64,000 bases of DNA, taken from assembly GCA_964505635.1 (NCBI GenBank), contig CAZDIP010000001.1, positions 40,174 to 104,173 of the forward strand. Direction: 5' to 3'. A program made the translations under genes and the position numbers. Source of the stretch: an uncultured Candidatus Saccharibacteria bacterium (lineage in GTDB: Bacteria; Patescibacteriota; Doudnabacteria; UBA920). A model generated the notes under the pieces. The model ran no database searches. It saw nothing but the letters and a program-made list of their open reading frames with translations, and had not been told where the DNA came from. This document shows positions 1 through 64,000 of this stretch, piece by piece. Position 1 is the stretch's first letter. The number at the start of each line of letters is the position of its first letter.

Positions 1-814
1 TTTGGATTGTTACTGTGCGAATACCTCTGTATTCTTTGGTAAAATCTTCAACATAATCCGGCCTTAAGCCGCCCCTAAATGGCAGGCTGCCTACGCCTAT
101 TATTGGGAAAAGTTTAATTTTATGTTTTTTTTCAAATTTTTTAAACCGTGAGAGGGCGATTTTTATGGCCAGAATAGTCGGTACCAGTCCTGAGTTAAGT
201 GCAGGGTCTGAGCGCGCCACGTAAGGCCTTAAATAAACGGGTCTTTTTTTAAACGCGGCATAATAGAGCTTAAGATATTTTTCTAAAATTGAGTCTGAAT
301 TAATTATGGTTTTTACCGATTCAAACAAAGGGATTAGTTCCAAAAACATTTCGCAGTTGTTGTCCCATCGGTTTAGGGGGTGTTTTAAGCAGGCCATTTC
401 GTTAAAAGCTTCCTGTATGCCTATCATTTCCTGGGCCGATTCGCACATTGGCAAAATAACTTCAAACAACGGCGGGGTTTTTAAGCTGAGTTGTTTTGCC
501 AAACCATGTGCCGTTAAAATGCCCATCAGCGCCCTAGACAGCCTGAATTCTTCCTGAACTTTGGGGTTAGGCAGACGGAAAGTTAAAAATTTATTCCGGC
601 CAATTTGCTGTTTTTTAAAGTAGTCGTAGTGCTGGGCCACTAAGCGTTCCATTACTGACTCGTCCACTAACTTACCCTCCCAATCCCACTTATACTCATC
701 AATGCCTAAATCCTGAAAATTTAAAAAGCATTCTTTGGCTTCCTCCATAGTGGGGATAAAGCTTGAAGAATGCCAAAAAGGTTTTTGGGAGTGATCAGGG
801 TGCTGGGTGGCCAT
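1..814 (-). CDS. Phosphoenolpyruvate carboxylase, archaeal type (atPEPC), N-terminal ~270 aa. The gene continues beyond the window start.
   Basis: Minus-strand translation from ATG at 812-814 reads MATQHPDHSQKPFW...MEEAKECFLNFQDLGIDEYKWDWEGKLVDE...GVGSLPFRGGLRPDYVEDF. The MxTQHPD N-terminus and overall sequence fit the archaeal-type PEPC family. It is absent from the ORF track because its stop lies outside the window. Confidence 0.6.
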   Translation of the reverse strand, partial: MATQHPDHSQKPFWHSSSFIPTMEEAKECFLNFQDLGIDEYKWDWEGKLVDESVMERLVAQHYDYFKKQQIGRNKFLTFRLPNPKVQEEFRLSRALMGILTAHGLAKQLSLKTPPLFEVILPMCESAQEMIGIQEAFNEMACLKHPLNRWDNNCEMFLELIPLFESVKTIINSDSILEKYLKLYYAAFKKRPVYLRPYVARSDPALNSGLVPTILAIKIALSRFKKFEKKHKIKLFPIIGVGSLPFRGGLRPDYVEDFTKEYRGIRTVTIQ

Positions 815-956
815 GGTGGCCGGGATTTTTCGGTAAATTTTCATCAATAGTCATTTTTTCACACTCTTTTACATATGTCAAAGTTTTGGTATTATTTAAA
901 AGGTTTAAATTAATAGTAGCATACAACATATTTTCATCCTCCCAAGCAGTGATAGC

Positions 957-1027
957 GCGAGATTAGTACAGTGGTAGTATACTTGCTTCCCAAGCAAGAG
1001 AGGCGGGTTCGCCCCGCAGCATTTGTC
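957..1027 (+). pseudogene. Degenerate tRNA-Gly(CCC)-like copy. The acceptor 5' strand, D-arm and anticodon arm are intact, but the T-arm and 3' acceptor are defective.
   Basis: GCGAGAT-TA-GTAC/GTAT D-arm, anticodon stem CTTGC/GCAAG with loop TTCCCAA (anticodon CCC). The following T-arm cannot form a 5 bp stem with a 7 nt loop, and the 3' end does not pair with the 5' acceptor. Confidence 0.35.
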
Positions 1028-1101
1028 GCGAGCGTAGTACAATGGTAGTATGCGACCTTCCCAAGGTTGAGACGTGGGTCCGATTCCCATCGCTCGCTCC
1101 A
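1028..1101 (+). tRNA. tRNA-Gly (anticodon CCC)
   Basis: Manual fold: acceptor GCGAGCG/CGCTCGC, D stem GTAC/GTAT, anticodon stem CGACC/GGTTG with loop TTCCCAA, T stem GTGGG/CCCAT, discriminator T and encoded CCA. Confidence 0.8.
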
Positions 1102-1107
1102 ATTGCT

Positions 1108-1136
1108 GTGGGGTAAAATTCCCGTATCTCGCTCCA
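1108..1136 (+). other. Orphan tRNA 3' half (T-arm, acceptor 3' strand ATCTCGC, discriminator T and CCA). It is complementary to the orphan 5' acceptor at 957-963.
   Basis: GTGGG-GTAAAATT-CCCGT-ATCTCGC-T-CCA. ATCTCGC pairs 7/7 with GCGAGAT at 957-963. The T loop is 8 nt, one longer than canonical. Confidence 0.4.
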
Positions 1137-1158
1137 CCGAGTCAAACTCGGTTTGATG
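1137..1158 (+). terminator. Intrinsic terminator after the tRNA-Gly cluster
   Basis: Hairpin CCGAG-TCAAA-CTCGG followed by TTTGATG. Confidence 0.45.
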
Positions 1159-1212
1159 AGGTGAGGCCAGTCAGACTGGTCCCAAAAAGTTTGTTAATAT
1201 AAGACGAAAATT

Positions 1213-1608
1213 ATGAAAATTATACTCGTAGACGCGGTAAATACTTTTGTGGTGGAAGAAAATGGCAAATATAAAATATTTACTCCTATGTTTGAGCTGC
1301 TTGAATCTTTCAAAAACAGAAAAATTATTTTAACTAATGCGGACGACGAGCAAATGCAGAAATTCGGTTTACGCCAAATGCCGTACGAAGTTTTTACCTT
1401 AAAGCATGAGCCCGAAAAAACAGATCCTAAGTATTTTAAAATAATGCTGGAGTATTATAATTTAAGCCCGGGCGATGTGGTTTATTTTGAGCATAATCCA
1501 GAGGCGGTTTTGTCGGCACAAAGTTATGGAATTAAAGCTTTTCATTACAATAAAGACATGCGAGATTTAGTTAACCTAAAAAATTTTTTAAACACAAACT
1601 TATGTTAA
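1213..1608 (+). CDS. HAD-like hydrolase family protein (putative). The catalytic motif I is atypical (VDAVNT).
   Basis: 131 aa. ILVDAVNTF...ILTNA...K...FEHNP are spaced like HAD motifs I-IV. The assignment is weak. Confidence 0.4.
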   Translation: MKIILVDAVNTFVVEENGKYKIFTPMFELLESFKNRKIILTNADDEQMQKFGLRQMPYEVFTLKHEPEKTDPKYFKIMLEYYNLSPGDVVYFEHNPEAVLSAQSYGIKAFHYNKDMRDLVNLKNFLNTNLC

Positions 1609-2252
1609 AAGAACGTGGTAGCCAGATTTTAAATACTGAAGATGTCGCGAGGCAGGAATCGGTTGATTGGACAACTTTGCAGGAAAGAATTGCTGAAGAA
1701 AAAACCCGCCAAGCGGCTCAGGAAGAGTTGTATTTGTTTATAAAAAAAATAGTTACAAATAACGGATATAAATTAAACAACTCTCATGACACTGAAGACA
1801 TGATTACCAAAACATTTATTGAAGTAATGGACGCTTTTATAAAAAATAAAGTTAAACATAAAGACAAAATACAGTCTTTTATACACGGTGTTATAAGAAA
1901 TCAGTTTAAAAGTTATTATAGAGAGGTATCGGTACGGGCAAAACGCCACGCGCCTTTAGAAGCTTACGACATAGAAAGCGAAAGAAGAAAAAGCGGACTT
2001 CCTGGCAATGAAGTTCATCAGGCTTTTAACCCTGAACTATGGCTTGCCGATAAAGAAAAAAAAGAGCGATTGATGAGCGTGGTTAATAGGCTCAAAGAAA
2101 AAGATAAAAAAATCATTTTAGATTTTTACTTTAACGAAAAGGACAAAGACACTATTATAAAAGAGATGGGTCTGACTGAAACACAATTTCGCTTACAAAA
2201 AAACAGGGCTTTGGCAAAAATAAAAAACACTTTATTTGCAATAAAGGAATAA
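1602..2252 (+). CDS. RNA polymerase sigma-70 family (ECF-like) sigma factor
   Basis: 216 aa. The C-terminal region-4 HTH pattern KKIILDFYFNEKDKDTIIKEMGLTETQFRLQKNRALAKIK and a region-2-like segment upstream. Confidence 0.5.
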   Translation: MLKERGSQILNTEDVARQESVDWTTLQERIAEEKTRQAAQEELYLFIKKIVTNNGYKLNNSHDTEDMITKTFIEVMDAFIKNKVKHKDKIQSFIHGVIRNQFKSYYREVSVRAKRHAPLEAYDIESERRKSGLPGNEVHQAFNPELWLADKEKKERLMSVVNRLKEKDKKIILDFYFNEKDKDTIIKEMGLTETQFRLQKNRALAKIKNTLFAIKE

Positions 2253-2259
2253 ATTAATT

Positions 2260-2703
2260 ATGAAAATCACTCTTTGCGGCAGTATAGCTTTTATTAACCA
2301 AATGGCCGAACTGCAAAAACAGCTGGAAACTTTGGGTTACGAAGTTAAGATGCCGCCAATAAAATTTACCGACGCTTTGGGCAAGGTGTGGGACGCGAAC
2401 GACTACTACGCTTACAAAAAAACCCAGCCTTTTAACGACCCGCAGTTTGTAGAGAGCCATCACCAGAGAATCCGCGATCATTTTGACAAAGTGGAATGGT
2501 CGGACGCGATTTTGGTGGCTAATTATGACAAGAACGGCGTTATAGGCTACATTGGCCCGAATACTTTAATGGAAATGGGTTTGGCATTTTTCTTGCGCAA
2601 GAAAATATTTTTGTTAAATTCCATCCCGCAAAACGCTTTTATGGAAGAAGTCATAGGGCTGGGTGCTATAGAAACAAAAGGCAATTTAGAATTAATTAAA
2701 TAA
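2260..2703 (+). CDS. Nucleoside 2-deoxyribosyltransferase / Rcl-like N-glycosidase family protein
   Basis: 147 aa. MKITLCGS...DAILVANYDKNGVIGYIGPNTLMEMGLAFFLRKKIFLL matches the NDT/Rcl fold signature. Confidence 0.5.
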   Translation: MKITLCGSIAFINQMAELQKQLETLGYEVKMPPIKFTDALGKVWDANDYYAYKKTQPFNDPQFVESHHQRIRDHFDKVEWSDAILVANYDKNGVIGYIGPNTLMEMGLAFFLRKKIFLLNSIPQNAFMEEVIGLGAIETKGNLELIK

Positions 2704-2704
2704 T

Positions 2705-3133
2705 ATGCCAAAGCCTTTGGTGACAGATTATAACGGCCATAAAATACACCATAGCGTGGGCGCGGTTATAAAGCGGGATAATAAATACTTGCTTATAGAG
2801 CGCCGCGAGTTTCCCTTGGGTTTTGCGGGCCTGGCTGGGCATATAGATGAAGGCGAAGAACCTAAAGCGGCGGTTGTAAGGGAAGTTTTTGAGGAAGGGG
2901 GTTTAGAGGTAACTAATGCCAAGTTGCTTTATAGCGAAATGGTGGAGTGGAATGAATGCAGTTACCATGTTAAAGGGCATTTTTGGCATTTGTATGAGTG
3001 CGAAACCAAGGGTGAGTTAAAAATTGATGCGCATGAGGCCAAAAGCTTTAATTGGTATTCGGCAGAGGAAATAAAACATTTACAACTTGAACTAGTTTGG
3101 AAATATTGGCTTGAAAAAATAGGTATAATTTAA
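2705..3133 (+). CDS. NUDIX hydrolase
   Basis: Nudix box GHIDEGEEPKAAVVREVFEEGGL. Confidence 0.75.
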   Translation: MPKPLVTDYNGHKIHHSVGAVIKRDNKYLLIERREFPLGFAGLAGHIDEGEEPKAAVVREVFEEGGLEVTNAKLLYSEMVEWNECSYHVKGHFWHLYECETKGELKIDAHEAKSFNWYSAEEIKHLQLELVWKYWLEKIGII

Positions 3134-3158
3134 TTTTATGTAAAAACAAATTAAATCT

Positions 3159-3734
3159 TTGATAGATTTTTTTCATAAAGCCGAGAAGTTAAAAACCGTT
3201 ATGCGCCATAGCTGGTTAAGTAATGGACGCAGAGAAAGCGTGGCCGAACATACTTGGCGAATGGGGATAATGGCTTTAATTTTGCATCCTTATCTAAAGA
3301 AGCCGGTTAACTTGGAAAAAGTTTTTAAAATGTTGCTTATACATGATTTGCCCGAGGTATATGCCGGTGATCATTTTGTCTGGAAAGGGGTTTTGAAAGG
3401 CAAGGAAAAAATTGAACGGAAAGCTTTGCTTAAAATCACTCAGAACTTGCCTTTCAAAAATCGTAAAGAGGTGGTCGGGTTGTGGGAGGAGCATGAGGCC
3501 TGGAAAACTCCGGAATCGCATTTTGTAAAAGCTTTAGACAAACTTGAAGTTTTATTGCAGCATTATGAGGCAGACATAAAACATTTAAATAAAAAAGAGT
3601 TTGGTTTTAACTTAACTTATGGGGTTAAATATTGTGAATTTGATCCTTTTATAAGAAGTTTCCGTAAGATTATAAATGAACTTAACTTAGAACATTATAA
3701 AAAACATAAAATAAACCCTAAACTTTATAAGTAA
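3159..3734 (+). CDS. HD-domain phosphohydrolase (YfbR-like 5'-deoxynucleotidase family)
   Basis: SVAEHTWRM...LIHDLPEVYAGD gives the H..HD..D metal ligands. Confidence 0.65.
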   Translation: MIDFFHKAEKLKTVMRHSWLSNGRRESVAEHTWRMGIMALILHPYLKKPVNLEKVFKMLLIHDLPEVYAGDHFVWKGVLKGKEKIERKALLKITQNLPFKNRKEVVGLWEEHEAWKTPESHFVKALDKLEVLLQHYEADIKHLNKKEFGFNLTYGVKYCEFDPFIRSFRKIINELNLEHYKKHKINPKLYK

Positions 3735-3764
3735 ACTACAAGAAAATTAAGATTAGAAAAGTAA

Positions 3765-4208
3765 ATGCAAGATAACGCCAAATTACATATAGTTATGGTT
3801 CAGGGCTGGGTTAAAAAAGACGGAAAGTTTTTAATGGCTCAGCGTTCATTTAAGGAGTTGCAGGCTCCGGGAGCCTGGTCTATTCCGGGCGGAAAAATAG
3901 AAGAAGGCGAAGGTCTTGGCGTAGTTGAACAGACTTTAAAAAAAGAAATTTTGGAAGAAGTCGGCGTAAGTATTAAAGACAACGTTAAATATATAAGCAG
4001 CGATGCTTTTACCCGCGTGGACGGCAAGCATGTGGTGTCTTTGTGTTTTTTGTGCGAGTGGAAAGAAGGCGAGGCTAAGGCTTTACAGGAAACAGAAACC
4101 GTAAAATGGTTTAGTTTGCAAGAACTTAGAGATTTTAAAGAAGCTAAGCCTTTTTTAAAGAATTTAATTAGCGCTTTGGAAACTTTTTTGTTAAAAGACA
4201 GTTCTTGA
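3765..4208 (+). CDS. NUDIX hydrolase
   Basis: Nudix box GGKIEEGEGLGVVEQTLKKEILEEVGV. Confidence 0.75.
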   Translation: MQDNAKLHIVMVQGWVKKDGKFLMAQRSFKELQAPGAWSIPGGKIEEGEGLGVVEQTLKKEILEEVGVSIKDNVKYISSDAFTRVDGKHVVSLCFLCEWKEGEAKALQETETVKWFSLQELRDFKEAKPFLKNLISALETFLLKDSS

Positions 4209-4210
4209 TT

Positions 4211-4239
4211 TTGACTTTTTATTTTTTAAAGAATACTAT
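4211..4239 (+). promoter_or_regulatory. Sigma70-like promoter (TTGACT-N17-TACTAT) for the GC-rich ORF at 4266
   Basis: TTGACT at 4211-4216, a 17 nt spacer and TACTAT at 4234-4239. A strong SD AAGGAGG at 4253-4259 lies 6 nt before the ATG. Confidence 0.45.
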
Positions 4240-4265
4240 TTTAGCAGACCCAAGGAGGCGTAAGT

Positions 4266-4871
4266 ATGAGGGCTTTGACGGCTCTTTTTTTGTTTTTGTT
4301 TTGCGCCTGCTTTTTAGAGGCGCCTCGCATGTTAAGTTTTGAAGAAGAGATTGCTTCCAGGTCTCTTATTTCAAAACAGCCTTTGCCTTCCTCGCTTTTA
4401 GACAACTTGTCTAAGGCGGTGGAGTTTGCCCTGCTTAGCGGGGCGGCAAGGGAGATAAGCCAACAAGATCTATTCCACGCGCATTTACTGTTTGCGCGGG
4501 GCAACAGGAACCTTTTGAGCCCAGACGCCATCCTCCTTCACGCGCAGGAAATGGTTGTTTGGTCGCCGGAGGAATTTAAAAAAAGAAACGTCCTTATTTC
4601 CTTGGCAGGACAGCCGGAAATTTTGGACTGTTCCCGTGGCCTCAGCCGGCGCAGGTTTTTCCCACAGGCAGAATGGCCAACGCTTTGTGTAGTTGATGAA
4701 CACGACCTGGGTCTGACAAATCCGGCGGACGTTTATATTGTCCGCGTTGACAGGATTTCTAAGGCTCTGGCCAGAAGCCTTGGCCACAACACCCGCTCCG
4801 TGCGAGGGCTGAAAGTCTTGTTTGTCGGTTTTGGGCTCACGCTCAAAAACGGCCGTCTCGCTCTACCATGA
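4266..4871 (+). CDS. Hypothetical protein. The ORF is GC-rich and atypical, with a hydrophobic N-terminus (possible signal or lipoprotein). It could be foreign DNA, or the region could be a structured RNA.
   Basis: 201 aa. It has its own promoter, a strong SD and a terminator. Composition is far above the window average. Overlapping ORFs on both strands keep a noncoding-RNA alternative open. Confidence 0.35.
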   Translation: MRALTALFLFLFCACFLEAPRMLSFEEEIASRSLISKQPLPSSLLDNLSKAVEFALLSGAAREISQQDLFHAHLLFARGNRNLLSPDAILLHAQEMVVWSPEEFKKRNVLISLAGQPEILDCSRGLSRRRFFPQAEWPTLCVVDEHDLGLTNPADVYIVRVDRISKALARSLGHNTRSVRGLKVLFVGFGLTLKNGRLALP

Positions 4872-4930
4872 CCCACGAAACCCCAATTAGATGTTTTCGT
4901 GGGTTTCGTTTGTTTAAAAGCGTTTTTTTT
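4871..4930 (+). terminator. Intrinsic terminator (10 bp stem ACCCACGAAA/TTTCGTGGGT followed by a T-run)
   Basis: The hairpin starts at the stop codon of the 4266 ORF and is followed by TTCGTTTGTTTAAAAGCGTTTTTTTT. Confidence 0.5.
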
Positions 4931-4951
4931 GTTAGAATAAAAGTAAATTTT

Positions 4952-6247
4952 ATGCAAAATCAGCAAACAAAACTTTCTTTAGAGCCGTATAAAGGCACGA
5001 GAGATTTTTATCCGAAAGACCAATTCGTGCAGAACTATATTTTTTCCGTTTGGAAAAAAGTTTGTGAAAGTTACGGGTATTTGGAGTACGGCGCTTCTAT
5101 TTTGGAAGAGACCGAGCTTTATAAAAGCAAGTCCGGCGAGGAAATTGTAAACGAGCAAACCTACACTTTTATAGACCGCGGCGGCAGGAATGTGACCATT
5201 CGCCCGGAAATGACGCCTACAGTAGCCAGAATGGTGGCGCAAAAGCGCAAAGAGCTAACTTTTCCTTTGCGGTGGTTTAGCATCCCTAACCTTTTTAGGT
5301 ACGAAAGGCCGCAAAGAGGCAGGCTTAGGGAGCACTGGCAGCTTAACGCGGACATTTTTGGTGTTGACTCAATAGAGGCGGATGTGGAAATAATCTCTTT
5401 AGCTTATAGTATAATGAAAGGCTTCAAAGCTAAAGACGAACAATTTGTTATTCATTTAAACAGCCGAAAGTTTTTAAATTATCTTCTTAGGGAATATTTT
5501 AGGCTTTCCGAAGAACAAGCTTTAAAAACCGGCAAACTTTTAGACAGGATGGCGAAAATGACGCCTGCCGCTTTTGAAGAAAACGGCGTAGAAATTTTAG
5601 GCGCGGCTGAATTTAAAACTTTGCAGAAAATTATCGGCACCAACGATTTAGCAGAGTTGCCCGAGGATTTGCAAAAGCACGATTCAGTTACCCAGCTAAA
5701 ATTGGTATTTGAAAAATTGCGGGGAAATGGAATAGAAAATTTGGTTTTTGATATTGGGCTTGTAAGGGGTTTTGACTATTATACCGGCGCGGTATTTGAA
5801 GTATTTGATACTAGTCCGGAAAACGCCAGGTCGCTTTTCGGCGGCGGCAGGTATGACGACTTAGTTGGAATTTTTGATGTTGAAAAAGTTTCCGGGGTTG
5901 GTTTTGGCGTGGGCGATGTAACCATCCGCGATTTTTTGGAAACCCATAATTTGTTGCCGGAATATGCCTCGCCGGTTAAGCTTTATATTTGCCACCTTGA
6001 AGGCTATGTTGAAGAGGCTAATAAGTTAGCAAACTACTTAAGAGAGCAGGGAGTAAATGCGGCCGTTGATCTATCTGATAGAAAAGTTTCCCAGCAAGTT
6101 AAAACTGCGGATAAAGAAAGCATCCCATATGTTTTGGTTGTTGGGGAAGAAGAAATTAAAAGCGGGAAGTTTAAATTAAAAAATTTAAAGGAGAGCAGGG
6201 AAGAGGAGTTGGAAACAAAAGACATCGCGGCTTATTTAAAAAAATAG
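4952..6247 (+). CDS. hisS: Histidine--tRNA ligase
   Basis: MQNQQTKLSLEPYKGTRDFYP... shows class II aaRS motifs and the HisRS HGGGRYD-like block GGGRYDDL. The ORF track starts at 4868, but that extension overlaps the upstream terminator. Confidence 0.9.
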   Translation: MQNQQTKLSLEPYKGTRDFYPKDQFVQNYIFSVWKKVCESYGYLEYGASILEETELYKSKSGEEIVNEQTYTFIDRGGRNVTIRPEMTPTVARMVAQKRKELTFPLRWFSIPNLFRYERPQRGRLREHWQLNADIFGVDSIEADVEIISLAYSIMKGFKAKDEQFVIHLNSRKFLNYLLREYFRLSEEQALKTGKLLDRMAKMTPAAFEENGVEILGAAEFKTLQKIIGTNDLAELPEDLQKHDSVTQLKLVFEKLRGNGIENLVFDIGLVRGFDYYTGAVFEVFDTSPENARSLFGGGRYDDLVGIFDVEKVSGVGFGVGDVTIRDFLETHNLLPEYASPVKLYICHLEGYVEEANKLANYLREQGVNAAVDLSDRKVSQQVKTADKESIPYVLVVGEEEIKSGKFKLKNLKESREEELETKDIAAYLKK

Positions 6248-6248
6248 C

Positions 6249-6866
6249 ATGCAGCATTTAACCAGGTTATTTAAATTTTTGGAAATCACCAGGGCGCAGC
6301 CGCAATACGGCTATGTTTTAGCCAATATCCCTAAGTCCGAATTAAGCGACTTGGCTCAGCACCATTATTTAGTCACTTTTTTCGGATGGCAGCTGGCAAG
6401 GCTATTGAATAGAAAAGGCGCTAAAATAAACGTGGAAAAAGTTTTGGCCTACTGCCTGGTGCATGATTTGGGAGAGCTTCTGGGCGGTGATATTTCCATG
6501 CCGTATGGCCGGGTTAACCCCAAAGCTAAAAAATTAGCCAGGGCTTTTGAATACGAAAATATAAAATACATTTCAAAGTTTTTTGGGCAAGACGAAGCTT
6601 ATATAAGAGGTTTAGGCCTGGAGGTTAACGAGTTTAAAAACGATGAAAGCATTATTGCCATGATATCCGACGTAATAGAGTGCACCCATTATAAAATTTA
6701 CAAAAACCGCTTTATTCCTTTGGACGTTAAAATGGCAAAGGAAAAAATAGAAAAGCACATTAGCAGACTGAAAGACAAAGCCGCTAAACGGGAATTAAAT
6801 GAGTTTTTGAAAAAATGGTATAAGGAATTGCCAAAAAATAATCAGTTGGATAAGCTTTTAATTTAA
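6249..6866 (+). CDS. HD-domain hydrolase
   Basis: LAQHHYLV...LVHDLGELLGGD. Confidence 0.6.
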   Translation: MQHLTRLFKFLEITRAQPQYGYVLANIPKSELSDLAQHHYLVTFFGWQLARLLNRKGAKINVEKVLAYCLVHDLGELLGGDISMPYGRVNPKAKKLARAFEYENIKYISKFFGQDEAYIRGLGLEVNEFKNDESIIAMISDVIECTHYKIYKNRFIPLDVKMAKEKIEKHISRLKDKAAKRELNEFLKKWYKELPKNNQLDKLLI

Positions 6867-6883
6867 ATTTTCTTTCTAAGTTT

Positions 6884-7651
6884 ATGCCTAGAAAAATTTC
6901 TAAAGAAATTTTTGGAAATGCGAGATCAGTAATTAACGAGCAGAAGCAAAAGTTTGAAGAGGGCTTACAGCATGAACGCGAGGCTTTTAAAAGTGGCTCA
7001 GAAAAAGGTCCTTATTTTATGTATGACGATGATTTAGAGAATATGGAATACAGCTTTAAAGATTTAATTCCTTGGGGTTTTAAATATTACCTTCGCGAAA
7101 GGTTCGGAGAAAACCAAAATTTAGTGGGGGTGGAATTAGGTGGTCCGGGCTCAAATTTTTTTGGAGGACTTAGCGAATTTTTTAAAAAAAGTGCCGGCGT
7201 TACAACACTCGATTTACGCCATAAGTATCAGACGGAGTTTCAAAAAAATTTTGATACAGCCATTAACCATTCCATTATTGCCGGTGATATTTTTAGCAAA
7301 AAAACTTTAGCTGAAGTTGATAAATGGCTAGGAAACCAGAGAGCAGATTTTATTATTGAAAGAATGCAGGCTGGTTGGAATTTTAACACCGACAGCTTGG
7401 TTCTTTTTGGGAAATATTTGGGAGATTGGTACAAGAGACTGAGTCAGGTTGGGGTTATGTTTGTACAAACTCCTTTCGCATCAAGTAAGCCAAAAATGGT
7501 TCAACCAGGTGTAAAAGCGGATTATGAAGCATGGATTAAATTAATGAGGGATAGTTATGGGGATTTTTTAACAATAAACGCCAATAATTACGTACTAAGC
7601 TTAGAAAAGACACCCAAAGCTCCCGAAAAAATAAATACTTTAAAATTTTGA
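6884..7651 (+). CDS. Hypothetical protein
   Basis: 255 aa ORF. The VGVELGGPGSNFFGG stretch is glycine-rich, with weak Rossmann-like character. No firm family assignment. Confidence 0.4.
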   Translation: MPRKISKEIFGNARSVINEQKQKFEEGLQHEREAFKSGSEKGPYFMYDDDLENMEYSFKDLIPWGFKYYLRERFGENQNLVGVELGGPGSNFFGGLSEFFKKSAGVTTLDLRHKYQTEFQKNFDTAINHSIIAGDIFSKKTLAEVDKWLGNQRADFIIERMQAGWNFNTDSLVLFGKYLGDWYKRLSQVGVMFVQTPFASSKPKMVQPGVKADYEAWIKLMRDSYGDFLTINANNYVLSLEKTPKAPEKINTLKF

Positions 7652-8064
7652 TCATGCTCTTACAGGTAGGCGTAAAAGTTTTGTTAAAAAATTCTGAGGG
7701 GAAATTTTTGCTTGTTCGCAGAAATCCCAAAAAATACCCCGAAGTCGGGCCTAAGTGGGACATTGTGGGGGGAAGGATTGAACCTGGAACATCGCTTTTG
7801 GAAAATTTAAAACGGGAAGTCTTGGAAGAAGTCGGTTTAAAATTATCGCTCCCTGTTAGGCTGGTTGGGGCGCAGGATATCCTTTTAGAGGACAAACATG
7901 TTGTGCGGCTAACCTATTTGGGAGAAATAGAAGGCGAGCCAAAAATTGACGAAGACCACACCGAAGCCAGATGGTTTTTAGCGGAGGAGTTAAAAAATTT
8001 GCCAAAAGCGGAGCTCGACAGTTATTTTTTGGAATTATTAAATAACCAAACTGTTAAAATTTAA
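7648..8064 (+). CDS. NUDIX hydrolase
   Basis: Nudix box GGRIEPGTSLLENLKREVLEEVGL. Confidence 0.75.
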   Translation: MIMLLQVGVKVLLKNSEGKFLLVRRNPKKYPEVGPKWDIVGGRIEPGTSLLENLKREVLEEVGLKLSLPVRLVGAQDILLEDKHVVRLTYLGEIEGEPKIDEDHTEARWFLAEELKNLPKAELDSYFLELLNNQTVKI

Positions 8065-8065
8065 T

Positions 8066-8278
8066 ATGCGAAGAAACCTGTTATTTTATATTTTTGTTAT
8101 GGTTTTTTTGGTTGCCATAGTTATATTTTGGTCAAACAAAAAATCCGGCAGCCAAGTTATGGTTAGCAGCTTTGAAGAATGCGTTGCCAAGGGCTTTAAG
8201 GTCATGGAAAGCTATCCCAGGCAGTGCAGTTTGCCTGACGGCAGATTTTTTGTGGAAACCATGGTAGAAAACAGGTGA
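8066..8278 (+). CDS. Small membrane-anchored hypothetical protein
   Basis: 70 aa with an N-terminal TM helix. Confidence 0.3.
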   Translation: MRRNLLFYIFVMVFLVAIVIFWSNKKSGSQVMVSSFEECVAKGFKVMESYPRQCSLPDGRFFVETMVENR

Positions 8279-8318
8279 TATGGTATAATTAATTTAGCAA
8301 GAAAATTAAGAAATAAAT

Positions 8319-8732
8319 ATGAATCATAAAAATTTGGGTTTGTTTTTGTTACGCTTGGGTTTGGCAATTGTTTTTATTGCCCATGGTTATGCCAAGCTTA
8401 CCGGGCTTGAAGGTACGGGTATGTTTTTTGAAAAGTTAGGTATCCCCATGCCAGCGCTTATGGCTTATGTGGTTACTGCGGTTGAATTCTTAGGCGGTAT
8501 TTTAATGCTTTTTGGCGTTTTGGTTAGGTATGTAGGATTGCTTATGTCTGTTACTATGCTGGTTGCGATTTTAACTGCCAAAATGCAGGGGGGCTTGATG
8601 CTTCCTATGGCGGGTAAGTATGAGTTGGAATTAATGCTTTTGTTGTCCGCTTTGGCCGTGGCTTTTTTGGGAGCCGGCGAATGGACGGTTTCAAGATTGT
8701 TTAAAAAAGAACAGAGTCAACCGCAAGTTTAG
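8319..8732 (+). CDS. DoxX family membrane protein
   Basis: LLRLGLAIVFIAHGYAKL and a 4-TM layout. Confidence 0.7.
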   Translation: MNHKNLGLFLLRLGLAIVFIAHGYAKLTGLEGTGMFFEKLGIPMPALMAYVVTAVEFLGGILMLFGVLVRYVGLLMSVTMLVAILTAKMQGGLMLPMAGKYELELMLLLSALAVAFLGAGEWTVSRLFKKEQSQPQV

Positions 8733-8748
8733 TTAATTTATTTTTTTC

Positions 8749-8780
8749 AGGCGGCTCTTTACAGAGCCGCCTCTTTGGTC
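8749..8780 (+). terminator. Intrinsic terminator (10 bp stem AGGCGGCTCT/AGAGCCGCCT)
   Basis: Hairpin followed by CTTTGGTC. Confidence 0.45.
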
Positions 8781-8783
8781 TAT

Positions 8784-9413
8784 ATGGCGGATAACAATCT
8801 AATAGAGAAAATTAACCAAGTTGTCAAAACAAAATTTTCAGGTGAAGGTACGGGTCACGACTGGCATCACATTCAAAGAGTTGTGAAGCTTTCTCGTTAT
8901 ATTGCCGGCCGGGAGAAAGCCGCGGATTTGTTTTTGGTTGAGGTTGTTGCTTTGCTGCATGACTTGGAAGATTGGAAATTTAATTCAAAAAAAGACGCCA
9001 AAGAATTGCCTCAGACCAGAAAATTGTTGGTAAATTTGGGCTTGGAAAATTCAGTTACTCAAAAAGTTTTAAGGAATATTTCTAAAATTTCTTTCAAAGG
9101 TACGGGTAAAAATATTCCGCCTGATTTGGAAGGCAAGATTGTCCAGGACGCGGACAGGCTGGACGCGTTAGGCGCTTTGGGAATAGCCAGAACTTTTGCT
9201 TATGGAGGAAAACTGGGCAGACCGATTTTTGACCCAAAAATTAAGCCCTTTGAATATTTTTCAACCAGCATAAATCATTTTTACGAAAAGCTTTTATTGT
9301 TAAAAAATAGAATGAATACCAAAACCGGCCGGAAGCTTGCAGCAGACAGGCATAAATTTATAATGCTGTTTTTAAAACAGTTTATGAAAGAATGGAAAGG
9401 TAAAATTGTATGA
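8784..9413 (+). CDS. HD-domain phosphohydrolase
   Basis: GHDWHHIQRV...LLHDLEDWKF...QDADRLDALGALGIARTF. The ATG at 8784 is preferred over the TTG at 8775 used in the ORF track. Confidence 0.7.
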   Translation: MADNNLIEKINQVVKTKFSGEGTGHDWHHIQRVVKLSRYIAGREKAADLFLVEVVALLHDLEDWKFNSKKDAKELPQTRKLLVNLGLENSVTQKVLRNISKISFKGTGKNIPPDLEGKIVQDADRLDALGALGIARTFAYGGKLGRPIFDPKIKPFEYFSTSINHFYEKLLLLKNRMNTKTGRKLAADRHKFIMLFLKQFMKEWKGKIV

Positions 9414-9976
9414 ATATAAATAGGCAGCAGGCTTACGGGCTAATGTGCGAATGGGTTGAGTCCGAGGCTTTGCGAAAACATATGCTGTGCGTGGAAGCGG
9501 CCATGCGGGCTTACGCAAAAAAATATGGAGAAAACGAAGAAGAATGGGGAATAGCCGGAATTTTGCATGATTTTGATTACGAAAAATTTCCGGACTATAA
9601 TGCCCAAGAAAAATCCGGACACCCATTTGAAGGCATTAAACACTTGCAAACGTTAAATTATCCCCAAAGCATTATAGACGCGATTTTAGGCCATGCGCTT
9701 TATAGCGGGGTAAAAAGGGAAACAAAAATGGCCAAATGCCTGTTTGCGGTGGATGAGCTTTGCGGGTTTTTGGTTGCCTGCGCTTATTTGCGCCCTGACC
9801 GTTTCGCTTCTTTAAGCGCCGAATCAGTTTTAAAAAAGTTAAAAGATAAAAAGTTTGCGGCTAAAGTAAGCAGGGAAGATATAGATTTGGGCGTGCAGGA
9901 ATTAAATGCGGACAAAAGCGAACATATTAATTTTGTGATTTCGGCTTTGAATAAAATAAGCGACCAAATTTTTTAG
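9410..9976 (+). CDS. HD/HDIG-domain protein
   Basis: EAAMRAY...GILHDFDYEKF...ILGHA. Confidence 0.6.
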   Translation: MNINRQQAYGLMCEWVESEALRKHMLCVEAAMRAYAKKYGENEEEWGIAGILHDFDYEKFPDYNAQEKSGHPFEGIKHLQTLNYPQSIIDAILGHALYSGVKRETKMAKCLFAVDELCGFLVACAYLRPDRFASLSAESVLKKLKDKKFAAKVSREDIDLGVQELNADKSEHINFVISALNKISDQIF

Positions 9977-9977
9977 C

Positions 9978-10886
9978 ATGCAAGAAAACCGGGATTATAA
10001 AAATCAAAATAACGGCGGGGGCGTAAAGAAATTAATTGCCTTGATTGTAATTTTAATTTTGGCTGCCAGCGCTTTTGACTACTACCAGCAGCATAAGGTT
10101 AAAATTAACAGCGTAGCGCAGCAAAGCCTTTCTAAGGCCTCGGAACTGGCGTCCTCGGCCAAAAAGGAAGTTGTTACTCCCGGGGCTTTGCGTTCCAGCA
10201 TCAACGAAACAGGTGCTTATTTAACCAGAGCGGGGACAATTAATTTTACCAATATTGAGAGGCAGCAAAACAATCTTCCGGCTTTGAAAGAAAACAGTTT
10301 GTTAAATAAGGCGGCTCAGGCAAAGGTTAAAGACATGTTCATGGGCCAGTATTTTGAACATATTTCCCCAAACGGTATAGGACCCTCGGGCTTGGCTGAC
10401 GCGGCCGGCTATGCTTATATTGCCGTGGGTGAAAATTTGGCTTTGGGCAATTTTAAAAACGATCAGGCCTTAGTGGAAGCATGGATGAACAGCAAAGGCC
10501 ACAGGGAAAATATTTTAAGCGGAAAATATACGGAAATAGGGGTGGCAGTTATGGAAGGCGTGTTTGAAGGCAAAAAAATCTGGCTGGCGGTTCAGGAATT
10601 TGGGAGGCCGCTTAGCGATTGCCCCTCGGTTGACCAAAACATAAAAAACCAGATAGAGATTATAAAGGCCGAAGCAGAAAGGCTGGAAGCTCAGATTAAC
10701 GCCTTGAAAAGTTATTTGGAAAATACCGAGCCAAAAACCAAACCAGAGGTGGAGGAATATAACCGTAAAGTCGACGAATTTAATAATTTAGTCAGAGCCT
10801 ATAACAATAAAGTGGACTGGCTCAAGAATTTGACCGCTGAATACAATAAACAAGTCCAGGCTTACAATGCCTGCCTGGGACAGTAA
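9978..10886 (+). CDS. CAP (SCP/PR-1-like) domain protein with an N-terminal TM and a C-terminal coiled coil
   Basis: GENLALGNF...WMNSKGHRENILSGKYTEIGVAV is the CAP signature. Confidence 0.6.
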   Translation: MQENRDYKNQNNGGGVKKLIALIVILILAASAFDYYQQHKVKINSVAQQSLSKASELASSAKKEVVTPGALRSSINETGAYLTRAGTINFTNIERQQNNLPALKENSLLNKAAQAKVKDMFMGQYFEHISPNGIGPSGLADAAGYAYIAVGENLALGNFKNDQALVEAWMNSKGHRENILSGKYTEIGVAVMEGVFEGKKIWLAVQEFGRPLSDCPSVDQNIKNQIEIIKAEAERLEAQINALKSYLENTEPKTKPEVEEYNRKVDEFNNLVRAYNNKVDWLKNLTAEYNKQVQAYNACLGQ

Positions 10887-10949
10887 TTTTGATTTTTTGT
10901 AAAATTTTCGTTAAAATATAAAGAGAAAATTGTAAATTAACAAACAAAT

Positions 10950-12098
10950 ATGAAAAAAATAAAAATAGTGTTTTTTGCCTTGCTTTTAAGTTTAAGCGTA
11001 GCGGCTTTAAAAACTGAGGCGGTTAGCCTCGCGGTTCCGGAAAAAGACGACCCAAACGTTGTTGTCGGTTCCGGTCAAAACCCCCGTAATCTTTACGCGG
11101 TTGGCTCTAACGTGACTGTTAATGGCGCTGTGCGTGGAGATTTGGCCTCGGTTGGCGGAATGGTGAGCGTGGTGGGTGACGTAGAACAGGACATTTTAGT
11201 TGTGGGTGGAACATTGACTTTTGGGGGGAAAGTAGGCGGTGACGCGAGAATTTTAGGAGGTAACGTGACTTTTTCTCAAAGCATAGGCGGTGACGTGGCA
11301 GCTTTGGGCGGTAATATTAATTTTACGGAAAAAGCCGAGGTCGGTGGTGATTTGCTGATTGCCGGGGGAAACGTAATTATAGATTCGCCAGTAAAAGGCA
11401 ATGTCACTATTGCCGGCGGCAATGTGACTATAAACAATCAAGTCTACGGGAATGTACAGGTAAAAACTAGCCAAAAGTTGGTTTTTGGATCCAGTGCAGA
11501 GGTTTTTGGAAAAATATCGCACAAAGGTACTAGCCAGGCTTTAATAAAAGACGGAGCAAAAGTTCCGAGCATAAGTTTTGAGCAAATACAGAAACGTGAT
11601 TACAAGGCCGGAATAAAAGCTTTATATACGGCAGGCTTTGTTATTAAATTAATGGCATTGTTTTTTGCCGCTTGGCTGTTTTTAATAATCAGGCCAAAGA
11701 AAGTTTATGACAGACTGCAGTCAATAGTGCAGAAACCGGTTGAATCTTTGGGTTGGGGTTTGGTTGGTTTGGTCGTGTTTCCAATAGGGGTGATTTTGTT
11801 GTTCGTTACTCTGGCGGGTTATTATGTGGGATTAATTGCTTTGGCGGTTTACGTGCTCATGCTCTTAACAGCTTGCGTATACGGAGTTTTGCTTTTAGGC
11901 CATTGGGCTATAAAATATATCAGTAAAAATCAAGGCCAGGCCGCATGGCAGGTGGCTTTACTCGGGGCAGTTTTATATAAGCTTTTGCAGTTAATTCCTT
12001 TTATTGGCTGGCTTTTATTGTTCCTGGTCTTTTTAATGAGCTTGGGCCAGATGGTTGTGGAAATGAAAGAAGCTTTAAAAAACCGGCATAATTTATAA
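10950..12098 (+). CDS. Bactofilin-like beta-helical repeat protein with a signal peptide and a C-terminal multi-TM region
   Basis: Repeated GGDVA/GGNVT/VxGxV units, then 4-5 TM helices. Confidence 0.45.
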   Translation: MKKIKIVFFALLLSLSVAALKTEAVSLAVPEKDDPNVVVGSGQNPRNLYAVGSNVTVNGAVRGDLASVGGMVSVVGDVEQDILVVGGTLTFGGKVGGDARILGGNVTFSQSIGGDVAALGGNINFTEKAEVGGDLLIAGGNVIIDSPVKGNVTIAGGNVTINNQVYGNVQVKTSQKLVFGSSAEVFGKISHKGTSQALIKDGAKVPSISFEQIQKRDYKAGIKALYTAGFVIKLMALFFAAWLFLIIRPKKVYDRLQSIVQKPVESLGWGLVGLVVFPIGVILLFVTLAGYYVGLIALAVYVLMLLTACVYGVLLLGHWAIKYISKNQGQAAWQVALLGAVLYKLLQLIPFIGWLLLFLVFLMSLGQMVVEMKEALKNRHNL

Positions 12099-12111
12099 TT
12101 AAATAGATTGT

Positions 12112-12393
12112 ATGGGGATATTTGATAAACTCAAAGATATTAACGAAATGCGCAAGCAAGCAAATCAAATGCAAGGCTTGCTTGCACAGCAAACCGTAGT
12201 CGGCCAGTCGGGCGGCGGGAAAATAAAAGTTACCATAGACGGCAATATGGACGTAAAAAGCGTAGAGGTTTCGCCGGAAGTAGCAGGAGATAAGTCGGAA
12301 GTGGCCAGACACGTCCGTTCCGCGTTGGAAGATTTGTTCAAACAGCATAAAAAAATGCTACAGAAAAATTTTGGCAACATGCTTCAACAATAA
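12112..12393 (+). CDS. YbaB/EbfC family nucleoid-associated protein
   Basis: 93 aa. MGIFDKLKDINEMRKQANQMQ...GGGKIKVTIDGNMDVKSVEV. Confidence 0.8.
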   Translation: MGIFDKLKDINEMRKQANQMQGLLAQQTVVGQSGGGKIKVTIDGNMDVKSVEVSPEVAGDKSEVARHVRSALEDLFKQHKKMLQKNFGNMLQQ

Positions 12394-13307
12394 TGAAAAA
12401 ATTAGCCATAACCGCAATTACATTGGTTTTCTTTATCGCCGCCAGTCCGGCGCTGGCTTTGCAGTTGCCCTCTACTGCCAATGAATTGGCGCAAACTTTA
12501 AATTTAAATGCCGAAAGTTATATGGTCTCCGATTTTAAAAGCGGAGAAATTTTGTTTTTTAAAGACGCCGACAAACAATGGGTACCCGCTTCTTTAACTA
12601 AACTATTGACGGTTTTAGTCGTGCTTGATACCAAACCCAAATTAAATAAGGCTGTAACCATGTCCAGTGTCGACCAAACGGCCGGTGGTTGCGCGCAGGG
12701 CGGAGCCTGTATTAAATCAAAGCCTGGGGTGAAATTTTCTGTTGACACTCTAATTAAGGCGGCACTGCTTCCTTCGGCCAACAACGCGGCCAATGCTTTG
12801 GCCAGAAGCACTGGGTTTAGCGCTCAAAAATTTGCGGAAAAAATGAACGAAAAAGCTAAAATTTTAGGCGCTAAAAACAGTTATTTTGTAGAACCCACAG
12901 GAATGAGCCCTGAGAACAAAATTACCGCCTCAGACTATGCTAAAATCACTCAGGCAGCCTTTTTAAATCCATATGTAAAAAATATAGCTACAAAAACCAG
13001 CTTGCGGCTTTTGTCTTTAAATAATTCCAAGTACCACCAGACAGTTAAAAATACTAATAAAATGCTGCTGGATCCGGAATCAAAAGTGGTGGCGGCTAAA
13101 ACCGGCTTTATAGATGAATCTAAATATAATTTTTCCAGCTTGGTTAAGACAGAGGGGGGGCGTGAGGTAATTATTACGGTTTTGGGAGAAAAATCTTTAA
13201 ATCAGGCGTTTTCGGAAACCAAGCTTTTAACTTCATTGGTGAAAACGGCCACTGACCTGGCGCTTTTAAAAACTTCCGGCCTAGTTGCCGGCGCTTTAAC
13301 TAATTAA
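12393..13307 (+). CDS. D-alanyl-D-alanine carboxypeptidase (PBP5-type, peptidase S11)
   Basis: SxxK in PASLTKLLT, SxN in LPSANN and KTG in AAKTGF. Confidence 0.75.
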   Translation: MKKLAITAITLVFFIAASPALALQLPSTANELAQTLNLNAESYMVSDFKSGEILFFKDADKQWVPASLTKLLTVLVVLDTKPKLNKAVTMSSVDQTAGGCAQGGACIKSKPGVKFSVDTLIKAALLPSANNAANALARSTGFSAQKFAEKMNEKAKILGAKNSYFVEPTGMSPENKITASDYAKITQAAFLNPYVKNIATKTSLRLLSLNNSKYHQTVKNTNKMLLDPESKVVAAKTGFIDESKYNFSSLVKTEGGREVIITVLGEKSLNQAFSETKLLTSLVKTATDLALLKTSGLVAGALTN

Positions 13308-13323
13308 TGTTTAGAAAAATTTT

Positions 13324-13992
13324 ATGAAGAAGCAAGTCACGGTAAGCATAATAGTTTTATTGGTTTTGGGTTTCGGATTTTTTTTATTCAAGATATCGCC
13401 GCAAACTCAAAACGGAACTAATTCGCAGAATAATTTTAATTTGGGCAATATAGATTCCATGTCCGCGCCTTCGGAAGTCAAAGCTGACGACCATGTTTTA
13501 GGTAATCCGGAAGCAAAAAATACTATTGTGGCTTATGAGGATTTGCAGTGCCCGGCTTGCGCTAATTTTGAACCTATTTTACAAAGTCTTCCCGCAGAGT
13601 TAAAAGACACAAAAGTAGTTTTTAGGCATTTTCCCTTGTTATCTATTCACAAAAATGCTTCTTTGGCCGCCATTGCTTCTGAAGCTGCGGCAGCTCAGGG
13701 GCGTTTTTGGGAATTTGTGAATTTGATGTACAGCGGTCAGGATAAGTGGTCAAACTTGTCTGATCCAAGTCCGGCTATTATAGAAATTGCCAAGCAGTCC
13801 GGAATTGCCAACATAGAGCAGTTTAGTTCGGATTTAAGTTCTCAAAAATACAAAGATAGAGTAGAGAGGGATTTAAGGGAGGCAACAGGCCTTAAGGTAG
13901 GCGGTACCCCGAGTTTATATTTTAACGGCGTACCGCTGGAATTAGGCGGGGTTGAAGCTATTAAACAGCAGGTGGAAAAGCTTTACAAATAA
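13324..13992 (+). CDS. DsbA-like thiol:disulfide oxidoreductase
   Basis: CPAC active site in YEDLQCPACANFEP, with a signal/TM N-terminus. Confidence 0.7.
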   Translation: MKKQVTVSIIVLLVLGFGFFLFKISPQTQNGTNSQNNFNLGNIDSMSAPSEVKADDHVLGNPEAKNTIVAYEDLQCPACANFEPILQSLPAELKDTKVVFRHFPLLSIHKNASLAAIASEAAAAQGRFWEFVNLMYSGQDKWSNLSDPSPAIIEIAKQSGIANIEQFSSDLSSQKYKDRVERDLREATGLKVGGTPSLYFNGVPLELGGVEAIKQQVEKLYK

Positions 13993-14010
13993 AGTATTCA
14001 TAGATCTACC

Positions 14011-14038
14011 AAAACGCGCTTTACTGGCGCGTTTTGAT
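14011..14038 (+). terminator. Intrinsic terminator after the dsbA-like gene
   Basis: AACGCGC-TTTACTG-GCGCGTT followed by TTT. Confidence 0.5.
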
Positions 14039-14039
14039 A

Positions 14040-14068
14040 TTGATTTAGCAGCTGTTTAATGTTATAAT
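14040..14068 (+). promoter_or_regulatory. Sigma70-like promoter (TTGATT-N17-TATAAT) for mnmA
   Basis: Exact hexamer spacing, 9 nt before the mnmA ATG. Confidence 0.45.
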
Positions 14069-14076
14069 CTTTTCCC

Positions 14077-15306
14077 ATGAAAGATAATCAGATAAAAATT
14101 AAAAATAAGGGAAGTGTGCTAATGGCGCTTTCCGGCGGCATAGATAGCGCGGTTTCAGCGTATCTACTAATTAAGCAGGGATATAAAGTACAAGCCGCGT
14201 TTATGAAGAACTGGAGCAGCCAGGAAGGCCTTTTGAAAAATGAATGCCCGTGGCTTTTAGACCGCAGGGAGGCTTTGCGCGTGGCTGCGTTTTTAAACAT
14301 CCCGCTTCATACATTGGATTTTGAAAAGCAGTACCAAAGTACGGTAATGAAATATTTTTTTAACGAATACAAAAAAGGCCGTACGCCAAACCCGGATGTC
14401 ATGTGCAATAAAGAAATCAAATTTAAGCTTTTATATAACTGGGCAATGAAAAACGGGTTTGATTATTTGGCTACGGGACACTACGCGAGAATTAGTAGAA
14501 AGAAGCAAGTAGTAAGTAGCAAGGGAAGGCAAAAAAAATCCATACTACATGCTACTAACTACACGCTACAGCGAAGCCGGGATGAATTCAAAGACCAAAC
14601 TTACTTCATCTATAACATAAAAACAGAGCAGCTGCCGCATGTGCTTTTTCCGATTGGGGGAAAGAAAAAAGAACAGGTGCGCAAAATGGCCAGGAAAATC
14701 GGTCTGCCTAACGCGGAACGCAAAGAAAGCATGGGTCTGTGCTTTGTTGGGAAAATTAGGCTGAAGGATTTTTTAGAGCAAAGGCTAAAAGAAAAAAAGG
14801 GGGAGATAATCTTTTTACCCCCTGCTTCGTCTTTGCGAGGAGTGCGGCCGACGAAGCAATCTTCCCCTAAAGAACAGATTGCTTCGGATGCACTCGCAAT
14901 GACGAAATCAATTATAGGACACCATTACGGCTTACATAACTACACCATTGGCCAGCGTCAGGGTATAAAAGTTGGCGGAAGCGGCCCGTATTATGTAGTA
15001 AGCAAGGATTTAAAAAGCAATACTTTGTTTGTAACTAATAATCCTGAAGACGAGCGTTTGTTTGTAAAAGAAGTACAGATCCATTCTGTAAACTGGATTG
15101 ATTCTAGCTACAAGCTAAAAGCTATAAGCTGTAAGCTTGTCGGAAGGTATAGGCACCAGGGGGAATTGGTTCCGCTAGGCATTTCAAAAATAGACAACAA
15201 GTATTATCGCGTAATTTTTAGAAATCCACAGAAAGCTGTTGCCTCGGGACAAAGTTTGGTATTATATAAAGGTAAGGAATGTGTCGGCGGAGGGGTAATT
15301 GCTTAG
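14077..15306 (+). CDS. mnmA: tRNA-specific 2-thiouridylase MnmA, carrying in-frame insertions
   Basis: PP-loop ALSGGIDSAVSAYLL and the conserved C-terminal domain. Extra segments ISRKKQVVSSKGRQKKSILHATNY and PPASSLRGVRPTKQSSPKEQIASDALAMTK coincide with palindromic DNA. Confidence 0.85.
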   Translation: MKDNQIKIKNKGSVLMALSGGIDSAVSAYLLIKQGYKVQAAFMKNWSSQEGLLKNECPWLLDRREALRVAAFLNIPLHTLDFEKQYQSTVMKYFFNEYKKGRTPNPDVMCNKEIKFKLLYNWAMKNGFDYLATGHYARISRKKQVVSSKGRQKKSILHATNYTLQRSRDEFKDQTYFIYNIKTEQLPHVLFPIGGKKKEQVRKMARKIGLPNAERKESMGLCFVGKIRLKDFLEQRLKEKKGEIIFLPPASSLRGVRPTKQSSPKEQIASDALAMTKSIIGHHYGLHNYTIGQRQGIKVGGSGPYYVVSKDLKSNTLFVTNNPEDERLFVKEVQIHSVNWIDSSYKLKAISCKLVGRYRHQGELVPLGISKIDNKYYRVIFRNPQKAVASGQSLVLYKGKECVGGGVIA

Positions 15307-15335
15307 CTTATAGGATAGACTTGTAATCTTTATAT

Positions 15336-16418
15336 ATGCCCGAGTTTCAAGGTGATATTGACCCGAGTGTTCAAAATCAGGCTTTTACTTCCAAAACTTC
15401 TAAGGTTTCCAGAAGGGAATTTTTTAAGGCAATAGGAGGCGCTGCGGCTTTTTTGACAACCGGAAAAGAAACAGCGGAGGCCCGGCCGCAAAATTATAGA
15501 ACCGGGCCTTTGGCCGGGAAAAAATTTAACGACTTATATAGCGAGTATACCGGAATAAAAGGAGAAGTTCCGGAAGCCGTAACGATTGATTTTAACAGGC
15601 AGCTCAATAATCTTTGGGAGAAAAAGGTCAGGCGTTCCGGCAATAATCCGGTAGTGGTAAAAACCCGCAATGAAGTTTTGGCCGAATATAACCGCACAGG
15701 ACCCGTAAAAACCGATTTAAGCAAGTATTCCGCTGAAATAGGCAGGGTAATTAGTTCCTTAAATTCAACTTTAGATTGGAAGGCTTATGCCCAAAAAAAA
15801 GGTTTAAGCGCGCAAGAAGTTAATTTATTACAGCAACTGTCTTATTCTATTAAAGGTAAGGACTTGGCCGCATATGCCATGACCGAGTTAATGCCTTCTA
15901 AAGACGGGCGGTTAAATCGGGATGTAATGAATTTTTTACTCAGCAACGCGGGAAAAAATTATGTTGAAACCATTCCTGCAATTTATGATAAAAAAACTTC
16001 TTTTGGCCCGTATCAATTTACCGAATACGCGCTTTATGAAGTAGACGGCGTTAGGAGAGGTGCTTCCATTCCCAACCAATTTTTAAGAAGCGGAAAGATT
16101 AGGGATTCCGTAGCCATGCTAAGAGGAACTGACCACCATAAGGCCGCTTATTTGTTTGTTGTAGACAACCTGGCAAATTTGGTAAACCGTTCTACAAAGA
16201 AACAGTTAAATGCCTTGACCCGAGTTTTAAGGGAGAAACACGACGATTTAGTGGCTTACGCGGCGACTGCCCACCATGGTCCGGGAGCTGCCATGAAAAT
16301 AGCCAAAAGGTGGCTAGATAACAACGCCCAATTGCCCTATGAAGTTTCCTGCGGCAGAATCTATAGGCTATACGCGGAAAAAACCAAGGCTAATTTAGGG
16401 GCGCTAAAGAATTTTTAA
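15336..16418 (+). CDS. Hypothetical protein with a twin-arginine-like signal peptide
   Basis: SRREFFKAIGGAAAFLTTG near the N-terminus. Confidence 0.4.
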   Translation: MPEFQGDIDPSVQNQAFTSKTSKVSRREFFKAIGGAAAFLTTGKETAEARPQNYRTGPLAGKKFNDLYSEYTGIKGEVPEAVTIDFNRQLNNLWEKKVRRSGNNPVVVKTRNEVLAEYNRTGPVKTDLSKYSAEIGRVISSLNSTLDWKAYAQKKGLSAQEVNLLQQLSYSIKGKDLAAYAMTELMPSKDGRLNRDVMNFLLSNAGKNYVETIPAIYDKKTSFGPYQFTEYALYEVDGVRRGASIPNQFLRSGKIRDSVAMLRGTDHHKAAYLFVVDNLANLVNRSTKKQLNALTRVLREKHDDLVAYAATAHHGPGAAMKIAKRWLDNNAQLPYEVSCGRIYRLYAEKTKANLGALKNF

Positions 16419-16431
16419 TCACTAAAAATTT

Positions 16432-16593
16432 ATGGTAAAAATTTCGGAAAGCGGCGGAGTGAGTCCCATTCAGGCTATTGAAAAGCCCAGAAACGAGCCT
16501 AAAAATTCAAAACCGCCACAAGAGACAGTAGAAGAAATAAAAGATGTAATTCAGTTGTCCGAAGAAGTTAAAAAAATTTTAGACAAAAAATAA
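16432..16593 (+). CDS. Small hypothetical protein (53 aa)
   Basis: An intact ATG-to-stop ORF, MVKISESGGVSPIQAIEKPRNEPKNSKPPQETVEEIKDVIQLSEEVKKILDKK. It is below the ORF-track length cut-off. Confidence 0.25.
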   Translation: MVKISESGGVSPIQAIEKPRNEPKNSKPPQETVEEIKDVIQLSEEVKKILDKK

Positions 16594-16606
16594 TTAATTA
16601 AAAAAT

Positions 16607-16819
16607 ATGTCACAACCTTTAGAATACAATCCTAATATGGGAGACGAGGAAAGCCACTTGGCAGTAATGGAGAATCGTCTAAATAGCGCAAGGGAAGAAT
16701 TAAGAATTGCGCAGGAATTAGGTAAGCCCACAGAGCAAATATCTGCACTTGAAACTGAGGTTGATAGATTGGCAGAGGAAGTTGAAGAATTTAAAAATAG
16801 TTTGCCAACAGCAGCATAA
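16607..16819 (+). CDS. Hypothetical coiled-coil protein
   Basis: 70 aa ORF followed by a clean terminator. Confidence 0.35.
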   Translation: MSQPLEYNPNMGDEESHLAVMENRLNSAREELRIAQELGKPTEQISALETEVDRLAEEVEEFKNSLPTAA

Positions 16820-16823
16820 AAAA

Positions 16824-16852
16824 TACCCCCTTGAAAAGGGGGTATTTTTTAT
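16824..16852 (+). terminator. Intrinsic terminator (TACCCCCTT-GAAA-AGGGGGTA followed by TTTTT)
   Basis: Seen directly in the sequence. Confidence 0.55.
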
Positions 16853-16947
16853 GCTATAAATATATGTTATTCCTGCCGGTCTAGGGATAGCTGTTGCGCG
16901 CGCGTTGCCGCAATAAAACTTCCGGTAAAGCTCTAAAGGGGGGCTTT

Positions 16948-17445
16948 ATGACAAAGACTGAAGTTGTTTTTATGGCGTGTTTTTGGGTGCTCGGCCTTGC
17001 GGCCTTGAGTACCGAGTGGGGAGGGAGTGCGGAAATGTTCCTTCTGGCTTCGTTCTTGGCTGGCGCGATGTTTGAGATGCTGGGGGAAAATATGCCGCGG
17101 CCCCCGTACTGGAATTTCGTGGGCAGAGGAGCTTTGCGGACTTGGGGGTTTGTTTTTGTCTGCATTCTCGTAATTGTTTTTATGGGTGCGGCAGTGAACG
17201 ACAGGCCTGCGGCCACAGATTTTGTGCGGCAAGCGCTGGGACTCGGAGGTCTGCTGCCCGCCTTCGCGCTGGCTGGCATCGCGTTTTGCTTAGGTCTCGT
17301 AGGGATGGCGGCGGAGGTTCCGAGAAGGATACTTCAGTTAGTGCGAAATCGGTGGCTGGACATACTTTGTTTTGTCTTTGTGTTGACAGCCTTGTACACC
17401 ATCATTCGCGGCGTGTTGTTTTGGCCAGAGCCCGGGCGGCCTTAG
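16948..17445 (+). CDS. Hypothetical GC-rich 4-TM membrane protein (possible foreign origin)
   Basis: MTKTEVVFMACFWVLGLAAL... The longest ORF starts at 16894. An SD-like AAAGGGGGG precedes the ATG at 16948. Composition is markedly GC-rich against an AT-rich genome. Confidence 0.4.
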   Translation: MTKTEVVFMACFWVLGLAALSTEWGGSAEMFLLASFLAGAMFEMLGENMPRPPYWNFVGRGALRTWGFVFVCILVIVFMGAAVNDRPAATDFVRQALGLGGLLPAFALAGIAFCLGLVGMAAEVPRRILQLVRNRWLDILCFVFVLTALYTIIRGVLFWPEPGRP

Positions 17446-17472
17446 AGCCACCCGAACAACCAACTTCAAACT

Positions 17473-17560
17473 ATAAGACCGGCCTTGGGTGCGTCAAGCA
17501 TTCCTACGGCCGGTCTTTGCTATTTTTAAAGGCTCACATGGAGTGAGCCTTTTTGACTAA
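17473..17560 (+). terminator. Two tandem intrinsic terminators (AGACCGGCC...GGCCGGTCT, then AGGCTCAC...GTGAGCCT)
   Basis: Each hairpin is followed by a T-run. Confidence 0.55.
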
Positions 17561-17583
17561 AGGAATTATCAATTGAAATCTGG

Positions 17584-17609
17584 ATCCCGCATCAAGTGCG
17601 GGATGACAG
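17584..17609 (-). terminator. Hairpin (ATCCCGCA/TGCGGGAT) downstream of the hppA 3' end. This is the probable hppA terminator.
   Basis: 8 bp perfect stem immediately 3' of the minus-strand hppA stop. Confidence 0.4.
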
Positions 17610-17620
17610 AACGTAGATAG

Positions 17621-19624
17621 TTAGCCTTTCAAGAATTTTACAAGCAACAAAGCTACAATGTTTATAATTTTGATCATCGGGTTAATTGCCGGGCCGGCTG
17701 TGTCTTTGTAGGGGTCGCCTACGGTGTCGCCGGTAACCGCGGCTTTGTGGGCATCTGAGCCTTTGCCGCCAAAACTGCCTTCCTCAATATATTTTTTAGC
17801 ATTGTCCCAGGCAGCGCCTCCGGTAGTCATGGAAATACCGACAAACAAACCGGTGACTATGGAGCCGACCAAAAGTCCGCCCAAAGCTTCGGCGCCTAAA
17901 ACAAACCCGACTGCCACCGGCACAATTACGGGGATTAAAGCCGGTACCACCATTTCTTTAATTGCGGCTTTAGTAACAATGTCCACGGCTCTGGAATAGT
18001 CGGGTTTGCCCGTGCCTTCCATTATGCCTTTTATTTCCCTAAACTGCCTGCGCACTTCTTCTACCACCGCCTTTGCGGCATTTCCAACCGCAGACATGGC
18101 AATGCTGGCAAAAAGATAGGGGAGGAGTCCGCCTATGAGAAGGCCAACTAAAACGCGGCTGTCGGAAAGGTCAAAAACCGCGCTTATGCCTTCTAACTTT
18201 AATTCCTGGGTGTAAGCGGCAAAAAGTACCATGGCCGCAAGTCCGGCACTGGCAATAGCGTAGCCTTTGGTAACTGCTTTGGTGGTGTTGCCTACGGCGT
18301 CTAACGGGTCGGTAACGTCCCTGACAGATTTATCTAGTCCGGCCATTTCCGCAATGCCTCCCGCGTTGTCGGTTATGGGCCCAAAAGCGTCTATAGCAAC
18401 CACAATGCCGGTTAAGGAAAGCATGGACATAACAGCCAGGGCAATGCCGTACAAACCTGCAAGCTGGTAGGCGGCTAAAATAGCCAGCACAATTACGATT
18501 ACCGGAGCCGCGGTAGACTGCATGCCCACGGCCAGCCCTTTAATAATGTTGGTGCCGTGGCCGGTGGTGGAAGCCTCCGCAATGTCTTTGACCGGAGAGA
18601 AATTTTTGGCCGTGTAGTATTCAGTAATAAACACTACGGCCGCCGTAACAACCAAACCGATTAAAGAGGCGTAATAAAGGTTTATGGGGCTGTAAAGGCC
18701 ATTATTTTGCATTAAGCGCATGGTAATGGGGTAAAAGGCAATAGCGCTTAAAATGCCCGATACCGCAAAGCCTTTGTACATCGCGCCCATAATGTTATTT
18801 GATTTGCCTAAGCGCACGAACCAAGTGCCAATAATGGAAGTAATAATGGAAGCAGCGCCTATTAATAGAGGATAAATTATTGCGTTTGAATTTGAAGAGT
18901 CGGTAAAAATAAACGAGCCTAAAAGCATAACCGCTACAGTGGAGACGGCGTAGGTTTCAAACAAGTCAGCGGCCATGCCGGCGCAGTCGCCCACGTTGTC
19001 GCCCACGTTGTCGGCTATAACGCCTGGGTTTCGCGGGTCGTCTTCAGGGATATTGCTTTCTATTTTACCTACCATGTCTGTTCCTACGTCCGCGCCTTTG
19101 GTAAATATGCCTCCGCCAAGCCTGGCGAATACGGAAATTAAGGAAGAGCCAAAAGCCAGACCCGCTAAGGCAGATAAATCTTTGGTTAAAGCGTAAAAAC
19201 CGGCTACGGACAAAAGTCCCAAGCCTACCACGAACAAGCCGGTTACCGCGCCGCCTTCAAAAGCTAAAGACAGTGCTGCGCCTAGGCCCTTTTTGGCTGC
19301 TTCGGCTGTTCTGACATTTGCGCGCACGGAAATATTCATGCCTATAAAACCGGCAACAGCGGAAAGCGCGGCGCCGATTACAAAAGCGGCCATGGTAGAG
19401 GTGGAAAAGCCTCCAAAAAACATAAGCGCTAAAATAGCCACAGCCACTAAACCCACGGTTTTATATTGCCTGGAAAGATAGGCTTTGGCGCCGGCTTGAA
19501 TAGCTTTTGCTATTTCCAGCATCTTGCCTTCGCCTTGCGGAGATTTTAAGATTTTCCAAATTAAAAACGCCCCGTAAAGTAGCGCTAAAATCGCCGCACC
19601 TAACACATAAGCCATGTAGTTCAT
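17621..19624 (-). CDS. hppA: Membrane-bound proton-translocating pyrophosphatase (H+-PPase)
   Basis: 667 aa multi-TM protein with [15 protein letters not shown] and [14 protein letters not shown] motifs. Confidence 0.9.
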
Positions 19625-19726
19625 ATTTTAAGTTTATAATTATTATGAATAAAATTCAATCAAAATTATAGCCTTTTAAGCCAATTTTGGCAAATTTAAA
19701 AACCCTTTTTAAAGGGCTTAATAAAA

Positions 19727-20302
19727 TTAGTTAAAGCTCGCGCTTAAGACCAGCGCTTTAAATTGCGGCCTTAGGCTCATGGAAAGACCCACGTCAAAAG
19801 TATAAAAATAGGAGCCGCTTTTAATGCCGTACAGGGAGTCAGTCACGTTCAAAGCCGTAAACCCGGCAATAGTTTCTTTTGTGTAAGGCAGCCCGTCAAG
19901 CGCGTAAAATTCGGAGGCGTGAATGTAAATTTTAATATTGTAATACTTTAAGCCCGGATCAATTTCCAAAACATTAAACCCGTTTTTACTTTTGCCCTCC
20001 TTAACTTGCCATTCCGCAGGGTATTTAAAGCTTAAGTTATATTTTTCGCTACGAAAAATTTGCCAGTTTTCCGTGCTTGCCGGTTCTATGGTTTCCAAAG
20101 CCTCGGCAGTTTGAATGTTTAGCGGGTTTAAGGAGTTTTTTGGTTCAGGGTACTTTACGGCTTCGTTTCCGTTTATGTTGTAGTTATATTCTTCGGCATT
20201 TTTTTGCAGGCCCGAATATAAATTAACGCATACAAAAGTGCCGATTATTGCAAACGACAACAGGAAAATAAAACTTTTGGTTTGGGGAGAAATTTTTTGC
20301 AC
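19727..20302 (-). CDS. Hypothetical secreted or membrane-anchored protein
   Basis: 191 aa with an N-terminal TM/signal. A terminator hairpin follows at about 19700-19722. Confidence 0.4.
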   Translation of the reverse strand: MQKISPQTKSFIFLLSFAIIGTFVCVNLYSGLQKNAEEYNYNINGNEAVKYPEPKNSLNPLNIQTAEALETIEPASTENWQIFRSEKYNLSFKYPAEWQVKEGKSKNGFNVLEIDPGLKYYNIKIYIHASEFYALDGLPYTKETIAGFTALNVTDSLYGIKSGSYFYTFDVGLSMSLRPQFKALVLSASFN

Positions 20303-20750
20303 TTTTTTTAGGGCTTTTTTATTTCTAGCTTTGAATTAGTAAGTAGCAAAATTTTAATCTTCGACTTATATGGAGAAGCTAAAATTTTGGCTTAAAAGCT
20401 CAATATTATTCGACCCTGTGGAGAATAATATTGAGTTTCGTAATTCATGGTTCCAACTGATTCCCAGTTCAGTTTTATTAAAGCAAAGTTATTTTGTTTT
20501 GTCAAAAAGTTTATCCAAGCCGGCATTTTGCCCGCAGTAGTAAAGATTTTTGGTCAGGTTAACGCAAAAGCCCGGGTTTTTTTGCAAGTAGGAATACTTG
20601 GGCAAAAACCAGTATAAAAAGGCTGCCACCAGAAATATAACCAGGTAGAAAAAAAGTTTTAGAAGTTTAAACATAAAGTCTATTTCTATTCTACCATACT
20701 TGATAAAATAAGGTAAAAATTTTATAATATTGTTTGTTAAGCATGTATAT

Positions 20751-20825
20751 TGGGGTGTAGCCAAGCGGTAAGGCAAACGGCTCTGAACCGTTCATTCCTA
20801 GGTTCGAATCCTAGCACCCCAGCCA
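20751..20825 (+). tRNA. tRNA-Gln (anticodon CTG)
   Basis: Acceptor TGGGGTG/CACCCCA, anticodon stem AACGG/CCGTT with loop CTCTGAA, T arm GGTTCGAATCC, and discriminator G plus CCA encoded. Confidence 0.85.
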
Positions 20826-22283
20826 CTTCTTATCATCGTGTGCTTTTACGATGCCAGCGAACACGGGTTTGAGCGTGAACATTGGCGTTTTTTGTTTCAA
20901 ACGGCAGTTCTGAAGAATGAAGTTCAGGAATTGCCTTTTTTCATTTGGTTCAGAACTTTCAAAGATTGAAAACGCACGCTTAGAAATATCCAGTATTCTA
21001 GCGGCGATTAAATAATGATTTTCATCAGCCTTGCTATGCTCGGCAATTTGCTGGGCAATGTCGGCCTGTTTTTCTTTATACTCTTTCAACTTTCTGTCAT
21101 ACATTTCGGGAGTAATACTACTGTCCATTTTTTCATCAAACATTTTGCTTATCCGGTCATCAATCTTGTTATACTCGGCTTGTAAGTTAGCAATGGCCTG
21201 CCTGTAAAAGTCCTGTTCGGCTTCAGTAGCCTTTCGTAAGCCCTTAACTACATAATCAATGCCTGCTTGGGGCAATTCTAAGCGTTTGAGCGTGTCATAA
21301 ATAGGCTCTAGCAAGACTTTTTCCGGCACATAGAGCCGTTTGCACTTGCCTCGGTAATTGGTGCAACTGTAATAGGTATATTTGCCCTTAGCTGTTTCGG
21401 GCGTAATTGTGCAGTTGCATACATCGCAACTTACTAGGCCTCTAAAAATAAAAGGTTTGGCCGCATACTGGAATGGTTTTTTATTCCAGCTCTCTCTGAC
21501 CTTTTGGCATTTCAAAAATAATTGTTTGGAAATTAAAGTTTCGTAATGGTGCGGATATTCAATGCCCTTAACCAACATAATGCCATAGTAAAAAGGTTCG
21601 CTTAAAATCTGTTCTATTTGGCTGGTTGATAGAGCCTTGCCTGACTTGGCCGTTAAGCCTAAATTTTTTACCAACTCGGAAATGGTTTTCATTGAGTATT
21701 TGCCGGTAGCATATAGCTCAAAAACTTTAACAACTAAAAAGCCTTTGTCTTGGTCAACAATAACATTGCTTTTGTCTTCATCATCCCTAAAATTTAAGTA
21801 GCCAATAGGGGCTTGGCCAATACATTCGCCTCGCTTTAGTTTTTGCTCAATACTGCGCTTAACATTATCGCTTAATTGCAAAACATAACTTCTTGCAAAC
21901 ATTACGGCCATATCCCATTGCAAAAGTTGCGAGCTGTTTGCGTCTTTGGTTAAAACTAAATTTTCTCTTACAAAGTGCAATTCAACTTTGCCTTGTTTCC
22001 GCAAGTCATCCAATACAACGCTTTCCTTAAAACTTCTTTGCAGCCTATCTACTGTTTCAACAACAAGCGCAAGCGTTTCTTTTGAGTTCTTTATAAGTGT
22101 TAAAACCTTTTCAAATTTTTTTCGGGTATCGTGAGTAGAACTCTCGGCAATTTCAAAAATGACTGGTGCTTCCAGTCCTTTTTTGTTTGCATATTCTTTC
22201 AACCGCCTAACCTGCGCCGGATTGGAATGGTCTTTTTCTTCCTGCTCTTTGGTTGAAACACGAGCTAAAATTATTGCTTTCAT
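20811..22283 (-). CDS. Large serine recombinase (phage-type integrase)
   Basis: N-terminal resolvase domain with the catalytic Ser in ILARVSTKEQ, a recombinase domain, a Cys-rich zinc ribbon CDVCNC...CTNYRGKC and a C-terminal coiled coil. 490 aa. Confidence 0.9.
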   Translation of the reverse strand: MKAIILARVSTKEQEEKDHSNPAQVRRLKEYANKKGLEAPVIFEIAESSTHDTRKKFEKVLTLIKNSKETLALVVETVDRLQRSFKESVVLDDLRKQGKVELHFVRENLVLTKDANSSQLLQWDMAVMFARSYVLQLSDNVKRSIEQKLKRGECIGQAPIGYLNFRDDEDKSNVIVDQDKGFLVVKVFELYATGKYSMKTISELVKNLGLTAKSGKALSTSQIEQILSEPFYYGIMLVKGIEYPHHYETLISKQLFLKCQKVRESWNKKPFQYAAKPFIFRGLVSCDVCNCTITPETAKGKYTYYSCTNYRGKCKRLYVPEKVLLEPIYDTLKRLELPQAGIDYVVKGLRKATEAEQDFYRQAIANLQAEYNKIDDRISKMFDEKMDSSITPEMYDRKLKEYKEKQADIAQQIAEHSKADENHYLIAARILDISKRAFSIFESSEPNEKRQFLNFILQNCRLKQKTPMFTLKPVFAGIVKAHDDKKWLGC

Positions 22284-25200
22284 ACGGATTTGAAGTTATT
22301 AATTAGCTCCAAATCCGAGTTAGAATTTATCCCATACAGATTATAGACAATTTTATCAATTTCAATAAGGCATCTGTTTATTTTTTCCGAAATAAGAATT
22401 AAATTATCCTTTTCTTTCAGAATTAAATTTACAGCAGTAATTTTTTTATCAGTTTCAATTTCCTTAGACGCATACATACCTATGCTGTCGTCCAATTCGG
22501 TTAAATCCTTTATAGTCTTTGGCAGTTCATTAATGTGGAGTTCAAAATTTAATAACTGTAATAATTTTTTTTCTTGATTTTCTTTATTGGTAATTTCTTC
22601 TTTTAATTGGTAATAAAGTTTTTTGAAATTATTTTTTATGTCTGAATTAATTTTGTCTAATTTTAAGGGTATGCTCCTTATTAAATCAGGGGAAAAGTTA
22701 ATGCCTCCGCCCATTCCTGAAGTAGAATGTTTGTTTTTTAGATAATAAGTTATTAGCTTTGAGTTGAGAATGCAAATCAAAGTATATGGGTCTACTGATT
22801 CTTTAAAATTGTTTATTACTGAAGTAGATTTGCCTGCAACAAACTCATTTTTATCGTCTAAAATACATTCAAAATGCCTAATCCCAGCTACTATAATTTT
22901 TACATTATCAAATTTTTGAAACCTTTTAGGGAATTGTTTTTTAAAATCTTCTTTTTGGACGACTGGGTATAAATATTTATTTTTCAGATAAGCTGTTTTT
23001 TGAATACCCCAGAGAGTATAGTATTTTTCTATTGTCCCTGTGTTAATCAATTTTAAATAGTCTGAATTGTCATTAATTTTTAAGTCCTTGATTAAATCAA
23101 TCAATTCGTAAGCTTCACCTGTGGTAAATGCTCCAAATACGTCTGCAAAATCACCAAGCGGCAAGCTCCCATTTTCTACATCCTTAAGCAAGCCCCTGTT
23201 CTCAACAAAAATGTCGCCCCAATTGTCATCCGACAATTCTTCTAGTTTATTAGATTCTTCAGAATACTCTGAACTGCTTGTAAATTTAGAAACGACAAAA
23301 TTATCAAACGACCCTTTTTTTATTGAAAAAATAATTGAGCTAAGGTTTGCATCTTCAAAAACTTTTACAGGCGAGAGGTCGGCCAGTAATACGACATTAT
23401 TTTTAATAAGCTTCCTTAATGATTTGCCATAATCCATTGAAAGCCATTTATTTGGGACAATCATACTTAAGTAGCCATTCTTTTTTAATAGCTCAAAGGA
23501 TTTTTCAATAAATGGGATATACAAGTCCCAGTTGCCTGTGGCTGATTGATACGCTTGTGAAATAAATTTTCTACCTAATGGGTCATTTTTAACCATTGAT
23601 TCTGAATCAACATACGGCGGATTTCCAACTATTACATCAAATCCGCCAGCAGTAATAATCTCTGGAAATTCTTTTGCCCAATCAAAAGCCCGTTCGCCTG
23701 CAAATTCTGGGTTATCAATAAGGCTATTACCGCACTTGATATTATTTTTTAAAGTAGTTAGCTTTTGTCCTTTTTTAGCCGATTTAAACCAAAGAGATAA
23801 TTTGGTAATTTCAACACTTTCGGGGTTTAAATCTACGCCGTAAATATTATTTTGTAGCAAAGATTTTACATAATCTTCGGTATCCCAAAGACTTGTAGCT
23901 CCGACTAAAGAGCCGATAATGTTTGAAATTCTTTTATTTTCAGCTAGCAAATAATCAAAAACTTTCACTAAAAATGCCCCAGAGCCGCAAGCAGGGTCTA
24001 ATACTTTGATATTGAGAATAAGATTCCTATATTCTGTGTATGCCTCAACCATTTTTTTATTATAGGTTTCGTCCTTTTTTATTCTGTTGCTATCAAGCTT
24101 ATGTTTAGCAAAGACATCCTGCTCCATTTTTTCTAAAAATTTTACAAGCGAATTTTTTACAATATAATCTACAATATATTCAGGAGTATAATAAACTCCT
24201 TCCTTTTTGCGCTTCGTTTCATTTTTTTTGACTTCCGGCGTTTCGCTTTCCGAATACTTTTTTAATCTTTCAAGGTCTACGATTGATTGCTCAAAAATAT
24301 GGCCGAGAATGTTTACAGACAAATCCTCTTCAAAATCAAATTTTGAAAGTTCTACAAAGTGTTTACAAATCTCATTGCTTATTTTTAAGTTGTTTATTTC
24401 ATCATCGTGTTTAAATAACTCGCCATTATAGCCGTCCGGCACGCCAAGTTTTTGGCTACCCTCATCTACTGCTTTAAAGAATTTTTTTAGTGTGTCCCAT
24501 ATCGGCTCATCCAATGCGCCTTTTTGGGCGTATTCCACAACCTCGTAAAGTTTACCTTGTGGGAGCAATCCGGCATCCTCAAAAAAACAGATAAAAACTA
24601 TACGGTCTATAATTTTTTGTGCTTTTTCAACAACGTGGTTATAAAAATTACTTCGTTGGATTTTCTCATTATTTTGTATTATGTCCTTAATTAGTTGCTC
24701 TCGTAATTGCTTGTATTCTTTATAAAATTTATTAGTTATTTTTTCCTGTTCAATCCGTATGGCAGACAATAATTTTTCAGTATTAGTTTGCCCTTTTTCA
24801 GTAATAAAATTATTCGCGCAAAATAAGAAGTAAAACTTTTTAAAATTAAAGTAGTCATCGTTAGGGTTAATCAGGTCTTTAAGCGTAAATTTTTCATAAT
24901 CCAATTGGTTATCTCTAAAAATCCGTATTTCAAAAAAATTGGTTGCAATAACAAAACCACAATCCTTATATTGAGGTTTGTATTTAAAAGCTTGTTGAAT
25001 TGGGCTTAGGTTGCCCTCACGCTGTTGAGATTTATCAAGAGATGTATTAGCATCTTTTATCTCAACTACGGCAATAACTCTTTTATCATTTTTGCTAAAA
25101 TATCCGAGAGTTGCATCGGGCATTTGACCACCACCTGTTTCAACATTGTCTTTTGGTTGGATTGAATAAATATTTGCTGGAAATGGGGTGTAGTCTAATA

Positions 25201-25381
25201 CTTTAATAAAAAAATCTGAATTAAATGCTTGCTCGCATTGCGTTTCATTTTTTTTCTGCAGCTCCTTTGTATTATAAGCGTCATACCACGATTGAATAAT
25301 CCCAAGCTTTTGCTCAAGATTAGGAATCTCAAATTTTTCAAGTTCCCCTTTAATCATTTTGTTTTTGAAAAGTCCAGCCAT
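22280..25381 (-). CDS. Type IIG restriction-modification enzyme (fused endonuclease and N6-adenine methyltransferase, MmeI-like)
   Basis: 1033 aa. N-terminal PD-(D/E)xK-like D...VVEIKD. SAM motif I VLDPACGSGAFLV and motif IV VIVGNPPY, then a large C-terminal TRD. Confidence 0.85.
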   Translation of the reverse strand: MAGLFKNKMIKGELEKFEIPNLEQKLGIIQSWYDAYNTKELQKKNETQCEQAFNSDFFIKVLDYTPFPANIYSIQPKDNVETGGGQMPDATLGYFSKNDKRVIAVVEIKDANTSLDKSQQREGNLSPIQQAFKYKPQYKDCGFVIATNFFEIRIFRDNQLDYEKFTLKDLINPNDDYFNFKKFYFLFCANNFITEKGQTNTEKLLSAIRIEQEKITNKFYKEYKQLREQLIKDIIQNNEKIQRSNFYNHVVEKAQKIIDRIVFICFFEDAGLLPQGKLYEVVEYAQKGALDEPIWDTLKKFFKAVDEGSQKLGVPDGYNGELFKHDDEINNLKISNEICKHFVELSKFDFEEDLSVNILGHIFEQSIVDLERLKKYSESETPEVKKNETKRKKEGVYYTPEYIVDYIVKNSLVKFLEKMEQDVFAKHKLDSNRIKKDETYNKKMVEAYTEYRNLILNIKVLDPACGSGAFLVKVFDYLLAENKRISNIIGSLVGATSLWDTEDYVKSLLQNNIYGVDLNPESVEITKLSLWFKSAKKGQKLTTLKNNIKCGNSLIDNPEFAGERAFDWAKEFPEIITAGGFDVIVGNPPYVDSESMVKNDPLGRKFISQAYQSATGNWDLYIPFIEKSFELLKKNGYLSMIVPNKWLSMDYGKSLRKLIKNNVVLLADLSPVKVFEDANLSSIIFSIKKGSFDNFVVSKFTSSSEYSEESNKLEELSDDNWGDIFVENRGLLKDVENGSLPLGDFADVFGAFTTGEAYELIDLIKDLKINDNSDYLKLINTGTIEKYYTLWGIQKTAYLKNKYLYPVVQKEDFKKQFPKRFQKFDNVKIIVAGIRHFECILDDKNEFVAGKSTSVINNFKESVDPYTLICILNSKLITYYLKNKHSTSGMGGGINFSPDLIRSIPLKLDKINSDIKNNFKKLYYQLKEEITNKENQEKKLLQLLNFELHINELPKTIKDLTELDDSIGMYASKEIETDKKITAVNLILKEKDNLILISEKINRCLIEIDKIVYNLYGINSNSDLELINNFKSV

Positions 25382-25382
25382 A

Positions 25383-25558
25383 TTATTTGGTTTTAGCCTT
25401 ATCTAAAAATTTATTAAATTCTATTTTATCAATTCTAAATTCCTTGCCAATTTTATAAGCCTTAAGCTGTTTAGCTTTGATTTTTCGGTATATGGTCATT
25501 ATGTTGACCTTGAGGGCTTTGGCCAGTTCTTCGGCGGTGTAAAAGGGGTCTTGTTGCA
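25383..25558 (-). CDS. Excisionase/AlpA-like HTH DNA-binding protein (58 aa). It is not in the ORF track.
   Basis: Manual translation: MQQDPFYTAEELAKALKVNIMTIYRKIKAKQLKAYKIGKEFRIDKIEFNKFLDKAKTK. This matches the Xis/HTH_17 pattern (LAxxLxVSxxTIYRxIKxGxLPAxKIGxxxRI). Confidence 0.55.
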
Positions 25559-25614
25559 TAGGGGTATTATAGTTTACTATTCTTTACATTGCAAATGACG
25601 GGCTGTGGGTAAGT

Positions 25615-26772
25615 CTAATGCAAACTCATAGGGTCAAAAGCGTCCTTTGGCGGCTCAATTTTAGCGGCCTGCGGCAAGGCATAAGGTTTAAACTGCTGTA
25701 AGGCCGTTTTTATCTGCTTAATGTATTCGTGGCAATTTTCAATGATTGCTGTTTTATTTAGCAGTTTAATTTTAACTCCTATTCTATCCCAGCTACGCTT
25801 GCTTGCCCTTTTGCCCAACATTTGGCGCAAATCTTTAACGCCGCCTTTGTCTTTGCAAGCCATTTTGAGCAGGGCTAATTGAAAAATAGTTGCGGTTCTC
25901 ATTTTAGGATTGTTTTTAAATAGCATTCTTAAAATCTTTTGTGGTGTATCTTCAAAGTCAAAAATAAATAGACTCGGTTCAATGTAAGTTTGAAAATAAT
26001 CTAGCAGTATTTTTTGGCATACTGCCAATTTAAAAATGTCGGAAAAAGTTGGATTTTGAGCAAAGCCAAGTCTTGCTAAAACAGCGTTCATTTTTGGCTT
26101 TTCAGATAGCCTAACTTCCATTCTTAAAATTTCGGGTTTTGCTTTCCTTTCCAAAAAATCAAAAAGACTTTGCCGTTGTATTTTTTGGTCTACGTCAATA
26201 GCCTTGTTTTCGCTTTTCTCTAAATCTTTCATTTTGTCATAAAAAACTAACGAATGGGACTTAGAGTAATACTGCAAGCCGTGTCCGCCATTTCTAAATG
26301 TAGTTTTTTGCAAATCCATTTTTTCGGTTAAGTTTATTTTTTCAAACTCCTTAATAATTCCCGTTGCGGAATAACCGCCAGTTATGAGTATGTTTTTTGA
26401 GGGATGAAAAGAGGCAACTATCGCCCGTCTAATAACATTTTCCGCCACGCTAACTCCCATACTGGAAACTTTTTCTTGCAGCATTGCAACTTCCAAATCA
26501 AAATCATTTTCCGTAATTTCTATCAGATTATTGTTATTGATAACTTTAGCGGCTGAAGCCTCAATCCTTAAAGTCGCCTCTGCTCCACGCTTGTAAATAA
26601 GCAGCTTGGGTTTATATTTGCCGGAGCGTTTATCTTCGGCTGTGGGGTTGTTTACATACTTGCGGTAAAAAGTCCTGTCTAAGTGCATTTTTTCTGTTGA
26701 GGGACTAAACATATCGTGCCGCACAATCCGGTAATAGCCCTTTGGAATATCTAAAATATAAGTATCTAACAT
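25615..26772 (-). CDS. Hypothetical protein, possibly a rolling-circle replication initiator (Rep_trans-like)
   Basis: 385 aa. LVFYDKMKDLEKSE resembles the Rep_trans xIYDKxxE motif. Otherwise unassigned. Confidence 0.35.
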   Translation of the reverse strand: MLDTYILDIPKGYYRIVRHDMFSPSTEKMHLDRTFYRKYVNNPTAEDKRSGKYKPKLLIYKRGAEATLRIEASAAKVINNNNLIEITENDFDLEVAMLQEKVSSMGVSVAENVIRRAIVASFHPSKNILITGGYSATGIIKEFEKINLTEKMDLQKTTFRNGGHGLQYYSKSHSLVFYDKMKDLEKSENKAIDVDQKIQRQSLFDFLERKAKPEILRMEVRLSEKPKMNAVLARLGFAQNPTFSDIFKLAVCQKILLDYFQTYIEPSLFIFDFEDTPQKILRMLFKNNPKMRTATIFQLALLKMACKDKGGVKDLRQMLGKRASKRSWDRIGVKIKLLNKTAIIENCHEYIKQIKTALQQFKPYALPQAAKIEPPKDAFDPMSLH

Positions 26773-26802
26773 TTCATTACTTCTTTAAAAATAAATAGTG
26801 CA

Positions 26803-27060
26803 TTAAAACAAGGTTTTAGCCTTATCTAAAACAGCTTTTTCTATATCTTTTGCCAGCATTTGGTTAATAGGGTGGTAGATATTTAGCCCTCGGTCGCCAA
26901 TCTTTTTAGTAGGATAAGTTAGCCGGTATCCCGTGCCGTCCAGCCGTGTGTAAACGCCGATTGAGCCAAGATACAGGCAATCGTCCAAAACAAGGCTCGC
27001 AAAGGCTACAAGGCCGCCTTGAGGTTTTACCGGTGTTATATTGACCTCGCTAATCTTCAT
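26803..27060 (-). CDS. SpoVG family protein
   Basis: MKISEVNITPVKPQGGLVAFASLVLDDCLYLGSIGVYTRLDGTGYRLTYPTKK...IYHPINQMLAKDIEKAVLDK aligns well to SpoVG. The start is trimmed from the ORF-track start at 27114 to the MKISEV Met. Confidence 0.65.
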   Translation of the reverse strand: MKISEVNITPVKPQGGLVAFASLVLDDCLYLGSIGVYTRLDGTGYRLTYPTKKIGDRGLNIYHPINQMLAKDIEKAVLDKAKTLF

Positions 27061-27211
27061 AAAGTTGCGAGTTATATTTTCTATCCATTTCAACCAGCCA
27101 GCCAAATGCGCCAATCAAATCCTGCTTGGCTTCAAAAACTTCCTGCTCGTTCAACTCCTTGCCGGATAGCTTTTCTAATATTACTTTGTCGTGGCTTGTT
27201 ATTTCGGACAT
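27050..27211 (-). CDS. Small hypothetical protein (53 aa) upstream of SpoVG
   Basis: MSEITSHDKVILEKLSGKELNEQEVFEAKQDLIGAFGWLVEMDRKYNSQLYED. It overlaps the SpoVG start by a few codons. Confidence 0.3.
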   Translation of the reverse strand: MSEITSHDKVILEKLSGKELNEQEVFEAKQDLIGAFGWLVEMDRKYNSQLYED

Positions 27212-27305
27212 AAAAAAACTGGTTATAAAACCAGTCTAAATGTTTATGCCTTTGCCGTATAAGAAATTATTGAACTACGCTAAAAGAAATTAGGAAATTA
27301 TTGAC

Positions 27306-28058
27306 CTACACTAGTTTCCTAAATCTTCTTCTTTTTTCAAGGCTAATTATTTTGCCAATTTCGTTATAGACCAGCCCATTGTTTGGGTGGCTTTTATCAA
27401 GTTCTTTTTTTAGCTCTTTGAGGCTTAAATTTTTATGTTCCCAAATGAAATCGGTAATTTTGCGGTCTAATTTTCTCTGTCTAAAATTGACCTTGTTTTC
27501 TCTGTAATCTTCTATAAAACTAACAATTATATCCCAATTTTTGTTAATGTAATCTAACACATCCCTTTTCGTGGCAAACTTATGAATGTTAATGCTCACG
27601 GGGTAGGCCGATACAAAAGTCTGCAAGCGATGATTTATCATTGGCGGCATCCACGCATCTTCAGGGTGCAGTAGCAAATCAACAGTATCTCTCATTACAG
27701 CCAAATCGCATACTTCGCCCAAGTAATCGCTTTTGCCCATAATATCTTCAAGTAATATACCGTGCATTAATTCATCATCCAGACCGTATTCTTCGGCGAT
27801 TTCATCGTATATTTTCCAATGCGGTATATAATCATCTTCGGGAAAAAGTGTCATAAATTCTTCCGACAAGGCTTTGTATTTATCCAGTATTACCTCAAAC
27901 TGCTTAACCCTCTTATCTTTATCGGAATTTTTGGTTAATTTACGGAGTTGCTTAACTTTGGCCATAAAGTGTTTGTTGCGCTTTAGGTCTGCCAAATACT
28001 GCTGCAACTTTTTATGCCCTTGAGTTTCTTTTCTTATTATTTGCATTACATTTTTCAA
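27306..28058 (-). CDS. Hypothetical protein
   Basis: 250 aa ORF with no recognisable motifs. Confidence 0.5.
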   Translation of the reverse strand: MKNVMQIIRKETQGHKKLQQYLADLKRNKHFMAKVKQLRKLTKNSDKDKRVKQFEVILDKYKALSEEFMTLFPEDDYIPHWKIYDEIAEEYGLDDELMHGILLEDIMGKSDYLGEVCDLAVMRDTVDLLLHPEDAWMPPMINHRLQTFVSAYPVSINIHKFATKRDVLDYINKNWDIIVSFIEDYRENKVNFRQRKLDRKITDFIWEHKNLSLKELKKELDKSHPNNGLVYNEIGKIISLEKRRRFRKLV

Positions 28059-28132
28059 AATTAGCTTTATTCCTTATATTTTATCAATAAGTTCTGATTT
28101 GTGGAAATTCAATAAAAAATGGTATAATATGC

Positions 28133-28771
28133 TTGCATTATTATATGGAGCAAATACCAATGATTACCTCACTTTGTAAAAAAAGTGTTCAGGCAATAAA
28201 CTATTTTGCCCGTAAAAAAGACGGCCCAATAAATAAAATGAAGGCAATTAAGCTCATTTATTTTGCCGATAGATATCATCTTAGGAAATATGGCAGACCT
28301 GTTGTTGGGGATGATTATTGGGCGATGAAATTGGGGCCGGTTGCTTCAAACACTCTAGATACAGCTAATTTAGCTAGTAATAGTCTTGAAAAAGACTGTT
28401 TTCAATATGCCAAAACATTTATTTCACATCCAAAGGGCGATATAAAAATGGAGAATATTATCTCTAAAGAAAATGTTGACTTAAGCATTTTTTCTCAAAC
28501 AGATATAGACGCATTAGAAATAGCATTTAAAGAATTTGGGGACAAAGACCAATTTGAGCTTGCAGACACTTCACATATTTATCCCGAATGGTTAAAGCAT
28601 AAACACGATATTTTGGTTGAGGGTAAAAAAAGGGTTAAAATGGACTACTTAGACTTTTTCTTAAACCCAAGAAGTGGCGGCTCTCATATTTTTGATTTAC
28701 CTGAAGAACATCTTGATTTAGCAAAAAATTCTTACTTAGAAAGCCAAGATGCCGATTTAATTTTGGGATAG
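28133..28771 (+). CDS. Panacea-domain (DUF4065, SocA-like) putative antitoxin
   Basis: KAIKLIYFADRYHLRKYGRPVVGDDYWAMKLGPVASNTLD matches the Panacea/DUF4065 core. Confidence 0.65.
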   Translation: MHYYMEQIPMITSLCKKSVQAINYFARKKDGPINKMKAIKLIYFADRYHLRKYGRPVVGDDYWAMKLGPVASNTLDTANLASNSLEKDCFQYAKTFISHPKGDIKMENIISKENVDLSIFSQTDIDALEIAFKEFGDKDQFELADTSHIYPEWLKHKHDILVEGKKRVKMDYLDFFLNPRSGGSHIFDLPEEHLDLAKNSYLESQDADLILG

Positions 28772-28782
28772 AAATACCGCCT

Positions 28783-29235
28783 ATGCAGATTAACCCTGAA
28801 ATTTCTATCCCTATTTGTATTGAACAAGGCTCAATATATCTTTACCAATTAGATACTGTGAATAAGGACGGGACGCCATATAGCGGAAACCGTTTTTTTA
28901 TAGTTCTTAACCTAAACCCTCAAACCGATGAGATTTTGATACTTTCCACAATCACAACGAAAATTGATAAACAAAAAGAATTTATTAAAAAAATCGGCGA
29001 AGACCCAAGCACATTAGTTTCTATTACTGTATCCGATTTCCCTAACCTATCTCAAGACAGTGCCGTAAATTGCAACCGTATTTACGAAACAACGCTTAAA
29101 GAGTTAGTAGAAAAGGTTAAGAATGGTGGCAAAATTTTTAATCACAATTTACCTAAAACCGTTATGAGCGCCTTGATTAGCGGAGTGTTAAAAAGTAAAC
29201 AGGTATCTCCTGAAGTCAAACAGAGATTAATTTAA
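28783..29235 (+). CDS. Hypothetical protein, a candidate cognate toxin (PanT) of the upstream Panacea antitoxin
   Basis: 150 aa. It begins 12 nt after the antitoxin stop on the same strand. No known domain recognised. Confidence 0.4.
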   Translation: MQINPEISIPICIEQGSIYLYQLDTVNKDGTPYSGNRFFIVLNLNPQTDEILILSTITTKIDKQKEFIKKIGEDPSTLVSITVSDFPNLSQDSAVNCNRIYETTLKELVEKVKNGGKIFNHNLPKTVMSALISGVLKSKQVSPEVKQRLI

Positions 29236-29312
29236 TAAGCTGGCTGCAAGTTTAACAAGCTTAAATCCTGCTCCAGTTCTGCCCAGTTCAAAGTTCTAAA
29301 CATATTCAATAA

Positions 29313-29373
29313 GGGCAGCCACGTCGCTCGCGAGCGACGTGGCCAGCCTGCCCTGTCGTTCGAGAACGACAGG
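29313..29373. repeat. Nested perfect palindromes. The first is GCCACGTCGCTCGCGAGCGACGTGGC (26 bp) enclosed by GGGCAG/CTGCCC, and the second is CCTGTCGTTCGAGAACGACAGG (22 bp).
   Basis: Read directly from the sequence. GC-rich in an AT-rich intergenic region upstream of a GIY-YIG gene. Confidence 0.8.
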
Positions 29374-29415
29374 ACCACAGAATAAGGTTGGCCATGTTTC
29401 TATCGTTCTTGTACG

Positions 29416-29676
29416 ATGTGGTATTTTTACGTTTTGCAAAGTAAAAACAAACCTGACTACTTTTATAAAGGATCAACAAACGACTTAAAGCGTCGTTTAG
29501 AGCAGCATAATAAAGGTGATGTAGATTCTACCCGCCCATACAAGCCTTTTAAGCTGGTATATTATGAGGCTTATGTTTCCGAGCATGCTGTGCGCTTTAG
29601 AGAATCATCCGTAAAAACCAGCGGGTCTGTTTCAACGCCTTTGATGAAACGAATAAAAGAAAGTTTAAAAGATTGA
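29416..29676 (+). CDS. GIY-YIG nuclease family protein (YhbQ/UPF0213-like)
   Basis: WYFYVLQSKNKPDYFYKGSTNDLKRRLEQHNKG...YKPFKLVYYEAY. Confidence 0.75.
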   Translation: MWYFYVLQSKNKPDYFYKGSTNDLKRRLEQHNKGDVDSTRPYKPFKLVYYEAYVSEHAVRFRESSVKTSGSVSTPLMKRIKESLKD

Positions 29677-29724
29677 GCAGCCATCAAGGCTTAGTATCGT
29701 AGAGGCCGAGGAGAGTTTATTGAG

Positions 29725-30240
29725 ATGAATATTCCAAAGTTTACAAAAAATCAGTGGATTGCAATTGCAGCAATAGTCGTGCCGGCTATTTTAGGATTTA
29801 TTTACTTTATTTTCCAAAAATCTAGCCTTATCCAATCAGGTAAAATTAATACAATTGGGCAATCTGGCGGTACTAATTTAGTCATAAATGATGAAGCAAC
29901 ATATACTTGGGTGAATGAAACAAATTGGAAACCAGATGGAAAACAGGTCAACTTGTTATTTATTGCAAATGGACCTGTTATACCAGTAAGTCCCTGTTTA
30001 TATATTGATTCTGATGCAGAAGTCAAAAATGCTGGTCCAATTGGCTATTCTGTGCGTTGGCAAAAAATCGATCCCCCAAAGAACTATGTTGGATGTTTTA
30101 GCGGTCTTAACAATACAACTACATTCCAAGTATTTTTTGACAAGACACCAACTAAAATTAAGGCAAGCTTGATACAGGAAGATACAGGAATTAACAATAA
30201 TAAAACAGAAACACATTTTACAGCTCCTGTATTTCAATGA
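29725..30240 (+). CDS. Hypothetical membrane-anchored protein
   Basis: 171 aa with an N-terminal TM helix. Confidence 0.45.
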   Translation: MNIPKFTKNQWIAIAAIVVPAILGFIYFIFQKSSLIQSGKINTIGQSGGTNLVINDEATYTWVNETNWKPDGKQVNLLFIANGPVIPVSPCLYIDSDAEVKNAGPIGYSVRWQKIDPPKNYVGCFSGLNNTTTFQVFFDKTPTKIKASLIQEDTGINNNKTETHFTAPVFQ

Positions 30241-30474
30241 AAACGACCCTAACCGGGGCGCATCAAAGAAAAACCTCAAAAAACCCTTACAATATCCCTA
30301 AAGGCTTGGTTCTAAACCGAGTCACACAGCTACGAAAAATCACTAATAAACATCGGTGGTTTTTTGTTGAATAGTCAGTAGCTTACTAACTTTTTTGGAT
30401 GATATATAATTTATTTATAAAGATTAACGTTCGCTAAAAAGAATTATAAAAATAATAATTCTATTAACTGAATT

Positions 30475-30903
30475 ATGTTACCTGACGAAAAATCTCAACG
30501 TTTTGTAGCTATTTTGAATAAAAAAATTGAAACAGGCAAACTTATGAATGCCTTAGGTCATATGACAGCTGGCTTGGCCGGTGGTTTTGGCAAAGGTCAG
30601 GAAATGCACTTTTTGGAGTACAAAGATAAAGATGGCGGTGTTCACCCGTATATATCGCACTTTCCTTTTATAGTTCTCAAAGCGGAAAATTCTAATCAAA
30701 TTCGAAAGATCAGGAATGAAGCCTTATCGCGTAATGTAATGTTTACAGACTTCACTAGCACAATGACTGTTGGAACTTCGGCAGAGCAGCGGGAACGAAC
30801 AAAAAATACGCCGGAATTAGAATTGGAGTATTATGGCATTTGTTTGTTTGGCCAGACCGATACTTTAAAAGAGTTTACAGGGAAATTTTCCTTATTTAAT
30901 TAA
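30475..30903 (+). CDS. Hypothetical protein (DUF2000-like)
   Basis: 142 aa. The MLPDEKSQRFVAILNKK...NALGHMTAGLAGG pattern is reminiscent of DUF2000. Confidence 0.4.
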   Translation: MLPDEKSQRFVAILNKKIETGKLMNALGHMTAGLAGGFGKGQEMHFLEYKDKDGGVHPYISHFPFIVLKAENSNQIRKIRNEALSRNVMFTDFTSTMTVGTSAEQRERTKNTPELELEYYGICLFGQTDTLKEFTGKFSLFN

Positions 30904-30963
30904 GTATTTAAATAATTTTTTATTAAAAACGCCACCCTTCAAGTTTATAATTTATATTAAAAC

Positions 30964-30990
30964 AAACCGCCAAAAAGGCGGTTTTGTGTT
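30964..30990 (+). terminator. Intrinsic terminator (AAACCGCC-AAAAA-GGCGGTTT followed by TG)
   Basis: Seen directly in the sequence. Confidence 0.55.
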
Positions 30991-31003
30991 AAAATTAACT
31001 CAT

Positions 31004-31867
31004 ATGGAATATGAGCAGAATATAAGAGTAAATAGCCGGAATTTTTCATTGTTAGAGGCGCAAAGGGGTGGCTGCGCTATTTATGCTGGCGATGACTGTT
31101 TTTTAAGAATGGGCCTGCCGCAAAAGCTTTTAAAAGATTTAAAATTGCATAAGCAAATGGAGGGATTGGGTTTTCCGGTCGCCAGGCTGTTAGAAGAGGG
31201 GAAGTTTAAAGATTTTTCGTATTTTATAGAAGAATCTTTGGGACAAGAACATTTTGGGCGAATATTTAAAAATGACACCCAAAAGTTAGGTCATGTTTCA
31301 GACGAATTTTTTGCTAAATTTCTGGATGTTTGTTTAAAATTTGCCAAGGCTCAGCTTAAAAGTGTTGTTACCGGCAAAGACTGGCCTGGGTTTGAATATG
31401 GTATTCATTTGGACATTTTAGTTCAGGAATTGCCAAAAGAAAAAAAAGCTATTTTGATTAAATACGAAGCTTGCAGGGAGAAATTAAAAGTGTTTCCTTT
31501 TGGTATTTTGCACGGCGATTTCACCCCGTTTAATATTTGTCCAAAAGGCGTAATGGATTTGGAGGATTCTTTTTTAGGTCCCGTCGCTTTTGACATAAGC
31601 TCTCTTATGAGACTTCAGGATTGGTTTCCAGACACCTCAAACGACGAGTATCATAAAGTTTATAGGTTAACGCTTGAACAAAAAAATAATTTTATTTCAG
31701 CAGTGGATGATTTGTATGCAATAAATAATTTACCCAAACCTTCTTTGTTTGAAGAAGAATTCAATTTTTTAAAGGGAGTTTGGTTTTGTGTGCGCATGCA
31801 ACATATGCCGGAATTGCAAAGTTTTAGGTATAAAAAATTGTTAAGCTTGCTTTATGCCCAAAGTTAG
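31004..31867 (+). CDS. Phosphotransferase enzyme family (APH / choline-kinase-like) protein
   Basis: Brenner motif ILHGDFTPFNI and DLEDSFLGP. The ATG at 31004 is preferred over the GTG at 30986. Confidence 0.6.
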   Translation: MEYEQNIRVNSRNFSLLEAQRGGCAIYAGDDCFLRMGLPQKLLKDLKLHKQMEGLGFPVARLLEEGKFKDFSYFIEESLGQEHFGRIFKNDTQKLGHVSDEFFAKFLDVCLKFAKAQLKSVVTGKDWPGFEYGIHLDILVQELPKEKKAILIKYEACREKLKVFPFGILHGDFTPFNICPKGVMDLEDSFLGPVAFDISSLMRLQDWFPDTSNDEYHKVYRLTLEQKNNFISAVDDLYAINNLPKPSLFEEEFNFLKGVWFCVRMQHMPELQSFRYKKLLSLLYAQS

Positions 31868-32435
31868 GCTGAAAAAAATATTCAAATGGTTTTTTATATG
31901 TTTAGCCTCGCTGTTTTTGCTAAACGCGCTTACCATCGCGTTTTTTGCCAACTTCAGGCCGCAAATTAAGCAGGCCGACGCCATAATAGTTTTGGGCGCG
32001 GCCATAAACACGCCCGCGCTTTACAACCGCAGTCTTAAGGCTTTGGAGCTTTATGAGCAAAAAAAAGCGCCTTTACTGCTTTTGTCCGGAGGAAGAATAT
32101 CGCCCAAATTTATTTCCGAGGCTACCTACATGCAAAGAACCATGCAGTCCAAAGCCACCGCCCCTTTGAATTTGGTTTTAGAGGAAGAATCTTCCAATAC
32201 CTTTGAAAATTTTAAATTTACCAAGGAAAAGTCCGGAGAGGTAAAAAGCCTAATTGTGGTAAGCGATGAGTTCCATTTGGCCAGGGCGGTTTTGGTTGCT
32301 TTAAAAAGCGGTTTTTATCCGGTTTACTGGGACGCGCCAGAGCCTAATTACTACAAGAACAAAGAGTTAACGTTTTATTATATTCGTGAATTTTTTGCCA
32401 TGTTTTCCTATTTGCCGAAATTTGTTTGGAAATAG
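31854..32435 (+). CDS. YdcF/SanA/ElyC (DUF218) family protein
   Basis: N-terminal TM, then DAIIVLGAAIN...LLLLSGG and VVSDEFHLARA. Confidence 0.65.
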   Translation: MPKVRLKKIFKWFFICLASLFLLNALTIAFFANFRPQIKQADAIIVLGAAINTPALYNRSLKALELYEQKKAPLLLLSGGRISPKFISEATYMQRTMQSKATAPLNLVLEEESSNTFENFKFTKEKSGEVKSLIVVSDEFHLARAVLVALKSGFYPVYWDAPEPNYYKNKELTFYYIREFFAMFSYLPKFVWK

Positions 32436-32440
32436 GAAAA

Positions 32441-32482
32441 GCCGGCGGTTCGCTTACGTGATGCGTGCCGCCGGCTCTTAGT
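32441..32482. terminator. Bidirectional terminator hairpin (GCCGGCGG...CCGCCGGC) between convergent ydcF-like and xylA genes
   Basis: 8 bp GC stem flanked by A/T runs on both sides. Confidence 0.5.
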
Positions 32483-32520
32483 TAGTTTGCCTATTGTTTT
32501 GCCGCTATTCGGCGGCAGAA

Positions 32521-33756
32521 CTAAATCGAGTAGGTGCGACCTTTGTGTTGGTCGATCAGGATCTGGAAGAGTCGGTGGCCGATCAATTCATGCAGCGTCA
32601 GTAGTTCCTTGTGCGCTTCCGTGATGGCCGCAACATCGCGCGGGTCAGAAACTTCGCCGCCTGCTTTCAATGCATCGGTGGCTTCGCGGATGACGGGATC
32701 TTCCAGGACTTCTCCCGCCATCTCCCAAAGAGTAATGAAGCGATCGACGGCGGTGGGGAAGCTGACAGCAAATACTCCCCAGTTGCTGGTGGTGCGCGGC
32801 GGCTTGTAGTCAAGGTTGAACGGTCCGTTGTAGCCGTGGCTGCGAAGCAGGATAAGCACATTTAGCCAATCGAGAGGATTCACCAACCCGACGGCGATGT
32901 CGACGTCGTGTTTGAGGCGATAGCCGTCATTGATGTCGAAGTGCCACAGCTTACCTGCGCTGATAGCGCGGGCAAGGGCTGCGCGCGGGGCGCCGCCCCA
33001 CATCAGTTCGTGCAAATATTCCGGGTTGAGCCCCACCATTTCGGGATGCTTCAGCAGGCCACTGCCGATGAAAGCGAGCATGGAGTCGGAAGTGGGCAGC
33101 AGAATTTCGGCCTGGGGTTCAAACGGCTTGGCCTCCATGCAGTGCTTCAGTGTGGGTTGCCCCAATTTGCCGGCGAGTTCAATATCGGCTTCGCAGGCGG
33201 CATTGAGACCCTCGGCGTACCACTGCAATGCTTGGGTCTCTTCCACGGCTCCCTGGATCTGGTAGCCGAAGGAGCCGGGCCAGTAAACAGCGAATCGCGC
33301 GCCCAACTCGTGGCCGATTTTGACAGTATTCTTGAGGCGCTCGGCGGCGTATTGGCGAACGTAGGGGGATTCCGCGGCGGGTCCGGCGGAAAACACGGCG
33401 TGGTAGAAAGTTTCGGTGGTGACCATGGAGCAGGCGAGTCCGTTGGCCTTAAGTGTGTCGCCGATGCGTCCGACGATTTCATCCTGCTTGCTGGTGAAGA
33501 GATTGCCCGCTGGGATGACGTCCGTGTCATGGGTGGCCCAGTAGCCAATGCCGATTTCGGCATAGTGGCGGATGACTTCTTCGAAGGTGACGGGCTTGCG
33601 GGTGGGGGCGTGAAAGAGAGCTTGGCCTTCATAGGCGCCGGCCCATTGGGGCCCCGTGATGAAGTACTTGCGGCGCTGGTCCGGAGAGTAAGAACCGCCG
33701 CACGAACGCACTAGGCGTTCGACCAGCGGAAGCTGGTACTCTAATTTAATAGGCAT
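32521..33756 (-). CDS. xylA: Xylose isomerase. The gene is GC-rich and its composition is foreign to this genome.
   Basis: MPIKLEYQLP...FITGPQWAGAY...WATHDTDVIP...AVYWPGSFG...MEAKPFEPQAEILLPT...LNPEYLHELMWGG...WHFDINDG...LDYKPPRT aligns motif-for-motif with class I xylose isomerases. A perfect SD AGGAGGA precedes the ATG at 33756. The ORF track extends to 33852. Confidence 0.85.
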   Translation of the reverse strand: MPIKLEYQLPLVERLVRSCGGSYSPDQRRKYFITGPQWAGAYEGQALFHAPTRKPVTFEEVIRHYAEIGIGYWATHDTDVIPAGNLFTSKQDEIVGRIGDTLKANGLACSMVTTETFYHAVFSAGPAAESPYVRQYAAERLKNTVKIGHELGARFAVYWPGSFGYQIQGAVEETQALQWYAEGLNAACEADIELAGKLGQPTLKHCMEAKPFEPQAEILLPTSDSMLAFIGSGLLKHPEMVGLNPEYLHELMWGGAPRAALARAISAGKLWHFDINDGYRLKHDVDIAVGLVNPLDWLNVLILLRSHGYNGPFNLDYKPPRTTSNWGVFAVSFPTAVDRFITLWEMAGEVLEDPVIREATDALKAGGEVSDPRDVAAITEAHKELLTLHELIGHRLFQILIDQHKGRTYSI

Positions 33757-33959
33757 AGTTTTCCTCCTATGCTTTTTGTTTTCCGTCTGTCTTCGGAAAG
33801 TAAATAAATTGCCTGAAAATAGGGAGACAGACCCCTTTAAGCAAAAAATCAAGCCAATGCTTGACCTTTTATCTTAATGGTTTTTTCGTGCCTTTGTCAA
33901 TTATGGTTTTTAATTGTGAGTAAAAATGTAGTTGACGATTTTGTATTAAAGTGTTAAAC

Positions 33960-34268
33960 TATATTTAGTTTCTCACAGAAGCGGTTTCCGCCTCTGGAGG
34001 ATAATAAATATCCAATGACAGTTGGTCCCCGCCCCTCGTTGAGAGGCGGAGTTAATTCCCATTAAGGGAGCCCACCGAGGAATCTAATTAGCGTTTAGCG
34101 CAAAAGCGCCTAGCGTTTAGAATTTCACTCGGCTTGCCCGAGTTTTTTATTAGGATATTTAACTCAAAGGTCGATTTATAGAAACTTGTAACAAGTAATT
34201 AATAACTTATAACAGATTTCGGAGCAGGTTACTTGTTATAAATTATTAGTTACAAGTTAATTCAAATT
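33960..34268 (+). promoter_or_regulatory. Candidate rplJ (L10) leader: structured 5' UTR with a terminator/attenuator hairpin at 34128-34150 and AT-rich inverted repeats before the start codon
   Basis: GCGGTTTCCGCCTC...GAGAGGCGGAG helices, the repeat TTAGCGTTTAG twice, and CTCGG-CTTGC-CCGAG followed by TTTTTTATT. Confidence 0.4.
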
Positions 34269-34784
34269 ATGTCAAAATCTAAATCTCAAAAACAGACCGA
34301 TTTGCAGGAACTGACCGACAAGGTCAAGGCTGCCAAGTCAATAGTGTTTACCGACTATCGCGGTACCACGGTTAAAGACATGGACAAATTGCGCAAAGCT
34401 TTGCGCAAAGAAAATGTTTTTTCCAAAGTCTATAAAATTACCTTGGTAAAAAAAGCTTTGGAAGCCAACCAAATTGACGCAAAAAGCATAGACTACAAAA
34501 CCCCGGTCATTTTGTCAGTTTCCCAAGACGACGAAACCACGCCGGCCCGGGTTATTAAAAATCTTTTAAAGGATTTAAAAACCGTCTCTATTATAGAGGG
34601 TGTGGTGGACGGAAAAATAATTTCCAAAAGCCAGGTTACGGCTTTGGCCGACTTGCCTTCCAAGGACCAGTTAAGGGCTCAGGTAGTAGGAACAATTAAC
34701 GCTCCTATTAGCGGCTTTGTTAACGTTTTGGCCGGCAACATTAGAGGCTTGGTAAATGTGCTTAATGCAATAGCAACCAAATAG
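34269..34784 (+). CDS. rplJ: 50S ribosomal protein L10
   Basis: MSKSKSQKQTDLQELTDKVKAAKSIVFTDYRGTTVKDMDKLRKALR... Confidence 0.9.
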   Translation: MSKSKSQKQTDLQELTDKVKAAKSIVFTDYRGTTVKDMDKLRKALRKENVFSKVYKITLVKKALEANQIDAKSIDYKTPVILSVSQDDETTPARVIKNLLKDLKTVSIIEGVVDGKIISKSQVTALADLPSKDQLRAQVVGTINAPISGFVNVLAGNIRGLVNVLNAIATK

Positions 34785-34866
34785 CAGCAAGGGTTTAGTA
34801 GCTAGTATAAAGCTTAATACTTACTTCTTGCTACTTAATACTAATTAATATTTTGAAAGGAAATTT

Positions 34867-35274
34867 ATGTCAGAAGAAAATAAAGTAGAAGTTCCGGAAA
34901 AGTTCAAAGCTTTGGTGGAACAAATTGAAAAATTATCGGTTTTGGAACTCTCCGAACTGGTAAAAGTTTTGGAAGGTAAGTTTGGCGTTTCAGCCGCTGC
35001 TCCTATGATGATGGGCGCCATGCCTGCCGGAGCTGGCGCAGCTGCCCCGGCTGCCGAAGAAAAGACCGAATTCACAGTTGAATTGGCCGATGCCGGCGCA
35101 AACAAAATAAACGTGATTAAAGTTGTTCGCGAAGTAACCGGTCTTGGACTTAAAGAAGCCAAAGATATTGTGGACGCCGCTCCAAAAGTAGTTAAAGAAA
35201 ATATGCCGAAAGCCGACGCTGAAGGCTTAAAAAAGAAATTGGAAGAAGCCGGCGCAAAAGTGAATTTAAAATAA
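34867..35274 (+). CDS. rplL: 50S ribosomal protein L7/L12
   Basis: Ala-rich hinge [24 protein letters not shown] and [24 protein letters not shown]. Confidence 0.9.
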
Positions 35275-35338
35275 TTTTTAGAATAAAATTATTTTAAATT
35301 CATCCTGAGCGAGCGCTAGCGAGCGAAGGATCTTTATA

Positions 35339-35370
35339 AAACCACCCGTCAAAACGGGTGGTTTTATGTT
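35339..35370. terminator. Terminator hairpin (AACCACCCG-TCAAAA-CGGGTGGTT followed by TTATGTT) between rplL and a convergent gene
   Basis: Seen directly in the sequence. Confidence 0.55.
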
Positions 35371-36251
35371 GTCTGCTTGTCAGGTCTTGTCAAAAAATAA
35401 ACCCCGCACAGCATGGGCGCGATTGCGGCTAGCTGCCAAAATTGAGGAAGCTCTTTTATTATTAAATAGGAAAAAAGCATGGTTAAAAAAGGGCGAATGC
35501 TTGCCAGGGCATTGGCTTTGGTCACTGAAATCCGTAAAATTGATTCCAGCCAGAAAATTTTGGAAACGCCCAAAATCACCACCCCGTTAAAAATTAAAAA
35601 TAAAAGCAGGCTTAAATTTACGGCAGGCAAATTAAAACCGTGAAAAATAAAAGCCAGCAAGAAAATAAACGGCAGGGACATGGCTGTTCGCATCAGCATA
35701 AGGCTTTCACCGCTGATTTGCCGGCGGATTTTGCGCTGTAAAAAATTGCCCATGGGCGGGAGCGCGGTACAGAGCAAGATGAGCAAGTCGCCTTTATTAA
35801 AATCCAATTTTTGCATCTGCGGGTAAAAAATTAACAAAGTGCTCAGCAGCATCAATCCGGCTCCAAACAGATGCGCTTTAGTCAGGGACTCTTTTTTCCA
35901 GACATTGAAAAATAGGAAACTGAAAAAAAGTTCCATTTGCAGAATAATACCCGAGTTGTTGGCCGAAGTATAATTAAGCCCCCAAAAGTAAAGCCCATAG
36001 TAACCAACGCCAATTAATAACGCAACACCCAGCGCGTCTTTTATGATTTGGCGATTTTTCAGCTCGCCGAATTTATTTTTTAAAAATACCCAGAAAGCGA
36101 AAAATAGGGCGCTAAGCGCCAGGCTGTAAGCGAGGGAAAACAGGGGTTTTAAAATGGAAAATGAAAGCAGGGTTACAATGGGTAAAAGGCTGTTTATAAG
36201 AGATTCTGCCAAAATGGCCAGTTCGCCTTTGCGGGTTTCGGTTAAGTTCAT
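35364..36251 (-). CDS. DMT-superfamily (EamA-like) membrane transporter
   Basis: 295 aa with about 10 TM helices in two halves. Confidence 0.45.
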   Translation of the reverse strand: MNLTETRKGELAILAESLINSLLPIVTLLSFSILKPLFSLAYSLALSALFFAFWVFLKNKFGELKNRQIIKDALGVALLIGVGYYGLYFWGLNYTSANNSGIILQMELFFSFLFFNVWKKESLTKAHLFGAGLMLLSTLLIFYPQMQKLDFNKGDLLILLCTALPPMGNFLQRKIRRQISGESLMLMRTAMSLPFIFLLAFIFHGFNLPAVNLSLLLFLIFNGVVILGVSKIFWLESILRISVTKANALASIRPFLTMLFSYLIIKELPQFWQLAAIAPMLCGVYFLTRPDKQTT

Positions 36252-36320
36252 ATTTTAAAATTATAACACAAGCCTTGAAAAAATAAGTGAAAAATGGGAA
36301 AATACATAGGCTAAAAAATT

Positions 36321-37610
36321 ATGGCAAAAGAATTAATTGATCTAAATAAAACCATAAACTTAGGGTTTTGGCAGAAGTTGCCTAAACCGGTTTTTTGCCT
36401 TGCGCCTATGGAAGAGGTAACAGACGTGGTGTTTAGGGAAATGTTTGCGAGGTATAGTGGCGGTAGAGAAAAAAATGTTCTTCGACCTAACGGAGAAGAT
36501 ATTTTTTCTGATGAAAATAAAAATATTAGATTCTCCACAAGAGCCTGTCCTGAGCCTGCCGAAGGGTCGAATATTAACATTTTAAATAACTTTGTCATGT
36601 TTACGGAATTTATAAACGTAGACGGAATACTACATCCCACGGGTTTTGAGCGTTTAAAAATTGACTTGGAATATACAGAAAACCAAAGGCCAATTGTCGT
36701 ACAAATTTGGGGCACTGACCCGGAAAAGTTTTTTAAGGCCGCGCAGTTAATGGTTAAAATGGGTTTTGATGGCATAGATATAAATATGGGTTGTCCGCAG
36801 GACAAAGAAATTGGCATTGGCGCGTGCGCAGCTTTAATACGCAACCCAAAATTAGCATCGCAAATTATTGAAGCAACCATAAAGGGTGCCCGCCTGCAGT
36901 CGCCTTCGGCTCCAGCAAATGGCGGGCAGGCCGGCAGTTTGCCGGTTTCCGTTAAAACCCGTACCGGATATTCTAAACCTGAAACCGAAGCATGGATTGC
37001 TCATTTGCTTAAGCATGGCTTAGCCGCAATAACTTTACACGCCAGGACAAAACTGGAAAAAAGTAAAGTGCCGGCGCAGTGGGAAGAAGTTAAAAAAGCG
37101 GTTGATGTCAGAAATGCTATGCAATCGCAAACCTTAATTATTGGCAATGGCGATGTAAAAAACAGAGAGGAAGGTTTAAAAAGAATAGAGGAGACCGGCT
37201 GCGACGGGGTTATGATAGCGCGTGGAGCTTTTGGGCACCCATGGATATTTAGAACTATTGAGAGGGAAAACCCAAAAGAGGGTTTTTCCCTCTCAACGTC
37301 CCAGACTTCGTCTGGGACTGCTCTCCCTTTCCAAAGTTTTAATAGCCCCGAAGTAAATTCGACGGCTATTAAGTCAACAAAAAGTTATCAACCCTCAGCA
37401 AAAGAACGCCTTATGGTAATGCTTGAGCATGCCAGGCTGTTTGACGCAAAATTAGGCAAAGAAAAATCTTTTGTGATTATGCGAAAACATTTTAAATCGT
37501 ATTTAAGCGGGTTTGACGGCGCGGCTGAGCTTAGGGCAAAGCTTCTAGAAACAAAAAACCTTCAGGAAACAGAAGGTATTTTGGCAGAGTTTTTAAAAAG
37601 TTTTAGTTAG
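36321..37610 (+). CDS. tRNA-dihydrouridine synthase (Dus family), carrying in-frame low-complexity insertions
   Basis: CLAPMEEVTD..., IDINMGCPQDK and GCDGVMIARGAFGHPWIF. Extra segments ARLQSPSAPANGGQAGSLP and ENPKEGFSLSTSQTSSGTALPFQSF correspond to DNA hairpins. Confidence 0.8.
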   Translation: MAKELIDLNKTINLGFWQKLPKPVFCLAPMEEVTDVVFREMFARYSGGREKNVLRPNGEDIFSDENKNIRFSTRACPEPAEGSNINILNNFVMFTEFINVDGILHPTGFERLKIDLEYTENQRPIVVQIWGTDPEKFFKAAQLMVKMGFDGIDINMGCPQDKEIGIGACAALIRNPKLASQIIEATIKGARLQSPSAPANGGQAGSLPVSVKTRTGYSKPETEAWIAHLLKHGLAAITLHARTKLEKSKVPAQWEEVKKAVDVRNAMQSQTLIIGNGDVKNREEGLKRIEETGCDGVMIARGAFGHPWIFRTIERENPKEGFSLSTSQTSSGTALPFQSFNSPEVNSTAIKSTKSYQPSAKERLMVMLEHARLFDAKLGKEKSFVIMRKHFKSYLSGFDGAAELRAKLLETKNLQETEGILAEFLKSFS

Positions 37611-39625
37611 GGCAGGGTTGCTTTTAAAAGGCTGGAGTCATTTAAAATATAAACAGTTTTTGAAGGTTCATCCACGTAAAAATCTTTTAAATTGTTAAAC
37701 GCGGGATTTTTGTAGGTGGCAACAAGGTTGGCTTTTTTGTCTATAACCACAAGCCTGTTGTTTTGTATATCTAACAAGTAAATATTTTTCCAGTCTTTTA
37801 AAGTTTGAATTTTTCCGGGGCCGGAAAATTTATCAAATAAAAAAGGCAGGTTAAAGTCCGCCAGTTTGCCGGATTGAAATTTTAAAATATTATTTTGGGT
37901 AAGCACGTAAATACTGCCGTCAATTGCTAAATCCTGGGCACTTTCTAAAGTCTCATATTTTACAGAAATAACCGGTTTGGAAATTTCGCTGCCGACTAAA
38001 AAGCTGGTTATTTGTTTTTGCAGCTTATCAATTACATAAACCCTGGAGTTGGTGGAATAAAATTTAATTCCTCCGAAATCAGCTTCAGCCGGAACATTCT
38101 GGGTAAAAGCCTTGGAAAAGAATTTTTTTTCAAACTCCCAAACCAAAAGCGCGCTTTTGTTATAAATCACGGCTGTCTGGTCTTTTATATACACCGCATC
38201 CGCAATACTTTCCGAAGACATTAAAACCCCATCCTGAACGGTTTTATCCGATAAATTATAACTGACAATACTGTTGCCGGATTGGGCTCCCAGGAAATTA
38301 TTAAGCTTAAAAAGTTTTTGTCCCGAACCTAAATTACCCAAGTTGTTAACGGCAATCTCAGACTCTTTTTGGTAGCCTGAAGTTAAGTCGGTAAACTGTT
38401 TTTTTAAGGCATTTAAATTTTCTTTACCCTGCTCGCTTAGGCTCTCTTCCGGCATGGCCAGAAGAGTTTGGGCTTTTTGCAGCGCGTCCACCGCATTTTT
38501 TTCTTCTTTATACAAAACATAGGTTTCGGCATCGGACAAAAGTTTTTGGATTTCATTTAAAGACTGTTCTACCTCTGTCTGGGAAATTTTTGTTTTTTTG
38601 GTTTTTGCCGCCAAATAAATATTAACTATCCCGGCTAACAGCAGCAAAAAAATGGAGATAAACAAAAATTTTTTCCAGGGCGAGTAGGCCTTAAATTCAG
38701 CCAGGTTAACTTTTCTTTTTCCGGCTTCGTAGGTTTTTTCTACGGCTCGCTGGCTTTTGCCGAGCATGCTTCTGGCCTGGTCGTTTAAGCGTTTTAAGCG
38801 GTCAGTTATTTTGATTTTAGGCAGCTCAGTAGCCGGTTTGCGTTTGTTTTTGGCTAATGCCAGGGTATCTTTAAAAAAATTCATTGCCGAACTGAAAACC
38901 GCTAAACTTTTGCTCGGCGGTTCAACAACATAATTCTCCAAATCAATTTCTTCGTCCTGAATTTTGCCTAAAGGCACCTGCTGGTTTAAAAGTGTTGCGA
39001 AAGCAACTTCCGGTCCCGCGTTGTTTTTTAAAATCTCAATTATTTTTTGAGTTGCGGTTAAAAACTGATTTTCTTCCAAAATTTTTTTAAGCCTGTCCAG
39101 GGAAACGTGATTTAAAAGCTGCGAGGTAGAAAAAATTATAATGTCGTCAAGTTTAATTTTTCCAGTAGCCAGGTTTTCAAAAGTTTTTAGCGGGTGAGGA
39201 TCTTTGCTTGAGCAGGAAATGTCGGTGAATTCCCCGTTCCTGAACAAGAAAGCGGCAATTTTGCCCGCGGTGGCAATGTGCAAAACCCCATTTTCTTTTA
39301 CCGCAATAACCGCGCCCAGCTTTTCCAGCCAGTTGCCTTGCCCAAGACTAACCAGCTTGCCGACTTCCTCGTTAATTTCCGAGACCGCATTTTCAAAACC
39401 GGCCTTCGGGTTTTTTTTGTAGGCTCGTTTTAATGTTGCGCTTAGGCTTTGGCAGATTTGTTCGCATGACTCCAAGGCGGCTGGATTTAGCATCGGCAAT
39501 TCTGCCACTGAGTAAAGCTCAGCTTCGCTGCCAGGCGCTTTTTCTGCCGAGCAATGCACATAACTGCTGGTTTTTTTAAAGTTCCCCAGTTGGATTTTCG
39601 CAATTTGGCTTTCAGTTTTTTCCAT
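37607..39625 (-). CDS. Hypothetical membrane protein (672 aa; central TM, C-terminal beta-rich region)
   Basis: Large ORF. The N-terminal domain has weak PPM-phosphatase-like character. No firm assignment. Confidence 0.5.
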   Translation of the reverse strand: MEKTESQIAKIQLGNFKKTSSYVHCSAEKAPGSEAELYSVAELPMLNPAALESCEQICQSLSATLKRAYKKNPKAGFENAVSEINEEVGKLVSLGQGNWLEKLGAVIAVKENGVLHIATAGKIAAFLFRNGEFTDISCSSKDPHPLKTFENLATGKIKLDDIIIFSTSQLLNHVSLDRLKKILEENQFLTATQKIIEILKNNAGPEVAFATLLNQQVPLGKIQDEEIDLENYVVEPPSKSLAVFSSAMNFFKDTLALAKNKRKPATELPKIKITDRLKRLNDQARSMLGKSQRAVEKTYEAGKRKVNLAEFKAYSPWKKFLFISIFLLLLAGIVNIYLAAKTKKTKISQTEVEQSLNEIQKLLSDAETYVLYKEEKNAVDALQKAQTLLAMPEESLSEQGKENLNALKKQFTDLTSGYQKESEIAVNNLGNLGSGQKLFKLNNFLGAQSGNSIVSYNLSDKTVQDGVLMSSESIADAVYIKDQTAVIYNKSALLVWEFEKKFFSKAFTQNVPAEADFGGIKFYSTNSRVYVIDKLQKQITSFLVGSEISKPVISVKYETLESAQDLAIDGSIYVLTQNNILKFQSGKLADFNLPFLFDKFSGPGKIQTLKDWKNIYLLDIQNNRLVVIDKKANLVATYKNPAFNNLKDFYVDEPSKTVYILNDSSLLKATLP

Positions 39626-39737
39626 TATATTCTGGAGTTATTGCGTTCATAAATGTTTATGCTTACAATCTTTATTATTATACAACATTTTTGATGAAAA
39701 GAAAAATATGTTATACTTTTAAGGTAATATTCTTTAA

Positions 39738-40298
39738 ATGCTAGAAGATATAGTAGATTCAAAAATAGATTCCTCAATTTTGGCCTTCTTTTTGGCTGCG
39801 CCGGTAAGAAGTTACGGGGTTTTGGAAGTTTCCAGACGCTTAGGCTTTCCAATTCAAAAGACAGCCCGAGCCTTAAGCAGCATGTCCAAAAGTTCGCAAA
39901 TCAAAATTTTTCATAAAAAAGGGAAAAGCTATTATTTGCTGAATGAAAAGTACAAGCTGCTGCCCGCTTTGTCTTCCGCGCTTTTAAAGAACGCGCCTAA
40001 ATACCAAGACGAACTTTTTATTGCCATAAAAAAATTGGGCACTGTAAAGGCCGCCTTTCTTTCCGGCTTGTTTACCGGCTACGCAAATTTACCAGTTGAT
40101 ATTTTACTGGTGGGCAAAATTAACTTAAAGAAACTGGATATATTTTTAACCCAATTACAGAAGCTTATGGGCCAGGAAATTAATTACAGCATTATGTCGG
40201 AAGATGAATTTTTATTGAGACGCGATACTTTTGACCGGTTTATAAAAGATATTTTTGACTACCGCCATTTGGTTGTATGCGATAATTTAAAAAAGTAA
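39738..40298 (+). CDS. Hypothetical protein
   Basis: 186 aa ORF. Confidence 0.45.
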   Translation: MLEDIVDSKIDSSILAFFLAAPVRSYGVLEVSRRLGFPIQKTARALSSMSKSSQIKIFHKKGKSYYLLNEKYKLLPALSSALLKNAPKYQDELFIAIKKLGTVKAAFLSGLFTGYANLPVDILLVGKINLKKLDIFLTQLQKLMGQEINYSIMSEDEFLLRRDTFDRFIKDIFDYRHLVVCDNLKK

Positions 40299-40310
40299 CT
40301 TAAACAGATT

Positions 40311-40547
40311 ATGTCTGAAATCCAAAATTTGTATTTACAATTTTTAGGAAATTTTCCGGAAAATTTACGTCCTGTTGTTTCCGTTGTTTTGGCTGTGCTG
40401 GTAGTGTATTCGGCTTTTAAAGTTATAAAAAAAGATTTTATTTTTTTGATTGTGCTGATAATTTTATTGCCGGCATCAGTACCTATTTTAAAAGGTGTTT
40501 GGCAGGGGATAGTCGCGGTGGTTAAATTTCTCCTAAATACGAAATAG
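40311..40547 (+). CDS. Small membrane protein (78 aa, 2 TM)
   Basis: Hydrophobic ORF. Confidence 0.3.
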   Translation: MSEIQNLYLQFLGNFPENLRPVVSVVLAVLVVYSAFKVIKKDFIFLIVLIILLPASVPILKGVWQGIVAVVKFLLNTK

Positions 40548-40576
40548 TTGACTAACCTATAACTCGCAATTTATAA
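40548..40576 (+). promoter_or_regulatory. Sigma70-like promoter P1 (TTGACT-N17-TTATAA) upstream of lexA
   Basis: Hexamers with 17 nt spacing. Confidence 0.4.
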
Positions 40577-40635
40577 CTAGTAACAAAAAGCATCTCAGTT
40601 ATGAGTTATTAGTTACTATAAGTGTGGATAACTTT

Positions 40636-40657
40636 AAGGTAAACGTAGGTTTACCTT
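40636..40657 (+). promoter_or_regulatory. Perfect palindrome AAGGTAAAC-GTA-GGTTTACCTT (9 bp arms). It is a candidate LexA operator, or alternatively a terminator.
   Basis: Lies 14 nt upstream of the -35 of promoter P2 and is followed by a T-run. Confidence 0.3.
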
Positions 40658-40671
40658 GTTTTTATTATATT

Positions 40672-40700
40672 TTGACGTAAGGTGAACGAAAGTATACAAT
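40672..40700 (+). promoter_or_regulatory. Sigma70-like promoter P2 (TTGACG-N17-TACAAT) for lexA
   Basis: 30 nt upstream of the lexA ATG. Confidence 0.45.
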
Positions 40701-40729
40701 CAAAATATAAAGATTAAACACAAAGTATT

Positions 40730-41347
40730 ATGAGTAGCGAAATTACCAAACGCCAAAAAGAGCTTTTAAGGTTTATAGTCAGGCAAGTCCGTGAATACAA
40801 TTTGCCGCCCAGCATTTCCGAAATGGCGGAATATTTAAAAGTCAGATCCAAAAACGCGGTGGCTAAGTTGTTAAAAGCCCTGGAGGAAGGCAAGTATATT
40901 AAAACCAGCGGAAAGGCACGCGGCATAGAAGTTTTAAATACTTTAGGAGAGAGTTTAGAAAAAGGCTTTGTGTCCGTACCTTTGCTCGGACATATCCAGG
41001 CCGGAAGCCCGCATTTGGCTGAAGAACATATAGAGGAATGGATAAATCTGCCTCAAAGTTTAATTAAGGGACGCAGGGACGTATTTTTGCTCAAAGTTCG
41101 GGGCGACAGCATGATTAATGCCGGAATTTTTGAAGGGGATTTGGTCATAGTCAAGCCTACCAAAGACGTAAAAAACAATGACATCGTAGTTGCCCTTTTG
41201 CACGACGAAGCTACGGTCAAGCGGTTTATACAAATTAAAAACAGAGCTTACTTAAAAGCCGAAAACCCTGACTATAAAAATATTTACCCAAAAGAAGAGT
41301 GGATGGTGCAGGGGAAGGTGGTAGGAGTTATAAGGAATTTGGAATAA
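40730..41347 (+). CDS. lexA: LexA repressor (S24 peptidase)
   Basis: N-terminal wHTH, cleavage site Ala-Gly in HIQAGSP, Ser in GDSMINAGI and Lys in ATVKRF. Confidence 0.85.
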   Translation: MSSEITKRQKELLRFIVRQVREYNLPPSISEMAEYLKVRSKNAVAKLLKALEEGKYIKTSGKARGIEVLNTLGESLEKGFVSVPLLGHIQAGSPHLAEEHIEEWINLPQSLIKGRRDVFLLKVRGDSMINAGIFEGDLVIVKPTKDVKNNDIVVALLHDEATVKRFIQIKNRAYLKAENPDYKNIYPKEEWMVQGKVVGVIRNLE

Positions 41348-41381
41348 GTAGTATCAAGTAGTTAGTATTAAGCGAAAATCC

Positions 41382-41771
41382 ATGAATGAGTCATCTAATA
41401 AAATTAAATCATTTACTGATTTAATAGCTTGGCAAGAAGGTCATAAGCTAGTTTTAATGACTTATCAGATGACAAAAAATTGGCCAAACGAAGAACAGTT
41501 TGGACTTATTAGCCAAATTCGCAGAGCAGCGGTTTCTATTACTTCCAATATTGCCGAAGGCTTTAGTAGGAGTTCTTGGAGGGACAAGGTACACTTTTAT
41601 TCTATATCCGTAGCATCAGTGTCGGAGTTACAAAACCAGTCCTTGGTTTCTAAAGATTTAGGCTATACCGCAAAAGACATTTTTCAAATCTACGCAGGCT
41701 TGACAGTAAAAGTAAATAAGTTAATAAATGGATTAATAAAAAGTTTAAAGCAAAATAATAAAGATGCTTAA
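41382..41771 (+). CDS. Four-helix-bundle protein (TIGR02436 / 23S rRNA IVS protein family)
   Basis: LIAWQEGHKLVLMTYQMTKNWPNEEQFGLISQIRRAAVSITSNIAEGFSR. Confidence 0.7.
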   Translation: MNESSNKIKSFTDLIAWQEGHKLVLMTYQMTKNWPNEEQFGLISQIRRAAVSITSNIAEGFSRSSWRDKVHFYSISVASVSELQNQSLVSKDLGYTAKDIFQIYAGLTVKVNKLINGLIKSLKQNNKDA

Positions 41772-41803
41772 TACCAGCTACTTGCTACATTATACTAACT
41801 GAC

Positions 41804-41989
41804 ATGAACGAAGCAATAAAAATAAAACAAAATATTTTAAAACAGCTCCAGGGTTTATGCGCGCACTGTGTCACTAATTCAGTTAAGCCTCACAATTGTC
41901 CCGTTAAGCAGATTTCCTTGCGCATTCAGTCCCTTCGCGGCGTGCCTTTGGTGGTCAACAGCCAGTTTAAAGGCATGCTTTGGACATAA
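41804..41989 (+). CDS. Small Cys/His-containing hypothetical protein (61 aa)
   Basis: CAHC...HNCP could bind metal. Weak. Confidence 0.25.
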   Translation: MNEAIKIKQNILKQLQGLCAHCVTNSVKPHNCPVKQISLRIQSLRGVPLVVNSQFKGMLWT

Positions 41990-42039
41990 AAAGAGGGCTG
42001 CCTTCGTTCCTGGTGGGAAACTTGGGCAGCCCTGAGGGA

Positions 42040-42335
42040 AGCGTTCCATTGGGCAAATATTATTCCAACCCGCTTTCGCGCGGCTCAGTATGGCTGCTCC
42101 ATAGAGCGACAATCCGTCATGCGACGGGAAAGTCTTGCCATAAGGCCAGTTTTTGAAAGCGGGTCGCTCGCGGGAGCAAGCTTATAAGCTTAATGAGAAC
42201 GTTATGGATCCCCCTTTTATTGGCGGGTTGCCACTGCTTGTTAGGCAGCTCTCTACGGCAACCCGCCCTCTCGTCGGAGTACATATATTTTATTCTAAGG
42301 TGATTTTTTAGTCAAACAAATTAAAACCCCCTAAA
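42040..42335 (+). ncRNA. GC-rich structured segment with an RNase P RNA CR-I-like motif, a possible 5' part of an RNase P RNA gene
   Basis: CGTCATGCGACG hairpin, then GGGAAAGTC-TTG-CCATAAGGCCAG at 42126-42149, compared with the consensus P3-GGAAAGUCCGGGCUCCAUAGGGCAG. Also GGAGCAAG. A terminator hairpin follows at 42323-42352. Confidence 0.3.
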
Positions 42336-42352
42336 TTTTAGGGGGTTTTAAG
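42323..42352. terminator. Hairpin AAAACCCCCTAAA-TTT-TAGGGGGTTTT. It is the terminator for the minus-strand GIY-YIG gene and possibly for the plus-strand RNA.
   Basis: The stop codon of the GIY-YIG gene lies inside the hairpin. T-runs on both sides. Confidence 0.55.
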
Positions 42353-42580
42353 TAACTTTTGTTTTTTTGTTTTAGGCCATTTTTTTATTTCAGCCTCACG
42401 TTTTAAGGCCTTTATTTTGGTTTTGAATTTTTCAAAGTAGATTATTTTTCCGCCGCCGCGGCTTTTTACATATTTAGACCCCTTGCCTTGGTTATGAGCC
42501 AGTTCCCGTTTTTTAAGGTCATTGGTAATGCCGGCATAAAGGGACTTGTCTTTGCATAAAAAAAGGTAAAAGTAGTACAT
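42338..42580 (-). CDS. GIY-YIG nuclease family protein (YhbQ/UPF0213-like), 80 aa
   Basis: MYYFYLFLCKDKSLYAGITNDLKKRELAHNQGKGSKYVKSRGG. The ORF-track N-terminal extension (42581-42853, TTG start) is GC-rich and not protein-like, so it was trimmed. Confidence 0.75.
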   Translation of the reverse strand: MYYFYLFLCKDKSLYAGITNDLKKRELAHNQGKGSKYVKSRGGGKIIYFEKFKTKIKALKREAEIKKWPKTKKQKLLKTP

Positions 42581-42905
42581 ACAGGTATTATAACAATTTT
42601 TAAATTCAGTATTGTTTAAAATAGGAAGGCGCGCGTTTGCTTTGTGGGGCAAAACGCGCGCCGGAATGTGGCATACATCGCACGGGCATGTGCCCTTGTT
42701 TTTGTTACGACCGGGGAGTTTACCCGTGTAATGTATACCTTGGAGGAGACTATGAATCCTCTTTATAAAAAATGCGGGTTTGCGGCCAAGACAGGCTCTT
42801 GATTCCCCTTGCAAAGGAACTTGGTAGAAACCGCAAACCCGCTTCTCTCTCAAACGAACAGGAATAAAATGACTTTAGCATAGTTTTTGTAAATGGTAAA
42901 GAAGT
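42581..42905. ncRNA. GC-rich structured segment with RNase P-like motifs. Orientation unresolved.
   Basis: Read on the minus strand, CACGGGTAAACTCCCCGG (rc of 42709-42728) resembles the P15/L15 motif CACGGUAAACUCCACCCGG. Read on the plus strand, ACAGGAATAAAATGACTTTAGC (about 42857-42878) resembles the P4 3' strand ACAGAA..GGCUUA and can pair with GAAAGTC at 42126. Confidence 0.25.
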
Positions 42906-42914
42906 TTAAAAAGC

Positions 42915-42950
42915 AAAAAACCCCACATTGCAATGGGGATTGAAGAAATT
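42915..42950 (-). terminator. Intrinsic terminator for the minus-strand gene 43025..43537
   Basis: rc: CCCCATTGCAATGTGGGG hairpin followed by TTTTTTGCTTTTT. Confidence 0.5.
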
Positions 42951-43024
42951 TTTTATCTACAAAACCTTGAACTGCCAAAATCTAACTAAGGTAAGGAGGT
43001 TTATAAGAAAAGGTTATTTAAGTT

Positions 43025-43537
43025 TTACAAATAGCGAGCTAACAGCAAAAACACCACAGCCAACACCAATCCGCTAACATAAGATTTTGGCAAGTAATTG
43101 TTTTTGGAAATTTTTATCCATTTTTGATGCCACCAAATATTGCCATTAGGACCTTTCAGAAGCTGTTTTAGGGAGTCAAAATACCAATTAAAAACAAACC
43201 AGGAAAAATCCTCAACAAAACAAACAGCAGCAAAAATAGCCAGTAACAAAAAAATATTTTGGGTCAAAAGGAAATATTCAGCTATTAAAATTATTGGAAT
43301 AATAACCCCGTACATTACCAGTCCATAACCAAAAATATAGGGCACATTAATGGCTTTACAGATTGCCACCATGACTGGATTATTTTGACCAATGATTTTT
43401 CCATACCACTTGTCTTTAGGGTGACCCGCGCCCCAGCCTTTGTCTTTCTCAATAATAATTTCTAACAAAGCTACCGGCCAGGCAATTAGTAGCACGTTGA
43501 TAATAAAAAATAGGTAGATGTTCATTTGGATATCCAA
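43025..43537 (-). CDS. Hypothetical multi-TM membrane protein
   Basis: 170 aa with 4-5 TM helices. Confidence 0.5.
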   Translation of the reverse strand: MDIQMNIYLFFIINVLLIAWPVALLEIIIEKDKGWGAGHPKDKWYGKIIGQNNPVMVAICKAINVPYIFGYGLVMYGVIIPIILIAEYFLLTQNIFLLLAIFAAVCFVEDFSWFVFNWYFDSLKQLLKGPNGNIWWHQKWIKISKNNYLPKSYVSGLVLAVVFLLLARYL

Positions 43538-43572
43538 CTGAATTGGAAAGCTGAATTTAAAATTTTAAATAT

Positions 43573-44625
43573 TTATGGTCTTCCTTTATCCCGTTTATTT
43601 TTTAAATAATCAACCGCAAAAAGTGCAAAGGGTAACTCTTTGGTGTTTAGGTGCAAGAGGCTAGATCGACTGCCCTCCGCAACAAAATCGAAAGGAATAA
43701 AATCTGCGGAGCCGGGTTCTTTTACAGCCTGTTTGCGAAGCCATTCCATAGTTTTTTCAAATACTTCCTTGGTCAATCCGCCTTCCCCAGTCCTTCTAAT
43801 AAGCTCAGCTGCTATTAGCGAGGTTTTTAAGAAGAATAGATTACGTTTGTATTCCTGACCTTTTCTAATATAATCGGGCTGCATTCTCATTCGTTTTTCA
43901 GACTCAAATAGTGAGTTTACATTCCTATCCGGGTGATGGGTTCTGGATTTTTCTAGATCAAAACCCCAGCTCGCTAATTTATGTGGATAATAATTTGCGG
44001 TTGCAGTAATCAATCCTTGAAACTTTGAATCATTGGCAATGATGCCTCTACGGCTTCTGACTTTTGTTAAAGTGTTTATTACTGCGGCCGGACCATGTAA
44101 AAATTTAAAAGCATGTTCTTTGTATACTTTTTGTAAATCGCCGCTAGAGGCCGCATCCTCATAAATGTTCGGTAATGGTCGCGTGCTATCTCTGCCAAGG
44201 TTGGGACTGGCTTTTGTATCTTTTATTTTTCTGGTTCTTTGTAAGAAACTTTTTTCTCTTCCCGAAAAAATCTTGGCTACATCTTCACTACTCGGTACTT
44301 CCAAACAAGAAGTCCAGTCACCTTTATAAAACCAATCTTCAATTAACCGAATAGCCGTGTTAATAAACCTCTGATCTTCTTTAGTTTCTATATCTACCTC
44401 GCCAAAGCTTTCGTATCTAAAAAAATATTTTATCCTATCCCAAATGTGGGCTTCTAAAGCATTAATATCCAAATTATCTTTTGGAAACGCCTTGACTACG
44501 TTGGCTAGAGAGGTTGCATAATTTCGAATAAAACTGCGCAAATCCAATTTTTCTGGCTCCCCTTTAGACTTAGTGTCGTTTTCAAGAAGATTTTGGTAAG
44601 CTTTGAAAATTTCAGGTCTTTTCAT
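43573..44625 (-). CDS. Hypothetical protein
   Basis: 350 aa ORF. No motif recognised. Confidence 0.5.
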   Translation of the reverse strand: MKRPEIFKAYQNLLENDTKSKGEPEKLDLRSFIRNYATSLANVVKAFPKDNLDINALEAHIWDRIKYFFRYESFGEVDIETKEDQRFINTAIRLIEDWFYKGDWTSCLEVPSSEDVAKIFSGREKSFLQRTRKIKDTKASPNLGRDSTRPLPNIYEDAASSGDLQKVYKEHAFKFLHGPAAVINTLTKVRSRRGIIANDSKFQGLITATANYYPHKLASWGFDLEKSRTHHPDRNVNSLFESEKRMRMQPDYIRKGQEYKRNLFFLKTSLIAAELIRRTGEGGLTKEVFEKTMEWLRKQAVKEPGSADFIPFDFVAEGSRSSLLHLNTKELPFALFAVDYLKNKRDKGRP

Positions 44626-44872
44626 ATGTTTTTATAAGTATAGCGTATAGTTTGAATTTCTGAAAATTTTGGCAAAAGTAGAATACCAACAGAGATTTAA
44701 ATGATTTTTGCGGCAGTTTCATCCCACAGGGTATGATGAAAAAAGTCGGGGAATCTAAGTAGTAAAGCCTGAAGGGTCTACTACGGGATGCAGTTAAACC
44801 CCAATCGGGCTTCTCAGCTCCGGTGTCATTACTTAAACAAAACACTTCCACCATTAAGGTGAAAGTTTTTTT

Positions 44873-44948
44873 GGTAGCGCTACCCCGCACAACTTTCCGC
44901 CAGTTGGCGGAAAGTTGTGCGGGGCGCAGCGGGGAATTCCCCGAACCC
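44873..44948 (-). other. Partial duplicate of the tRNA-Glu 3' end interrupted by a perfect 19 bp-stem palindrome (candidate att remnant)
   Basis: Plus-strand TGGTAGCGCTAC + [CCCCGCACAACTTTCCGCC-AGTT-GGCGGAAAGTTGTGCGGGG] + GGGGAATTCCCCGAACCC, compared with the tRNA-Glu plus-strand TGGTAGCGCTACGGGGAATCGAACCCCGA at 46774. Confidence 0.4.
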
Positions 44949-44989
44949 AAAACCATGAAAAAGACCCGACGCAAGGTCGGGTACTTTTC

Positions 44990-45022
44990 ATGGTAGACCA
45001 AGTCGAGACAGGTGGAAAACTT
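44990..45022. repeat. Left copy of a perfect 33 bp inverted repeat (ATGGTAGACCAAGTCGAGACAGGTGGAAAACTT)
   Basis: Exact reverse complement of 48617-48649. Verified base by base over 29 nt, with about 2 nt more on each side. Confidence 0.8.
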
Positions 45023-45089
45023 TTCTCGCATTGGTAAAAGAGATTTATAATTTGTTTGTTACCAAGCCTATTGTCCCTAATGCTACTTT

Positions 45090-45686
45090 TTAGGTTTTGT
45101 TTTTTTGTTTATTTAATATGTCTGAAATTTGATAGCCTTTATAAATTATATGGCTATTTTCTCGTTCATAAATTTCTTTTTTCTCTTTTGAAGTAGAAAT
45201 CTCTCCGTCTAAGTATAAAGGATGGATGCCTATAGTAAACCAAATGGCTTTATATAACTCATCAATTTCATATAAGGTTAGGCTGTATTCTTTATGAACA
45301 CCAGAAGGTCGGTCATAATAAATTATCCAGCCATCATTTATTTTCATACTTTCATTTATATCCTCATTGTTATCTGGATAGCGAATTTCTTCCCATTGAT
45401 GCAATCTTTCTATAGTTTTTCGTTCGTCATATAGACTTAAATCCGCCTTTGGATACATTTCTTTAAATTTTTCCCAAATAGCTGGCAAATTATGACCAAG
45501 CTTTTCTTTTATAACTTTTTTTAGCAACATTTCAATAGCGTGATGAAAAAGATTTGCAGCTATAGGAATTAAACCGCCAAAAGTTGCCCATCTGGCTGCT
45601 AAATAGTATTGCACAGATATAGTCATATGCCGGTCTCGTGTAGTTTTGTCGTCCATAAATTTGTAATTACACCTTAAGACTTTCAT
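45090..45686 (-). CDS. HEPN-like domain protein (putative)
   Basis: LFHHAIEMLLKKVIKE and ERKTIERLHQ (Rx6H-like). The start may be M21 at 45626 (MTISV), which would avoid overlapping the kinase gene. Confidence 0.4.
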   Translation of the reverse strand: MKVLRCNYKFMDDKTTRDRHMTISVQYYLAARWATFGGLIPIAANLFHHAIEMLLKKVIKEKLGHNLPAIWEKFKEMYPKADLSLYDERKTIERLHQWEEIRYPDNNEDINESMKINDGWIIYYDRPSGVHKEYSLTLYEIDELYKAIWFTIGIHPLYLDGEISTSKEKKEIYERENSHIIYKGYQISDILNKQKNKT

Positions 45687-46650
45687 CTAACCAAGAGTTC
45701 TCATAAAAGTCAGAAATTTTATCTGCTGCTTTTTTTAAAGCACGCCCTTCCCATAAACCATTTTGGTGGTCAATTAAAGTCTCTAAAAATGGATCTAGGT
45801 AATAAAGCCTTACTCTGTTCGCTAAGTTAGGAACTTGAAATAGTGTCGGGTAATACTTTTTTAGCCAACCAAGTTCTTTAGTCATTTGGTAATCGCCGTA
45901 TAGGTGTTCTATTTTTTCTTCTACTGTAAATTTTGGGCGATGAAAGGTGTCCATAATTTTCCAAAGTTCGTAGTCCCTTGGTGCTTGGCAAGCCCAGTCT
46001 AAATCTATAATTCCGGTAAGCTGACCGTTTTTATGGAAAATATTTTCTAAATGTATATCTTGGTGAACCATTACGGCCGTGCCAGCTTCATCTAAGCTGG
46101 AAATGTTATTTTTGTAAAATTGCACTAACATATCGATTTTGTCAGCAATTTCCTTTGGAAGCTTGTCTTTTTGGATTAACTTAATTTCTTTTTCCGTTAA
46201 CCTTTCTACTGCATACTTTAAGTTGTTAAAAGAAGTATAGGAAACAATAGGCATACTATAACTGTCGCAGCTAATAGAGTGCCAAAGTTGTAGCTGTTCG
46301 GCTAGTTGTTCTATAAGGCTTTCTTTTTGACTATTGCTAAATGACATCCAATCGTAGACTAAATTATTACCTACTACCATTTCCATTAATATATAACGAT
46401 TGTCTTCAAATGAACCAAAGTCAATTATTTTAGGAACTTTTGCTCCTTTGCTTAAAAGTTTAGCTGTTATTTCTTGTGCTGGTTTTAAAATTTCATGTTC
46501 ACCTTTACCTTCCACCTTTAAAGCATATTTACCGCCTAGATTGTAGACACGATTAATAGAACCGCTTGAGAAACGTTTGGTTTCAAGCGATTGGTCTAAG
46601 TTATTTTTGTTAATTACAGACTGAATAATTTTAGAATATATGTCGTCCAT
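45667..46650 (-). CDS. Phosphotransferase enzyme family (APH / protein-kinase-like) protein
   Basis: VMVHQDIHLENIF (Brenner motif), IIDLDWA and a Gly-rich N-lobe. 327 aa. Confidence 0.6.
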   Translation of the reverse strand: MDDIYSKIIQSVINKNNLDQSLETKRFSSGSINRVYNLGGKYALKVEGKGEHEILKPAQEITAKLLSKGAKVPKIIDFGSFEDNRYILMEMVVGNNLVYDWMSFSNSQKESLIEQLAEQLQLWHSISCDSYSMPIVSYTSFNNLKYAVERLTEKEIKLIQKDKLPKEIADKIDMLVQFYKNNISSLDEAGTAVMVHQDIHLENIFHKNGQLTGIIDLDWACQAPRDYELWKIMDTFHRPKFTVEEKIEHLYGDYQMTKELGWLKKYYPTLFQVPNLANRVRLYYLDPFLETLIDHQNGLWEGRALKKAADKISDFYENSWLDESLKV

Positions 46651-46773
46651 TTATAAATTATAGCCCAAATTACTAATAAATAAAACAAAAAAGTTCTCCA
46701 CTTGTAGCATTGGAAAACTCTTGTGAATCAATATTGATAGTCAAAATTGTAACTTTTTAAACAAAAATTCATT

Positions 46774-46848
46774 TGGTAGCGCTACGGGGAATCGAACCCC
46801 GATTTGGTGGATGAGAACCACCTGTCCTAACCATTAGACGATAGCGCC
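46774..46848 (-). tRNA. tRNA-Glu (anticodon CTC)
   Basis: rc: GGCGCTA-TC-GTCTAATGGTTAGGACA-GGTGG-TTCTCAT-CCACC-AAAT-CGGGGTTCGATTCCCCG-TAGCGCT-A-CCA. Confidence 0.85.
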
Positions 46849-46976
46849 AAATTCCTAACAATTCTAGCAGTTATGAAAAAAATACTCAATAAACGAAAAT
46901 AAGTTGTTTTTTTAAAAAGCCTATTGCTCAAGCAAAGGAAAATGGAAAACTTTTTTGTTTAAAACAAAAGCAAATT

Positions 46977-47005
46977 TTGACAAAAGCTTAAAAATCGGCT
47001 ATACT
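46977..47005 (+). promoter_or_regulatory. Near-consensus sigma70 promoter (TTGACA-N17-TATACT) driving the RT leader
   Basis: TTGACA at 46977-46982, a 17 nt spacer and TATACT at 47000-47005. Confidence 0.55.
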
Positions 47006-47011
47006 GTGGTC

Positions 47012-47298
47012 ATCGGGGTGGAAACCGAATAGGTTTTAACACCGACCAAAGGAATTTAACCTTTATAACAAATCGGAGAGCCAGAGCGCCCTAGCCATAA
47101 GGCAGACAGATATGAGCAGATATGCTATAATAAAGTTAGAGACCTTCCGCTTTGAGACAAACATTAAAATGTTCGCCGACAAAGTGGGAAATGCCTTTAA
47201 AAGAATACCAAGTAAAGTTGGAGCTATTAAAGAGCACTCCATTTGGAAGCTGATTAGGCGCTTGAGTTATGTAATCAGCCTCCTCCCAAATTAAAAAT
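47012..47298 (+). ncRNA. Candidate RT-associated noncoding RNA / structured leader (~285 nt) between the promoter and the RT start codon
   Basis: No SD before the RT. Contains a 12 bp hairpin GGAAGCTGATTA...TAATCAGCCTCC at 47245-47283, ending 15 nt before the RT ATG. Only a weak 60 aa ORF lies inside. Confidence 0.35.
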
Positions 47299-48609
47299 AT
47301 GGAAAATTTATTGAGCCGGCTTGGCTCTTTTATTTTGCTTGAGAAACAGGCAAAAAACGTTAATAAGCAAATTAAACGGAATGCGAAAAAGAATAAAATC
47401 GCCAATCCGCGCTTTTTTAACTTGGAAGAACTTAAGACATTACCAGAAAAAATATTAAATAAAAGTTTTACATTTGATTTACTCCGTGCCAAGACTATAC
47501 CAAAGCCTGGCAAAACCAAACGAAGACCGCTCTCAATACCAACGCCGAGAGACAGGGTCGTTTATGGTGTATTAAACAGACTGCTAAAACCTGCTCTTAT
47601 TGGGTATTTAAATCAAGCGCCTTCTTATGGAATATTAAAAAAACGCGGCGTGCATGGAGCGTATACTGAGATAAAAAAGCATTTAGCAGATGGTTGTCAT
47701 TATGTTCTAAAAGTTGATATCCAAGATTTTTTTAATAAAATTGACAAGGGAATTTTATCATTTATTTTATTTCCAAGAATTGCCAATACCGCTGACTCCT
47801 CAATTAACCATTTAATTAGGGACTGCTTAAAATTTGAATATAAGTCTTTACCGGAAGAGGAGGAGTTAAGAAAACTTTTTCCTACAAAATATTATGGCAT
47901 CGCACAAGGCAACGCTTTATCTCCACTATTTGCTGATGTCTACCTAAAGCTATTTGACTCGGAACTTAAACGTTCCGGTTTTAAAGTTGTTAGGTATGTT
48001 GATGATTTAATTGTTTTTACAAAAACAAAAAAGGAACTTTATCCAGCTTACATAAAAATTAAAAACTGTCTTAAGCCTCTAAAGCTAACTATAGATAAAT
48101 ACAATACGGGTAAATGTATAGCAACTGATATTACTCGGCATGTTGAATTTTTAGGCGTAGACATTGGACCGGGACAGATTTTAACAATACAGGGAAATAG
48201 GGTGCAAGCACTTAGGAGTAAGCTCTCGGCTTTATTAGATAGATTCTATAACAAGCGCTTTGTTCATATTTCCTATAAAGAAAAAATGGACGGTATTAAT
48301 GGACTGATTGAAGGTTGGGCTGGCGCGTATAGTATGTGTGACCGTGCTTATTTAGCAGATTTGTATGAGAAGCTAAATAAAATGATAAATAGTAATATTG
48401 ACAGCCTTTTAAATCGCGGGCTTATTGTCCAAAAAGAGCACGATTATCTATTTAATAATGTAAGACGTTTCCATTTACCTACTGGCAAAAAACGAAAGAT
48501 TACGAGGAAGAAAAAATCTCGCTATAGTTACGGAGTCAAGCCATCAAAAGGCCAATTGAAGATTTGGAGTGGCGGTATTTATAATTTAAGAGTAAATGTC
48601 CTTTACTAG
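47299..48609 (+). CDS. Reverse transcriptase (retron/group-II-like RT domain with a thumb; no endonuclease domain)
   Basis: RT motifs: RRPLSIPTPRDRVVYGVL (1/2), SYGILKKRGVHGAY (2a), YVLKVDIQDFFNKI (A), GIAQGNALSPLFADVYL (B'), RYVDDLIVF (C) and EFLGVDI (7), then a GLIEGWAGAYS thumb motif. 436 aa. Confidence 0.85.
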   Translation: MENLLSRLGSFILLEKQAKNVNKQIKRNAKKNKIANPRFFNLEELKTLPEKILNKSFTFDLLRAKTIPKPGKTKRRPLSIPTPRDRVVYGVLNRLLKPALIGYLNQAPSYGILKKRGVHGAYTEIKKHLADGCHYVLKVDIQDFFNKIDKGILSFILFPRIANTADSSINHLIRDCLKFEYKSLPEEEELRKLFPTKYYGIAQGNALSPLFADVYLKLFDSELKRSGFKVVRYVDDLIVFTKTKKELYPAYIKIKNCLKPLKLTIDKYNTGKCIATDITRHVEFLGVDIGPGQILTIQGNRVQALRSKLSALLDRFYNKRFVHISYKEKMDGINGLIEGWAGAYSMCDRAYLADLYEKLNKMINSNIDSLLNRGLIVQKEHDYLFNNVRRFHLPTGKKRKITRKKKSRYSYGVKPSKGQLKIWSGGIYNLRVNVLY

Positions 48610-48616
48610 AGCCAAA

Positions 48617-48649
48617 TAAGTTTTCCACCTGTCTCGACTTGGTCTACCA
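48617..48649. repeat. Right copy of the perfect 33 bp inverted repeat, 8 nt after the RT stop and before the RT terminator
   Basis: AAGTTTTCCACCTGTCTCGACTTGGTCTACCAT is the rc of 44990-45022. Confidence 0.8.
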
Positions 48650-48669
48650 TCATTTAGATAATCCCTTCT

Positions 48670-48695
48670 AAACCGCTAATTTGGCGGTTTTTGTA
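48670..48695 (+). terminator. Intrinsic terminator after the RT (AACCGC-TAATTT-GCGGTT followed by TTTTGTAATTT)
   Basis: Seen directly in the sequence. Confidence 0.5.
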
Positions 48696-48867
48696 ATTTA
48701 TTGTATAATTAACCAGTAAAAAGTGAAAAGTCTAGGTAAAATTGAAACAAAAATACCATTAAACATAAATGGGTAAACCCGCCTAAAATATATTTATATC
48801 TATTACAAGTTTTAAAAGTATAAAGGGGTTAAAATGTTAGGAGCTATCAAATTTCAAACAAATATTT

Positions 48868-50082
48868 ATGGCGGGTAAACAAATTTTAAAATTCCCGCAA
48901 GGGTTTTTATGGGGCGCGGCTACCGCGGCTCATCAGGTAGAAGGCAATAACAAAAATTCCGACTGGTGGATTTGGGAATATTCTCTAAGGCGCGCTAACG
49001 GCTTAAAAGCTTTGGGTTTAAATCCTTCCGATTTCCAAAGCGGGATTGCCTGCGACTCCTATAACCGCTATGAGGAAGATTTTTCATTGGCTCAAAAGCT
49101 CGGTCATAATGCGCACCGTTTAAGCATAGAATGGGCAAGAATAGAGCCTAAGGCGGGGATTTACGACGAAGCCGAACTTTCTCATTATGAAAAAGTTTTG
49201 CGGGCAGCCAAGTTTTACGGCCTTGCCACATTCGTAACCCTGCATCATTTTACAAACCCTAAATGGTTTTCTGACCAGGGCGGCTTTACCCGGAGCGAAA
49301 ATCTTATTTTCTATCAAAATTATATTGAGCTAGTCACTAAGAGATTGGGGGAATATGTTGACTTTTGGTTAACTTTTAACGAACCGGAATTGTATGCCAC
49401 GTCCAGCTATTCAGCCAGCCTTCCCAAATATTTTACCCTAAGGGAAAAATGGAAGGTGGTTAATAATTTAATAAAGGCGCACAATAACGCCGCGAATTTC
49501 ATAAGGCATTATATCCGTAAGCCCGTAAGCATGGCCTACCATCTTTCCGACTGGCAGCCCATAGGCCTTTTGGGTTTTTTTGCTTCCAATATAGCGCACT
49601 ATTTTGCCAATGAATTTTTTATAAGCAGAACCATTAAACAATGCGACTTTATAGGAGTAAATTATTATTTCCACCACCACATCGGGCTTTTTGGAACCCG
49701 CAGCCGCAGCCACAGCGGGCATAAAAAAACAGACGTGGGTTTTGGCATCCACCCCGAGGGTTTACAGCGGGTTTTGCTGAATTTAAAGAAACACAACAAA
49801 CCCATATATGTGACCGAGAATGGCTTGGCCGACTCCAAAGACGAAAAAAGAGAAAAGTTTATTGTTGACCATTTGTACTATCTTCATAAGGCAATTGAGC
49901 AGGGCGCTGACGTAAAAGGCTATTTGCATTGGAGCTTAATAGATAATTTTGAATGGGGTTATGGTTTCAAACCCCGTTTTGGGCTTATAGAAATTGACCG
50001 CGAAGACTTGTTAAGGCGCAAGGTGCGTTACAGCGCCGTAAAATATGCCGAAATATGCCGAAAGAATTATTTGGAAATTTAA
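48868..50082 (+). CDS. Beta-glucosidase, glycoside hydrolase family 1
   Basis: FLWGAATAAHQVEGN, acid/base LTFNEPE and nucleophile YVTENGLAD. Confidence 0.85.
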   Translation: MAGKQILKFPQGFLWGAATAAHQVEGNNKNSDWWIWEYSLRRANGLKALGLNPSDFQSGIACDSYNRYEEDFSLAQKLGHNAHRLSIEWARIEPKAGIYDEAELSHYEKVLRAAKFYGLATFVTLHHFTNPKWFSDQGGFTRSENLIFYQNYIELVTKRLGEYVDFWLTFNEPELYATSSYSASLPKYFTLREKWKVVNNLIKAHNNAANFIRHYIRKPVSMAYHLSDWQPIGLLGFFASNIAHYFANEFFISRTIKQCDFIGVNYYFHHHIGLFGTRSRSHSGHKKTDVGFGIHPEGLQRVLLNLKKHNKPIYVTENGLADSKDEKREKFIVDHLYYLHKAIEQGADVKGYLHWSLIDNFEWGYGFKPRFGLIEIDREDLLRRKVRYSAVKYAEICRKNYLEI

Positions 50083-50105
50083 AACAGTTTAAATTATAGT
50101 TTGTA

Positions 50106-50990
50106 ATGGTTATTTTTTTAAGCATAATCCAATATTTTGTAGCCGCCGCAGTTGACGTAATGGATAAATTTTTAATTTCCCGAGAAAAAGTCCAGGCCGT
50201 CAACTATACTTTTTTTACTGTGGTGACCGGCGCGGCGCTGCTGGTACTCTGGCCGTGGGTTTATAGTCCTTTGCCGGCTAAATTTATAGCTTTAAATTTA
50301 CTTTCCGGGGTTTTATTTTCCGGAGCCATGTATTTATTTTTTAAGGCTTTGTCGCAGGGCGAGGTCAGCAGGGTAATTCCGTTTATTTTTGGCCTGGTGC
50401 CGGTTTTTGATTTGCTCTTGGCAAAAATATTCGGCCGCGGCCAACCCCAAATGCTGGAAATGGCTGCGATTTTTTTGTTGGTTCCGGGCGCGTTAATAAT
50501 TTCCCATTCTCCAAAAGCGGATTGGGGCAGGCATATTGGACTTAAGCTTTTAAGCGCCGTCAGTTTCAGCCTTTATTTTTTATTTTGGCAATATTCCGCT
50601 CAGGAGGGGCCGGTTTTAAATAACTTGATGTGGAACCGCCTGGGAGCGGCTTTAATACTGCTTGTTTTGTTGCTTGCAAGGCCTTTTAGGCAAAAGGTGT
50701 TTGAAGTTAAGCAGGCTAAAAACAAAAAACAGACCGGTTGGCTTTTTTTGCTTAAGCAAGCCGTAGGCGGGGCTAATTTTATTTTTTACAGCGTGCTTTT
50801 AGCTAAAGGTAAAATTTCGGTCATAAACTCTTTACAGGGTTTTAGGTACGCGTTTGTGTTTTTATTGGCAATTTTTCTAAGCCGCAAATTTAAGAAAATT
50901 TTAAACGAAGAAGTAAGCAAGAAAACAATTAACCAAAAATTATTCGGCCTGTGCTTGATATTTTTTGGAGCTTTAATTTTATTTTTATGA
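50106..50990 (+). CDS. EamA-like/DMT membrane protein (about 10 TM)
   Basis: Hydrophobic 294 aa with two-fold TM repeat architecture. Confidence 0.4.
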   Translation: MVIFLSIIQYFVAAAVDVMDKFLISREKVQAVNYTFFTVVTGAALLVLWPWVYSPLPAKFIALNLLSGVLFSGAMYLFFKALSQGEVSRVIPFIFGLVPVFDLLLAKIFGRGQPQMLEMAAIFLLVPGALIISHSPKADWGRHIGLKLLSAVSFSLYFLFWQYSAQEGPVLNNLMWNRLGAALILLVLLLARPFRQKVFEVKQAKNKKQTGWLFLLKQAVGGANFIFYSVLLAKGKISVINSLQGFRYAFVFLLAIFLSRKFKKILNEEVSKKTINQKLFGLCLIFFGALILFL

Positions 50991-51976
50991 AGAAAAGATA
51001 TAAAGTTTTGTTTTTTTTAGCCGTGCTCGTATTGTTGGGATTTTTACTTTCTTTAAACGCCGGCAAAAAACCCAAAAAATTTGAATACGGGGCGACCTTT
51101 AGCCCGGCTTATGCGCAAAGTTTAGGACTTGACTGGAAACAGGTTTATACCTTGGCTCTCTCAGACCTTGGCGTGAAAAGATTAAGAATTTCGGCTTACT
51201 GGAATCAGGTAGAAAAAAGCAAAGGACAGTATGATTTTACTGATTTAGACTATCAGGTTAAAGAGGCAGAGCGGTATAATGCAAAATTAGTTCTCGCGGT
51301 CGGAAGGCGATTGCCTCGCTGGCCGGAATGCCATGACCCCGAGTGGCTTAAAGATTTGGATATAAAAGAACAGCAAAATAGCCAATTAGCATATGTTGAA
51401 GCGGTCATTTTAAGATATATGGCTTCCCCGGCGGTAGAAATTTGGCAAGTGGAAAACGAGCCTTTTTTATCGTCGTTCGGCGAATGTCCTGACTTGGATG
51501 TAAAATTTTTTGACACGGAAATCGCGCTGGTTAAAAAATTTGACCCCTCCAGGCCTGTTTTAATTTCCGACAGCGGCGAACTTTCTTTGTGGCTTAGTTC
51601 CGGCAAGCGGGGAGATATGTTTGGTACGACTCTTTACCGCTATGTTTTTTCCGACGTTTTTGACCGTTATTGGGTAAACTATATACCTTTTTGGTTTTAC
51701 CGTGTTAAAGGCGGATTTTTAAGGCTTTTGAATCCAAATAAACCGCTTGTTATAATTGAATTGCAGGCAGAACCCTGGACTACCAAGGGTATAACCCAAA
51801 CTCCCATAGATGAGCAGTTTAAAACCATGAGTATTCAAAAATTTGAAAGTATTTTGGGTGTGGCTAGGGCTACCGGATTTAACCCGCAGTATTTGTGGGG
51901 CATTGAATGGTGGTATTGGATGAAGCAGCAAGGTTACCCGGAATTTTGGGAAAAATTTAGAAAATTAAATAATTAG
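50987..51976 (+). CDS. Clan GH-A glycoside hydrolase (GH5/GH113-like) with a signal peptide
   Basis: WQVENEPF acid/base motif, (beta/alpha)8-like spacing, and the MKKRYKVLFFLAVLVLLGF signal. The ORF-track start at 50951 was trimmed to this Met. Confidence 0.5.
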   Translation: MKKRYKVLFFLAVLVLLGFLLSLNAGKKPKKFEYGATFSPAYAQSLGLDWKQVYTLALSDLGVKRLRISAYWNQVEKSKGQYDFTDLDYQVKEAERYNAKLVLAVGRRLPRWPECHDPEWLKDLDIKEQQNSQLAYVEAVILRYMASPAVEIWQVENEPFLSSFGECPDLDVKFFDTEIALVKKFDPSRPVLISDSGELSLWLSSGKRGDMFGTTLYRYVFSDVFDRYWVNYIPFWFYRVKGGFLRLLNPNKPLVIIELQAEPWTTKGITQTPIDEQFKTMSIQKFESILGVARATGFNPQYLWGIEWWYWMKQQGYPEFWEKFRKLNN

Positions 51977-52004
51977 GCTAATAGTTTATTATTAAGCGCC
52001 TGCT

Positions 52005-52778
52005 ATGAATATTATTGGTTTGGATATAGGTGGGACTAAAATCACGGCCTTAAGATTAATGCAAGGAAGGCCGGTAAAAGTTTTAACAATTTTAACCCCG
52101 AAAAATTTAACCGATTTTAAAGCGGCTGTTTTAAGTCTGGTTAACGAGCTTTCTGAAAACAAGTCATACGTTTTAGGTATTGGGGCGGCGGGATTGGTTG
52201 ACCGCAAAAAAAAGATTCTCTTACATTCACCCAACCTTAAATTTATTAAAAATTTGCACTTTCAAAAACTTTTCTCAAAAACAAAGACTCTGAAACTTGA
52301 CAACGATGCCAACTGTTTTGCCCGGGCGGAAGCCGCCTTGGGTCAGGGAAGGAGTTTTCATAATTTTGCGGGATTGACTTTGGGTACCGGAATTGGCGGC
52401 GGATTAGTTTTAAATAAAGAAGTTTACACTGGCGCGCATGGCTGGGCGGGTGAGCCGGGGGGTATGTTGCTTGGTTTGAACATAAAATTGGAACAGGCTT
52501 ACCAACAAGCAAAAAATAGTTCCGATTACAAAAAGCTGGCTCAAGTTGTCGGCATCCTTCTGGTTAATGTCTGCAAATTGTTTGACCCCGAAGCTGTAAT
52601 TTTAGGCGGGGGAATTGCGCAAAATATTCATGGTAAATTTTTGCCGCAGGCTTTAAAAATATTTAACAGCCGCTACTCAAGCCGTAGTTTAAAAAAGTTT
52701 AAAATTATTGTTTCAAAATTAAAAAATGCCGGCGCGTTAGGCGCGGCATTAATGTGTCAACAGAAACAGAAAGAGTAA
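52005..52778 (+). CDS. ROK family glucokinase/sugar kinase
   Basis: IIGLDIGGTKITA, LDNDANCFARAEA and GLTLGTGIGGG. Confidence 0.8.
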   Translation: MNIIGLDIGGTKITALRLMQGRPVKVLTILTPKNLTDFKAAVLSLVNELSENKSYVLGIGAAGLVDRKKKILLHSPNLKFIKNLHFQKLFSKTKTLKLDNDANCFARAEAALGQGRSFHNFAGLTLGTGIGGGLVLNKEVYTGAHGWAGEPGGMLLGLNIKLEQAYQQAKNSSDYKKLAQVVGILLVNVCKLFDPEAVILGGGIAQNIHGKFLPQALKIFNSRYSSRSLKKFKIIVSKLKNAGALGAALMCQQKQKE

Positions 52779-52785
52779 AAGTTTT

Positions 52786-52908
52786 ATGAAAAAAATTTTT
52801 TTAATTTTTATGTCCGCGGCTTTGCTTTCGGCAGGCTGCGCCAAAATTACTTTAAAACAGGAAGTACCCTCAAGCCCCAGGGAATCCTACGAACAGCTGC
52901 CCAGGTAA
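52786..52908 (+). CDS. Small lipoprotein (40 aa)
   Basis: MKKIFLIFMSAALLSAGC lipobox. Below the ORF-track cut-off. Confidence 0.3.
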   Translation: MKKIFLIFMSAALLSAGCAKITLKQEVPSSPRESYEQLPR

Positions 52909-52946
52909 ATTAAGGAAAAAAATTAATTTATTTCCGCCGTTTTTTG

Positions 52947-53579
52947 CTAAGGGTTTGCTTCTAGACCGCTGTTAAACTTTTCGGCTGGCCCGTTTTGAAG
53001 CTTTGTGTCAACTTTTTGTGGATTTTCTTCGGAAGAAGCTAAACTAGGCGAGGCAGCCGGCAATTTTATTTGAGAAACCAGTTTTTCAAATTCCGGCAAA
53101 TCTTTAAACCCGTTTAATCCCAGATGCTGCAAAAATTCCGTCGTTGTCCTGTACAAGGCGCTTCTTTGGTCGTCCGGATTGTGTATTTTTTCTATCAACC
53201 CCCTCATAAGCAGGGCTCGCAGGCTGTATTGGGAATTAACTCCCCTTATGGCCTCAATTTCCGCTTTGGAAATTGGCTGTCTGTAAGTTATGATTGCTAA
53301 AACTTCAACTGTGGCATCGGTTAGCTTTTCCCTCAACTCCGAGTTTAAAAAGTTTTTTACGAGCGAGGAATTTTCGCTGTTGGTGGCAAATTGGTATTCA
53401 CCCTGGTTATTTAAAAGAACAACCCCTGAGTTTTTACGAGAATTCTCGAGATTTTCCAAAGCCTGTAAAATTTCTGTTTCGGGCCGTTCTAAAATTTTAA
53501 CAAGTTCCTTAAGCTTGAGCGGCTTTTCGGAAACAAATAAAATACTTTCCAGGGCTGAGATTAAGTTTGATAGTTCCAT
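52947..53579 (-). CDS. scpB: Segregation and condensation protein B
   Basis: LESILFVSEKPLKLKELVKIL..., a tandem wHTH pattern. Confidence 0.8.
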   Translation of the reverse strand: MELSNLISALESILFVSEKPLKLKELVKILERPETEILQALENLENSRKNSGVVLLNNQGEYQFATNSENSSLVKNFLNSELREKLTDATVEVLAIITYRQPISKAEIEAIRGVNSQYSLRALLMRGLIEKIHNPDDQRSALYRTTTEFLQHLGLNGFKDLPEFEKLVSQIKLPAASPSLASSEENPQKVDTKLQNGPAEKFNSGLEANP

Positions 53580-53797
53580 AATAAAAATAATCCTAAGCTT
53601 ATTAAAATTAAACTATAAAAAATTATAGTGGTTTTTCTGCCCAATGCCGGCCTATAGCCTTTGGCCGAAGGCGGCAGCTTAATAAAGCCTTTTTCAACCA
53701 AAAAACCCAAAGTGCGTTCATATATAAAATCTACAGCTAAACTCCCGTACAGAAAACCTACTATAATAAAAGTCAATCCAATTGAAAATTTGCTCAT
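53561..53797 (-). CDS. Small membrane protein (78 aa) between scpA and scpB
   Basis: 2 TM helices. Confidence 0.35.
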   Translation of the reverse strand: MSKFSIGLTFIIVGFLYGSLAVDFIYERTLGFLVEKGFIKLPPSAKGYRPALGRKTTIIFYSLILISLGLFLLWNYQT

Positions 53798-53798
53798 T

Positions 53799-54512
53799 TT
53801 AAGCTCCTTGATCCGGATGCTTTATGATTGTGACGTCGGCAAACAAAGCTTCCTGGTTGGCGACAAAAATTTTCTGCTTGATTAATTCCAGCAAGGCTAA
53901 AAAGGTTACAATAACTTCAGTTTTATTTTTCGCGCTTTGTAAAAGTTCGTTTAAGCTTGTTTGGACGCGGCCTGACAAGTGCTCCCTTAAATGGTCAATT
54001 TTTTCTTGGATAGAAATAGCTTCTTTAACTTTGGCTTTGGGCAAATTATCTAATTCTTTTAACCCAAATAAAACTTTTAAAATAGCCGCGTGGATCTCCT
54101 TGGCGCTTACTGAATTGTCGGGAAAAAAATTAATACGCTGTTCAAAAGTTAATGCTCGCGTGAAGCTTTGGCTTCTTTTAGCATCCAAAACTTTTAAATA
54201 TTTAGAAACTTCCTTAAATTGCCTGTATAAAAGCAACATGCTTTCTAGGTCCTGAGCCGAATCTTCCTCTTCTTTTTCCAGTTCCAAAGTGGGTAAAATA
54301 GCCTTAGATTTAATAACCAAAAGTTTGGCGGCAATGGCTAAATAATCAGCCAGCACCGTCGGGTCAATTTTTTCAAGCTCCTTTAAATATTTTAGAAATT
54401 GTTCGGTAACCTCGGCCAGGGCGATTTGGGTAATATCTAAATGCCGCTGTTCTATTAAAGAAAGCAGTAAATCAAGCGGTCCTTCGAACTGTGAGATTTT
54501 GACTTTTTGCAT
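53799..54512 (-). CDS. scpA: Segregation and condensation protein A
   Basis: FEGPLDLLLSLIEQRHLDITQIALAEVTEQFL. Confidence 0.8.
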   Translation of the reverse strand: MQKVKISQFEGPLDLLLSLIEQRHLDITQIALAEVTEQFLKYLKELEKIDPTVLADYLAIAAKLLVIKSKAILPTLELEKEEEDSAQDLESMLLLYRQFKEVSKYLKVLDAKRSQSFTRALTFEQRINFFPDNSVSAKEIHAAILKVLFGLKELDNLPKAKVKEAISIQEKIDHLREHLSGRVQTSLNELLQSAKNKTEVIVTFLALLELIKQKIFVANQEALFADVTIIKHPDQGA

Positions 54513-54618
54513 TAAGCGAGCTAATGAAGCTTATAGGACTAATAATGCAGATATGACCTATATGTCATAAAAACAAATAGCATGTATAAGACCTGTAAGA
54601 CTTATTAGGTTCATAAAG

Positions 54619-55230
54619 TTACTTTTTTGCTTTACTAAAAGCCCCTTTAATCGGTTTTACCAACTTTTCAAAATCTTTAACAGCCAATTCCACGCTGTGG
54701 GTATAGGTTCCGGCGGAGGCTATTATTTTCTTCGCCTTGCTCATTCCTTTGTCCATCAGCGTCTGTAAATTGTAATGAATCCCGAATGGGTGAAGCAGGC
54801 CGACTTTGGTTTTTAGGTGTTTAGTTATGTCTTTTTCACTGGCCATGCTGACTTTTTTTGCTTTTAAAGCTTTTTTAATACCGTTGAAATCAACGTATTT
54901 GGCAGCCGGCAGGACAATTAGCGCAAAATAGTTATTTTTCGTCATTGCGAGTGCAGCCGAAGCAATCTTTTTCCGCGGTGAGATTGTTTTGTCGGATGCG
55001 CTCCTCGCAATGACAGCAGACGGGGAACCCTCCACTTTGACTAATACCACTTTCGCGATTTCGGAAAGTTTTTTCTTGGTTGTCGCGCCTACGTCATGCG
55101 CTGTAAAAACCACTTTATGCTCCAAGACTTTGTATTTAACCTTAGCCTGGTCTAACAATTTGGTTATCTGGTTTGAAAGGTGTTTTATTTGCTTTTTTGT
55201 TTTGTTATTAAATTTATGTTTCTTTTTCAT
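54619..55230 (-). CDS. YbaK/ProX-type aminoacyl-tRNA deacylase domain protein with an in-frame palindromic insertion
   Basis: KVLEH..VFTA.D..., IAKVVLVK, ALIVLPAAKYVDFNGIKK and GLLHPFG. The insertion is SAVIARSASDKTISPRKKIASAALAMTK. Confidence 0.6.
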   Translation of the reverse strand: MKKKHKFNNKTKKQIKHLSNQITKLLDQAKVKYKVLEHKVVFTAHDVGATTKKKLSEIAKVVLVKVEGSPSAVIARSASDKTISPRKKIASAALAMTKNNYFALIVLPAAKYVDFNGIKKALKAKKVSMASEKDITKHLKTKVGLLHPFGIHYNLQTLMDKGMSKAKKIIASAGTYTHSVELAVKDFEKLVKPIKGAFSKAKK

Positions 55231-55433
55231 AACATTTTGAGTTAAGAAGCTTTTTTTCCGGCTAGCATGTCTTCCAGCTGTTTTATATCTTTTTCCAACC
55301 CTTCAATTATAGCCGGGTTTTCTGGGTCGCTCCCCGGATTTGATCGCAAATCTTCTATTTGCTTTTTGTGGCCTGATATGGCTTTTTCTAATTCTTCAAT
55401 AGAAGCATGTTTCCAAGCCTCGGGATTAATTTG

Positions 55434-57347
55434 CTATTTATTTTTTTCCACAGGTAGATTCAACTTAATATGCAACTCCTTTAGTTGTTTTTCTTCTACA
55501 GTGCCTGGGGCTGACATCATTACGTCTTCGGCCGAACCGTTTTTAGGAAAAGCGATTACTTCACGGATGTTTGGCTCGTTTTCAAGAAGCATTAAAAGCC
55601 TGTCTATGCCAGGAGCAAAACCACCATGTGGGGGAGCGCCATATTCAAATGCGCGAATCATAGCTCCAAATTTTTCATCTACAGTTTCTTTACTGTATCC
55701 GACTAATTCAAATGCTTTATACATTATTTCCGGATTATAGTTTCTAATTGCCCCACTGGAGAGCTCTAGCCCATTAGCAATAATGTCGTATTGGTAGGCG
55801 CGAATGGTAAGGGGGTCCTGGTTGTTTAAAGCATCTAGCCCACCTTGCGGCATTGAAAATGGATTATGCATAAAGTCGAGTTTTCCTTCTTTGTTAAGCT
55901 CATACATAGGAAAGTCGGTAATCCACGCCCAGGCTACAATAGTAGGATCCTTAAGTCCAAATATGTCGCCCATTTTGTCTCTTAGCTTTCCTAATACTTT
56001 GTTTACGAGCGTTTTATCATCCGCGCCAAAGAAAATAATGTCACCGGATTGGGCTTTAAGTTTGTCAATTAGCGCTTTCTTTTCTGCGTCAGAAAATTTG
56101 TTTACTATTGTGCCTGATAAATCACTAATATCGACTGTTTCTAAAGAATGGCCGCTTGATGACATTCCTTTTCCAGCAAATAAGTGCTCTTTTTTTCCAC
56201 ATATTACATATGGTAATCCACCAGCACCTTCTTTTTTTACCATTTCTGTTAATTCATCAATCTGGCTTCGGGTAAGTTTGGCGCCTCCTTGCACGCAAAT
56301 GGCTTTTACAGAGCCGCTATTTTCTATAGCATTGTAAAAAATTTTAAATTCGGTTCCTCTAAAAATATCTGTTAAATCCACCAGCTTCATTTCAAACCTT
56401 AAGTCTGGTCTGTCAGAACCATATTCCTCTAAAGCCTGTAAATAGGGGATTCGTGGAAATGGTTTTTGCATGCATTTTTTGCCTGCAAATTTTTCTGTTA
56501 GTTCTATAAATAAAGGTTCTAGTTCCTGGAAAACTGTTTCGTCACGGTCTGCAAAACTAATTTCAAGGTCTAACTGATAAAATTCGCCAGGAGATCTGTC
56601 GGCTCTCGGGTCTTCGTCACGGAAACATGGGGCTATTTGAAAATATTTTGGAACTCCGCCAACCATTAATAATTGTTTAAATTGCTGGGGAGCTTGTGGA
56701 AGCGCGTAAAATTTACCCGGATGTAAACGGGACGGCACTAAAAAGTCGCGAGCGCCTTCAGGCGAGCTGGAAGTTAGAATTGGAGTGTTTATTTCTATAA
56801 ATCCTTTGTCATCCATCCAGTCGCGGATGTATTTTATCATTTTATGCCTCTTAAGAAGCATGCGCTGCATTTTTTCACGTCGTAAATCTAAGAAACGGTA
56901 TTTAAGGCGAATATCCTCGCCAATGCTTGCTTCTTCACCGTGGCCGTGGGCTATGGGAAAGGGAAGGGGCTTGGAAGAGTTTAAAAGTTGTAAGTTGTAA
57001 GTTGTAAGTTCTACGTTGCCGGTGGGTAAGTTAGGATTTTTTGTGGAATCGCTTCGTTCAACAACTTGGCCGGTGACCGTAATTACAAATTCATCCCTGC
57101 ATTTATCGGCAGCGCTAAAAGCCTCAGCCTGATCGGGGTGGATTGCTAGTTGGACTATGCCGGTGTGGTCGCGGAGGTCAATAAAAATCACGCCGCCATG
57201 GTCGCGTCGTGAATTAACCCAGCCGGACAAACTGACGGTTTGACCAATGCTTTGGGGTGTATGGATTGCTAGTGTTCTTTGCATATGTTTGATGCTGTAT
57301 TTCCCGGTCAAATAATATAAATTTGACGGGATAAATCCGATAGACAA
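55434..57347 (-). CDS. aspS: Aspartate--tRNA ligase
   Basis: OB-fold N-terminus, class II motifs FRDE, GGG.R and the QLDLE-type core. 637 aa. Confidence 0.9.
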
Positions 57348-57429
57348 TCGGCACAGCAGTTATTAATTGTGTTTGAATTTTAACACTTTTTGCCACTTTT
57401 GCCAAGGAGATGTTAAACTTTGTTTATGA

Positions 57430-57918
57430 ACGACTTTTGTCGTTTACGTGTAGCTTTTGCGGCAGTAACGTCGTTGGGGCGACCAGCTTTGCAAACGGTA
57501 ACGCATGTTGCCACGCCACTCTCGGTTCGCCTTCAAAACAACGGTATTGTTGGGTTCCGGATACCCGGAACCCTTACGCAGGTAATTCCTTTTAACCCCG
57601 CCCTGGGGCGGAACAGTTCAACTTCTACAAGGAGAGGGAAATGTCAGATTTTCGCAAGCTGTTGATTAGCCTGTTGCAGGGCTTTTGAACAAAGGAGGAA
57701 GGTCAAGGGACTTTGGTAATGTTCTTCGCATCATGAACTAGTAAGTGAAAACCAATTTTCGCATGCGTAGTCTGCGGAGGTTGGAATTCAGACTCTAGTT
57801 TTCGGCCCGCCGCCCCAAGCCGGCCTACCACGCGAGCGATACGCTGCGATGTTTGAATTACAGTATACGCAACTTCGTAGCGTCCCCCCGACTATCTTGG
57901 GTAAGTCGGGGTTTTTAT
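57430..57918 (+). ncRNA. Unassigned structured GC-rich noncoding region ending in an intrinsic terminator (57886-57918)
   Basis: No credible ORF. Many stable hairpins, for example GGTTCCGG-ATAC-CCGGAACC, CCGCC-CTG-GGCGG and the terminator CCCCGAC...GTCGGGG followed by TTTTT. GC is well above the flanks. Confidence 0.35.
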
Positions 57919-58180
57919 TGTGCCTTTTTGGCTACAAAAAATAAATCTGATACACTAAGCTACAGAAGAAGCCTATATACCACTACATAAAACTATAAAA
58001 ATTAAGAAACAAACTTTTGCTGGATTTTGTAGTTTTATGTAGATTTGCATAATTAGTAATTCTGTAGAAATAAAATGACATTAAAAAAATAGTTTTAGAT
58101 TTAGAAACCCATCCATCTTCGCCAAGGCTTCGATGGACTTAGGCGCTATACAAAATATAAAATTAATTTTGTAACATAAA

Positions 58181-58759
58181 ATGTTGAAAAAAATAGTTTT
58201 AGATCTTGAAACCCAGAAGTCTTTTCAGGAAGTCGGGGGGCGGGGAAAAAACAATGTTTTAAAAATCAGCGTTTGTGGAATTTATGATTTTAGCACAGAT
58301 AAGTATTCTATTTATGAAGAATATGAAATTCCCAAACTTAGTTCGCTTTTGCAAACCGCGGATCAAATAATCGGTTTTAACATTAAAGACTTTGACTTTG
58401 AAGTACTGCAGCCATATTTGAATTTTCAGGTTTCCCAAACCCCGTATTTGGATTTGCTAGAGGAAATAGAAAAAACTTTGGGGCACAGAATTAAACTGGA
58501 AGATGTGGCTCAGGGAACTTTAGGCAAGGGTAAAAGCGGGACAGGCCTGGAAGCGATTATGTATTATAAAAACGGGCGCATGGATTTGCTAAAAAAGTAC
58601 TGCCTGGACGATGTTAAGGTTACCAAGCAAATTTACGATTACGCCTTAAAAAATCAAAAAGTGCTTTACAGGGATTTTTTTAAGACCAAAGAAATTGCTT
58701 TAAAAATCAGCGAGCCCAAAGCCCGAGTGGGGGTATTGCACCAGGCAGCGCTTTTTTAG
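58181..58759 (+). CDS. DEDD-family 3'-5' exonuclease (DnaQ-like fold)
   Basis: Exo I VLDLETQ, Exo II IGFNIKDFDFEVL and Exo III YCLDDVKVT. Confidence 0.6.
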   Translation: MLKKIVLDLETQKSFQEVGGRGKNNVLKISVCGIYDFSTDKYSIYEEYEIPKLSSLLQTADQIIGFNIKDFDFEVLQPYLNFQVSQTPYLDLLEEIEKTLGHRIKLEDVAQGTLGKGKSGTGLEAIMYYKNGRMDLLKKYCLDDVKVTKQIYDYALKNQKVLYRDFFKTKEIALKISEPKARVGVLHQAALF

Positions 58760-58809
58760 GTATTAGGCACTAGGTATTAGGTATTAGGCGAAAGCCTTTT
58801 ATTTGCTGC

Positions 58810-59850
58810 GTGTTTCCTAATACAAAAAAAACTTTTTCTTATTTAAGGTGGGCTGTTTTTGCATTGACTTTATACTTTATATTTTATCTTTTATACCGGG
58901 TTTTTTCGGGTTCGTTAATTCTTTCCCAATTTTTTTCTTTAGGGTTTTTAAATATTCGATTTTACGGTATATTTATTGCCCTGGCAGCGGCAGCGGGTTT
59001 TTATCTGGCTTTAGCACGCGCGGAAAAATTTGGAATAGAAAAAAAACAGGCCGAAGATATTTTATTTTGGACGATTATCGCCGGATTTATCGGCGCGCGT
59101 ATCTACCACATATTTTCTTCGTGGCAATTTTATTTAAACCACCCCGCTGATATTTTAAAAGTATGGAACGGCGGCCTCTCTATTTACGGTGCTGTGTTTG
59201 GAGGCGTGCTTTCTTTGGTTTTGTGTCGCAAGCTCTTCACTTTTCACTTTCCGCTTTTCACTTTGTTTAATTGGCTGACCCCGTCTTTAATAGTTGGGCA
59301 AATTATCGGCCGCTTCGGTAATTTTTTTAACTACGAGCTTTTTGGTTATCCGACCACTCTGCCATGGGGTATGTTTGTTCCAAGGCATTTTAGGCCGGTT
59401 GGTTTTGCCGACCAGGTTTTTTTTCACCCTCTTTTTCTGTATGAACAATTAGGACTTGTAGTTATTTTATTTTTTATTTTTTACTTAGAAAAAAAAGCAA
59501 CCAGTGCAGGAACAAATACCCGGTCAGTGGCTTTGAGTCAGCCCGGGGCAAGCCCGGCAGATTTTTTTAAAGGTAATAATGAGGTATTTATAAAAACCGT
59601 GGATGTTTCTCAGAATATTAACATGCAGAACAATGCTCAAAAGTCCAGTTGGGCAAGCTTGTTTTTAAGCTATCTTTTATTGTATAATATATTGAGGTTT
59701 GGACTGGAGTTTTTGCGAATAGACACGGTTTATTTGGGAAATATCAGGCAGAACGCGCTAGTGAGTTTGGTTTTAGCCGTTGTTTCGTTGCTGCTAATTT
59801 ACTCAAGTTTAAGCGCCAAGCAAAGCTTTAGAGAAATAAATGGGCAATAG
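58810..59850 (+). CDS. lgt: Prolipoprotein diacylglyceryl transferase with an inserted ~55 aa low-complexity segment
   Basis: GFIGARIYH, GGLSIYGAVFGG and GRFGNFFNYELFGYPTTLPWGM. Confidence 0.8.
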   Translation: MFPNTKKTFSYLRWAVFALTLYFIFYLLYRVFSGSLILSQFFSLGFLNIRFYGIFIALAAAAGFYLALARAEKFGIEKKQAEDILFWTIIAGFIGARIYHIFSSWQFYLNHPADILKVWNGGLSIYGAVFGGVLSLVLCRKLFTFHFPLFTLFNWLTPSLIVGQIIGRFGNFFNYELFGYPTTLPWGMFVPRHFRPVGFADQVFFHPLFLYEQLGLVVILFFIFYLEKKATSAGTNTRSVALSQPGASPADFFKGNNEVFIKTVDVSQNINMQNNAQKSSWASLFLSYLLLYNILRFGLEFLRIDTVYLGNIRQNALVSLVLAVVSLLLIYSSLSAKQSFREINGQ

Positions 59851-60601
59851 ACGCCACAATTTTATAAGTTTGGGAATAGGGGTTTTGTATTTGGCTGTTT
59901 TGCAAACTTTTTCAACACCGCAGCCGGCGTTTGGGCCGCTAATCATTGGCCTGCTTTTTTTTTCAGGACTACTGTATTCGTATAACCGTTGGTATTTAAG
60001 GCAAAACGAAAAGTGGAATTTATGGCTTGGGCTTCGCGCAATTTTACCTTTGTGGTCTGGATTTGGGATTTTTTTGCTTTTACCCACGCCCTTTTTACGA
60101 GCCGTGTTTTTGTTTTTAAGTATCGGTGTCATTTATCTCCATGAAGTTTTTATAGACAACACCTCGGAAAACGTAACAATTAATTTGTCCACATTGTCGT
60201 TATTTGGTTTTTTCCTGGGCATTTTTGGCCTTAAGCATTATTTTCCGCCAGTAAATTCTTCCTGGTTGTATGTAATTTATCTTTTTTTGATTTGTACAAT
60301 CAGCTATCTAACAAGCAGGATATTTTATGAGTTTACTCCTTTATCTACTGCCCGGAAAAACGCCGCCTCCATAATTATTGCCTTTTTTTCTTCCCAATTG
60401 TTCTGGGCTTTTAGTTTTTTACCCTTTCATTTTTCGGCTTTGGCCGCATTATTTTTTAACATCGTGCTATTGCTGCTCGTGCTTAATTACTATTTTTATT
60501 TCCAAAATTTAACCTACAAAAAATTTCAGTTTACTTTAATGTTAATTTTTATTACCAGCAGCGTGGTTTTGCTAGCCACGCCATGGAGAATTATTAAGTA
60601 A
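59840..60601 (+). CDS. Hypothetical multi-TM membrane protein
   Basis: 253 aa with 7-8 TM helices. Confidence 0.4.
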   Translation: MGNRRHNFISLGIGVLYLAVLQTFSTPQPAFGPLIIGLLFFSGLLYSYNRWYLRQNEKWNLWLGLRAILPLWSGFGIFLLLPTPFLRAVFLFLSIGVIYLHEVFIDNTSENVTINLSTLSLFGFFLGIFGLKHYFPPVNSSWLYVIYLFLICTISYLTSRIFYEFTPLSTARKNAASIIIAFFSSQLFWAFSFLPFHFSALAALFFNIVLLLLVLNYYFYFQNLTYKKFQFTLMLIFITSSVVLLATPWRIIK

Positions 60602-60602
60602 T

Positions 60603-61670
60603 ATGATAAAAAATCGAGACGTCAAACTGGTGCTTATTGCGTGCATTATGGCATTTTTCCTGAATTTATTTTTTGGCAGATACTTGACCGCCAAGTTTTC
60701 TACTTTGCCAATTTTAAATAGGTTTAAAATTATTAATCCTCAGACGCCGATAGTAATAAACACTCGCGAGGAGGTTCGTGTAAATGACAACTCCGATATA
60801 TTAAACGCCAATTCCCAGCTCAGGCAAAAAATTGGGGCGCTTTTTTTGGCCAAAGACAGCAATGCCGAATATTTGGGAACGGTTATTAACTTAACCGACA
60901 ACGGCTTGGTTGTGGGCATGCCGCTAAATTTGCCGACTCAAAAAAAGGACCAGGAGCAATTGTATGTCAAGTTTTATGACGGCAGCTTTGCCAAGGCAAA
61001 AATTATGTCACTTGATCCTTATACCCGTTTGAGTATACTTCAGACAGAGGCTAAAAATTTGCCCGTGGCACATTTTAGCGACTTAAAGCAGTTGCAGCTC
61101 GGGCAAAAGTTAGGGCTCATGTCGGCCGGGCTCAAAGACCAGTCGTCAGAATTTTATACTGTTGAAATTTCGTCTTTTCCAGACCAAAATTTAAGATCGG
61201 ATTATCCAAACTCTCCTTTTTTGTTTAGCACACACGAAAACGCGGCCGTGGGCGCGGTTCTTTTTAACAGCAATGCCGAAGTGGTAGGGCTGTGGGACGG
61301 TAAACAGGTTATTTCCTCAAAAAATTTAAAAACTCTTTTTCAAATTTACACCAAGGATAAAAAACTACAGCGTCCTTTTTTCGGATTTACTTATAAAGTT
61401 TTACAGCCCTGGGAAAAAACTTTGTTTGCTTTCAAAGATTCCGGAATTATAATTTTATCCATCCCGGACACGCAGAATCCGTCCCCCGCTGCAGTTTCCG
61501 GCCTCAAGTCGGGAGATATAATAACCTCAATTGAAGGCGTTTCGTTTTCTGACCCTTGGGCAACGGAAGAGTTTTTACAAAAACTCAGCCCGGGGCAGAA
61601 AGTTTCGTTGAGTGTTTTAAGGGGCGAGCAAAAATTGAACCTAACCTTAACCGCGGGGACTTTAAAATAA
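60603..61670 (+). CDS. PDZ-domain protein with a degenerate trypsin-like (HtrA-like) domain
   Basis: The C-terminal PDZ is GLKSGDIITSIEGVSFSD. The protease-like region lacks the GNSGGP serine motif. Confidence 0.45.
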   Translation: MIKNRDVKLVLIACIMAFFLNLFFGRYLTAKFSTLPILNRFKIINPQTPIVINTREEVRVNDNSDILNANSQLRQKIGALFLAKDSNAEYLGTVINLTDNGLVVGMPLNLPTQKKDQEQLYVKFYDGSFAKAKIMSLDPYTRLSILQTEAKNLPVAHFSDLKQLQLGQKLGLMSAGLKDQSSEFYTVEISSFPDQNLRSDYPNSPFLFSTHENAAVGAVLFNSNAEVVGLWDGKQVISSKNLKTLFQIYTKDKKLQRPFFGFTYKVLQPWEKTLFAFKDSGIIILSIPDTQNPSPAAVSGLKSGDIITSIEGVSFSDPWATEEFLQKLSPGQKVSLSVLRGEQKLNLTLTAGTLK

Positions 61671-61675
61671 GTTGA

Positions 61676-62698
61676 ATGAAAGAACCAGAAAACAAGAAAA
61701 TATTGGTAACAGGAGGAGCCGGTTTTATAGGCTCTAACTTCGTACATTATTGGGTTAATAAGTATCCTAACGACAAGGTAATAGTTTTAGACAAATTAAC
61801 TTATGCGGGCAACCTTTCTAATTTAGAAAGCATAAAAGACAAAGTCAGGTTCGTAAAAGGCGATATTTGCGACCCTAAAATTGTGGATGAAGTAATGAGT
61901 AATTCTGAAATAGTCGTGCACTTTGCCGCGGAAACTCATGTGGATAGGTCAATTGAGGGGCCGGATGAATTTATCCGAACCAATGTCCTGGGAACTCAAA
62001 ATTTATTGGCCTTTGCCCTAAAATACCAAGTAAAAAGGTTTCATCATGTTTCTACCGATGAAGTTTTTGGACAACTGCCCTTAGACAGCAAAGAAAAATG
62101 GACTGAAAGTACCCCTTATAATCCAAGAAGCCCTTATTCGGCCTCAAAAGCAAGTTCCGACCATCTTGTCCGGGCTTACTATCATACCTACGGTTTGCCA
62201 ATAAGCATCACTAACTGTGCAAATAACCTGGGTCCTTTTATGTATCCGGAAAAACTTTTGCCTTTGGCAATCACGAACTTGCTTGAAGGCAAAAAAATCC
62301 CAATTTATGGCAAGGGTAATCAGATAAGGGAATGGCTAAATGTGCGAGACCACTGCACTGCCATAGATTTAATTTTGCAAAAAGGCAAGGCGGGGGAAAC
62401 TTATTTTGTCAGTCCGGATAACCAGGAACTGACAAATTTAGAGGTAGTGAGAATGTTGCTAAAAGTTATGGGCAAAGGGGAAGAAAGTTTGGAGTTTGTA
62501 AAAGATCGCCCCGGACACGATCAAAAATATGCAAATGATCACGGCAAAATTACAGCCGAGCTTGGTTGGAAGCCGAAATACAGTTTAGAGCAGACATTAG
62601 AAGAGCTGGTGGATTGGTATAAGAATAATGTACAGTGGTGGAAAAGCATTAAGTCAGGCGAGTATTTAAAATATTATGAAAAACAGTACGGTAAATAA
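61676..62698 (+). CDS. rfbB: dTDP-glucose 4,6-dehydratase
   Basis: ILVTGGAGFIGSNFV, YSASKASSDHL (YxxxK) and the extended SDR fold. Confidence 0.9.
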   Translation: MKEPENKKILVTGGAGFIGSNFVHYWVNKYPNDKVIVLDKLTYAGNLSNLESIKDKVRFVKGDICDPKIVDEVMSNSEIVVHFAAETHVDRSIEGPDEFIRTNVLGTQNLLAFALKYQVKRFHHVSTDEVFGQLPLDSKEKWTESTPYNPRSPYSASKASSDHLVRAYYHTYGLPISITNCANNLGPFMYPEKLLPLAITNLLEGKKIPIYGKGNQIREWLNVRDHCTAIDLILQKGKAGETYFVSPDNQELTNLEVVRMLLKVMGKGEESLEFVKDRPGHDQKYANDHGKITAELGWKPKYSLEQTLEELVDWYKNNVQWWKSIKSGEYLKYYEKQYGK

Positions 62699-62709
62699 AT
62701 TAAATTTTT

Positions 62710-63552
62710 ATGCAATCTGTACTAATTTTGGGTAACAAGGGCATGCTTGGAGGGGAATTCATGAGGCAGTTTGGCTTAGTGGCTTTGGGCTGGGACAGGG
62801 AGGAAGCCGATGTAACCGACATAGCTGGACTTAGATTAAAAATTTTAAATTTAAATCCCTTGCCCGAGGCCATAGTCAATTGCGTGGCTTATAATGACGT
62901 TGATGGGGCTGAATCAAAAAAAGATTTGGCTTTCTTGCTGAATGCCAAAGTGCCGCAGGATTTGTCCCAAATTAGCAACGAGCTTAATATACCTTTGGTG
63001 CATTTTTCCAGCAACTATGTGTTTGACGGAAAAAAAGAAAGTTACGAAGAGGCTGATTTACCAAATCCTCTTTCAACCTATGGCAGGTCTAAGTTTTCGG
63101 GCGAACAGGCCGTTGCAAGCACGGCCAAAAAATATTATTTAATAAGAACTTCGGTATTATTTGGCCCGAAGGCTCAAAGCGCAGGTAGCAAAAGAAGTTT
63201 TATTGAGCTTATGCAGGATGCCTCTTATAAGCAGGATTTTGTATCTGCTGTAGAAGATGAAGTAAACAGTTTAACCTATGTGGCGGATTTGGTGAAATCT
63301 GTTAGAATTTTACTTGAGACTTCAGCTGAATACGGTATTTATCACATAACTAATTCCGGTCGGGCCAGTTGGTATGATTTTGCAAAAGAAATTTTTAAAA
63401 TTACCAGGCCGGGTTTTCTGGTTAAGCCGGTTAAAGCTGACTTTTTTAAGCGCCCGGCGCAAAGGCCGCAAACCGCAGTCTTGGTGAGTAGAAAACTGCC
63501 GGCATTAAGACCTTGGCAGGAAGCTCTAAGAGAGTTTTTGATAAGCACCTGA
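62710..63552 (+). CDS. rfbD: dTDP-4-dehydrorhamnose reductase
   Basis: N-terminal [12 protein letters not shown] Rossmann motif and YGRSKFSGE (YxxxK). 280 aa. Confidence 0.7.
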
Positions 63553-63608
63553 TAATTAGCAGTATTTTAGTTCTAATTATAGTAATTACTAATAATAATT
63601 TAAAAAAA

Positions 63609-64000
63609 ATGAAAGGCATTATACTTTCGGGGGGCAGCGGAACCAGGTTAAGCCCTTTAACTAAGGTTACCTCCAAGCAGCTTTTACCGGTTTACAACAA
63701 ACCGATGATTTTTTATCCGCTGGAAACTTTACTGAAGGCAGGCATAAGAGATATTTTAATAATTGTTGCGCCGGAAAGAGCGGGTGATTATTTAAGGCTT
63801 TTAGGCAGCGGCAGGGAATTTGGGGCAAAATTTACTTATGAAATTCAGGATAAGCCCGAAGGTCTTGCCCAGGCATTTATAATAGCCGAGAATTTTATAG
63901 ACGAAGACAATGTTTGTATGATTTTAGGCGACAATATTTTTGAAGACGACTTTTCTCAAACTATAAGTGATTTTAAGTCCGGGGCTTTAATTTTTGCTAA
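63609..64000 (+). CDS. rfbA: Glucose-1-phosphate thymidylyltransferase (partial; continues past the window end)
   Basis: [41 protein letters not shown]... Confidence 0.85.

Follow-up and report, generated by a model that had tools for sequence, protein, structure and literature searches.

[quoted passage not shown] We know of no RAYT for the CGTC-tagged REPs, among them the dRS3 unit of Neisseria, which reads CGTC-ATTCCCGC-N4-GCGGGAAT-CCA. The CGTC-tagged REP superfamily was described by Di Nocera, De Gregorio and Rocco (2013, BMC Genomics 14:522; PMC3733652), who published four CGTC families and placed both dRS3 (CGTC-1) and the R. conorii elements RPE-4 and RPE-6 in the superfamily. By their definition, a unit carries the tag CGTC, often TGTC and also CCTC, a stem of 8-9 bp that starts with A-T, T-A and closes on a loop of 4-5 nt, and a CCA tail; units occur mainly as inverted dimers, and bulged variants may have escaped that search (PMC3733652). 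Copies inside genes add 20-30 residues to the product, frequently an enzyme that handles tRNA or DNA, and the elements have no dedicated transposase (PMC3733652). [quoted passage not shown]

Here we describe two dimers of this kind in a 64-kb window, the whole stretch of DNA that was analysed, from a small-genome CPR/Doudnabacteria-like bacterium with a gene-dense genome. Judged from their sequence, by the published description and at the level of the superfamily, both copies are CGTC-tagged REP inverted dimers. We consider it probable (roughly 0.85) that each is a low-copy, passively translated, non-autonomous CGTC REP dimer that entered a tolerant beta-hairpin loop. CGTC-type REPs are apparently unreported in CPR bacteria, which would make this a new host lineage for a phenomenon already known from Rickettsia genes. 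We found no literature on REP or palindromic elements in CPR bacteria, and when the literature was searched in full text for the outer 11-mers of the palindrome, the only matches were primers with no relation to it.

Anatomy of the two dimers

The first copy lies in mnmA, the gene for tRNA 2-thiouridine(34) synthase (14077-15306, + strand), and the second in the gene for a YbaK/ProX-like aminoacyl-tRNA editing domain protein (54619-55230, - strand). The products scored 384.6 bits against the NCBIfam MnmA equivalog (cutoff 284) and 70.5 bits against Pfam tRNA_edit (cutoff 25.5), respectively. Housekeeping genes adjoin both copies, namely a tentatively assigned DsbA-like gene, one without assigned function, ScpA and AspRS, and the gene order AspRS, YbaK-like, ScpA is retained in two other loci (L305 and L307). 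The database entry for the window MnmA is annotated with a different start codon, and a reverse transcriptase gene is present elsewhere in the window.

Copy A (14828-14904, + strand) measures 77 nt from tag to tag and was delimited by repeat pairs, folding and a covariance model. Its first arm, A1, is a long (L) unit (14828-14863, + strand; 39.1 bits) that was aligned with 78 units from other genomes. The tag CGTC (14828-14831) is followed by P1, in which TTTGC (14832-14836, an A>T change) pairs with GCAAT (14856-14860) around an internal part GAG-GAG...GAC-GAA, and the tail is CTT. Beyond a spacer of 11 nt (14864-14874), the short (S) unit A2 (14875-14904, - strand; 35.3 bits) reads CGTC-ATTGC-GAG-TGCATCC-GAA-GCAAT-CTG, with its tag at 14901-14904. 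Copy B (54940-55015, - strand; 76 nt) has, in gene orientation, the same order of L arm, spacer and S arm. Its L unit, B1 (54980-55015, - strand; 35.1 bits), reads TGTC-ATTGC-GAG-GAGCGCATCCGAC-AAA-ACAAT-CTC, with the tag variant TGTC at 55012-55015 on the - strand and a G>A change in the 3' half of P1, while its S unit, B2 (54940-54969, + strand; 38.2 bits), reads CGTC-ATTGC-GAG-TGCAGCC-GAA-GCAAT-CTT, with the tag at 54940-54943.

Each copy is an inverted pair of units built on one plan, (C/T)GTC, ATTGC, GA, a variable GC hairpin, GAA, GCAAT and CTN, with 10-11 nt between the arms and the tags pointing outward in both dimers. ATTGC...GCAAT is present in three window arms and A1 has TTTGC, a single substitution; the A-T/T-A columns at the stem start are invariant in 82 aligned units. 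All four window arms could be aligned with the 78 units from other genomes. In the fold of a single unit, the 5-bp P1 leads through an internal loop (GA / GAA, GTG or GCG) into a variable P2; in the S type, the paired region adds up to 22 nt, near 9+4+9 with interrupted pairs. The inner hairpins of the window arms, GTGCATCC and GTGCAGCC, are degenerate relative to GCGNAGC, and the 3' tails (CTT, CTG, CTT and CTC) belong to a minority class of the wider family. Copy A is preceded by an upstream extension, CCCCCTGCTT (14818-14827, + strand), that is common to copy B and also resembles the start of an unrelated 'PPL' palindrome filling the same site in other mnmA orthologues.

An earlier note on this DNA had reported two copies of one imperfect palindrome at these places, and the sequence, repeat pairs and folds confirm them. 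A repeat search paired 14873-14907 with 54937-54971 (35 nt, 94% complementary) and 14829-14862 with 54981-55014 (34 nt, 82%). The hairpin folds reached -37.6 kcal/mol (z = -5.2) for copy A and -29.6 kcal/mol (z = -3.8) for copy B, and both strands of the element fold well. The note's figure of 32/33 for identity between the copies has to be corrected to 26/27 for the 27-mer it quoted, the longest ungapped match being 33/35. The hairpin it described at about 85 nt is supported by the folds, but the length from tag to tag is 77 and 76 nt, neither a multiple of 3. Its claim of a shared orientation and reading frame holds for the orientation and, as regards the frame, for the 3' arm only (IAS[D/A]ALAMTK); in the 5' arm, the reading frames of the two copies are shifted by one (SSLRGVRPTKQS versus VIARSASDKTIS), owing to a 1-nt difference in spacer length.

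With one mismatch allowed, the head GTCATTGCGAG occurred four times in the window, in the four arms, against an expectation of 0.35 from shuffles, none of which (0/100) reached four. A covariance model of the unit likewise matched only the four arms in the window, at 35-39 bits and E-values of about 1e-7 to 1e-6, scores that arise partly by construction since the 82 training sequences included these arms; the next match reached 9.7 bits. The covariance-model census found no extra or decayed units of the family in the 64-kb window, and no unit was found outside mnmA in approximately 450 kb of related contigs. At two dimers per 64 kb, the family is hardly repetitive in this lineage and gives no sign of current or recent mobility. 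A single unit of a sister family, separate from copies A and B, is located at 35299-35334 (+ strand) and reads TTC-ATCCT-GA-GCGAGCGCTAGCGAGC-GAA-GGAT-CT. It lies between convergent ORFs, immediately before a terminator-like hairpin, which is the classical position of an extragenic REP.

That the copies represent some other palindromic entity, such as an integron attC site, a classical MITE, a CRISPR repeat or a group II intron fragment, or else an assembly artefact, is scarcely credible. The imperfect palindrome has an attC-like length and a reverse transcriptase gene lies in the same window, but attC cores have the form RYYYAAC...GTTRRRY, whereas the ends here are (C/T)GTCAT...ATGAC(G/A) and the copies do not lie in an array. 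Although the arms act as inverted repeats, as expected of a MITE, no flanking direct duplication (target-site duplication) was seen at either window copy or at the 124 dimers inspected. A group II intron or CRISPR origin is contradicted by Rfam, which returned only generic hairpin noise from miRNA models when the window copy, a canonical copy and 17 loci were searched at gathering and at permissive E-value thresholds. The same inserts were recovered in independent NCBI, JGI, ENA and Logan assemblies, which argues against an artefact.

Filled and empty hairpin tips in orthologous proteins

The insertions had been described in the earlier note as in frame, in housekeeping genes and missing from orthologues. 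The first part is upheld by the two intact ORFs and by net additions of 84 nt (mnmA) and 96 nt (ybaK) relative to empty orthologues, figures that include a common upstream extension of about 11 nt (CCCC..TGCT). The second part is true of E. coli MnmA (2DER) and of most Doudnabacteria, but 52 of 120 MnmA and 45 of 120 YbaK-like orthologues carry the same or a related insert, and the sites are empty in the other 68 and 75, respectively. In MnmA, the inserted coding segment (14815-14910, + strand) corresponds to residues 247-278 (FLPPASSLRGVRPTKQSSPKEQIASDALAMTKS) and replaces a hairpin tip of 4-5 residues of the DQDGK type; opposite these 32 residues, the E. coli protein has four (236-239). In the YbaK-like protein, approximately residues 65-100 (VEGSPSAVIARSASDKTISPRKKIASAALAMTKNNY) are found where empty orthologues have ADKD. 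The proposed location in surface loops is borne out for MnmA, in which the model places the insert at a beta-hairpin tip between strands E242-246 and E278-283, with low pLDDT over the insert (about 47-64) and a predicted helix at residues 264-274. For the YbaK-like protein, the AlphaFold model (pLDDT 52.6) is too poor to place the insert with confidence. Overall, the element would appear to replace a beta-hairpin tip in both proteins.

We additionally compared filled and empty sites at the DNA level for the mnmA and ybaK-like loci. The 27-nt core of arm A2 (GATTGC...AATGAC) is identical to the corresponding arm in one mnmA orthologue (L123), the ungapped identical run being 29 nt, and the mnmA DNA flanking the insert is 63% identical between the two. 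Arm B2 is identical to the S arm of the orthologous locus L307, and the mnmA of L121 carries it the other way round. The peptide encoded by one arm varies, reading LAMT or ARND depending on the orthologue, and likewise SLRG or VIAR. By these comparisons, it is the nucleotide sequence and its single-strand hairpin that are conserved while the peptide varies, because the palindromes of the orthologues differ in orientation and reading frame.

These observations make it very improbable that the insert serves the protein as a functional extension specific to this lineage, for instance a tRNA- or partner-binding loop, with the palindromic DNA being incidental. Both hosts are tRNA-handling enzymes, and the insert is in frame and contains the predicted helix. 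However, one DNA is translated in different frames, both across orthologues and between the two window copies, model confidence over the insert is low, unrelated palindromes fill the same tip, and, among the matches listed in the search described below, the same nucleotide element recurs across phyla, both within unrelated genes and between genes.

The mnmA tip also proved to be a recurrent site. One and the same tip holds the units in the order L-S in the window and S-L in L121, a hybrid of two CGTC families in L130, another CGTC family in L124, and an unrelated palindrome in L122, L140 and L147, and filled and empty states interleave in a crude neighbour-joining tree. Instead of by repeated independent insertion, such diversity might have arisen in place, by divergence, gene conversion from further copies in the genome and deletion, following one ancient insertion per site in an ancestor of these Doudnabacteria. 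Consistent with this scenario, all insert-bearing MnmA orthologues have a hydrophobic residue plus 2-4 residues (L/F-L/T/S-S/P) ahead of the palindrome, the window 'FLPP' resembles the start of the PPL-type element (FLPPLTPP in L140), the closest empty orthologues have four-residue 'GEKG' tips that could have been left by deletion, and the ybaK insert is common to the closest relatives and looks vertically inherited. [quoted passage not shown] Recombination between inverted arms, however, could not produce the S-L order of L121 from the L-S order of the window, and L130 joins arms of two different CGTC families. In addition, some genomes share identical S arms while the gene DNA on either side agrees at only 63-70% of positions, and the interleaving of states, crude as the tree is, also speaks against a single event. 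We regard one ancient insertion per site as possible but doubtful.

According to our preferred reading, a passively translated CGTC REP dimer, the unit would have been mobile in the past and its DNA would have entered the beta-hairpin tip of MnmA and of the YbaK-like editing protein. It would have persisted where the net addition was a multiple of three, the frame had no stop codon and some 30 extra residues fell in a tolerant loop. Passenger translation would follow from such an in-frame, stop-free and loop-tolerated insertion, the element being carried along, transcribed and translated, and presumably neutral. In a small, gene-dense genome, survivors would be found mainly in permissive loops and at low copy number, and these loops would act as hot spots in which CGTC-type units and other palindromes were gained, replaced, inverted and partly deleted many times.

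The repeated arrivals at one tip, in both orientations and from several sub-families, could also be taken to mean that CGTC-type REP dimers are targeted to the beta-hairpin-tip codons of mnmA and ybaK by a transposase-independent, replication-linked mechanism that uses the GCGNAGC mini-hairpin, for example through template switching or primase- or fork-associated insertion at existing hairpins. We consider such targeting unlikely. If it were true, the machinery that mobilises CGTC REPs and RPEs would be most simply sought in CPR genomes of about 1 Mb with very few copies.

Distribution of the unit across phyla

A search for the exact pattern GTCATTGCGAG-N35-65-CTCGCAATGAC, whose matches are dimers by design, returned at least 120 loci on genome contigs, spread over many phyla, as well as at least 120 viral contigs, against our own estimate of about 1 chance match in 596 Gb. 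Copies beyond the two host genes, whose absence would have spoken against a repeat family, therefore number in the hundreds elsewhere, though they are very sparse in this lineage. Hosts among the matches listed include Bradyrhizobium, Sphingomonas, Micavibrio, Pedobacter, Chloroflexi, Planctomycetes, Microcoleus, Berkelbacteria, Patescibacteria and Tisiphia, a genus of the Rickettsiaceae that carries exact-pattern matches together with Rickettsiales MAGs (L022 and L073). Again among the matches listed, several loci from other phyla hold 2-3 copies within 8-14 kb, and the element is found in coding and non-coding DNA of unrelated genes across phyla. In-frame copies were seen in a putative GMP synthase and a putative UvrA-like protein of low-GC MAGs, both named from their sequences.

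Among the 225 genome-contig arms of the matches listed, the 5' tag was CGTC in 166 and TGTC in 48, and GAA preceded GCAAT in 176. The 3' tail was CCA in 130 of these arms, followed by CTC, CCC and CTT, with CTN making up most of the rest, while the base at position -1 was C in 73% and T in 22% of the matches listed. The CGTC sub-families distinguished were ATTGCGAG, ATCCCGAG, ATCCTGAG and ATTCCCGC. The inner hairpin was exactly GCGNAGC or GCGNNAGC in 66% of genome-contig units and 58% of viral-contig units among the matches listed. The sequences d(GCGNAGC) and d(GCGNNAGC) form an extraordinarily stable DNA mini-hairpin (review PMC13037366), and our literature search found nothing that linked this mini-hairpin to REPs. 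Compensatory change was evident in the P2 inner stem, where 42 cells had changed on both sides compared to 23 +/- 3.5 in shuffles (0/500 shuffles reached 42); one P2 pair was GC in 27 cases, CG in 9, AU in 8 and UA in 3.

Covariation of this kind would also be expected if the hairpin were kept as RNA within the mRNA, as a transcript stabiliser, a translation pause at a domain boundary or a processing site. Both strands fold well, conservation is stronger in the S arm than in the codons around it, and many REPs have been argued to be transcribed and to act as RNA (Di Nocera et al., 2013; PMC3733652). An RNA role nevertheless seems improbable, given that no Rfam family was matched even at permissive thresholds, that either orientation is found at one site, that unrelated genes and phyla carry the element, within coding sequence as well as outside it, and that most orthologues function without the insert. 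The high share of units with GCGNAGC or its variant points instead to single-stranded DNA, as which the element may be recognised.

Comparison with REP and RPE systems

Like the CGTC REPs, the window arms have an unpaired tag (CGTC in three, TGTC in one) and an A-T/T-A stem start; their short 3' tails are of the CTN type, where the published tail is mostly CCA. Further likenesses are the inverted dimers, the occurrence in many phyla, the intragenic dimers of 20-30 residues, and hosts among the Alphaproteobacteria (Bradyrhizobium, Sphingomonas, Micavibrio), Cyanobacteria and Planctomycetes. In contrast, where the published definition has a stem of 8-9 bp and a loop of 4-5 nt, the outer stem of the window unit is 5 bp long and is followed by a GA/GAA internal loop and an inner hairpin that varies. 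Other differences from the 2013 survey are the CPR/Patescibacteria host, a group unsampled at that time, the very low copy number, and the intragenic position of nearly all copies seen. With dRS3 specifically, the elements share the tag, the AT start and end of the stem and, in the wider family, the CCA tail; the stem sequence differs, and dRS3 units sit in intergenic arrays. The d(GCGNAGC) mini-hairpin is a motif of physical chemistry rather than a genetic element, and the window arms hold degenerate versions of it.

As in REPINs, two inverted REP units form a larger hairpin that is likely to be the replicative unit, and each unit is an imperfect hairpin with an unpaired terminal tetranucleotide, which would fit a single-strand DNA substrate of an HUH enzyme. 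A REPIN/RAYT system was rejected, since the tag is CGTC or TGTC and not GTAG and no Y1 transposase or RAYT was found among the window ORFs scanned (about 14 of roughly 60); GTAG REPs are, moreover, overwhelmingly extragenic and high-copy.

Our results would extend the protein-coding palindromes known from Rickettsia to the Candidate Phyla Radiation, and, among the matches listed, one nearly invariant unit of about 30 nt is common to Proteobacteria, Bacteroidota, Chloroflexi, Planctomycetes, Cyanobacteria, CPR and many viral contigs. Such palindromes account for much of the variation in length between orthologous CPR proteins (347-472 aa for MnmA), and the stretches they encode should not be mistaken for functional domains. 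The repeated occupation of the same two hairpin tips of MnmA, together with the GCGNAGC core, could serve as a handle on the spread of transposase-less CGTC REPs.

Finally, the RPE-like character proposed for the family is supported by the marks of CGTC-tagged REPs and by the ATGAC motif in the element, on account of which the resemblance to RPE-4 and RPE-6 is probably one of homology, beyond analogy. This link rests on the published superfamily assignment (PMC3733652) and on the motif (PMC3767692), and NCBIfam found no RPE or other domain in the insert peptides or in three-frame translations of a composed canonical element. Rickettsia belongs to a different phylum and its genomes carry many more copies. 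[quoted passage not shown]

Two palindromic dimers and their host genes

Both mnmA and a gene for a YbaK-like tRNA-editing protein had been proposed to carry a copy of one imperfect palindrome, and reading the two sites together with repeat detection across the window bore this out. Copy A (14828-14904, forward strand, in mnmA) and copy B (54940-55015, reverse strand, in the ybaK-like gene) are each an inverted dimer of a long (L) and a short (S) unit, arranged L-spacer-S in both hosts. Repeat detection paired 14873-14907 with 54937-54971 (35 nt, 94% complementary) and 14829-14862 with 54981-55014 (34 nt, 82% complementary). Matches to the head GTCATTGCGAG with up to one mismatch number four across the window and are exactly the four arms; shuffled sequence gives 0.35 on expectation, and four was not attained in any of 100 shuffles. 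The long hairpins fold at -37.6 kcal/mol (z = -5.2) in copy A and -29.6 kcal/mol (z = -3.8) in copy B. In gene orientation the copies are identical at 66 of 83 positions, with homology reaching past the palindrome by about 11 nt upstream (CCCC..TGCT) and 3-4 nt downstream (GAAA). The identity of 32/33 claimed in the earlier note was not recovered, the quoted 27-mer matching at 26/27 and the best ungapped match being 33/35. From tag to tag, copy A measures 77 nt and copy B 76 nt, neither alone a multiple of three. The shared reading frame that had been claimed for both hosts holds for the 3' arm (IAS[D/A]ALAMTK) and fails for the 5' arm (SSLRGVRPTKQS versus VIARSASDKTIS), owing to a 1-nt difference between the spacers.

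The mnmA gene is intact; its product reaches 384.6 bits with the NCBIfam equivalog model (cutoff 284), and Pfam detects HUP, PRC-barrel and C-terminal barrel domains in it. The host of copy B encodes a YbaK/ProX-like editing-domain protein (Pfam tRNA_edit, 70.5 bits; under the YbaK equivalog cutoff). The proteins closest to both are metagenomic and come, where a source is named, from Candidatus Doudnabacteria or Patescibacteria. The order AspRS - YbaK-like - ScpA is conserved in related contigs; two related contigs with an empty ybaK site, L305 (2043-2405) and L306 (1967-2329), have a bAvd/23S_rRNA_IVP-family gene, a type of DGR accessory, between the YbaK-like gene and scpA, and the window is without such a gene at that position.

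Overall G+C in the window is about 39%, rising at about 32000-34000 to 0.52 in 2-kb frames and up to 0.66 in 90-nt frames; this island, which may be horizontally acquired, includes a 443-aa ORF (32521-33852, reverse strand) for a xylose-isomerase-like TIM barrel. In addition, a 436-aa reverse transcriptase ORF lies at 47299-48609 on the forward strand (Pfam RVT_1, 3.8e-24), with a group II intron RT/maturase as top NCBIfam match (161.6 bits, under the cutoff of 300) and the PADLOC calls RT and UG17-like; Rfam found no group II intron RNA. An inverted repeat of 58 nt (44990-45047 and 48593-48650, 3.5 kb apart; 86%, first 33 nt identical) brackets this ORF; it is not an obvious DGR TR/VR pair, the mismatches not being adenine-specific. 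Adjoining one arm of this repeat, a GC-rich hairpin of 18 perfectly paired bp around a 4-nt loop (CCCCGCACAACTTTCCGCC-AGTT-GGCGGAAAGTTGTGCGGGG, 44884-44923) has the lowest folding energy of the window (-56 kcal/mol in a 90-nt frame).

Insertions at hairpin tips

Alignment with orthologues shows that the mnmA and ybaK segments are insertions, in agreement with the earlier proposal that orthologues lack them. E. coli MnmA (2DER) aligns to residues 13-246 and 279-408 of the window MnmA, with four residues facing 32 in the query. Among the best 120 MnmA homologues the tip has 4-6 residues (typically DQDGK) in 68 and 14-63 in 52, while 75 of 120 YbaK-like homologues have four residues (ADKD) and 45 have more. 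In the DNA, ybaK without an insert reads GTTAAG-GCCGATAAAGAT-TTTGTG, and filled sites have 17-20 extra nt, then the palindrome, then a remnant of the empty-site loop downstream; the mnmA insert takes the place of the entire 15-nt loop GACCAAGATGGGCAA. Placement in a loop was borne out for MnmA, where the insert lies between strands 242-246 and 278-283 of the AlphaFold model (mean pLDDT 77) at pLDDT of about 47-64; for the YbaK-like protein, whose model is unreliable, the position between strands VVLVK and F.LIVLP comes from alignment.

The mnmA tip holds L-S dimers in the window and in the contig L123, an S-L dimer in L121, an ATCCCGG-family dimer in L124, short remnants in L131 and, in L130 (2633-2713), an in-frame hybrid dimer of a ATCCCGAG-family arm and a ATTGCGAG-family arm. 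The hybrid indicates that units from different CGTC sub-families can pair or recombine. Other Doudnabacteria carry at this tip a distinct GC-rich palindrome (L122 2885-3031, L140 8815-9000, L147 10664-10810), termed PPL, with the sequence ACCTCCCCTAACCCCTCCTT-CTAA-AGGAGGGG ... CTCCCCTT-ACG-AAGGGGAGG... and the peptide PPLTPPSKGGE..PPLTKGRLGG; the FLPP preceding the insert in the window resembles its start and is perhaps a remnant. In a crude neighbour-joining tree, filled and empty MnmA states are intermixed, with empty forms bearing a 4-residue GEKG tip among the closest relatives of the window MnmA. The tip may have received either repeated insertions or a single ancient one that was replaced later; the inverted S/L order in L121 and the hybrid dimer in L130 favour repeated events.

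A second MnmA hairpin (residues about 140-165, window 14490-14570) is hypervariable across these orthologues; the window version exceeds that of E. coli by 16 residues and has pLDDT <50 at 145-158. CGTC-type dimers of the form GTCATTCCGAG...CTCAGGATGAC, encoding peptides such as RRHSERVHPSEESQ, occur here in L121 (1072-1160), L122 (2580-2668), L124 (4363-4457), L154 (509-604) and L175 (2032-2126). In ybaK, the closest relatives have the ATTGCGAG insert in common, apparently by vertical inheritance; remoter orthologues have short inserts of other kinds or a peptide of the ATCCTGAG family (VILSERSESKD).

Nucleotide-level conservation and copy number

Read directly, the 3' arm CTCGCAATGAC has two open frames (LAMT, ARND) and one closed (TGA); none of the three frames of the 5' arm is closed (VIA, HCE, SLR). 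Among orthologues the 3' arm appears as LAMT or ARND and the 5' arm as SLRG or VIAR. The S arm of the window mnmA equals that of L123 mnmA over a 27-nt core (29-nt ungapped run), with flanking gene DNA at 63%. The S arm of ybaK recurs unchanged in L307 and, in reversed orientation, in L121 mnmA. As judged from these alignments, the element is conserved at the level of nucleotides, not of the peptide. Since the arms are read in different frames while the DNA stays identical, being in frame is a condition of survival in an essential gene and not a property of the element. Consistent with this, the lengths of 124 dimers from other genomes are spread 50/37/37 over the residues modulo 3. The inserted peptide may be functional, or the hairpin may have a function as RNA, but the orientation and frame data speak against both.

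A covariance model run with filters off found nothing in the window beyond the four arms; across CPR contigs totalling about 555 kb, its units were confined to the mnmA site and three CPR loci that the pattern scan had picked beforehand. Mismatch searches with four sister heads gave paired matches almost all within mnmA. On these searches, the family is low-copy in these genomes and its surviving copies are mostly intragenic, which fits intergenic DNA being very short, as it is in Rickettsia. One extragenic ATCCTGAG-family unit, sister and CGTC-like (TTC-ATCCT-GA-...-GAA-GGAT-CT), sits at 35299-35334 between convergent ORFs (34867-35274, forward; 35364-36251, reverse), and a terminator-like hairpin follows it (about 35340-35366).

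Distribution, unit anatomy and relation to known repeats

With one genome per GTDB species, the pattern GTCATTGCGAG-N35-65-CTCGCAATGAC matched at least 120 genome loci, where we estimate about one match by chance (22 fixed bases, 31 spacings, 596 Gb). The matches listed include Alphaproteobacteria (many Bradyrhizobium, Sphingomonas, Micavibrio, Rickettsiales, Tisiphia), Gamma- and Deltaproteobacteria, Bacteroidota (Pedobacter, Mucilaginibacter, Flavobacterium), Chloroflexi, Planctomycetes, Cyanobacteria, Zixibacteria and the CPR lineages Berkelbacteria and Patescibacteria. The full dimer is also common in IMG/VR contigs (at least 120 stretches, L185 onward, some with 2-3 copies), which may be true phage genomes or host DNA flanking proviruses. 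In low-GC MAGs, in-frame copies were seen in L033 (4466-4543), L038 (2835-2921) and L046 (7300-7386); hosts there, read off the sequence, include a GMP synthase-like ORF (VIARPRSGAAISKNSEIASEGAPRNDD) and a UvrA-like ORF (VIASKAKQSHSTGSANNGIATSPLAPRNDN), and a Patescibacteria host reads to us as transglycosylase-like.

Aligned arms give the unit consensus (C/T)GTC, ATTGC, GA, an inner G...C hairpin, G(A/T/C)(A/G), GCAAT, C(C/T)N. Of two common versions, the short has a GCGNAGC inner hairpin and the long, GA-GCGAAGC-GAC, two additional G.A/A.G mismatches; less common versions differ strongly in the inner stem, which is GC-rich, for example GGCCCC-AAA-GGGGCC. The outer stem is invariant among the aligned arms, and the inner stem has compensatory changes well above column shuffles, a control that leaves kinship among sequences in and an excess that is not a probability. 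Arms are tagged CGTC in 74% and TGTC in 21%, with a CCA tail in 58%. The inner hairpin is GCGNAGC or GCGNNAGC in 66% of units in genome contigs and 58% in viral contigs.

We know of no enzyme for CGTC REPs, and none that might mobilise them was found among the window ORFs scanned (about 14 of about 60). The element's structure, its spread across genomes, its insertion state, its placement in a loop and the conservation of its nucleotides are observed directly. In the REP/RAYT paradigm, as summarised in PMC3733652, an imperfect hairpin with an unpaired tetranucleotide is the kind of substrate that single-strand-specific HUH enzymes act on, and by analogy the element would be such a substrate. 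GCGNAGC/GCGNNAGC forms an extraordinarily stable DNA mini-hairpin (PMC13037366), and its presence in 66% of units points to possible action as single-stranded DNA; we found no paper tying the GCGNAGC mini-hairpin to REP elements.

Rfam has no family for the element. According to Di Nocera et al. 2013 (PMC3733652), CGTC-tagged REPs begin with CGTC, often TGTC, have a stem opening with two A-T pairs and a CCA tail, form mostly inverted dimers, are without a dedicated transposase, and are biased to Alphaproteobacteria with members in deep phyla. Their intragenic dimers code for 20-30 residues, often in tRNA or DNA-repair enzymes, and R. conorii RPE-6 and Neisseria dRS3 are CGTC-1 and RPE-4 is CGTC-4 (PMC3733652). 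The ATGAC common to RPE-4/-6/-7 (Matsutani et al. 2013, PMC3767692) is the reverse complement of the element's GTCAT head, and different RPE groups occupy the same locus among Rickettsia orthologues (PMC3767692). Although the element lacks one defining feature, a simple stem of 8-9 bp closed by a loop of 4-5 nt, the tag, stem start and dimers of the wider family match the description of Di Nocera et al. 2013, as do the arms that end in CCA (the window arms, with CTT, CTG or CTC, are of the minority type), and on these features we identify it as a CGTC-tagged REP, a class already known, in a new host lineage. These hallmarks also support the view that it is an RPE-like palindromic family in frame in housekeeping genes, RPE-4 and RPE-6 of R. 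conorii being CGTC REPs themselves.

What the first reader, a model, noticed from the sequence alone, without database searches (positions are those of the whole stretch)
20751..30332. Integrative element at tRNA-Gln carrying a serine recombinase, Type IIG RM, excisionase, Rep-like gene, SpoVG, a Panacea TA pair and a GIY-YIG
The large serine recombinase gene terminates inside the tRNA-Gln 3' end. Its last codons, WLGC-stop, are the reverse complement of the tRNA 3' acceptor. That is the classic signature of an element that regenerates the tRNA on integration. Rightward cargo is typical of a small integrative or phage-satellite-like element. A degenerate copy of the tRNA 3' end at 30308-30332 suggests a ~9.5 kb extent. 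The SD-poor, AT-rich composition matches the host, so the element is long resident or from a related donor.
Basis: partly seen in the sequence, partly recalled or inferred. Interest (0 to 1): 0.65.

Follow-up and report, generated by a model that had tools for sequence, protein, structure and literature searches.

The report
Serine-recombinase episome at a tRNA end

Summary
The core observation holds. tRNA-Gln(CTG) lies at 20751-20825, and a 490-aa large serine recombinase (LSR, 20811-22283, minus strand) ends 15 nt inside its 3' end. The proposed right boundary (30308-30332) is wrong.

A public contig from the same organism (L175, 99.8% identical) joins the tRNA-Gln 3' end directly to window 29322 onward. 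This is the empty site. The element is therefore 8496 bp, flanked by a 7-nt core, CAGCCAC (20820-20826 and 29316-29322). GIY-YIG and the 171-aa gene are host genes.

Relatives share a backbone of SpoVG, a rolling-circle Rep-like protein, an excisionase-type HTH, a swappable restriction-modification slot, and the LSR. At least 47 of 88 related LSR genes end in a tRNA 3' end, and two relatives assemble as circles of about 9-9.7 kb.

Crossover appears to fall within the tRNA's terminal CCA, so almost none of the tRNA is rebuilt. The LSR reading frame crosses attP: the excised form would encode 515 aa with a conserved tail, which integration replaces with the tRNA-derived WLGC.

I rate this a new variant of a known kind. 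tRNA targeting by serine integrases is barely documented.

The parts
20751..20825 (+). Host tRNA-Gln(CTG). Its 3' part (T arm, acceptor stem, CCA) serves as the B half-site of attB. A promoter-like site lies at 20700-20728.
   Evidence: ARAGORN; Rfam tRNA 65.9 bits; promoter scan 11 of 12 matches.
20820..20826 (+). attL core CAGCCAC, shared with attR. Crossover is inferred to lie within the CCA at 20823-20825.
   Evidence: Sequence; the empty-site contig L175 overlaps both flanks exactly over this core; the L085 core is only CCA.
20811..22283 (-). Large serine recombinase, 490 aa in the integrated state. The last 4 codons and the stop (20811-20825) are host tRNA DNA. The element-encoded part starts at about 20826. 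The 3' coding end also serves as the P' arm of attP.
   Evidence: Pfam Resolvase, Recombinase and Zn_ribbon_recom; phrog_95 integrase 3.6e-64; homology with L082A stops after TGGCTGG.
22280..25381 (-). Type IIG restriction-modification enzyme (cargo). Its stop codon overlaps the LSR start codon by 4 nt.
   Evidence: Pfam Eco57I/MmeI; PADLOC REase_MTase_IIG 4.8e-116. Relatives carry Type III, Type I or no RM at this slot.
25383..25559 (-). 58-aa excisionase-family HTH (HTH_17). Candidate recombination directionality factor or operon regulator. A promoter-like site lies at 25595-25566.
   Evidence: Pfam HTH_17 2.4e-11; TIGR01764 46.7 bits; conserved in L085, L170 and L173; promoter scan.
25615..26772 (-). 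385-aa rolling-circle replication initiator-like protein with a Rep_trans / G2P-like fold.
26803..27114 (-). SpoVG-like DNA/RNA-binding protein, a conserved backbone gene upstream of the Rep-like gene.
   Evidence: Pfam SpoVG 37.3 bits; present in L084, L085 and L174.
27306..28058 (-). 250-aa protein of unknown function (accessory).
   Evidence: No match in Pfam, PHROGs, PADLOC or NCBIfam; partial DNA homology in L084.
28133..28771 (+). Panacea (SocA-like) domain protein, a putative antitoxin.
   Evidence: Pfam SocA_Panacea 3e-19.
28783..29235 (+). 150-aa protein 11 nt downstream of the Panacea gene. Putative toxin partner, unverified.
   Evidence: Position only; no family match.
29232..29321 (-). 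P arm of attP. It also holds the 29 codons plus stop (WLPLLNMFRTLNWAELEQDLSLLNLQPAY*) that would extend the LSR to 515 aa in the excised circle. It contains the T-loop-like octamer GTTCTAAA.
   Evidence: Conserved block 29263-29321 shared with L082, L083 and L084; ORF reconstruction; collinear with the real attP of circle L168; third-codon-position bias.
29316..29322 (+). attR core CAGCCAC, the true right end of the element.

Best explanation
Window 20826-29322 (8496 bp, register ambiguous within the 7-nt core CAGCCAC) is an integrated copy of a small episome of Patescibacteria. A large serine recombinase inserts it at the very 3' end of a tRNA gene, here tRNA-Gln(CTG).

Shown:
- Exact boundaries, from an empty site in the same organism.
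- A conserved backbone in relatives: SpoVG, Rep-like protein, HTH_17, an RM slot, and the LSR.
- Circular copies of relatives.
- tRNA-3'-end adjacency across the recombinase family.

Inferred:
- The LSR recombines attP (P arm 29232-29321 joined to the P' arm, which is the LSR's own 3' coding end) with attB (the tRNA T arm, acceptor stem and CCA, plus a variable downstream flank). Crossover lies inside the encoded CCA, so the tRNA stays host-derived and intact.
- The P arm carries a T-loop-like octamer 5 bp further from the crossover than the real T loop in the B arm. This matches the known attP/attB half-site offset of serine integrases.
- After excision the Rep_trans-like protein replicates the circle by rolling circle.
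- The HTH_17 protein is the likely directionality factor or regulator.
- The RM enzyme (translationally coupled to the LSR) and the Panacea pair are defence or addiction cargo.
- Because attP lies inside the LSR ORF, the excised form encodes a 515-aa protein with a conserved C-terminal tail. Integration replaces that tail with four tRNA-encoded residues.
For: Boundaries:
- L175 (Logan SRR11567540) positions 1-34 equal window 20796-20829, and positions 25-1185 equal window 29316-30478 at 99.8%.
- L176 shows the occupied attR at 100% identity.
- DNA homology with the 87%-identical element in L082/L083 stops exactly at TGGCTGG at the LSR end and at ...GGGCAGCCA at 29321.

Circles:
- L168 has a 141-nt terminal overlap equal to the assembler k-mer, giving a 9734-bp circle. 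L169 is the same circle, permuted.
- Joining the ends of L173 gives a continuous 704-aa Res ORF.
- The real attP of L168 is collinear with the window's reconstructed attP.

Family:
- 47 of 88 LSR ORFs end in the 3' end of an opposite-strand tRNA (Asn 33, His 8, Gln 2, Arg 2, Thr 1, Met 1). Eight carry long attP-type tails. Many of the rest have tRNA-like tails.

Core and offset:
- The shared core is CAGCCAC (window), GAGCCAAC (L084) and CCA (L085).
- The octamer sits at 21-28 nt in P arms and 16-23 nt in tRNA B arms.

Long form of the LSR:
- Reconstructed ORFs are 515 aa for both the window and L084.
- The motif LP.L..FRT.[DN]W appears in P0011, P0042, P0090, P0094, P0098 (partial) and P0111.
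- Substitutions beyond the half-site fall 12/8/37 by codon position.

Other:
- Rep. Cargo.
- Host: best named AspRS hits are Doudnabacteria and Patescibacteria at 73-77%.
Against: - No circular or attP junction was recovered for this particular element, so its current activity is unproven.
- The crossover dinucleotide is inferred from identity blocks only. A dyad-symmetry scan of attP was inconclusive.
- The B' flanks of attB share no obvious motif between hosts. This is unusual for an LSR and is unexplained.
- In L085 the P arm is 1 nt shorter, which breaks the tail frame. The tail may therefore be conserved partly as a DNA site.
- AF2 gives the tail low confidence, pLDDT about 47-59.
Confidence: 0.88

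Rival explanations
1. One reading: a ~9.5 kb element running from the tRNA to a degenerate tRNA 3' copy at 30308-30332. It would include GIY-YIG and the 171-aa gene, and would carry its own replacement tRNA 3' end.
For: The site 30303-30332 is the best non-self match to the tRNA 3' end in the window (19 of 30). It has a T-arm-like stem, CTTGG/CCGAG, with tRNA-type spacing.
Against: - The empty-site contig keeps GIY-YIG, the 171-aa gene and the 30303-30332 site next to the tRNA.
- A random site scores 18 of 30.
- Rfam finds no tRNA hit there at E<=10.
- Relatives and the circular attP place the end at 29321.
- GIY-YIG homologues are host-side in L084 and L085.
Confidence: 0.02
2. The element has the boundaries given above, but in this genome it is an immobile relic. 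The integrated 490-aa LSR lacks its natural C-terminal tail and can no longer excise. The empty site then reflects a strain that was never invaded rather than excision.
For: - No attP junction or circle was found for this element.
- The integrated LSR is truncated relative to the excised form.
- The tRNA promoter reads antisense into the LSR gene.
Against: - All nine element ORFs are intact, and both att cores are intact.
- Flanks of the empty and occupied alleles are 99.8-100% identical, implying a recent event.
- Relatives with 53-68% identical LSRs exist as circles.
- A candidate RDF is present.
Confidence: 0.25
3. The conserved LSR 'tail' read across attP is not a functional peptide. It appears conserved only because the P arm is a protein-binding DNA site, so the ORF extension is incidental.
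For: - The most conserved residues, F-R-T, are encoded by TTTAGAAC, the reverse complement of the T-loop-like octamer.
- The L085 P arm has a 1-nt length difference that destroys the frame.
- AF2 confidence in the tail is low.
Against: - Beyond about 39 nt from the crossover, outside a typical half-site, five close pairs differ 12/8/37 by codon position, with many synonymous changes. Window versus L084 shows 6 synonymous and 3 non-synonymous codons.
- ORF lengths are conserved: 515 and 515 aa, with others at 514-519 aa.
- An amphipathic pattern after the W is kept across LSRs that are only about 50% identical.
Confidence: 0.4
4. The element is a prophage remnant or phage satellite rather than a plasmid-like episome.
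For: The LSR matches the PHROGs integrase family phrog_95. Two unannotated 6-9 kb 'Bacteriophage sp.' records carry LSRs 36-38% identical.
Against: - No capsid, terminase, portal or packaging genes appear in the window element or in the 9.7-kb circle.
- In IMG/VR the LSR finds nothing and the Rep-like profile finds only two distant hits.
- The replication protein has a plasmid-type Rep_trans fold.
Confidence: 0.07

Closest known systems
Large serine recombinase (serine integrase) elements: phages A118, phiC31 and Bxb1, and SCCmec CcrAB
   Same: Resolvase, Recombinase and Zn-ribbon architecture with a long coiled-coil. Short att sites with a tiny shared core. The P/B half-site offset is consistent with the published model of distinct domain placement on attP and attB half-sites (PMC5499577; the 5-bp figure is from my own recollection of Rutherford et al. 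2013). SCCmec also inserts at the extreme 3' end of a conserved gene.
   Different: The target is the encoded CCA end of tRNA genes. Mageeney et al. 2020 state that S-Ints are 'not known for targeting tRNA genes' and found only 14 of 297 cases, none proven (PMC7192596). attP lies inside the recombinase ORF. The B' half-site is not conserved. Characterised phage LSRs are only about 25% identical.
tRNA-targeting genomic islands and prophages with tyrosine integrases (P4-like and others)
   Same: Insertion at the 3' side of a tRNA gene, with the integrase gene adjacent to the tRNA and tRNA function preserved.
   Different: A different enzyme family and mechanism. Those elements duplicate 15-76 bp of tRNA 3' sequence (for example 25-76 bp cores in PMC8092301). 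Here only 3-8 nt are shared, and no tRNA segment is carried by the element.
Integration-dependent immunity of mycobacteriophages (Broussard et al. 2013) and SSV-type archaeal integrases
   Same: attP lies inside a coding sequence, so the integrated and excised states encode proteins with different C-termini (PMC8092301). SSV1 also targets a tRNA gene, with attP inside int (own knowledge).
   Different: In mycobacteriophages the gene is the repressor and the enzyme is a tyrosine integrase. In SSV1 the int gene is split into two large parts. Here a serine recombinase loses only its last ~28 residues. The functional consequence is untested.
Actinomycete integrative plasmids (AICEs: pSAM2, SLP1)
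   Same: Elements of about 10 kb that are integrated in tRNA genes, excise to a circle and replicate by rolling circle (PMC2440964 abstract; RCR from own knowledge).
   Different: AICEs use tyrosine integrases and carry a Tra conjugation gene. This element has neither, and its host is Patescibacteria.
Rep_trans rolling-circle initiators (pT181 RepD family) and related MOB_T relaxases (ICEBs1 NicK, Tn916 Orf20)
   Different: 6-11% sequence identity. No Pfam Rep_trans hit, only a borderline Phage_CRI hit. An extra helical C-terminal half. No match in 72,556 plasmids.

Membership tests
Large serine recombinase / serine integrase | N-terminal resolvase catalytic domain, followed by a recombinase domain and a zinc-ribbon domain with an embedded coiled-coil | tested here: met
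   Pfam Resolvase 63.1, Recombinase 47.6 and Zn_ribbon_recom 37.3 bits, all above cut-offs. Invariant S10, R8 and the Cys cluster C286/C289/C307. AF2 model of homologue P0011 shows long paired helices at 346-442.
Large serine recombinase / serine integrase | Short att sites sharing only a small crossover core, with attP and attB otherwise dissimilar | tested here: met
   The core is 7 nt in the window, 8 nt in L084 and 3 nt in L085. The arms are otherwise different.
Site-specific integrative mobile element | An unoccupied target site exists in a conspecific genome, with exact junctions | tested here: met
   L175 joins window 20796-20826 to 29316-30478 at 99.8%.
Site-specific integrative mobile element | An excised circular form carrying the attP junction | tested here: inconclusive
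   Found for relatives: L168/L169 as a 9734-bp circle and L173. Not found for the window element itself.
Classical tRNA-gene island that regenerates the tRNA | The element carries a copy of the displaced tRNA 3' segment, leaving a direct repeat of the tRNA 3' end at the far junction | tested here: not met
Only CAGCCAC is repeated. No tRNA 3' copy appears at the far end in the window, L082, L084 or L085.
Type IIG restriction-modification enzyme | A single polypeptide with an N-terminal nuclease region, a gamma-class N6-adenine methyltransferase and a C-terminal specificity domain | tested here: met
   Pfam Eco57I 163 bits and MmeI_Mtase. Weak hits to MmeI_N and TaqI_C. PADLOC REase_MTase_IIG 4.8e-116 over residues 38-694. 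Enzyme activity is not testable here.
Rep_trans / G2P rolling-circle replication initiators | Rep_trans fold with a catalytic tyrosine and metal-binding residues, plus a cognate double-strand origin | tested here: inconclusive
PanA-type (Panacea) toxin-antitoxin pair | A Panacea-domain antitoxin adjacent to a recognisable toxin | tested here: inconclusive
   The Panacea domain scores 70.4 bits. The adjacent 150-aa protein has no family match in four libraries.
Excisionase / recombination directionality factor | A small excisionase-family winged-helix DNA-binding protein encoded with the recombinase, required for attL x attR recombination | not testable with these tools
   The domain is present (TIGR01764 46.7 bits) and its position is conserved. 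An RDF role needs experiment.
Phage satellite / prophage | Capsid, packaging or helper-interaction genes, and recovery in viral datasets | tested here: not met
   No structural-gene matches. No LSR relative in IMG/VR, and only two distant Rep-like hits.

The most novel reading that the evidence does not exclude
This is a state-sensing serine integrase system built on the tRNA itself. The recombinase would read the universal T arm, acceptor stem and CCA of a tRNA gene as essentially its only specific attB half-site. It would use a T-loop mimic placed 5 bp further out in attP, and exchange strands inside the encoded CCA.

Because attP lies inside its own ORF, integration would swap a conserved ~28-residue C-terminal extension for a few tRNA-encoded residues. 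That would convert an integration-competent 515-aa enzyme into a 490-aa form with different activity or stability. This would be a serine-recombinase analogue of integration-dependent switches, operating across a large clade of Patescibacteria episomes.
Probability: 0.35. Interest if true: 0.8.

Novelty: new variant of a known kind. Interest (0 to 1): 0.62.

Why it matters
- Serine integrases are the main tools for inserting large DNA pieces into genomes, yet tRNA genes are almost undocumented as their natural targets (PMC7192596). A populous clade that recombines at the conserved CCA, acceptor stem and T arm of tRNA genes would add a new class of highly conserved landing sites.
- Related enzymes use different tRNAs (Gln, Asn, His, Arg and others). 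This offers a natural series for studying how att-site specificity is encoded.
- The element and its circular relatives are small, self-replicating, integrating replicons of Patescibacteria, a phylum with almost no genetic tools. They are obvious vector candidates.
- Placing attP inside the recombinase ORF gives a directly testable hypothesis: the integrated and excised states make different enzymes.
- The interchangeable RM slot (Type IIG, III, I or empty) shows how defence systems move between these ultra-small genomes.

Tried and rejected
- **Synteny search for an empty site.** I used the H+-PPase gene against one genome per species. The closest relative was only 79% identical, with no shared neighbours and no tRNA-Gln.
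- **Exact look-ups.** The window LSR and the 150-aa protein returned nothing.
- **tRNA 3' repeats at the far ends of relatives.** None were found. This led me to the tiny-core model.
- **Circularity of metagenome loci L082-L167.** None showed terminal overlaps.
- **L092 as a permuted circle.** Comparison with integrated relatives showed its downstream DNA is not within their 10-kb flanks, so the question stays unresolved.
- **Dyad-symmetry scan of attP to locate the crossover.** The best centres fall near the CCA but do not rise above background.
- **PDB sequence searches with the Rep-like protein and its profile.** No hits.
- **Plasmid database search with the Rep-like protein.** No match.
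- **IMG/VR searches.** I searched with the attP junction, the LSR and the Rep profile. These gave nothing, or two distant hits.
- **AF2 model of the 519-aa long-form LSR, to see whether the tail docks.** Tail pLDDT is about 47-59, so this was uninformative.
- **Cluster look-up for organism names.** None held.
- **Inovirus link via the Phage_CRI hit.** Rejected, because the element has no morphogenesis genes.

Full report
**What is there**

ARAGORN and Rfam place tRNA-Gln(CTG) at 20751-20825 on the plus strand. A 490-aa ORF on the minus strand (20811-22283) has the three domains of a large serine recombinase (LSR) above Pfam cut-offs. It ends 15 nt inside the tRNA. Its last codons TGG CTG GGG TGC TAG (W L G C stop) are the reverse complement of the tRNA's ...GCACCCCAGCCA.

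To the right lie, in order:
- a Type IIG restriction-modification enzyme (Pfam; PADLOC 4.8e-116);
- a 58-aa excisionase-family HTH (TIGR01764);
- a 385-aa protein with a borderline Phage_CRI match;
- SpoVG;
- a 250-aa unknown protein;
- a Panacea-domain protein with a 150-aa neighbour that has no family match;
- GIY-YIG and a 171-aa protein.

**Host**

The PPase gene to the left has no close relative among species representatives and no conserved synteny. The aspartyl-tRNA synthetase in the window finds its best named relatives in Candidatus Doudnabacteria and 'Patescibacteria group' MAGs at 73-77% identity. LSR and Rep-like homologues also come from Patescibacteria MAGs. The host is a Patescibacteria (CPR) bacterium.

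**The boundary**

An unrelated site reaches 18 of 30, and Rfam sees nothing tRNA-like there at E<=10. Three independent lines place the real end about 1 kb to the left.

1. The element with an 87%-identical LSR (L082/L083) is homologous to the window up to TGGCTGG at the LSR end and no further. At the other side, a conserved non-coding block at 29263-29321 is shared with L082, L083 and L084. It ends at ...GGGCAGCCA, followed by unrelated sequence in each genome.
2. A 9734-bp circular relative carries a real attP. This is L168, with a 141-nt terminal overlap equal to the assembler's k; L169 is the same circle, permuted. Its attP aligns collinearly with the window's 29321|20826 join.
3. Decisively, the Logan contig L175 from SRR11567540 also supports this. 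That sample also holds the window's left flank at 99.9% identity (L001). L175 reads TCCTAGGTTCGAATCCTAGCACCCCAGCCA|CGTCGCTCGCGAGCG.... Its positions 1-34 equal window 20796-20829, and positions 25-1185 equal window 29316-30478 at 99.8%. Every 31-mer starting in its first 24 bases spans the junction, so reads with the unoccupied site exist. L176, from another run, shows the occupied attR at 100% identity.

The element is 8496 bp, flanked by the core CAGCCAC at 20820-20826 and 29316-29322. Consistent with this, GIY-YIG homologues (36-39% identical) sit on the host side of tRNAs in L084 and L085. A paralogue also lies at 42386-42580.

**A family, not a one-off**

The LSR has more than 1,700 database relatives. 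In 88 LSR ORFs on fetched loci:
- 47 end inside the 3' end of an opposite-strand tRNA (Asn 33, His 8, Gln 2, Arg 2, Thr 1, Met 1);
- 8 carry a different, long tail;
- 12 cannot be assessed;
- many of the remaining 21 have tails that read like translated tRNA (…DSNP…) where ARAGORN calls no gene.

The closest relatives use tRNA-Gln: L170 at 81% identity and L082 at 87%. LSRs 71-72% identical use tRNA-Asn, and one 67% identical uses tRNA-His.

The backbone SpoVG, 385-aa protein, HTH_17, [RM], LSR recurs. The RM slot holds Type IIG here, Type III in L082, L084, L085 and L168, Type I in L174, and nothing in L170. The RM stop codon overlaps the LSR start codon by 4 nt both here and in relatives. 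This suggests one operon, with a promoter-like site upstream of the HTH gene.

L082 holds two elements in tandem at tRNA-Gln(TTG). Their junction is of the type P(B)-CCA-P'(A).

**Mechanism (inferred)**

The sequence shared by attL and attR is CAGCCAC in the window, GAGCCAAC in L084, and only CCA in L085. The crossover dinucleotide should therefore lie within the encoded CCA. The tRNA remains host-derived, and the element supplies at most a few bases. The 'regenerates the tRNA' reading is thus true only trivially.

Reading outward from the CCA, the tRNA arm has ATTCGAAC (the T loop) at positions 16-23. All P arms examined have TTTAGAAC or a close variant at 21-28. This 5-bp outward shift is what the structural model of serine integrases predicts for the zinc-ribbon-domain motif in attP versus attB half-sites. 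Distinct domain placement is described in PMC5499577; the 5-bp value is from my own recollection of Rutherford et al. 2013.

The B' flanks differ completely between hosts. This is unexplained and may mean the tRNA half-site dominates recognition. A symmetry scan could not locate the centre independently.

**The ORF crosses attP**

Joining 29321 to 20826 extends the LSR from 490 to 515 aa, with the tail WLPLLNMFRTLNWAELEQDLSLLNLQPAY. The same operation in L084 also gives 515 aa, with the tail WLRLVSAFRTVDWAELEQELELLTLQITV.

The circular L168 and L173 encode such long forms. So do several 514-528-aa database proteins carrying the motif LP.L..FRT.[DN]W. F-R-T is encoded by the T-loop-like octamer, so part of this conservation reflects the DNA site.

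Beyond the half-site (codons 13-25), however, five close pairs differ 12/8/37 by codon position, with many synonymous changes. This argues for translation. One relative, L085, breaks the frame, and AF2 gives the tail low confidence. I therefore rate a functional state-dependent C-terminus as plausible but unproven.

The nearest analogies are integration-dependent immunity, where attP lies inside the repressor gene of phages with tyrosine integrases (PMC8092301), and SSV-type integrases (own knowledge).

**Replication and cargo**

There are no capsid, packaging or conjugation genes, and the family is essentially absent from IMG/VR. How the element moves between cells is unknown.

**Novelty**

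Mageeney et al. 2020 state that S-Ints were 'not known for targeting tRNA genes'. They found 14 of 297 cases and called for experimental proof (PMC7192596). My full-text searches found no description of this clade or of an LSR whose ORF spans attP. That absence is weak evidence, because the library is incomplete. I rate the finding a new variant of a known kind.

**Verdict**

The extent, the GIY-YIG membership and the 'tRNA regeneration' rationale are wrong. The corrected picture is more interesting than the original.

Noticed in passing
window 29318-29343 and 29352-29373: Two perfect palindromes lie immediately after the tRNA end and attR core. The first has 13-nt arms with no loop (GCCACGTCGCTCG/CGAGCGACGTGGC) and begins with the tRNA's own GCCA. 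The second has 10-nt arms. In the empty site they directly follow tRNA-Gln. They may be a terminator or processing signal, or part of the B' half-site.
   Followed up: partly
window 47299-48609 (+), next to tRNA-Glu 46774-46848 (-); GC 0.32-0.34 at 45-47 kb: A group II intron reverse transcriptase/maturase (TIGR04416, 2.6e-47) sits beside another tRNA gene in a low-GC stretch. This may be a second mobile insertion.
   Followed up: no
window 957-1021 (+): Rfam calls an additional tRNA (38.1 bits) directly upstream of tRNA-Gly 1028-1101. ARAGORN did not report it.
   Followed up: no
window 42386-42580 (-): A second small GIY-YIG paralogue, 33% identical to the one at 29416-29676. Small GIY-YIG genes also sit next to tRNA genes in L084 and L085, so they may be independent selfish or tRNA-associated genes in these genomes.
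   Followed up: partly
window 17621-19624 and 32521-33852: The H+-pyrophosphatase and a xylose-isomerase-like TIM-barrel gene have GC 0.50-0.53 in a genome of about 0.40. The PPase's best relative (79%) shares no neighbouring genes. Either horizontal acquisition or strong codon bias could explain this.
   Followed up: partly
L082 4619-14825: A tandem array of two different LSR elements at tRNA-Gln(TTG). The inner junction is a P arm of one element fused through CCAGCCA to the P' arm of the other. Either attL or attR of a resident element can therefore serve as a target for a second element.
   Followed up: partly
L088 2218-2263; also L108, L123, L161, L167: These LSR tails translate tRNA-like sequence (for example WLGSWDSNPGPIG, which is the tRNA-Asn 3' half), yet ARAGORN finds no tRNA there. 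A recent paper reports group I introns hiding tRNA-Asn genes in Patescibacteria (PMC13011429). These may be intron-containing targets.
   Followed up: no
L174 1-11584: A more distant relative (LSR 50% identical, with the long attP-type tail) keeps SpoVG. It replaces the Rep_trans-like gene with a Prim-Pol/DUF5906 primase-helicase and carries a Type I RM system. The replication module is therefore also exchangeable.
   Followed up: no
It could be chance or a very old tRNA or att remnant. It is not statistically distinguishable from background.
   Followed up: yes

Follow-up and report, generated by a model that had tools for sequence, protein, structure and literature searches.

A xylose-isomerase-like gene of acidobacterial affinity in a variable slot of a Candidatus Doudnabacteria genome

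That metabolic genes can enter CPR bacteria laterally from bacteria outside the group has been described in general terms, and three other CPR lineages were found to have made relatively few acquisitions from outside the CPR (PMC8406219). The gene described here resembles those acquisitions in that a non-CPR gene is present in a CPR genome, to which it would add a metabolic step; unlike them, this transfer has base-level resolution, with a known donor order and a second independent entry. Its xylose-isomerase-like (XI-like) product can be compared with two groups of proteins. With the class I xylose isomerases of Streptomyces rubiginosus (1OAD/1MNZ) and Thermus thermophilus (1BXB) it shares the (beta/alpha)8 barrel and C-terminal helical arm (TM 0.70-0.75 over about 395 columns), the two-metal ligands E181, E217, H220, D245, D255, D257 and D287, and H54, D57 and K183 together with the pocket residues. 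Unlike these enzymes, to which its identity is only 28-32%, it has about 22 extra N-terminal residues, falls below the TIGR02631 cut-off and has no xyl operon context, and its activity is predicted. The second group is a 412-aa acidobacterial 'TIM barrel protein' family (Bryobacterales, Solibacter; MBL8177971.1, MBS1829581.1 and MFN7938117.1), with which it shares 77-89% amino acid identity over the full length, the same 90% cluster, composition, codon usage and every invariant residue. In contrast to this family, the copy in the window (the whole 64-kb stretch of DNA that was analysed) has 411 aa with more diverged residues 2-15, lacks the upstream GCTATGAT motif and the downstream DUF2905 gene, and possesses a Shine-Dalgarno (SD) sequence and a hairpin terminator in a CPR genome of 0.39 GC.

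It is very probable that the locus arose by a single-gene horizontal acquisition, in which a Bryobacterales CDS of a 411-aa class-I-like XI-family enzyme came to lie in a variable slot of a Doudnabacteria genome between non-donor flanks (Table 1). The transfer is real and fairly recent, and it represents a fairly ordinary case of horizontal transfer, a known kind of event. The signs of such transfer that were found are a deviant composition and codon usage matching the donor, a gene-tree conflict and syntenic absence in relatives; a mobility signature was not found at the slot.

Table 1. Positions of the XI-like gene and its flanking features in the window
Feature	Position	Strand	Remarks
DUF218 (YdcF-like) gene	31854-32435	+	PF02698, 84 bits; left anchor of the slot
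GC-rich hairpin	32437-32479	minus	GCCGGCGG...CCGCCGGC, then UUUUCC, read on the gene's strand; likely intrinsic terminator
XI-like CDS	32521-33756	minus	411-aa xylose-isomerase-like TIM-barrel protein; the sole donor-derived segment
AT-rich upstream region and 5' leader	33757-33931	minus	GC 0.34; neither donor-like nor relative-like
Shine-Dalgarno AGGAGG	33763-33768	minus	from the sequence; 6 nt before ATG
Sigma-70-like promoter candidate of XI-like gene	33871-33900	minus	TTGACA-18-TAAGAT; consensus scan, 10/12
Divergent promoter candidate of rplJ-rplL	33932-33960	+	TTGACG-17-TAAACT; scan 9/12, TG extension
rplJ leader	33994-34158	+	Rfam RF00557 L10_leader, weak (23.5 bits vs gathering score 44)
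rplJ and rplL	34269-34784 and 34867-35274	+	bound the slot on its right; 73% identical in nucleotides to L084, L085 and L086

The original prediction had described a GC-rich xylA ORF in AT-rich surroundings, and the composition of the locus bears this out. The ORF has a GC content of 0.589 and a GC3 of 0.713, while the remainder of the window has a GC content of 0.392 and the host GC3 is about 0.3-0.5. In 1.2-kb windows outside the island the mean GC was 0.392 (sd 0.036, maximum 0.518), and the island peaked at 0.594. The tetranucleotide and codon checks that had been proposed agreed with this picture. The ORF was the strongest tetranucleotide outlier, with a 4-mer correlation to the host of -0.145, where host segments average 0.899 (sd 0.066; z = -15.9), and of 0.84 to the flanks of the Bryobacteraceae locus L004. 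Likewise, its RSCU correlation was -0.02 with host genes and 0.76 with acidobacterial orthologs. The gene had been taken to end at 33860, which follows an upstream TTG ORF (443 aa), but the true start is at ATG 33756, as judged from orthologs and from the SD sequence. The GC of the first 30 nt of the CDS (0.40) lies in the donor range of 0.30-0.60, and dN/dS relative to L004 was about 0.1. Amelioration of the gene was considered and rejected, because GC3 falls inside the acidobacterial range (mean 0.75, sd 0.09) and the polarised GC-to-AT excess on the recipient branch was not significant, either for this gene (64:11 vs 152:46, p = 0.135) or when pooled with L073 (p = 0.063); there has been little or no amelioration. 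Residues 2-15 diverge more from the family, and one codon was lost near the N-terminus (411 vs 412 aa). N-terminal remodelling or a junction within the CDS was rejected as an explanation, since the N-terminus is variable across the whole family.

The genome scan covered the best 80 of 436 relatives, a set that may miss weaker CPR copies, and 79 gene sequences were recovered from those 80 loci. The closest among them was from Bryobacteraceae, with 89% amino acid and 85.9% nucleotide identity, and the DNA similarity was restricted to 32530-33704, that is, to the CDS. In the NJ tree, the Bryobacterales clade L004-L008 formed the sister group of the gene in 100/100 bootstraps. These relationships place the gene within the Bryobacterales of the Acidobacteriota, the order and phylum to which the donor lineage, one of soil Acidobacteria, is assigned. 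The likeness to actinobacterial or Thermus class I enzymes that had been noted therefore holds at the level of fold (about 30% identity), but the nearest proteins are acidobacterial at 77-89%, and the suggestion of an actinobacterial or Thermus donor was not sustained. As the closest donor relative has just 86% nucleotide identity (dS about 0.7), the true source lies outside the sampled genomes, and the transfer cannot be dated with certainty. Vertical inheritance and transfer from CPR to Acidobacteria were both rejected, given the acidobacterial composition of the gene and its wide distribution in, and nesting within, the Acidobacteriota. Flank GC exceeded 0.5 in the 78 other genome loci among the best 80 of 436, with the exception of L073, and in the 80 best metagenome loci, among which no further low-GC carrier was found (all >=0.53). 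As regards a sample shared by donor and recipient, the two nearest Logan acidobacterial copies came from unrelated runs, SRR13871842 and SRR7402492.

The L10 (rplJ) homologues of the window carry the names Candidatus Doudnabacteria or Patescibacteria group, which assigns the host genome to Candidatus Doudnabacteria, ultra-small bacteria of the CPR/Patescibacteria. Two Doudnabacteria relatives, L085 and L086, likewise have DUF218 upstream of rplJ, and the synteny common to both comprises DUF218, rplJ-rplL, Dus, a gene of about 674 aa, a 186-aa gene and LexA. Host-like DNA similarity stops at DUF218 and is back at the rplJ leader (75% identity to L085 over 34005-34082). When close relatives were inspected for xylA at the same site, the slot in L085 and L086 was found to hold an unrelated 137-aa or 115-aa ORF and no XI-like gene; in L084 it holds other small ORFs. 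The interval from DUF218 to the rplJ leader is a naturally variable slot. The gene had been said to break the usual rplKA-rplJL context, but relatives without it keep DUF218, a small ORF and rplJ too, and the lack of rplKA is therefore ancestral. The rplJ leader beside the gene, which had also been proposed, was recovered as a weak match to the L10 leader, below threshold, and it ends in a terminator-like hairpin and T-run (34127-34143). At the slot borders only short imperfect repeats of chance quality were found, with no target-site duplication or terminal repeat, and insertion scars were accordingly rejected. The slot contains no integrase, IS element or other mobility gene, and the nearest recombinase (20811-22283) lies outside it. 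At 7-12 kb from the XI-like gene there is probably an integrated element, which encodes a serine recombinase and also has a Phage_CRI-like gene.

A sharp island of this kind could also be produced by a chimeric assembly, with an acidobacterial fragment stitched wrongly into a CPR contig, and a mis-joined contig had been offered as an alternative to acquisition. The composition does change abruptly right at the borders of the gene, and one Logan contig (L001) stops within the downstream hairpin, at 32471. The join was checked on per-run Logan assemblies of three SRA runs (SRR16481182, SRR16481186 and SRR11567540), which possibly sample one site or population. L001 (SRR16481182) matches window 32471-33943 and L003 (SRR16481186) matches 32603-34925, both at 100% and both covering the right junction. 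L167 (SRR11567540) matches 32050-34610 with 1 mismatch in 2,561 bp (Thr88Ser, at a variable position) and crosses both junctions through DUF218, the hairpin, the XI-like gene and rplJ. Three independent per-run assemblies thus give the same sequence, the one from the other run differing by that SNP. Furthermore, both sides of the gene are host DNA that gives back the ancestral DUF218/rplJ synteny, and the flanks are non-acidobacterial, without the DUF2905 gene downstream or the GCTATGAT motif upstream. The 328,776-bp NCBI contig carries the XI-like gene together with host L10, pyrophosphatase, EamA and GH1 genes. A chimera is extremely improbable on these data, and at the assembly level the GC island is genuine. 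A recent acquisition from a high-GC donor, the other reading that had been put forward, is upheld by the composition, the nesting with 100/100 bootstraps, the absence of the gene in two relatives and the little or no amelioration. The original prediction is partly confirmed in its observation and partly supported in its interpretation, since the acquisition is upheld and the mis-join and three sub-inferences fail.

With regard to function, the protein belongs to the PF01261 superfamily (49.2 bits vs a gathering cut-off of 31.1, residues 66-321). Its best match among solved structures was class I xylose isomerase (E 1e-44 to 1e-47). The AlphaFold2 model (pLDDT 69, pTM 0.75) showed a TIM barrel and C-terminal helical arm as in solved xylose isomerases, and in Foldseek 50/50 of the top 50 matches were class I xylose isomerases (TM 0.70-0.75). 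The catalytic, metal and pocket residues of class I enzymes were conserved in 17/17 positions: H76, D79, E208, K210 and E246 align with H54, D57, E181, K183 and E217 of 1OAD, and H249, D274, D284, D286 and D316 with H220, D245, D255, D257 and D287, and the conserved pocket residues are W16, F26, M88, T90, F94 and W137 in S. rubiginosus numbering. The roles of the aligned residues we take to be established from work on the S. rubiginosus enzyme. These residues and the class I fold over the full length, as well as the JGI label of family members (xylose isomerase), favour a bona fide D-xylose isomerase (xylA, EC 5.3.1.5) conferring xylose catabolism. Against it, the protein misses all four NCBIfam cut-offs for xylose isomerase by a wide margin, both for class I (TIGR02631, xylA_Arthro, 186.9 bits vs 447, so that the equivalog threshold was missed) and for the class II models (60.8 vs 533 and 54.6 vs 459); identity to characterised enzymes is only about 30%; and NCBI labels the family 'TIM barrel protein' only. 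The genomic context argues in the same direction. Neighbours of 158 acidobacterial loci included no xylB, xylose transport gene or XylR and formed no conserved sugar operon, and a Pfam scan of the 30 larger ORFs of the window, where xylB was to be looked for, revealed no FGGY kinase, xylose transporter or XylR. The recurrent neighbours across the 158 loci were DUF2905 (45/158), signal peptidase (32/158) and acetyl-CoA synthetase (18/158); linkage to DHDPS and MR_MLE was seen only in the sister clade, where the XI-like gene follows those two genes. A true xylA is therefore a possibility about which we are doubtful, and of the proposed identity the class I fold and the catalytic and metal residues stand, while the xylA label is unproven. 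Neither the PDB nor the literature yielded a characterised member of the acidobacterial clade.

The flanks of the gene present a different picture from its coding sequence. The GC hairpin of the terminator that had been predicted was confirmed, with a U-run after it: the structure, a likely terminator, listed as inverted repeat I3, directly adjoins the DUF218 stop codon and has a folding energy of -42.4 kcal/mol (z = -5.64; 0/200 shuffles fold as well). It showed no similarity to the fetched donor or host-relative loci, and acidobacterial donors have the DUF2905 gene at its position. The upstream region likewise had no blastn match to the loci fetched up to that point. The promoter scan was near chance (2 sites vs 1.8 in shuffles). 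The leader is modestly structured (z = -2.1) and has a small hairpin (GCAUAG/CUAUGC) that presents the SD in its loop and the start codon in its 3' arm; a riboswitch or known RNA in the leader was rejected, as Rfam returned only the sub-threshold L10 leader of rplJ. The SD had been read as AGGAGGA-N7-ATG; the sequence is present, on the minus strand with its gene, but the spacing is AGGAGG-N6-ATG, equal to AGGAGGA-N5-ATG. The claim that the neighbouring genes are SD-poor also proved right: rplJ, hisS, mnmA, lexA and the RT gene have no SD, and 40/49 genes lack an SD-like 4-mer or longer, equal to the 84% random background. Since acidobacterial orthologs have the GCTATGAT motif upstream and no SD at all, AGGAGG is not a donor mark, and the SD does not serve as the signature of a foreign donor for which it had been taken.

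The promoter-like site, AGGAGG and terminator hairpin are absent beside the acidobacterial orthologs, which points either to addition or evolution on the recipient side or to an unknown intermediate. An intermediate (phage, plasmid or other bacterium) may have been the source of an expression cassette, with SD, promoter and terminator, in an indirect transfer. Such a route would fit non-coding flanks that resemble neither donors nor host relatives and an SD foreign both to donor orthologs and to host habit, and the integrated element nearby and the second AGGAGG at SD distance before a GC-elevated ORF are in keeping with it. The upstream flank, however, is host-like in GC (0.34), the slot is without mobile-element genes or repeats, and homologues of the flanks are absent from every fetched locus; we regard the indirect route as unlikely. 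In the favoured account, the CDS would have passed from Bryobacterales into the Doudnabacteria chromosome and been inserted into the slot between the DUF218 gene and the rplJ leader, where it is predicted to be expressed. The product would be a two-metal aldose-ketose isomerase of xylose or glucose type acting by hydride shift, and it may broaden the sugar scavenging of a metabolically reduced cell.

The gene might instead be a neutral passenger in decay that the cell does not use, given that CPR genomes are streamlined, that relatives manage without the gene and that partner pathway genes are absent nearby. Yet the ORF is intact and of full length and keeps every invariant residue of the family, an SD, a promoter-like site and a terminator accompany it, and across three runs it shows a single substitution, at a variable position. 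Moreover, a second Doudnabacteria-like genome retains an intact copy of the same family that was acquired independently, and a passenger is improbable. There were thus at least two independent captures, from different acidobacterial clades and at different chromosomal sites. The second entry suggests that the enzyme is useful to reduced Doudnabacteria cells and that Doudnabacteria and Acidobacteria overlap closely in habitat, which is a lead to hosts or partners. One could go further and suppose that Doudnabacteria repeatedly take this isomerase from Acidobacteria through a physical association of an episymbiont with a Bryobacterales-type host, the gene being the trace of an unknown CPR-host pairing; we consider this speculative and quite unlikely. 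A literature search found no work joining Doudnabacteria with xylose isomerase or with Acidobacteria, and no citation of the SRA run ids.

As a clean inter-phylum capture by a CPR bacterium, the XI-like gene can be used as a positive control for HGT and contamination screens of CPR MAGs, and it illustrates that a GC peak confined to one gene of a MAG, however sharp, is not necessarily an assembly or binning error. In addition, it points enzymologists to a widespread, uncharacterised acidobacterial clade of class-I-like xylose isomerases. Its SD is unusual for both donors and host and invites the question by what means SD-poor bacteria translate foreign genes; a corollary of the speculative idea of repeated capture is that strong SDs in such genomes would mark recently imported GC-rich genes and are perhaps required for their expression. 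The window holds 14 AGGAGG sites, only 4/14 of which sit 4-10 nt before a possible start codon, and a further one at SD distance stands in front of a second GC-elevated ORF.

The window carries a xylose-isomerase-like (XI-like) gene of 411 codons with a GC content of 0.589 and a third-position GC content (GC3) of 0.713, against a GC3 of approximately 0.3-0.5 in host genes and a window mean GC of 0.396. The 1.2-kb windows outside this island had a mean GC of 0.392 (sd 0.036) and a maximum of 0.518, whereas the island peaked at 0.594. Moreover, the tetranucleotide correlation of the ORF with the host was -0.145, compared with a mean of 0.899 (sd 0.066) for host segments of the same length (z = -15.9), and it reached 0.84 with the flanks of one Bryobacteraceae locus. 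The codon usage (RSCU) of the gene correlated at -0.02 with host genes and at 0.76 with acidobacterial orthologs. In a sliding compositional scan, no other part of the 64 kb deviated nearly as strongly as the island, and these GC, codon and tetranucleotide checks thus bore out the GC-rich island of the original prediction. A second, milder outlier was observed at 16600-19624 (4-mer r to host 0.38-0.67; GC approximately 0.50); a further transfer or a bias in amino-acid content may account for it.

The best 120 protein matches shared 76-89% identity with the XI-like protein, and every match named by organism belonged to the Acidobacteriota (Bryobacterales, Bryobacteraceae and Solibacter). In a genome scan of the best 80 of 436 relatives, from which 79 gene sequences were extracted with the window's own included, flank GC exceeded 0.5 in all analysed loci except L073, which lies in a low-GC genome; it was at least 0.53 in all 80 of the best metagenome loci. 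Furthermore, the window copy was sister to a Bryobacterales clade (L004-L008) in 100 of 100 bootstrap trees. The best DNA similarity (85.9%, to Bryobacteraceae STL-ACI3) was restricted to the coding sequence (32530-33704). The predicted acquisition from a high-GC donor was therefore upheld, but the proposed likeness to actinobacterial or Thermus enzymes extends to the fold only. The GC3 of the gene falls in the donor range (0.75, sd 0.09), the GC-to-AT excess in a polarised substitution count was not significant (64:11 vs 152:46, p = 0.135), and dS to the nearest known relative was approximately 0.7. Composition and substitution counts fit a transfer that took place fairly recently, with a Bryobacterales lineage not yet sampled as its source. 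In one scanned locus labelled 'Bordetella' (L020), the GC was 0.65 and the gene branched within the Acidobacteria; this label is doubtful.

The other reading of the island, a mis-joined contig, was contradicted by assemblies from three sequencing runs. The Logan contig of SRR16481182 that encodes the exact XI-like protein is identical to window 32471-33943, and that of SRR16481186, identical to window 32603-34925, joins the gene to rplJ and rplL. The contig of SRR11567540 (32050-34610) runs unbroken from the 3' half of the DUF218 gene (31854-32435) through the hairpin, the XI-like gene, its upstream region and the rplJ leader into rplJ; it differs from the window at one base (G33494C), which gives Thr88Ser at a variable position. 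In addition, the 328,776-bp NCBI source contig also holds the host L10, pyrophosphatase, EamA and GH1 genes. L10 homologs place this host in Candidatus Doudnabacteria, a lineage of Patescibacteria (CPR). Two relatives, L085 (GCA_016788665.1) and L086 (GCA_040384245.1), each with approximately 73% nucleotide identity in rplJL, share with the window the order DUF218, rplJ-rplL, Dus, a gene of approximately 674 aa, a 186-aa gene and LexA. A mis-join would also have had to recreate this ancestral order; on the basis of the per-run assemblies and the kept gene order, the join is real.

The interval between DUF218 and rplJ measures 1,833 bp in the window versus 931 and 732 bp in these two relatives. 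In L085 and L086 it is occupied by unrelated ORFs on the minus strand (137 and 115 aa), and in a third relative, L084, by other small ORFs. Host-like DNA extends up to the stop codon of DUF218 (32435) and begins again at approximately 34005 in the rplJ leader, which together with the unrelated ORFs indicates a naturally variable slot; no repeats or mobility genes marking it were found. It had also been proposed that the insertion broke an rplKA-rplJL context. However, L085 and L086 likewise show DUF218, a small ORF and rplJ, so rplKA was already missing ahead of rplJ in the ancestral arrangement. The EamA-family transporter gene between rplL and Dus is missing there in L085 and L086, which makes its position another variable slot beside the rplJL operon. 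The Dus protein has 429 aa in the window versus 354 aa in L085 (alignment gap region 36449-36590), which suggests, from the alignment, a lineage-specific insertion in the protein. The genes from the tRNA to the GIY-YIG gene all lie in low-GC DNA (20751-30300; GC 0.30-0.36). This stretch, at a distance of 2-12 kb from the XI-like gene, is probably a defence island or a mobile element that has integrated.

Coordinates of features in the window
Feature	Position	Strand	Remarks
Unassigned ORF	16894-17445		GC 0.55; inside milder outlier
Membrane-bound pyrophosphatase	17621-19624	-	NF001951, 1059 bits; inside milder outlier
tRNA	20751-20822		overlapped by serine recombinase gene
Large serine recombinase	20811-22283	-	overlaps tRNA
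MmeI/Eco57I-type restriction-modification gene	22280-25381
Phage_CRI-like replication protein	25615-26772
SocA/Panacea antitoxin-like gene	28133-28771
GIY-YIG gene	29416-29676
Very stable hairpin, then U-run	32437-32479		3' of XI-like gene; -42.4 kcal/mol, z = -5.6
XI-like gene	32521-33756	-	411 aa
EamA-family transporter	35364-36251	-
Reverse transcriptase (RVT_1)	47299-48609		approximately 450 bp from tRNA gene 46777-46848

The XI-like protein scored above the Pfam PF01261 cut-off, but all four NCBIfam xylose isomerase models scored far under theirs (best TIGR02631, 186.9 bits vs 447), which places it outside the curated xylA family and leaves the original label 'xylA' tentative. Its solved-structure relatives were xylose isomerases only (class I enzymes at E 1e-44 to 1e-47, residues 34-365). 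The metal and catalytic residues of the Streptomyces rubiginosus enzyme were all conserved (10/10), as were seven more (W16, F26, M88, T90, F94, W137 and K289). An AlphaFold2 model (pLDDT 69, pTM 0.75) matched class I enzymes over its full length (TM 0.70-0.75, 28-32% identity), all of the top 50 Foldseek hits were xylose isomerases, and dN/dS against the nearest ortholog was approximately 0.1. Judged from these sequence and model data, the protein is most likely a class I xylose/glucose isomerase-like enzyme, with a predicted metal-mediated hydride-shift aldose-ketose isomerisation. In 158 acidobacterial loci, the neighbourhood of the gene contained neither xylB nor a xyl transporter, and a Pfam scan of the window's 30 larger ORFs found none either. 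The gene order in the sister clade is GntR | DHDPS-MR_MLE-XI-like-DUF2905-LepB, and DUF2905 lies downstream of the acidobacterial orthologs. The window does encode a GH1 glycosidase, a second GH-like protein, two EamA transporters and a short ROK kinase.

A second carrier, L073, lies on contig CAYYWQ010000001.1 (1.21 Mb), where a 0.62-GC copy (5995-7236) sits in DNA of approximately 0.42 GC, with a ComF-like gene and a sigma factor on either side and housekeeping genes around. The NCBI label of this contig, 'Candidatus Saccharibacteria', looks wrong, since its RecG relatives, where named by organism, were Doudnabacteria or Patescibacteria. The L073 copy shares 74% identity with the window copy and at most 80.6% with any acidobacterial copy among the loci compared. 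Its best matches fall in an acidobacterial clade other than that of the window copy, and the two never grouped in trees. Thus, two Doudnabacteria-like genomes gained this family independently and at different sites. Gene acquisition from outside the CPR has been documented in general; one study (PMC8406219) judged it relatively infrequent in three other lineages of the CPR and noted that for most environmental CPR no host is known. No paper on an XI-like gene in Doudnabacteria was found in the literature. The transfer is well supported and of an ordinary kind; what sets it slightly apart is the repeated capture of one family from the same donor phylum, and a Shine-Dalgarno sequence (SD) that matches neither donor nor host habit. 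It is improbable that the recurrent capture reflects a physical Doudnabacteria-Acidobacteria association.

The predicted AGGAGGA is present ahead of the XI-like ATG, but with a spacing of N5 rather than N7 (6 nt from AGGAGG to ATG). The host proved as SD-poor as had been claimed: 40 of 49 host genes had no SD-like 4-mer or longer, as at random positions (84%), and rplJ, hisS, mnmA, lexA and the reverse transcriptase gene all lacked one. The acidobacterial orthologs (L004-L083) carried no SD either, and AGGAGG had no counterpart in the donors, so the SD is not a donor signature as had been supposed. A GCTATGAT(A/G) motif that they share 12-19 nt ahead of the ATG resembles a -10 promoter element and would leave the leader very short or absent. 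Neither AGGAGG, the AT-rich leader (GC 0.34) nor the terminator hairpin had a counterpart in the donor or host-relative loci compared. Upstream of the gene lie a promoter-like site for it, a divergent promoter-like site for rplJ and a weak L10-leader match. The NCBI record gives a 443-aa product from TTG at 33852; ortholog length (412 aa), SD position and the gene calls in Logan all point to the ATG at 33756, and the 32-aa extension (33757-33852) is probably an annotation artefact. Besides the XI-like gene, AGGAGG stands at SD distance from a sizeable ATG-start ORF only at 4266-4871 (region 4253-4871; 201 aa, GC 0.51), which has a signal-peptide-like N-terminus and matched nothing in Pfam or NCBIfam. 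In the relative L084, the slot ORF (region 671-949) has GGGAGG 4 nt ahead of its ATG. Where SDs are otherwise scarce, as in these genomes, a strong one may be the mark of an atypical or foreign gene.
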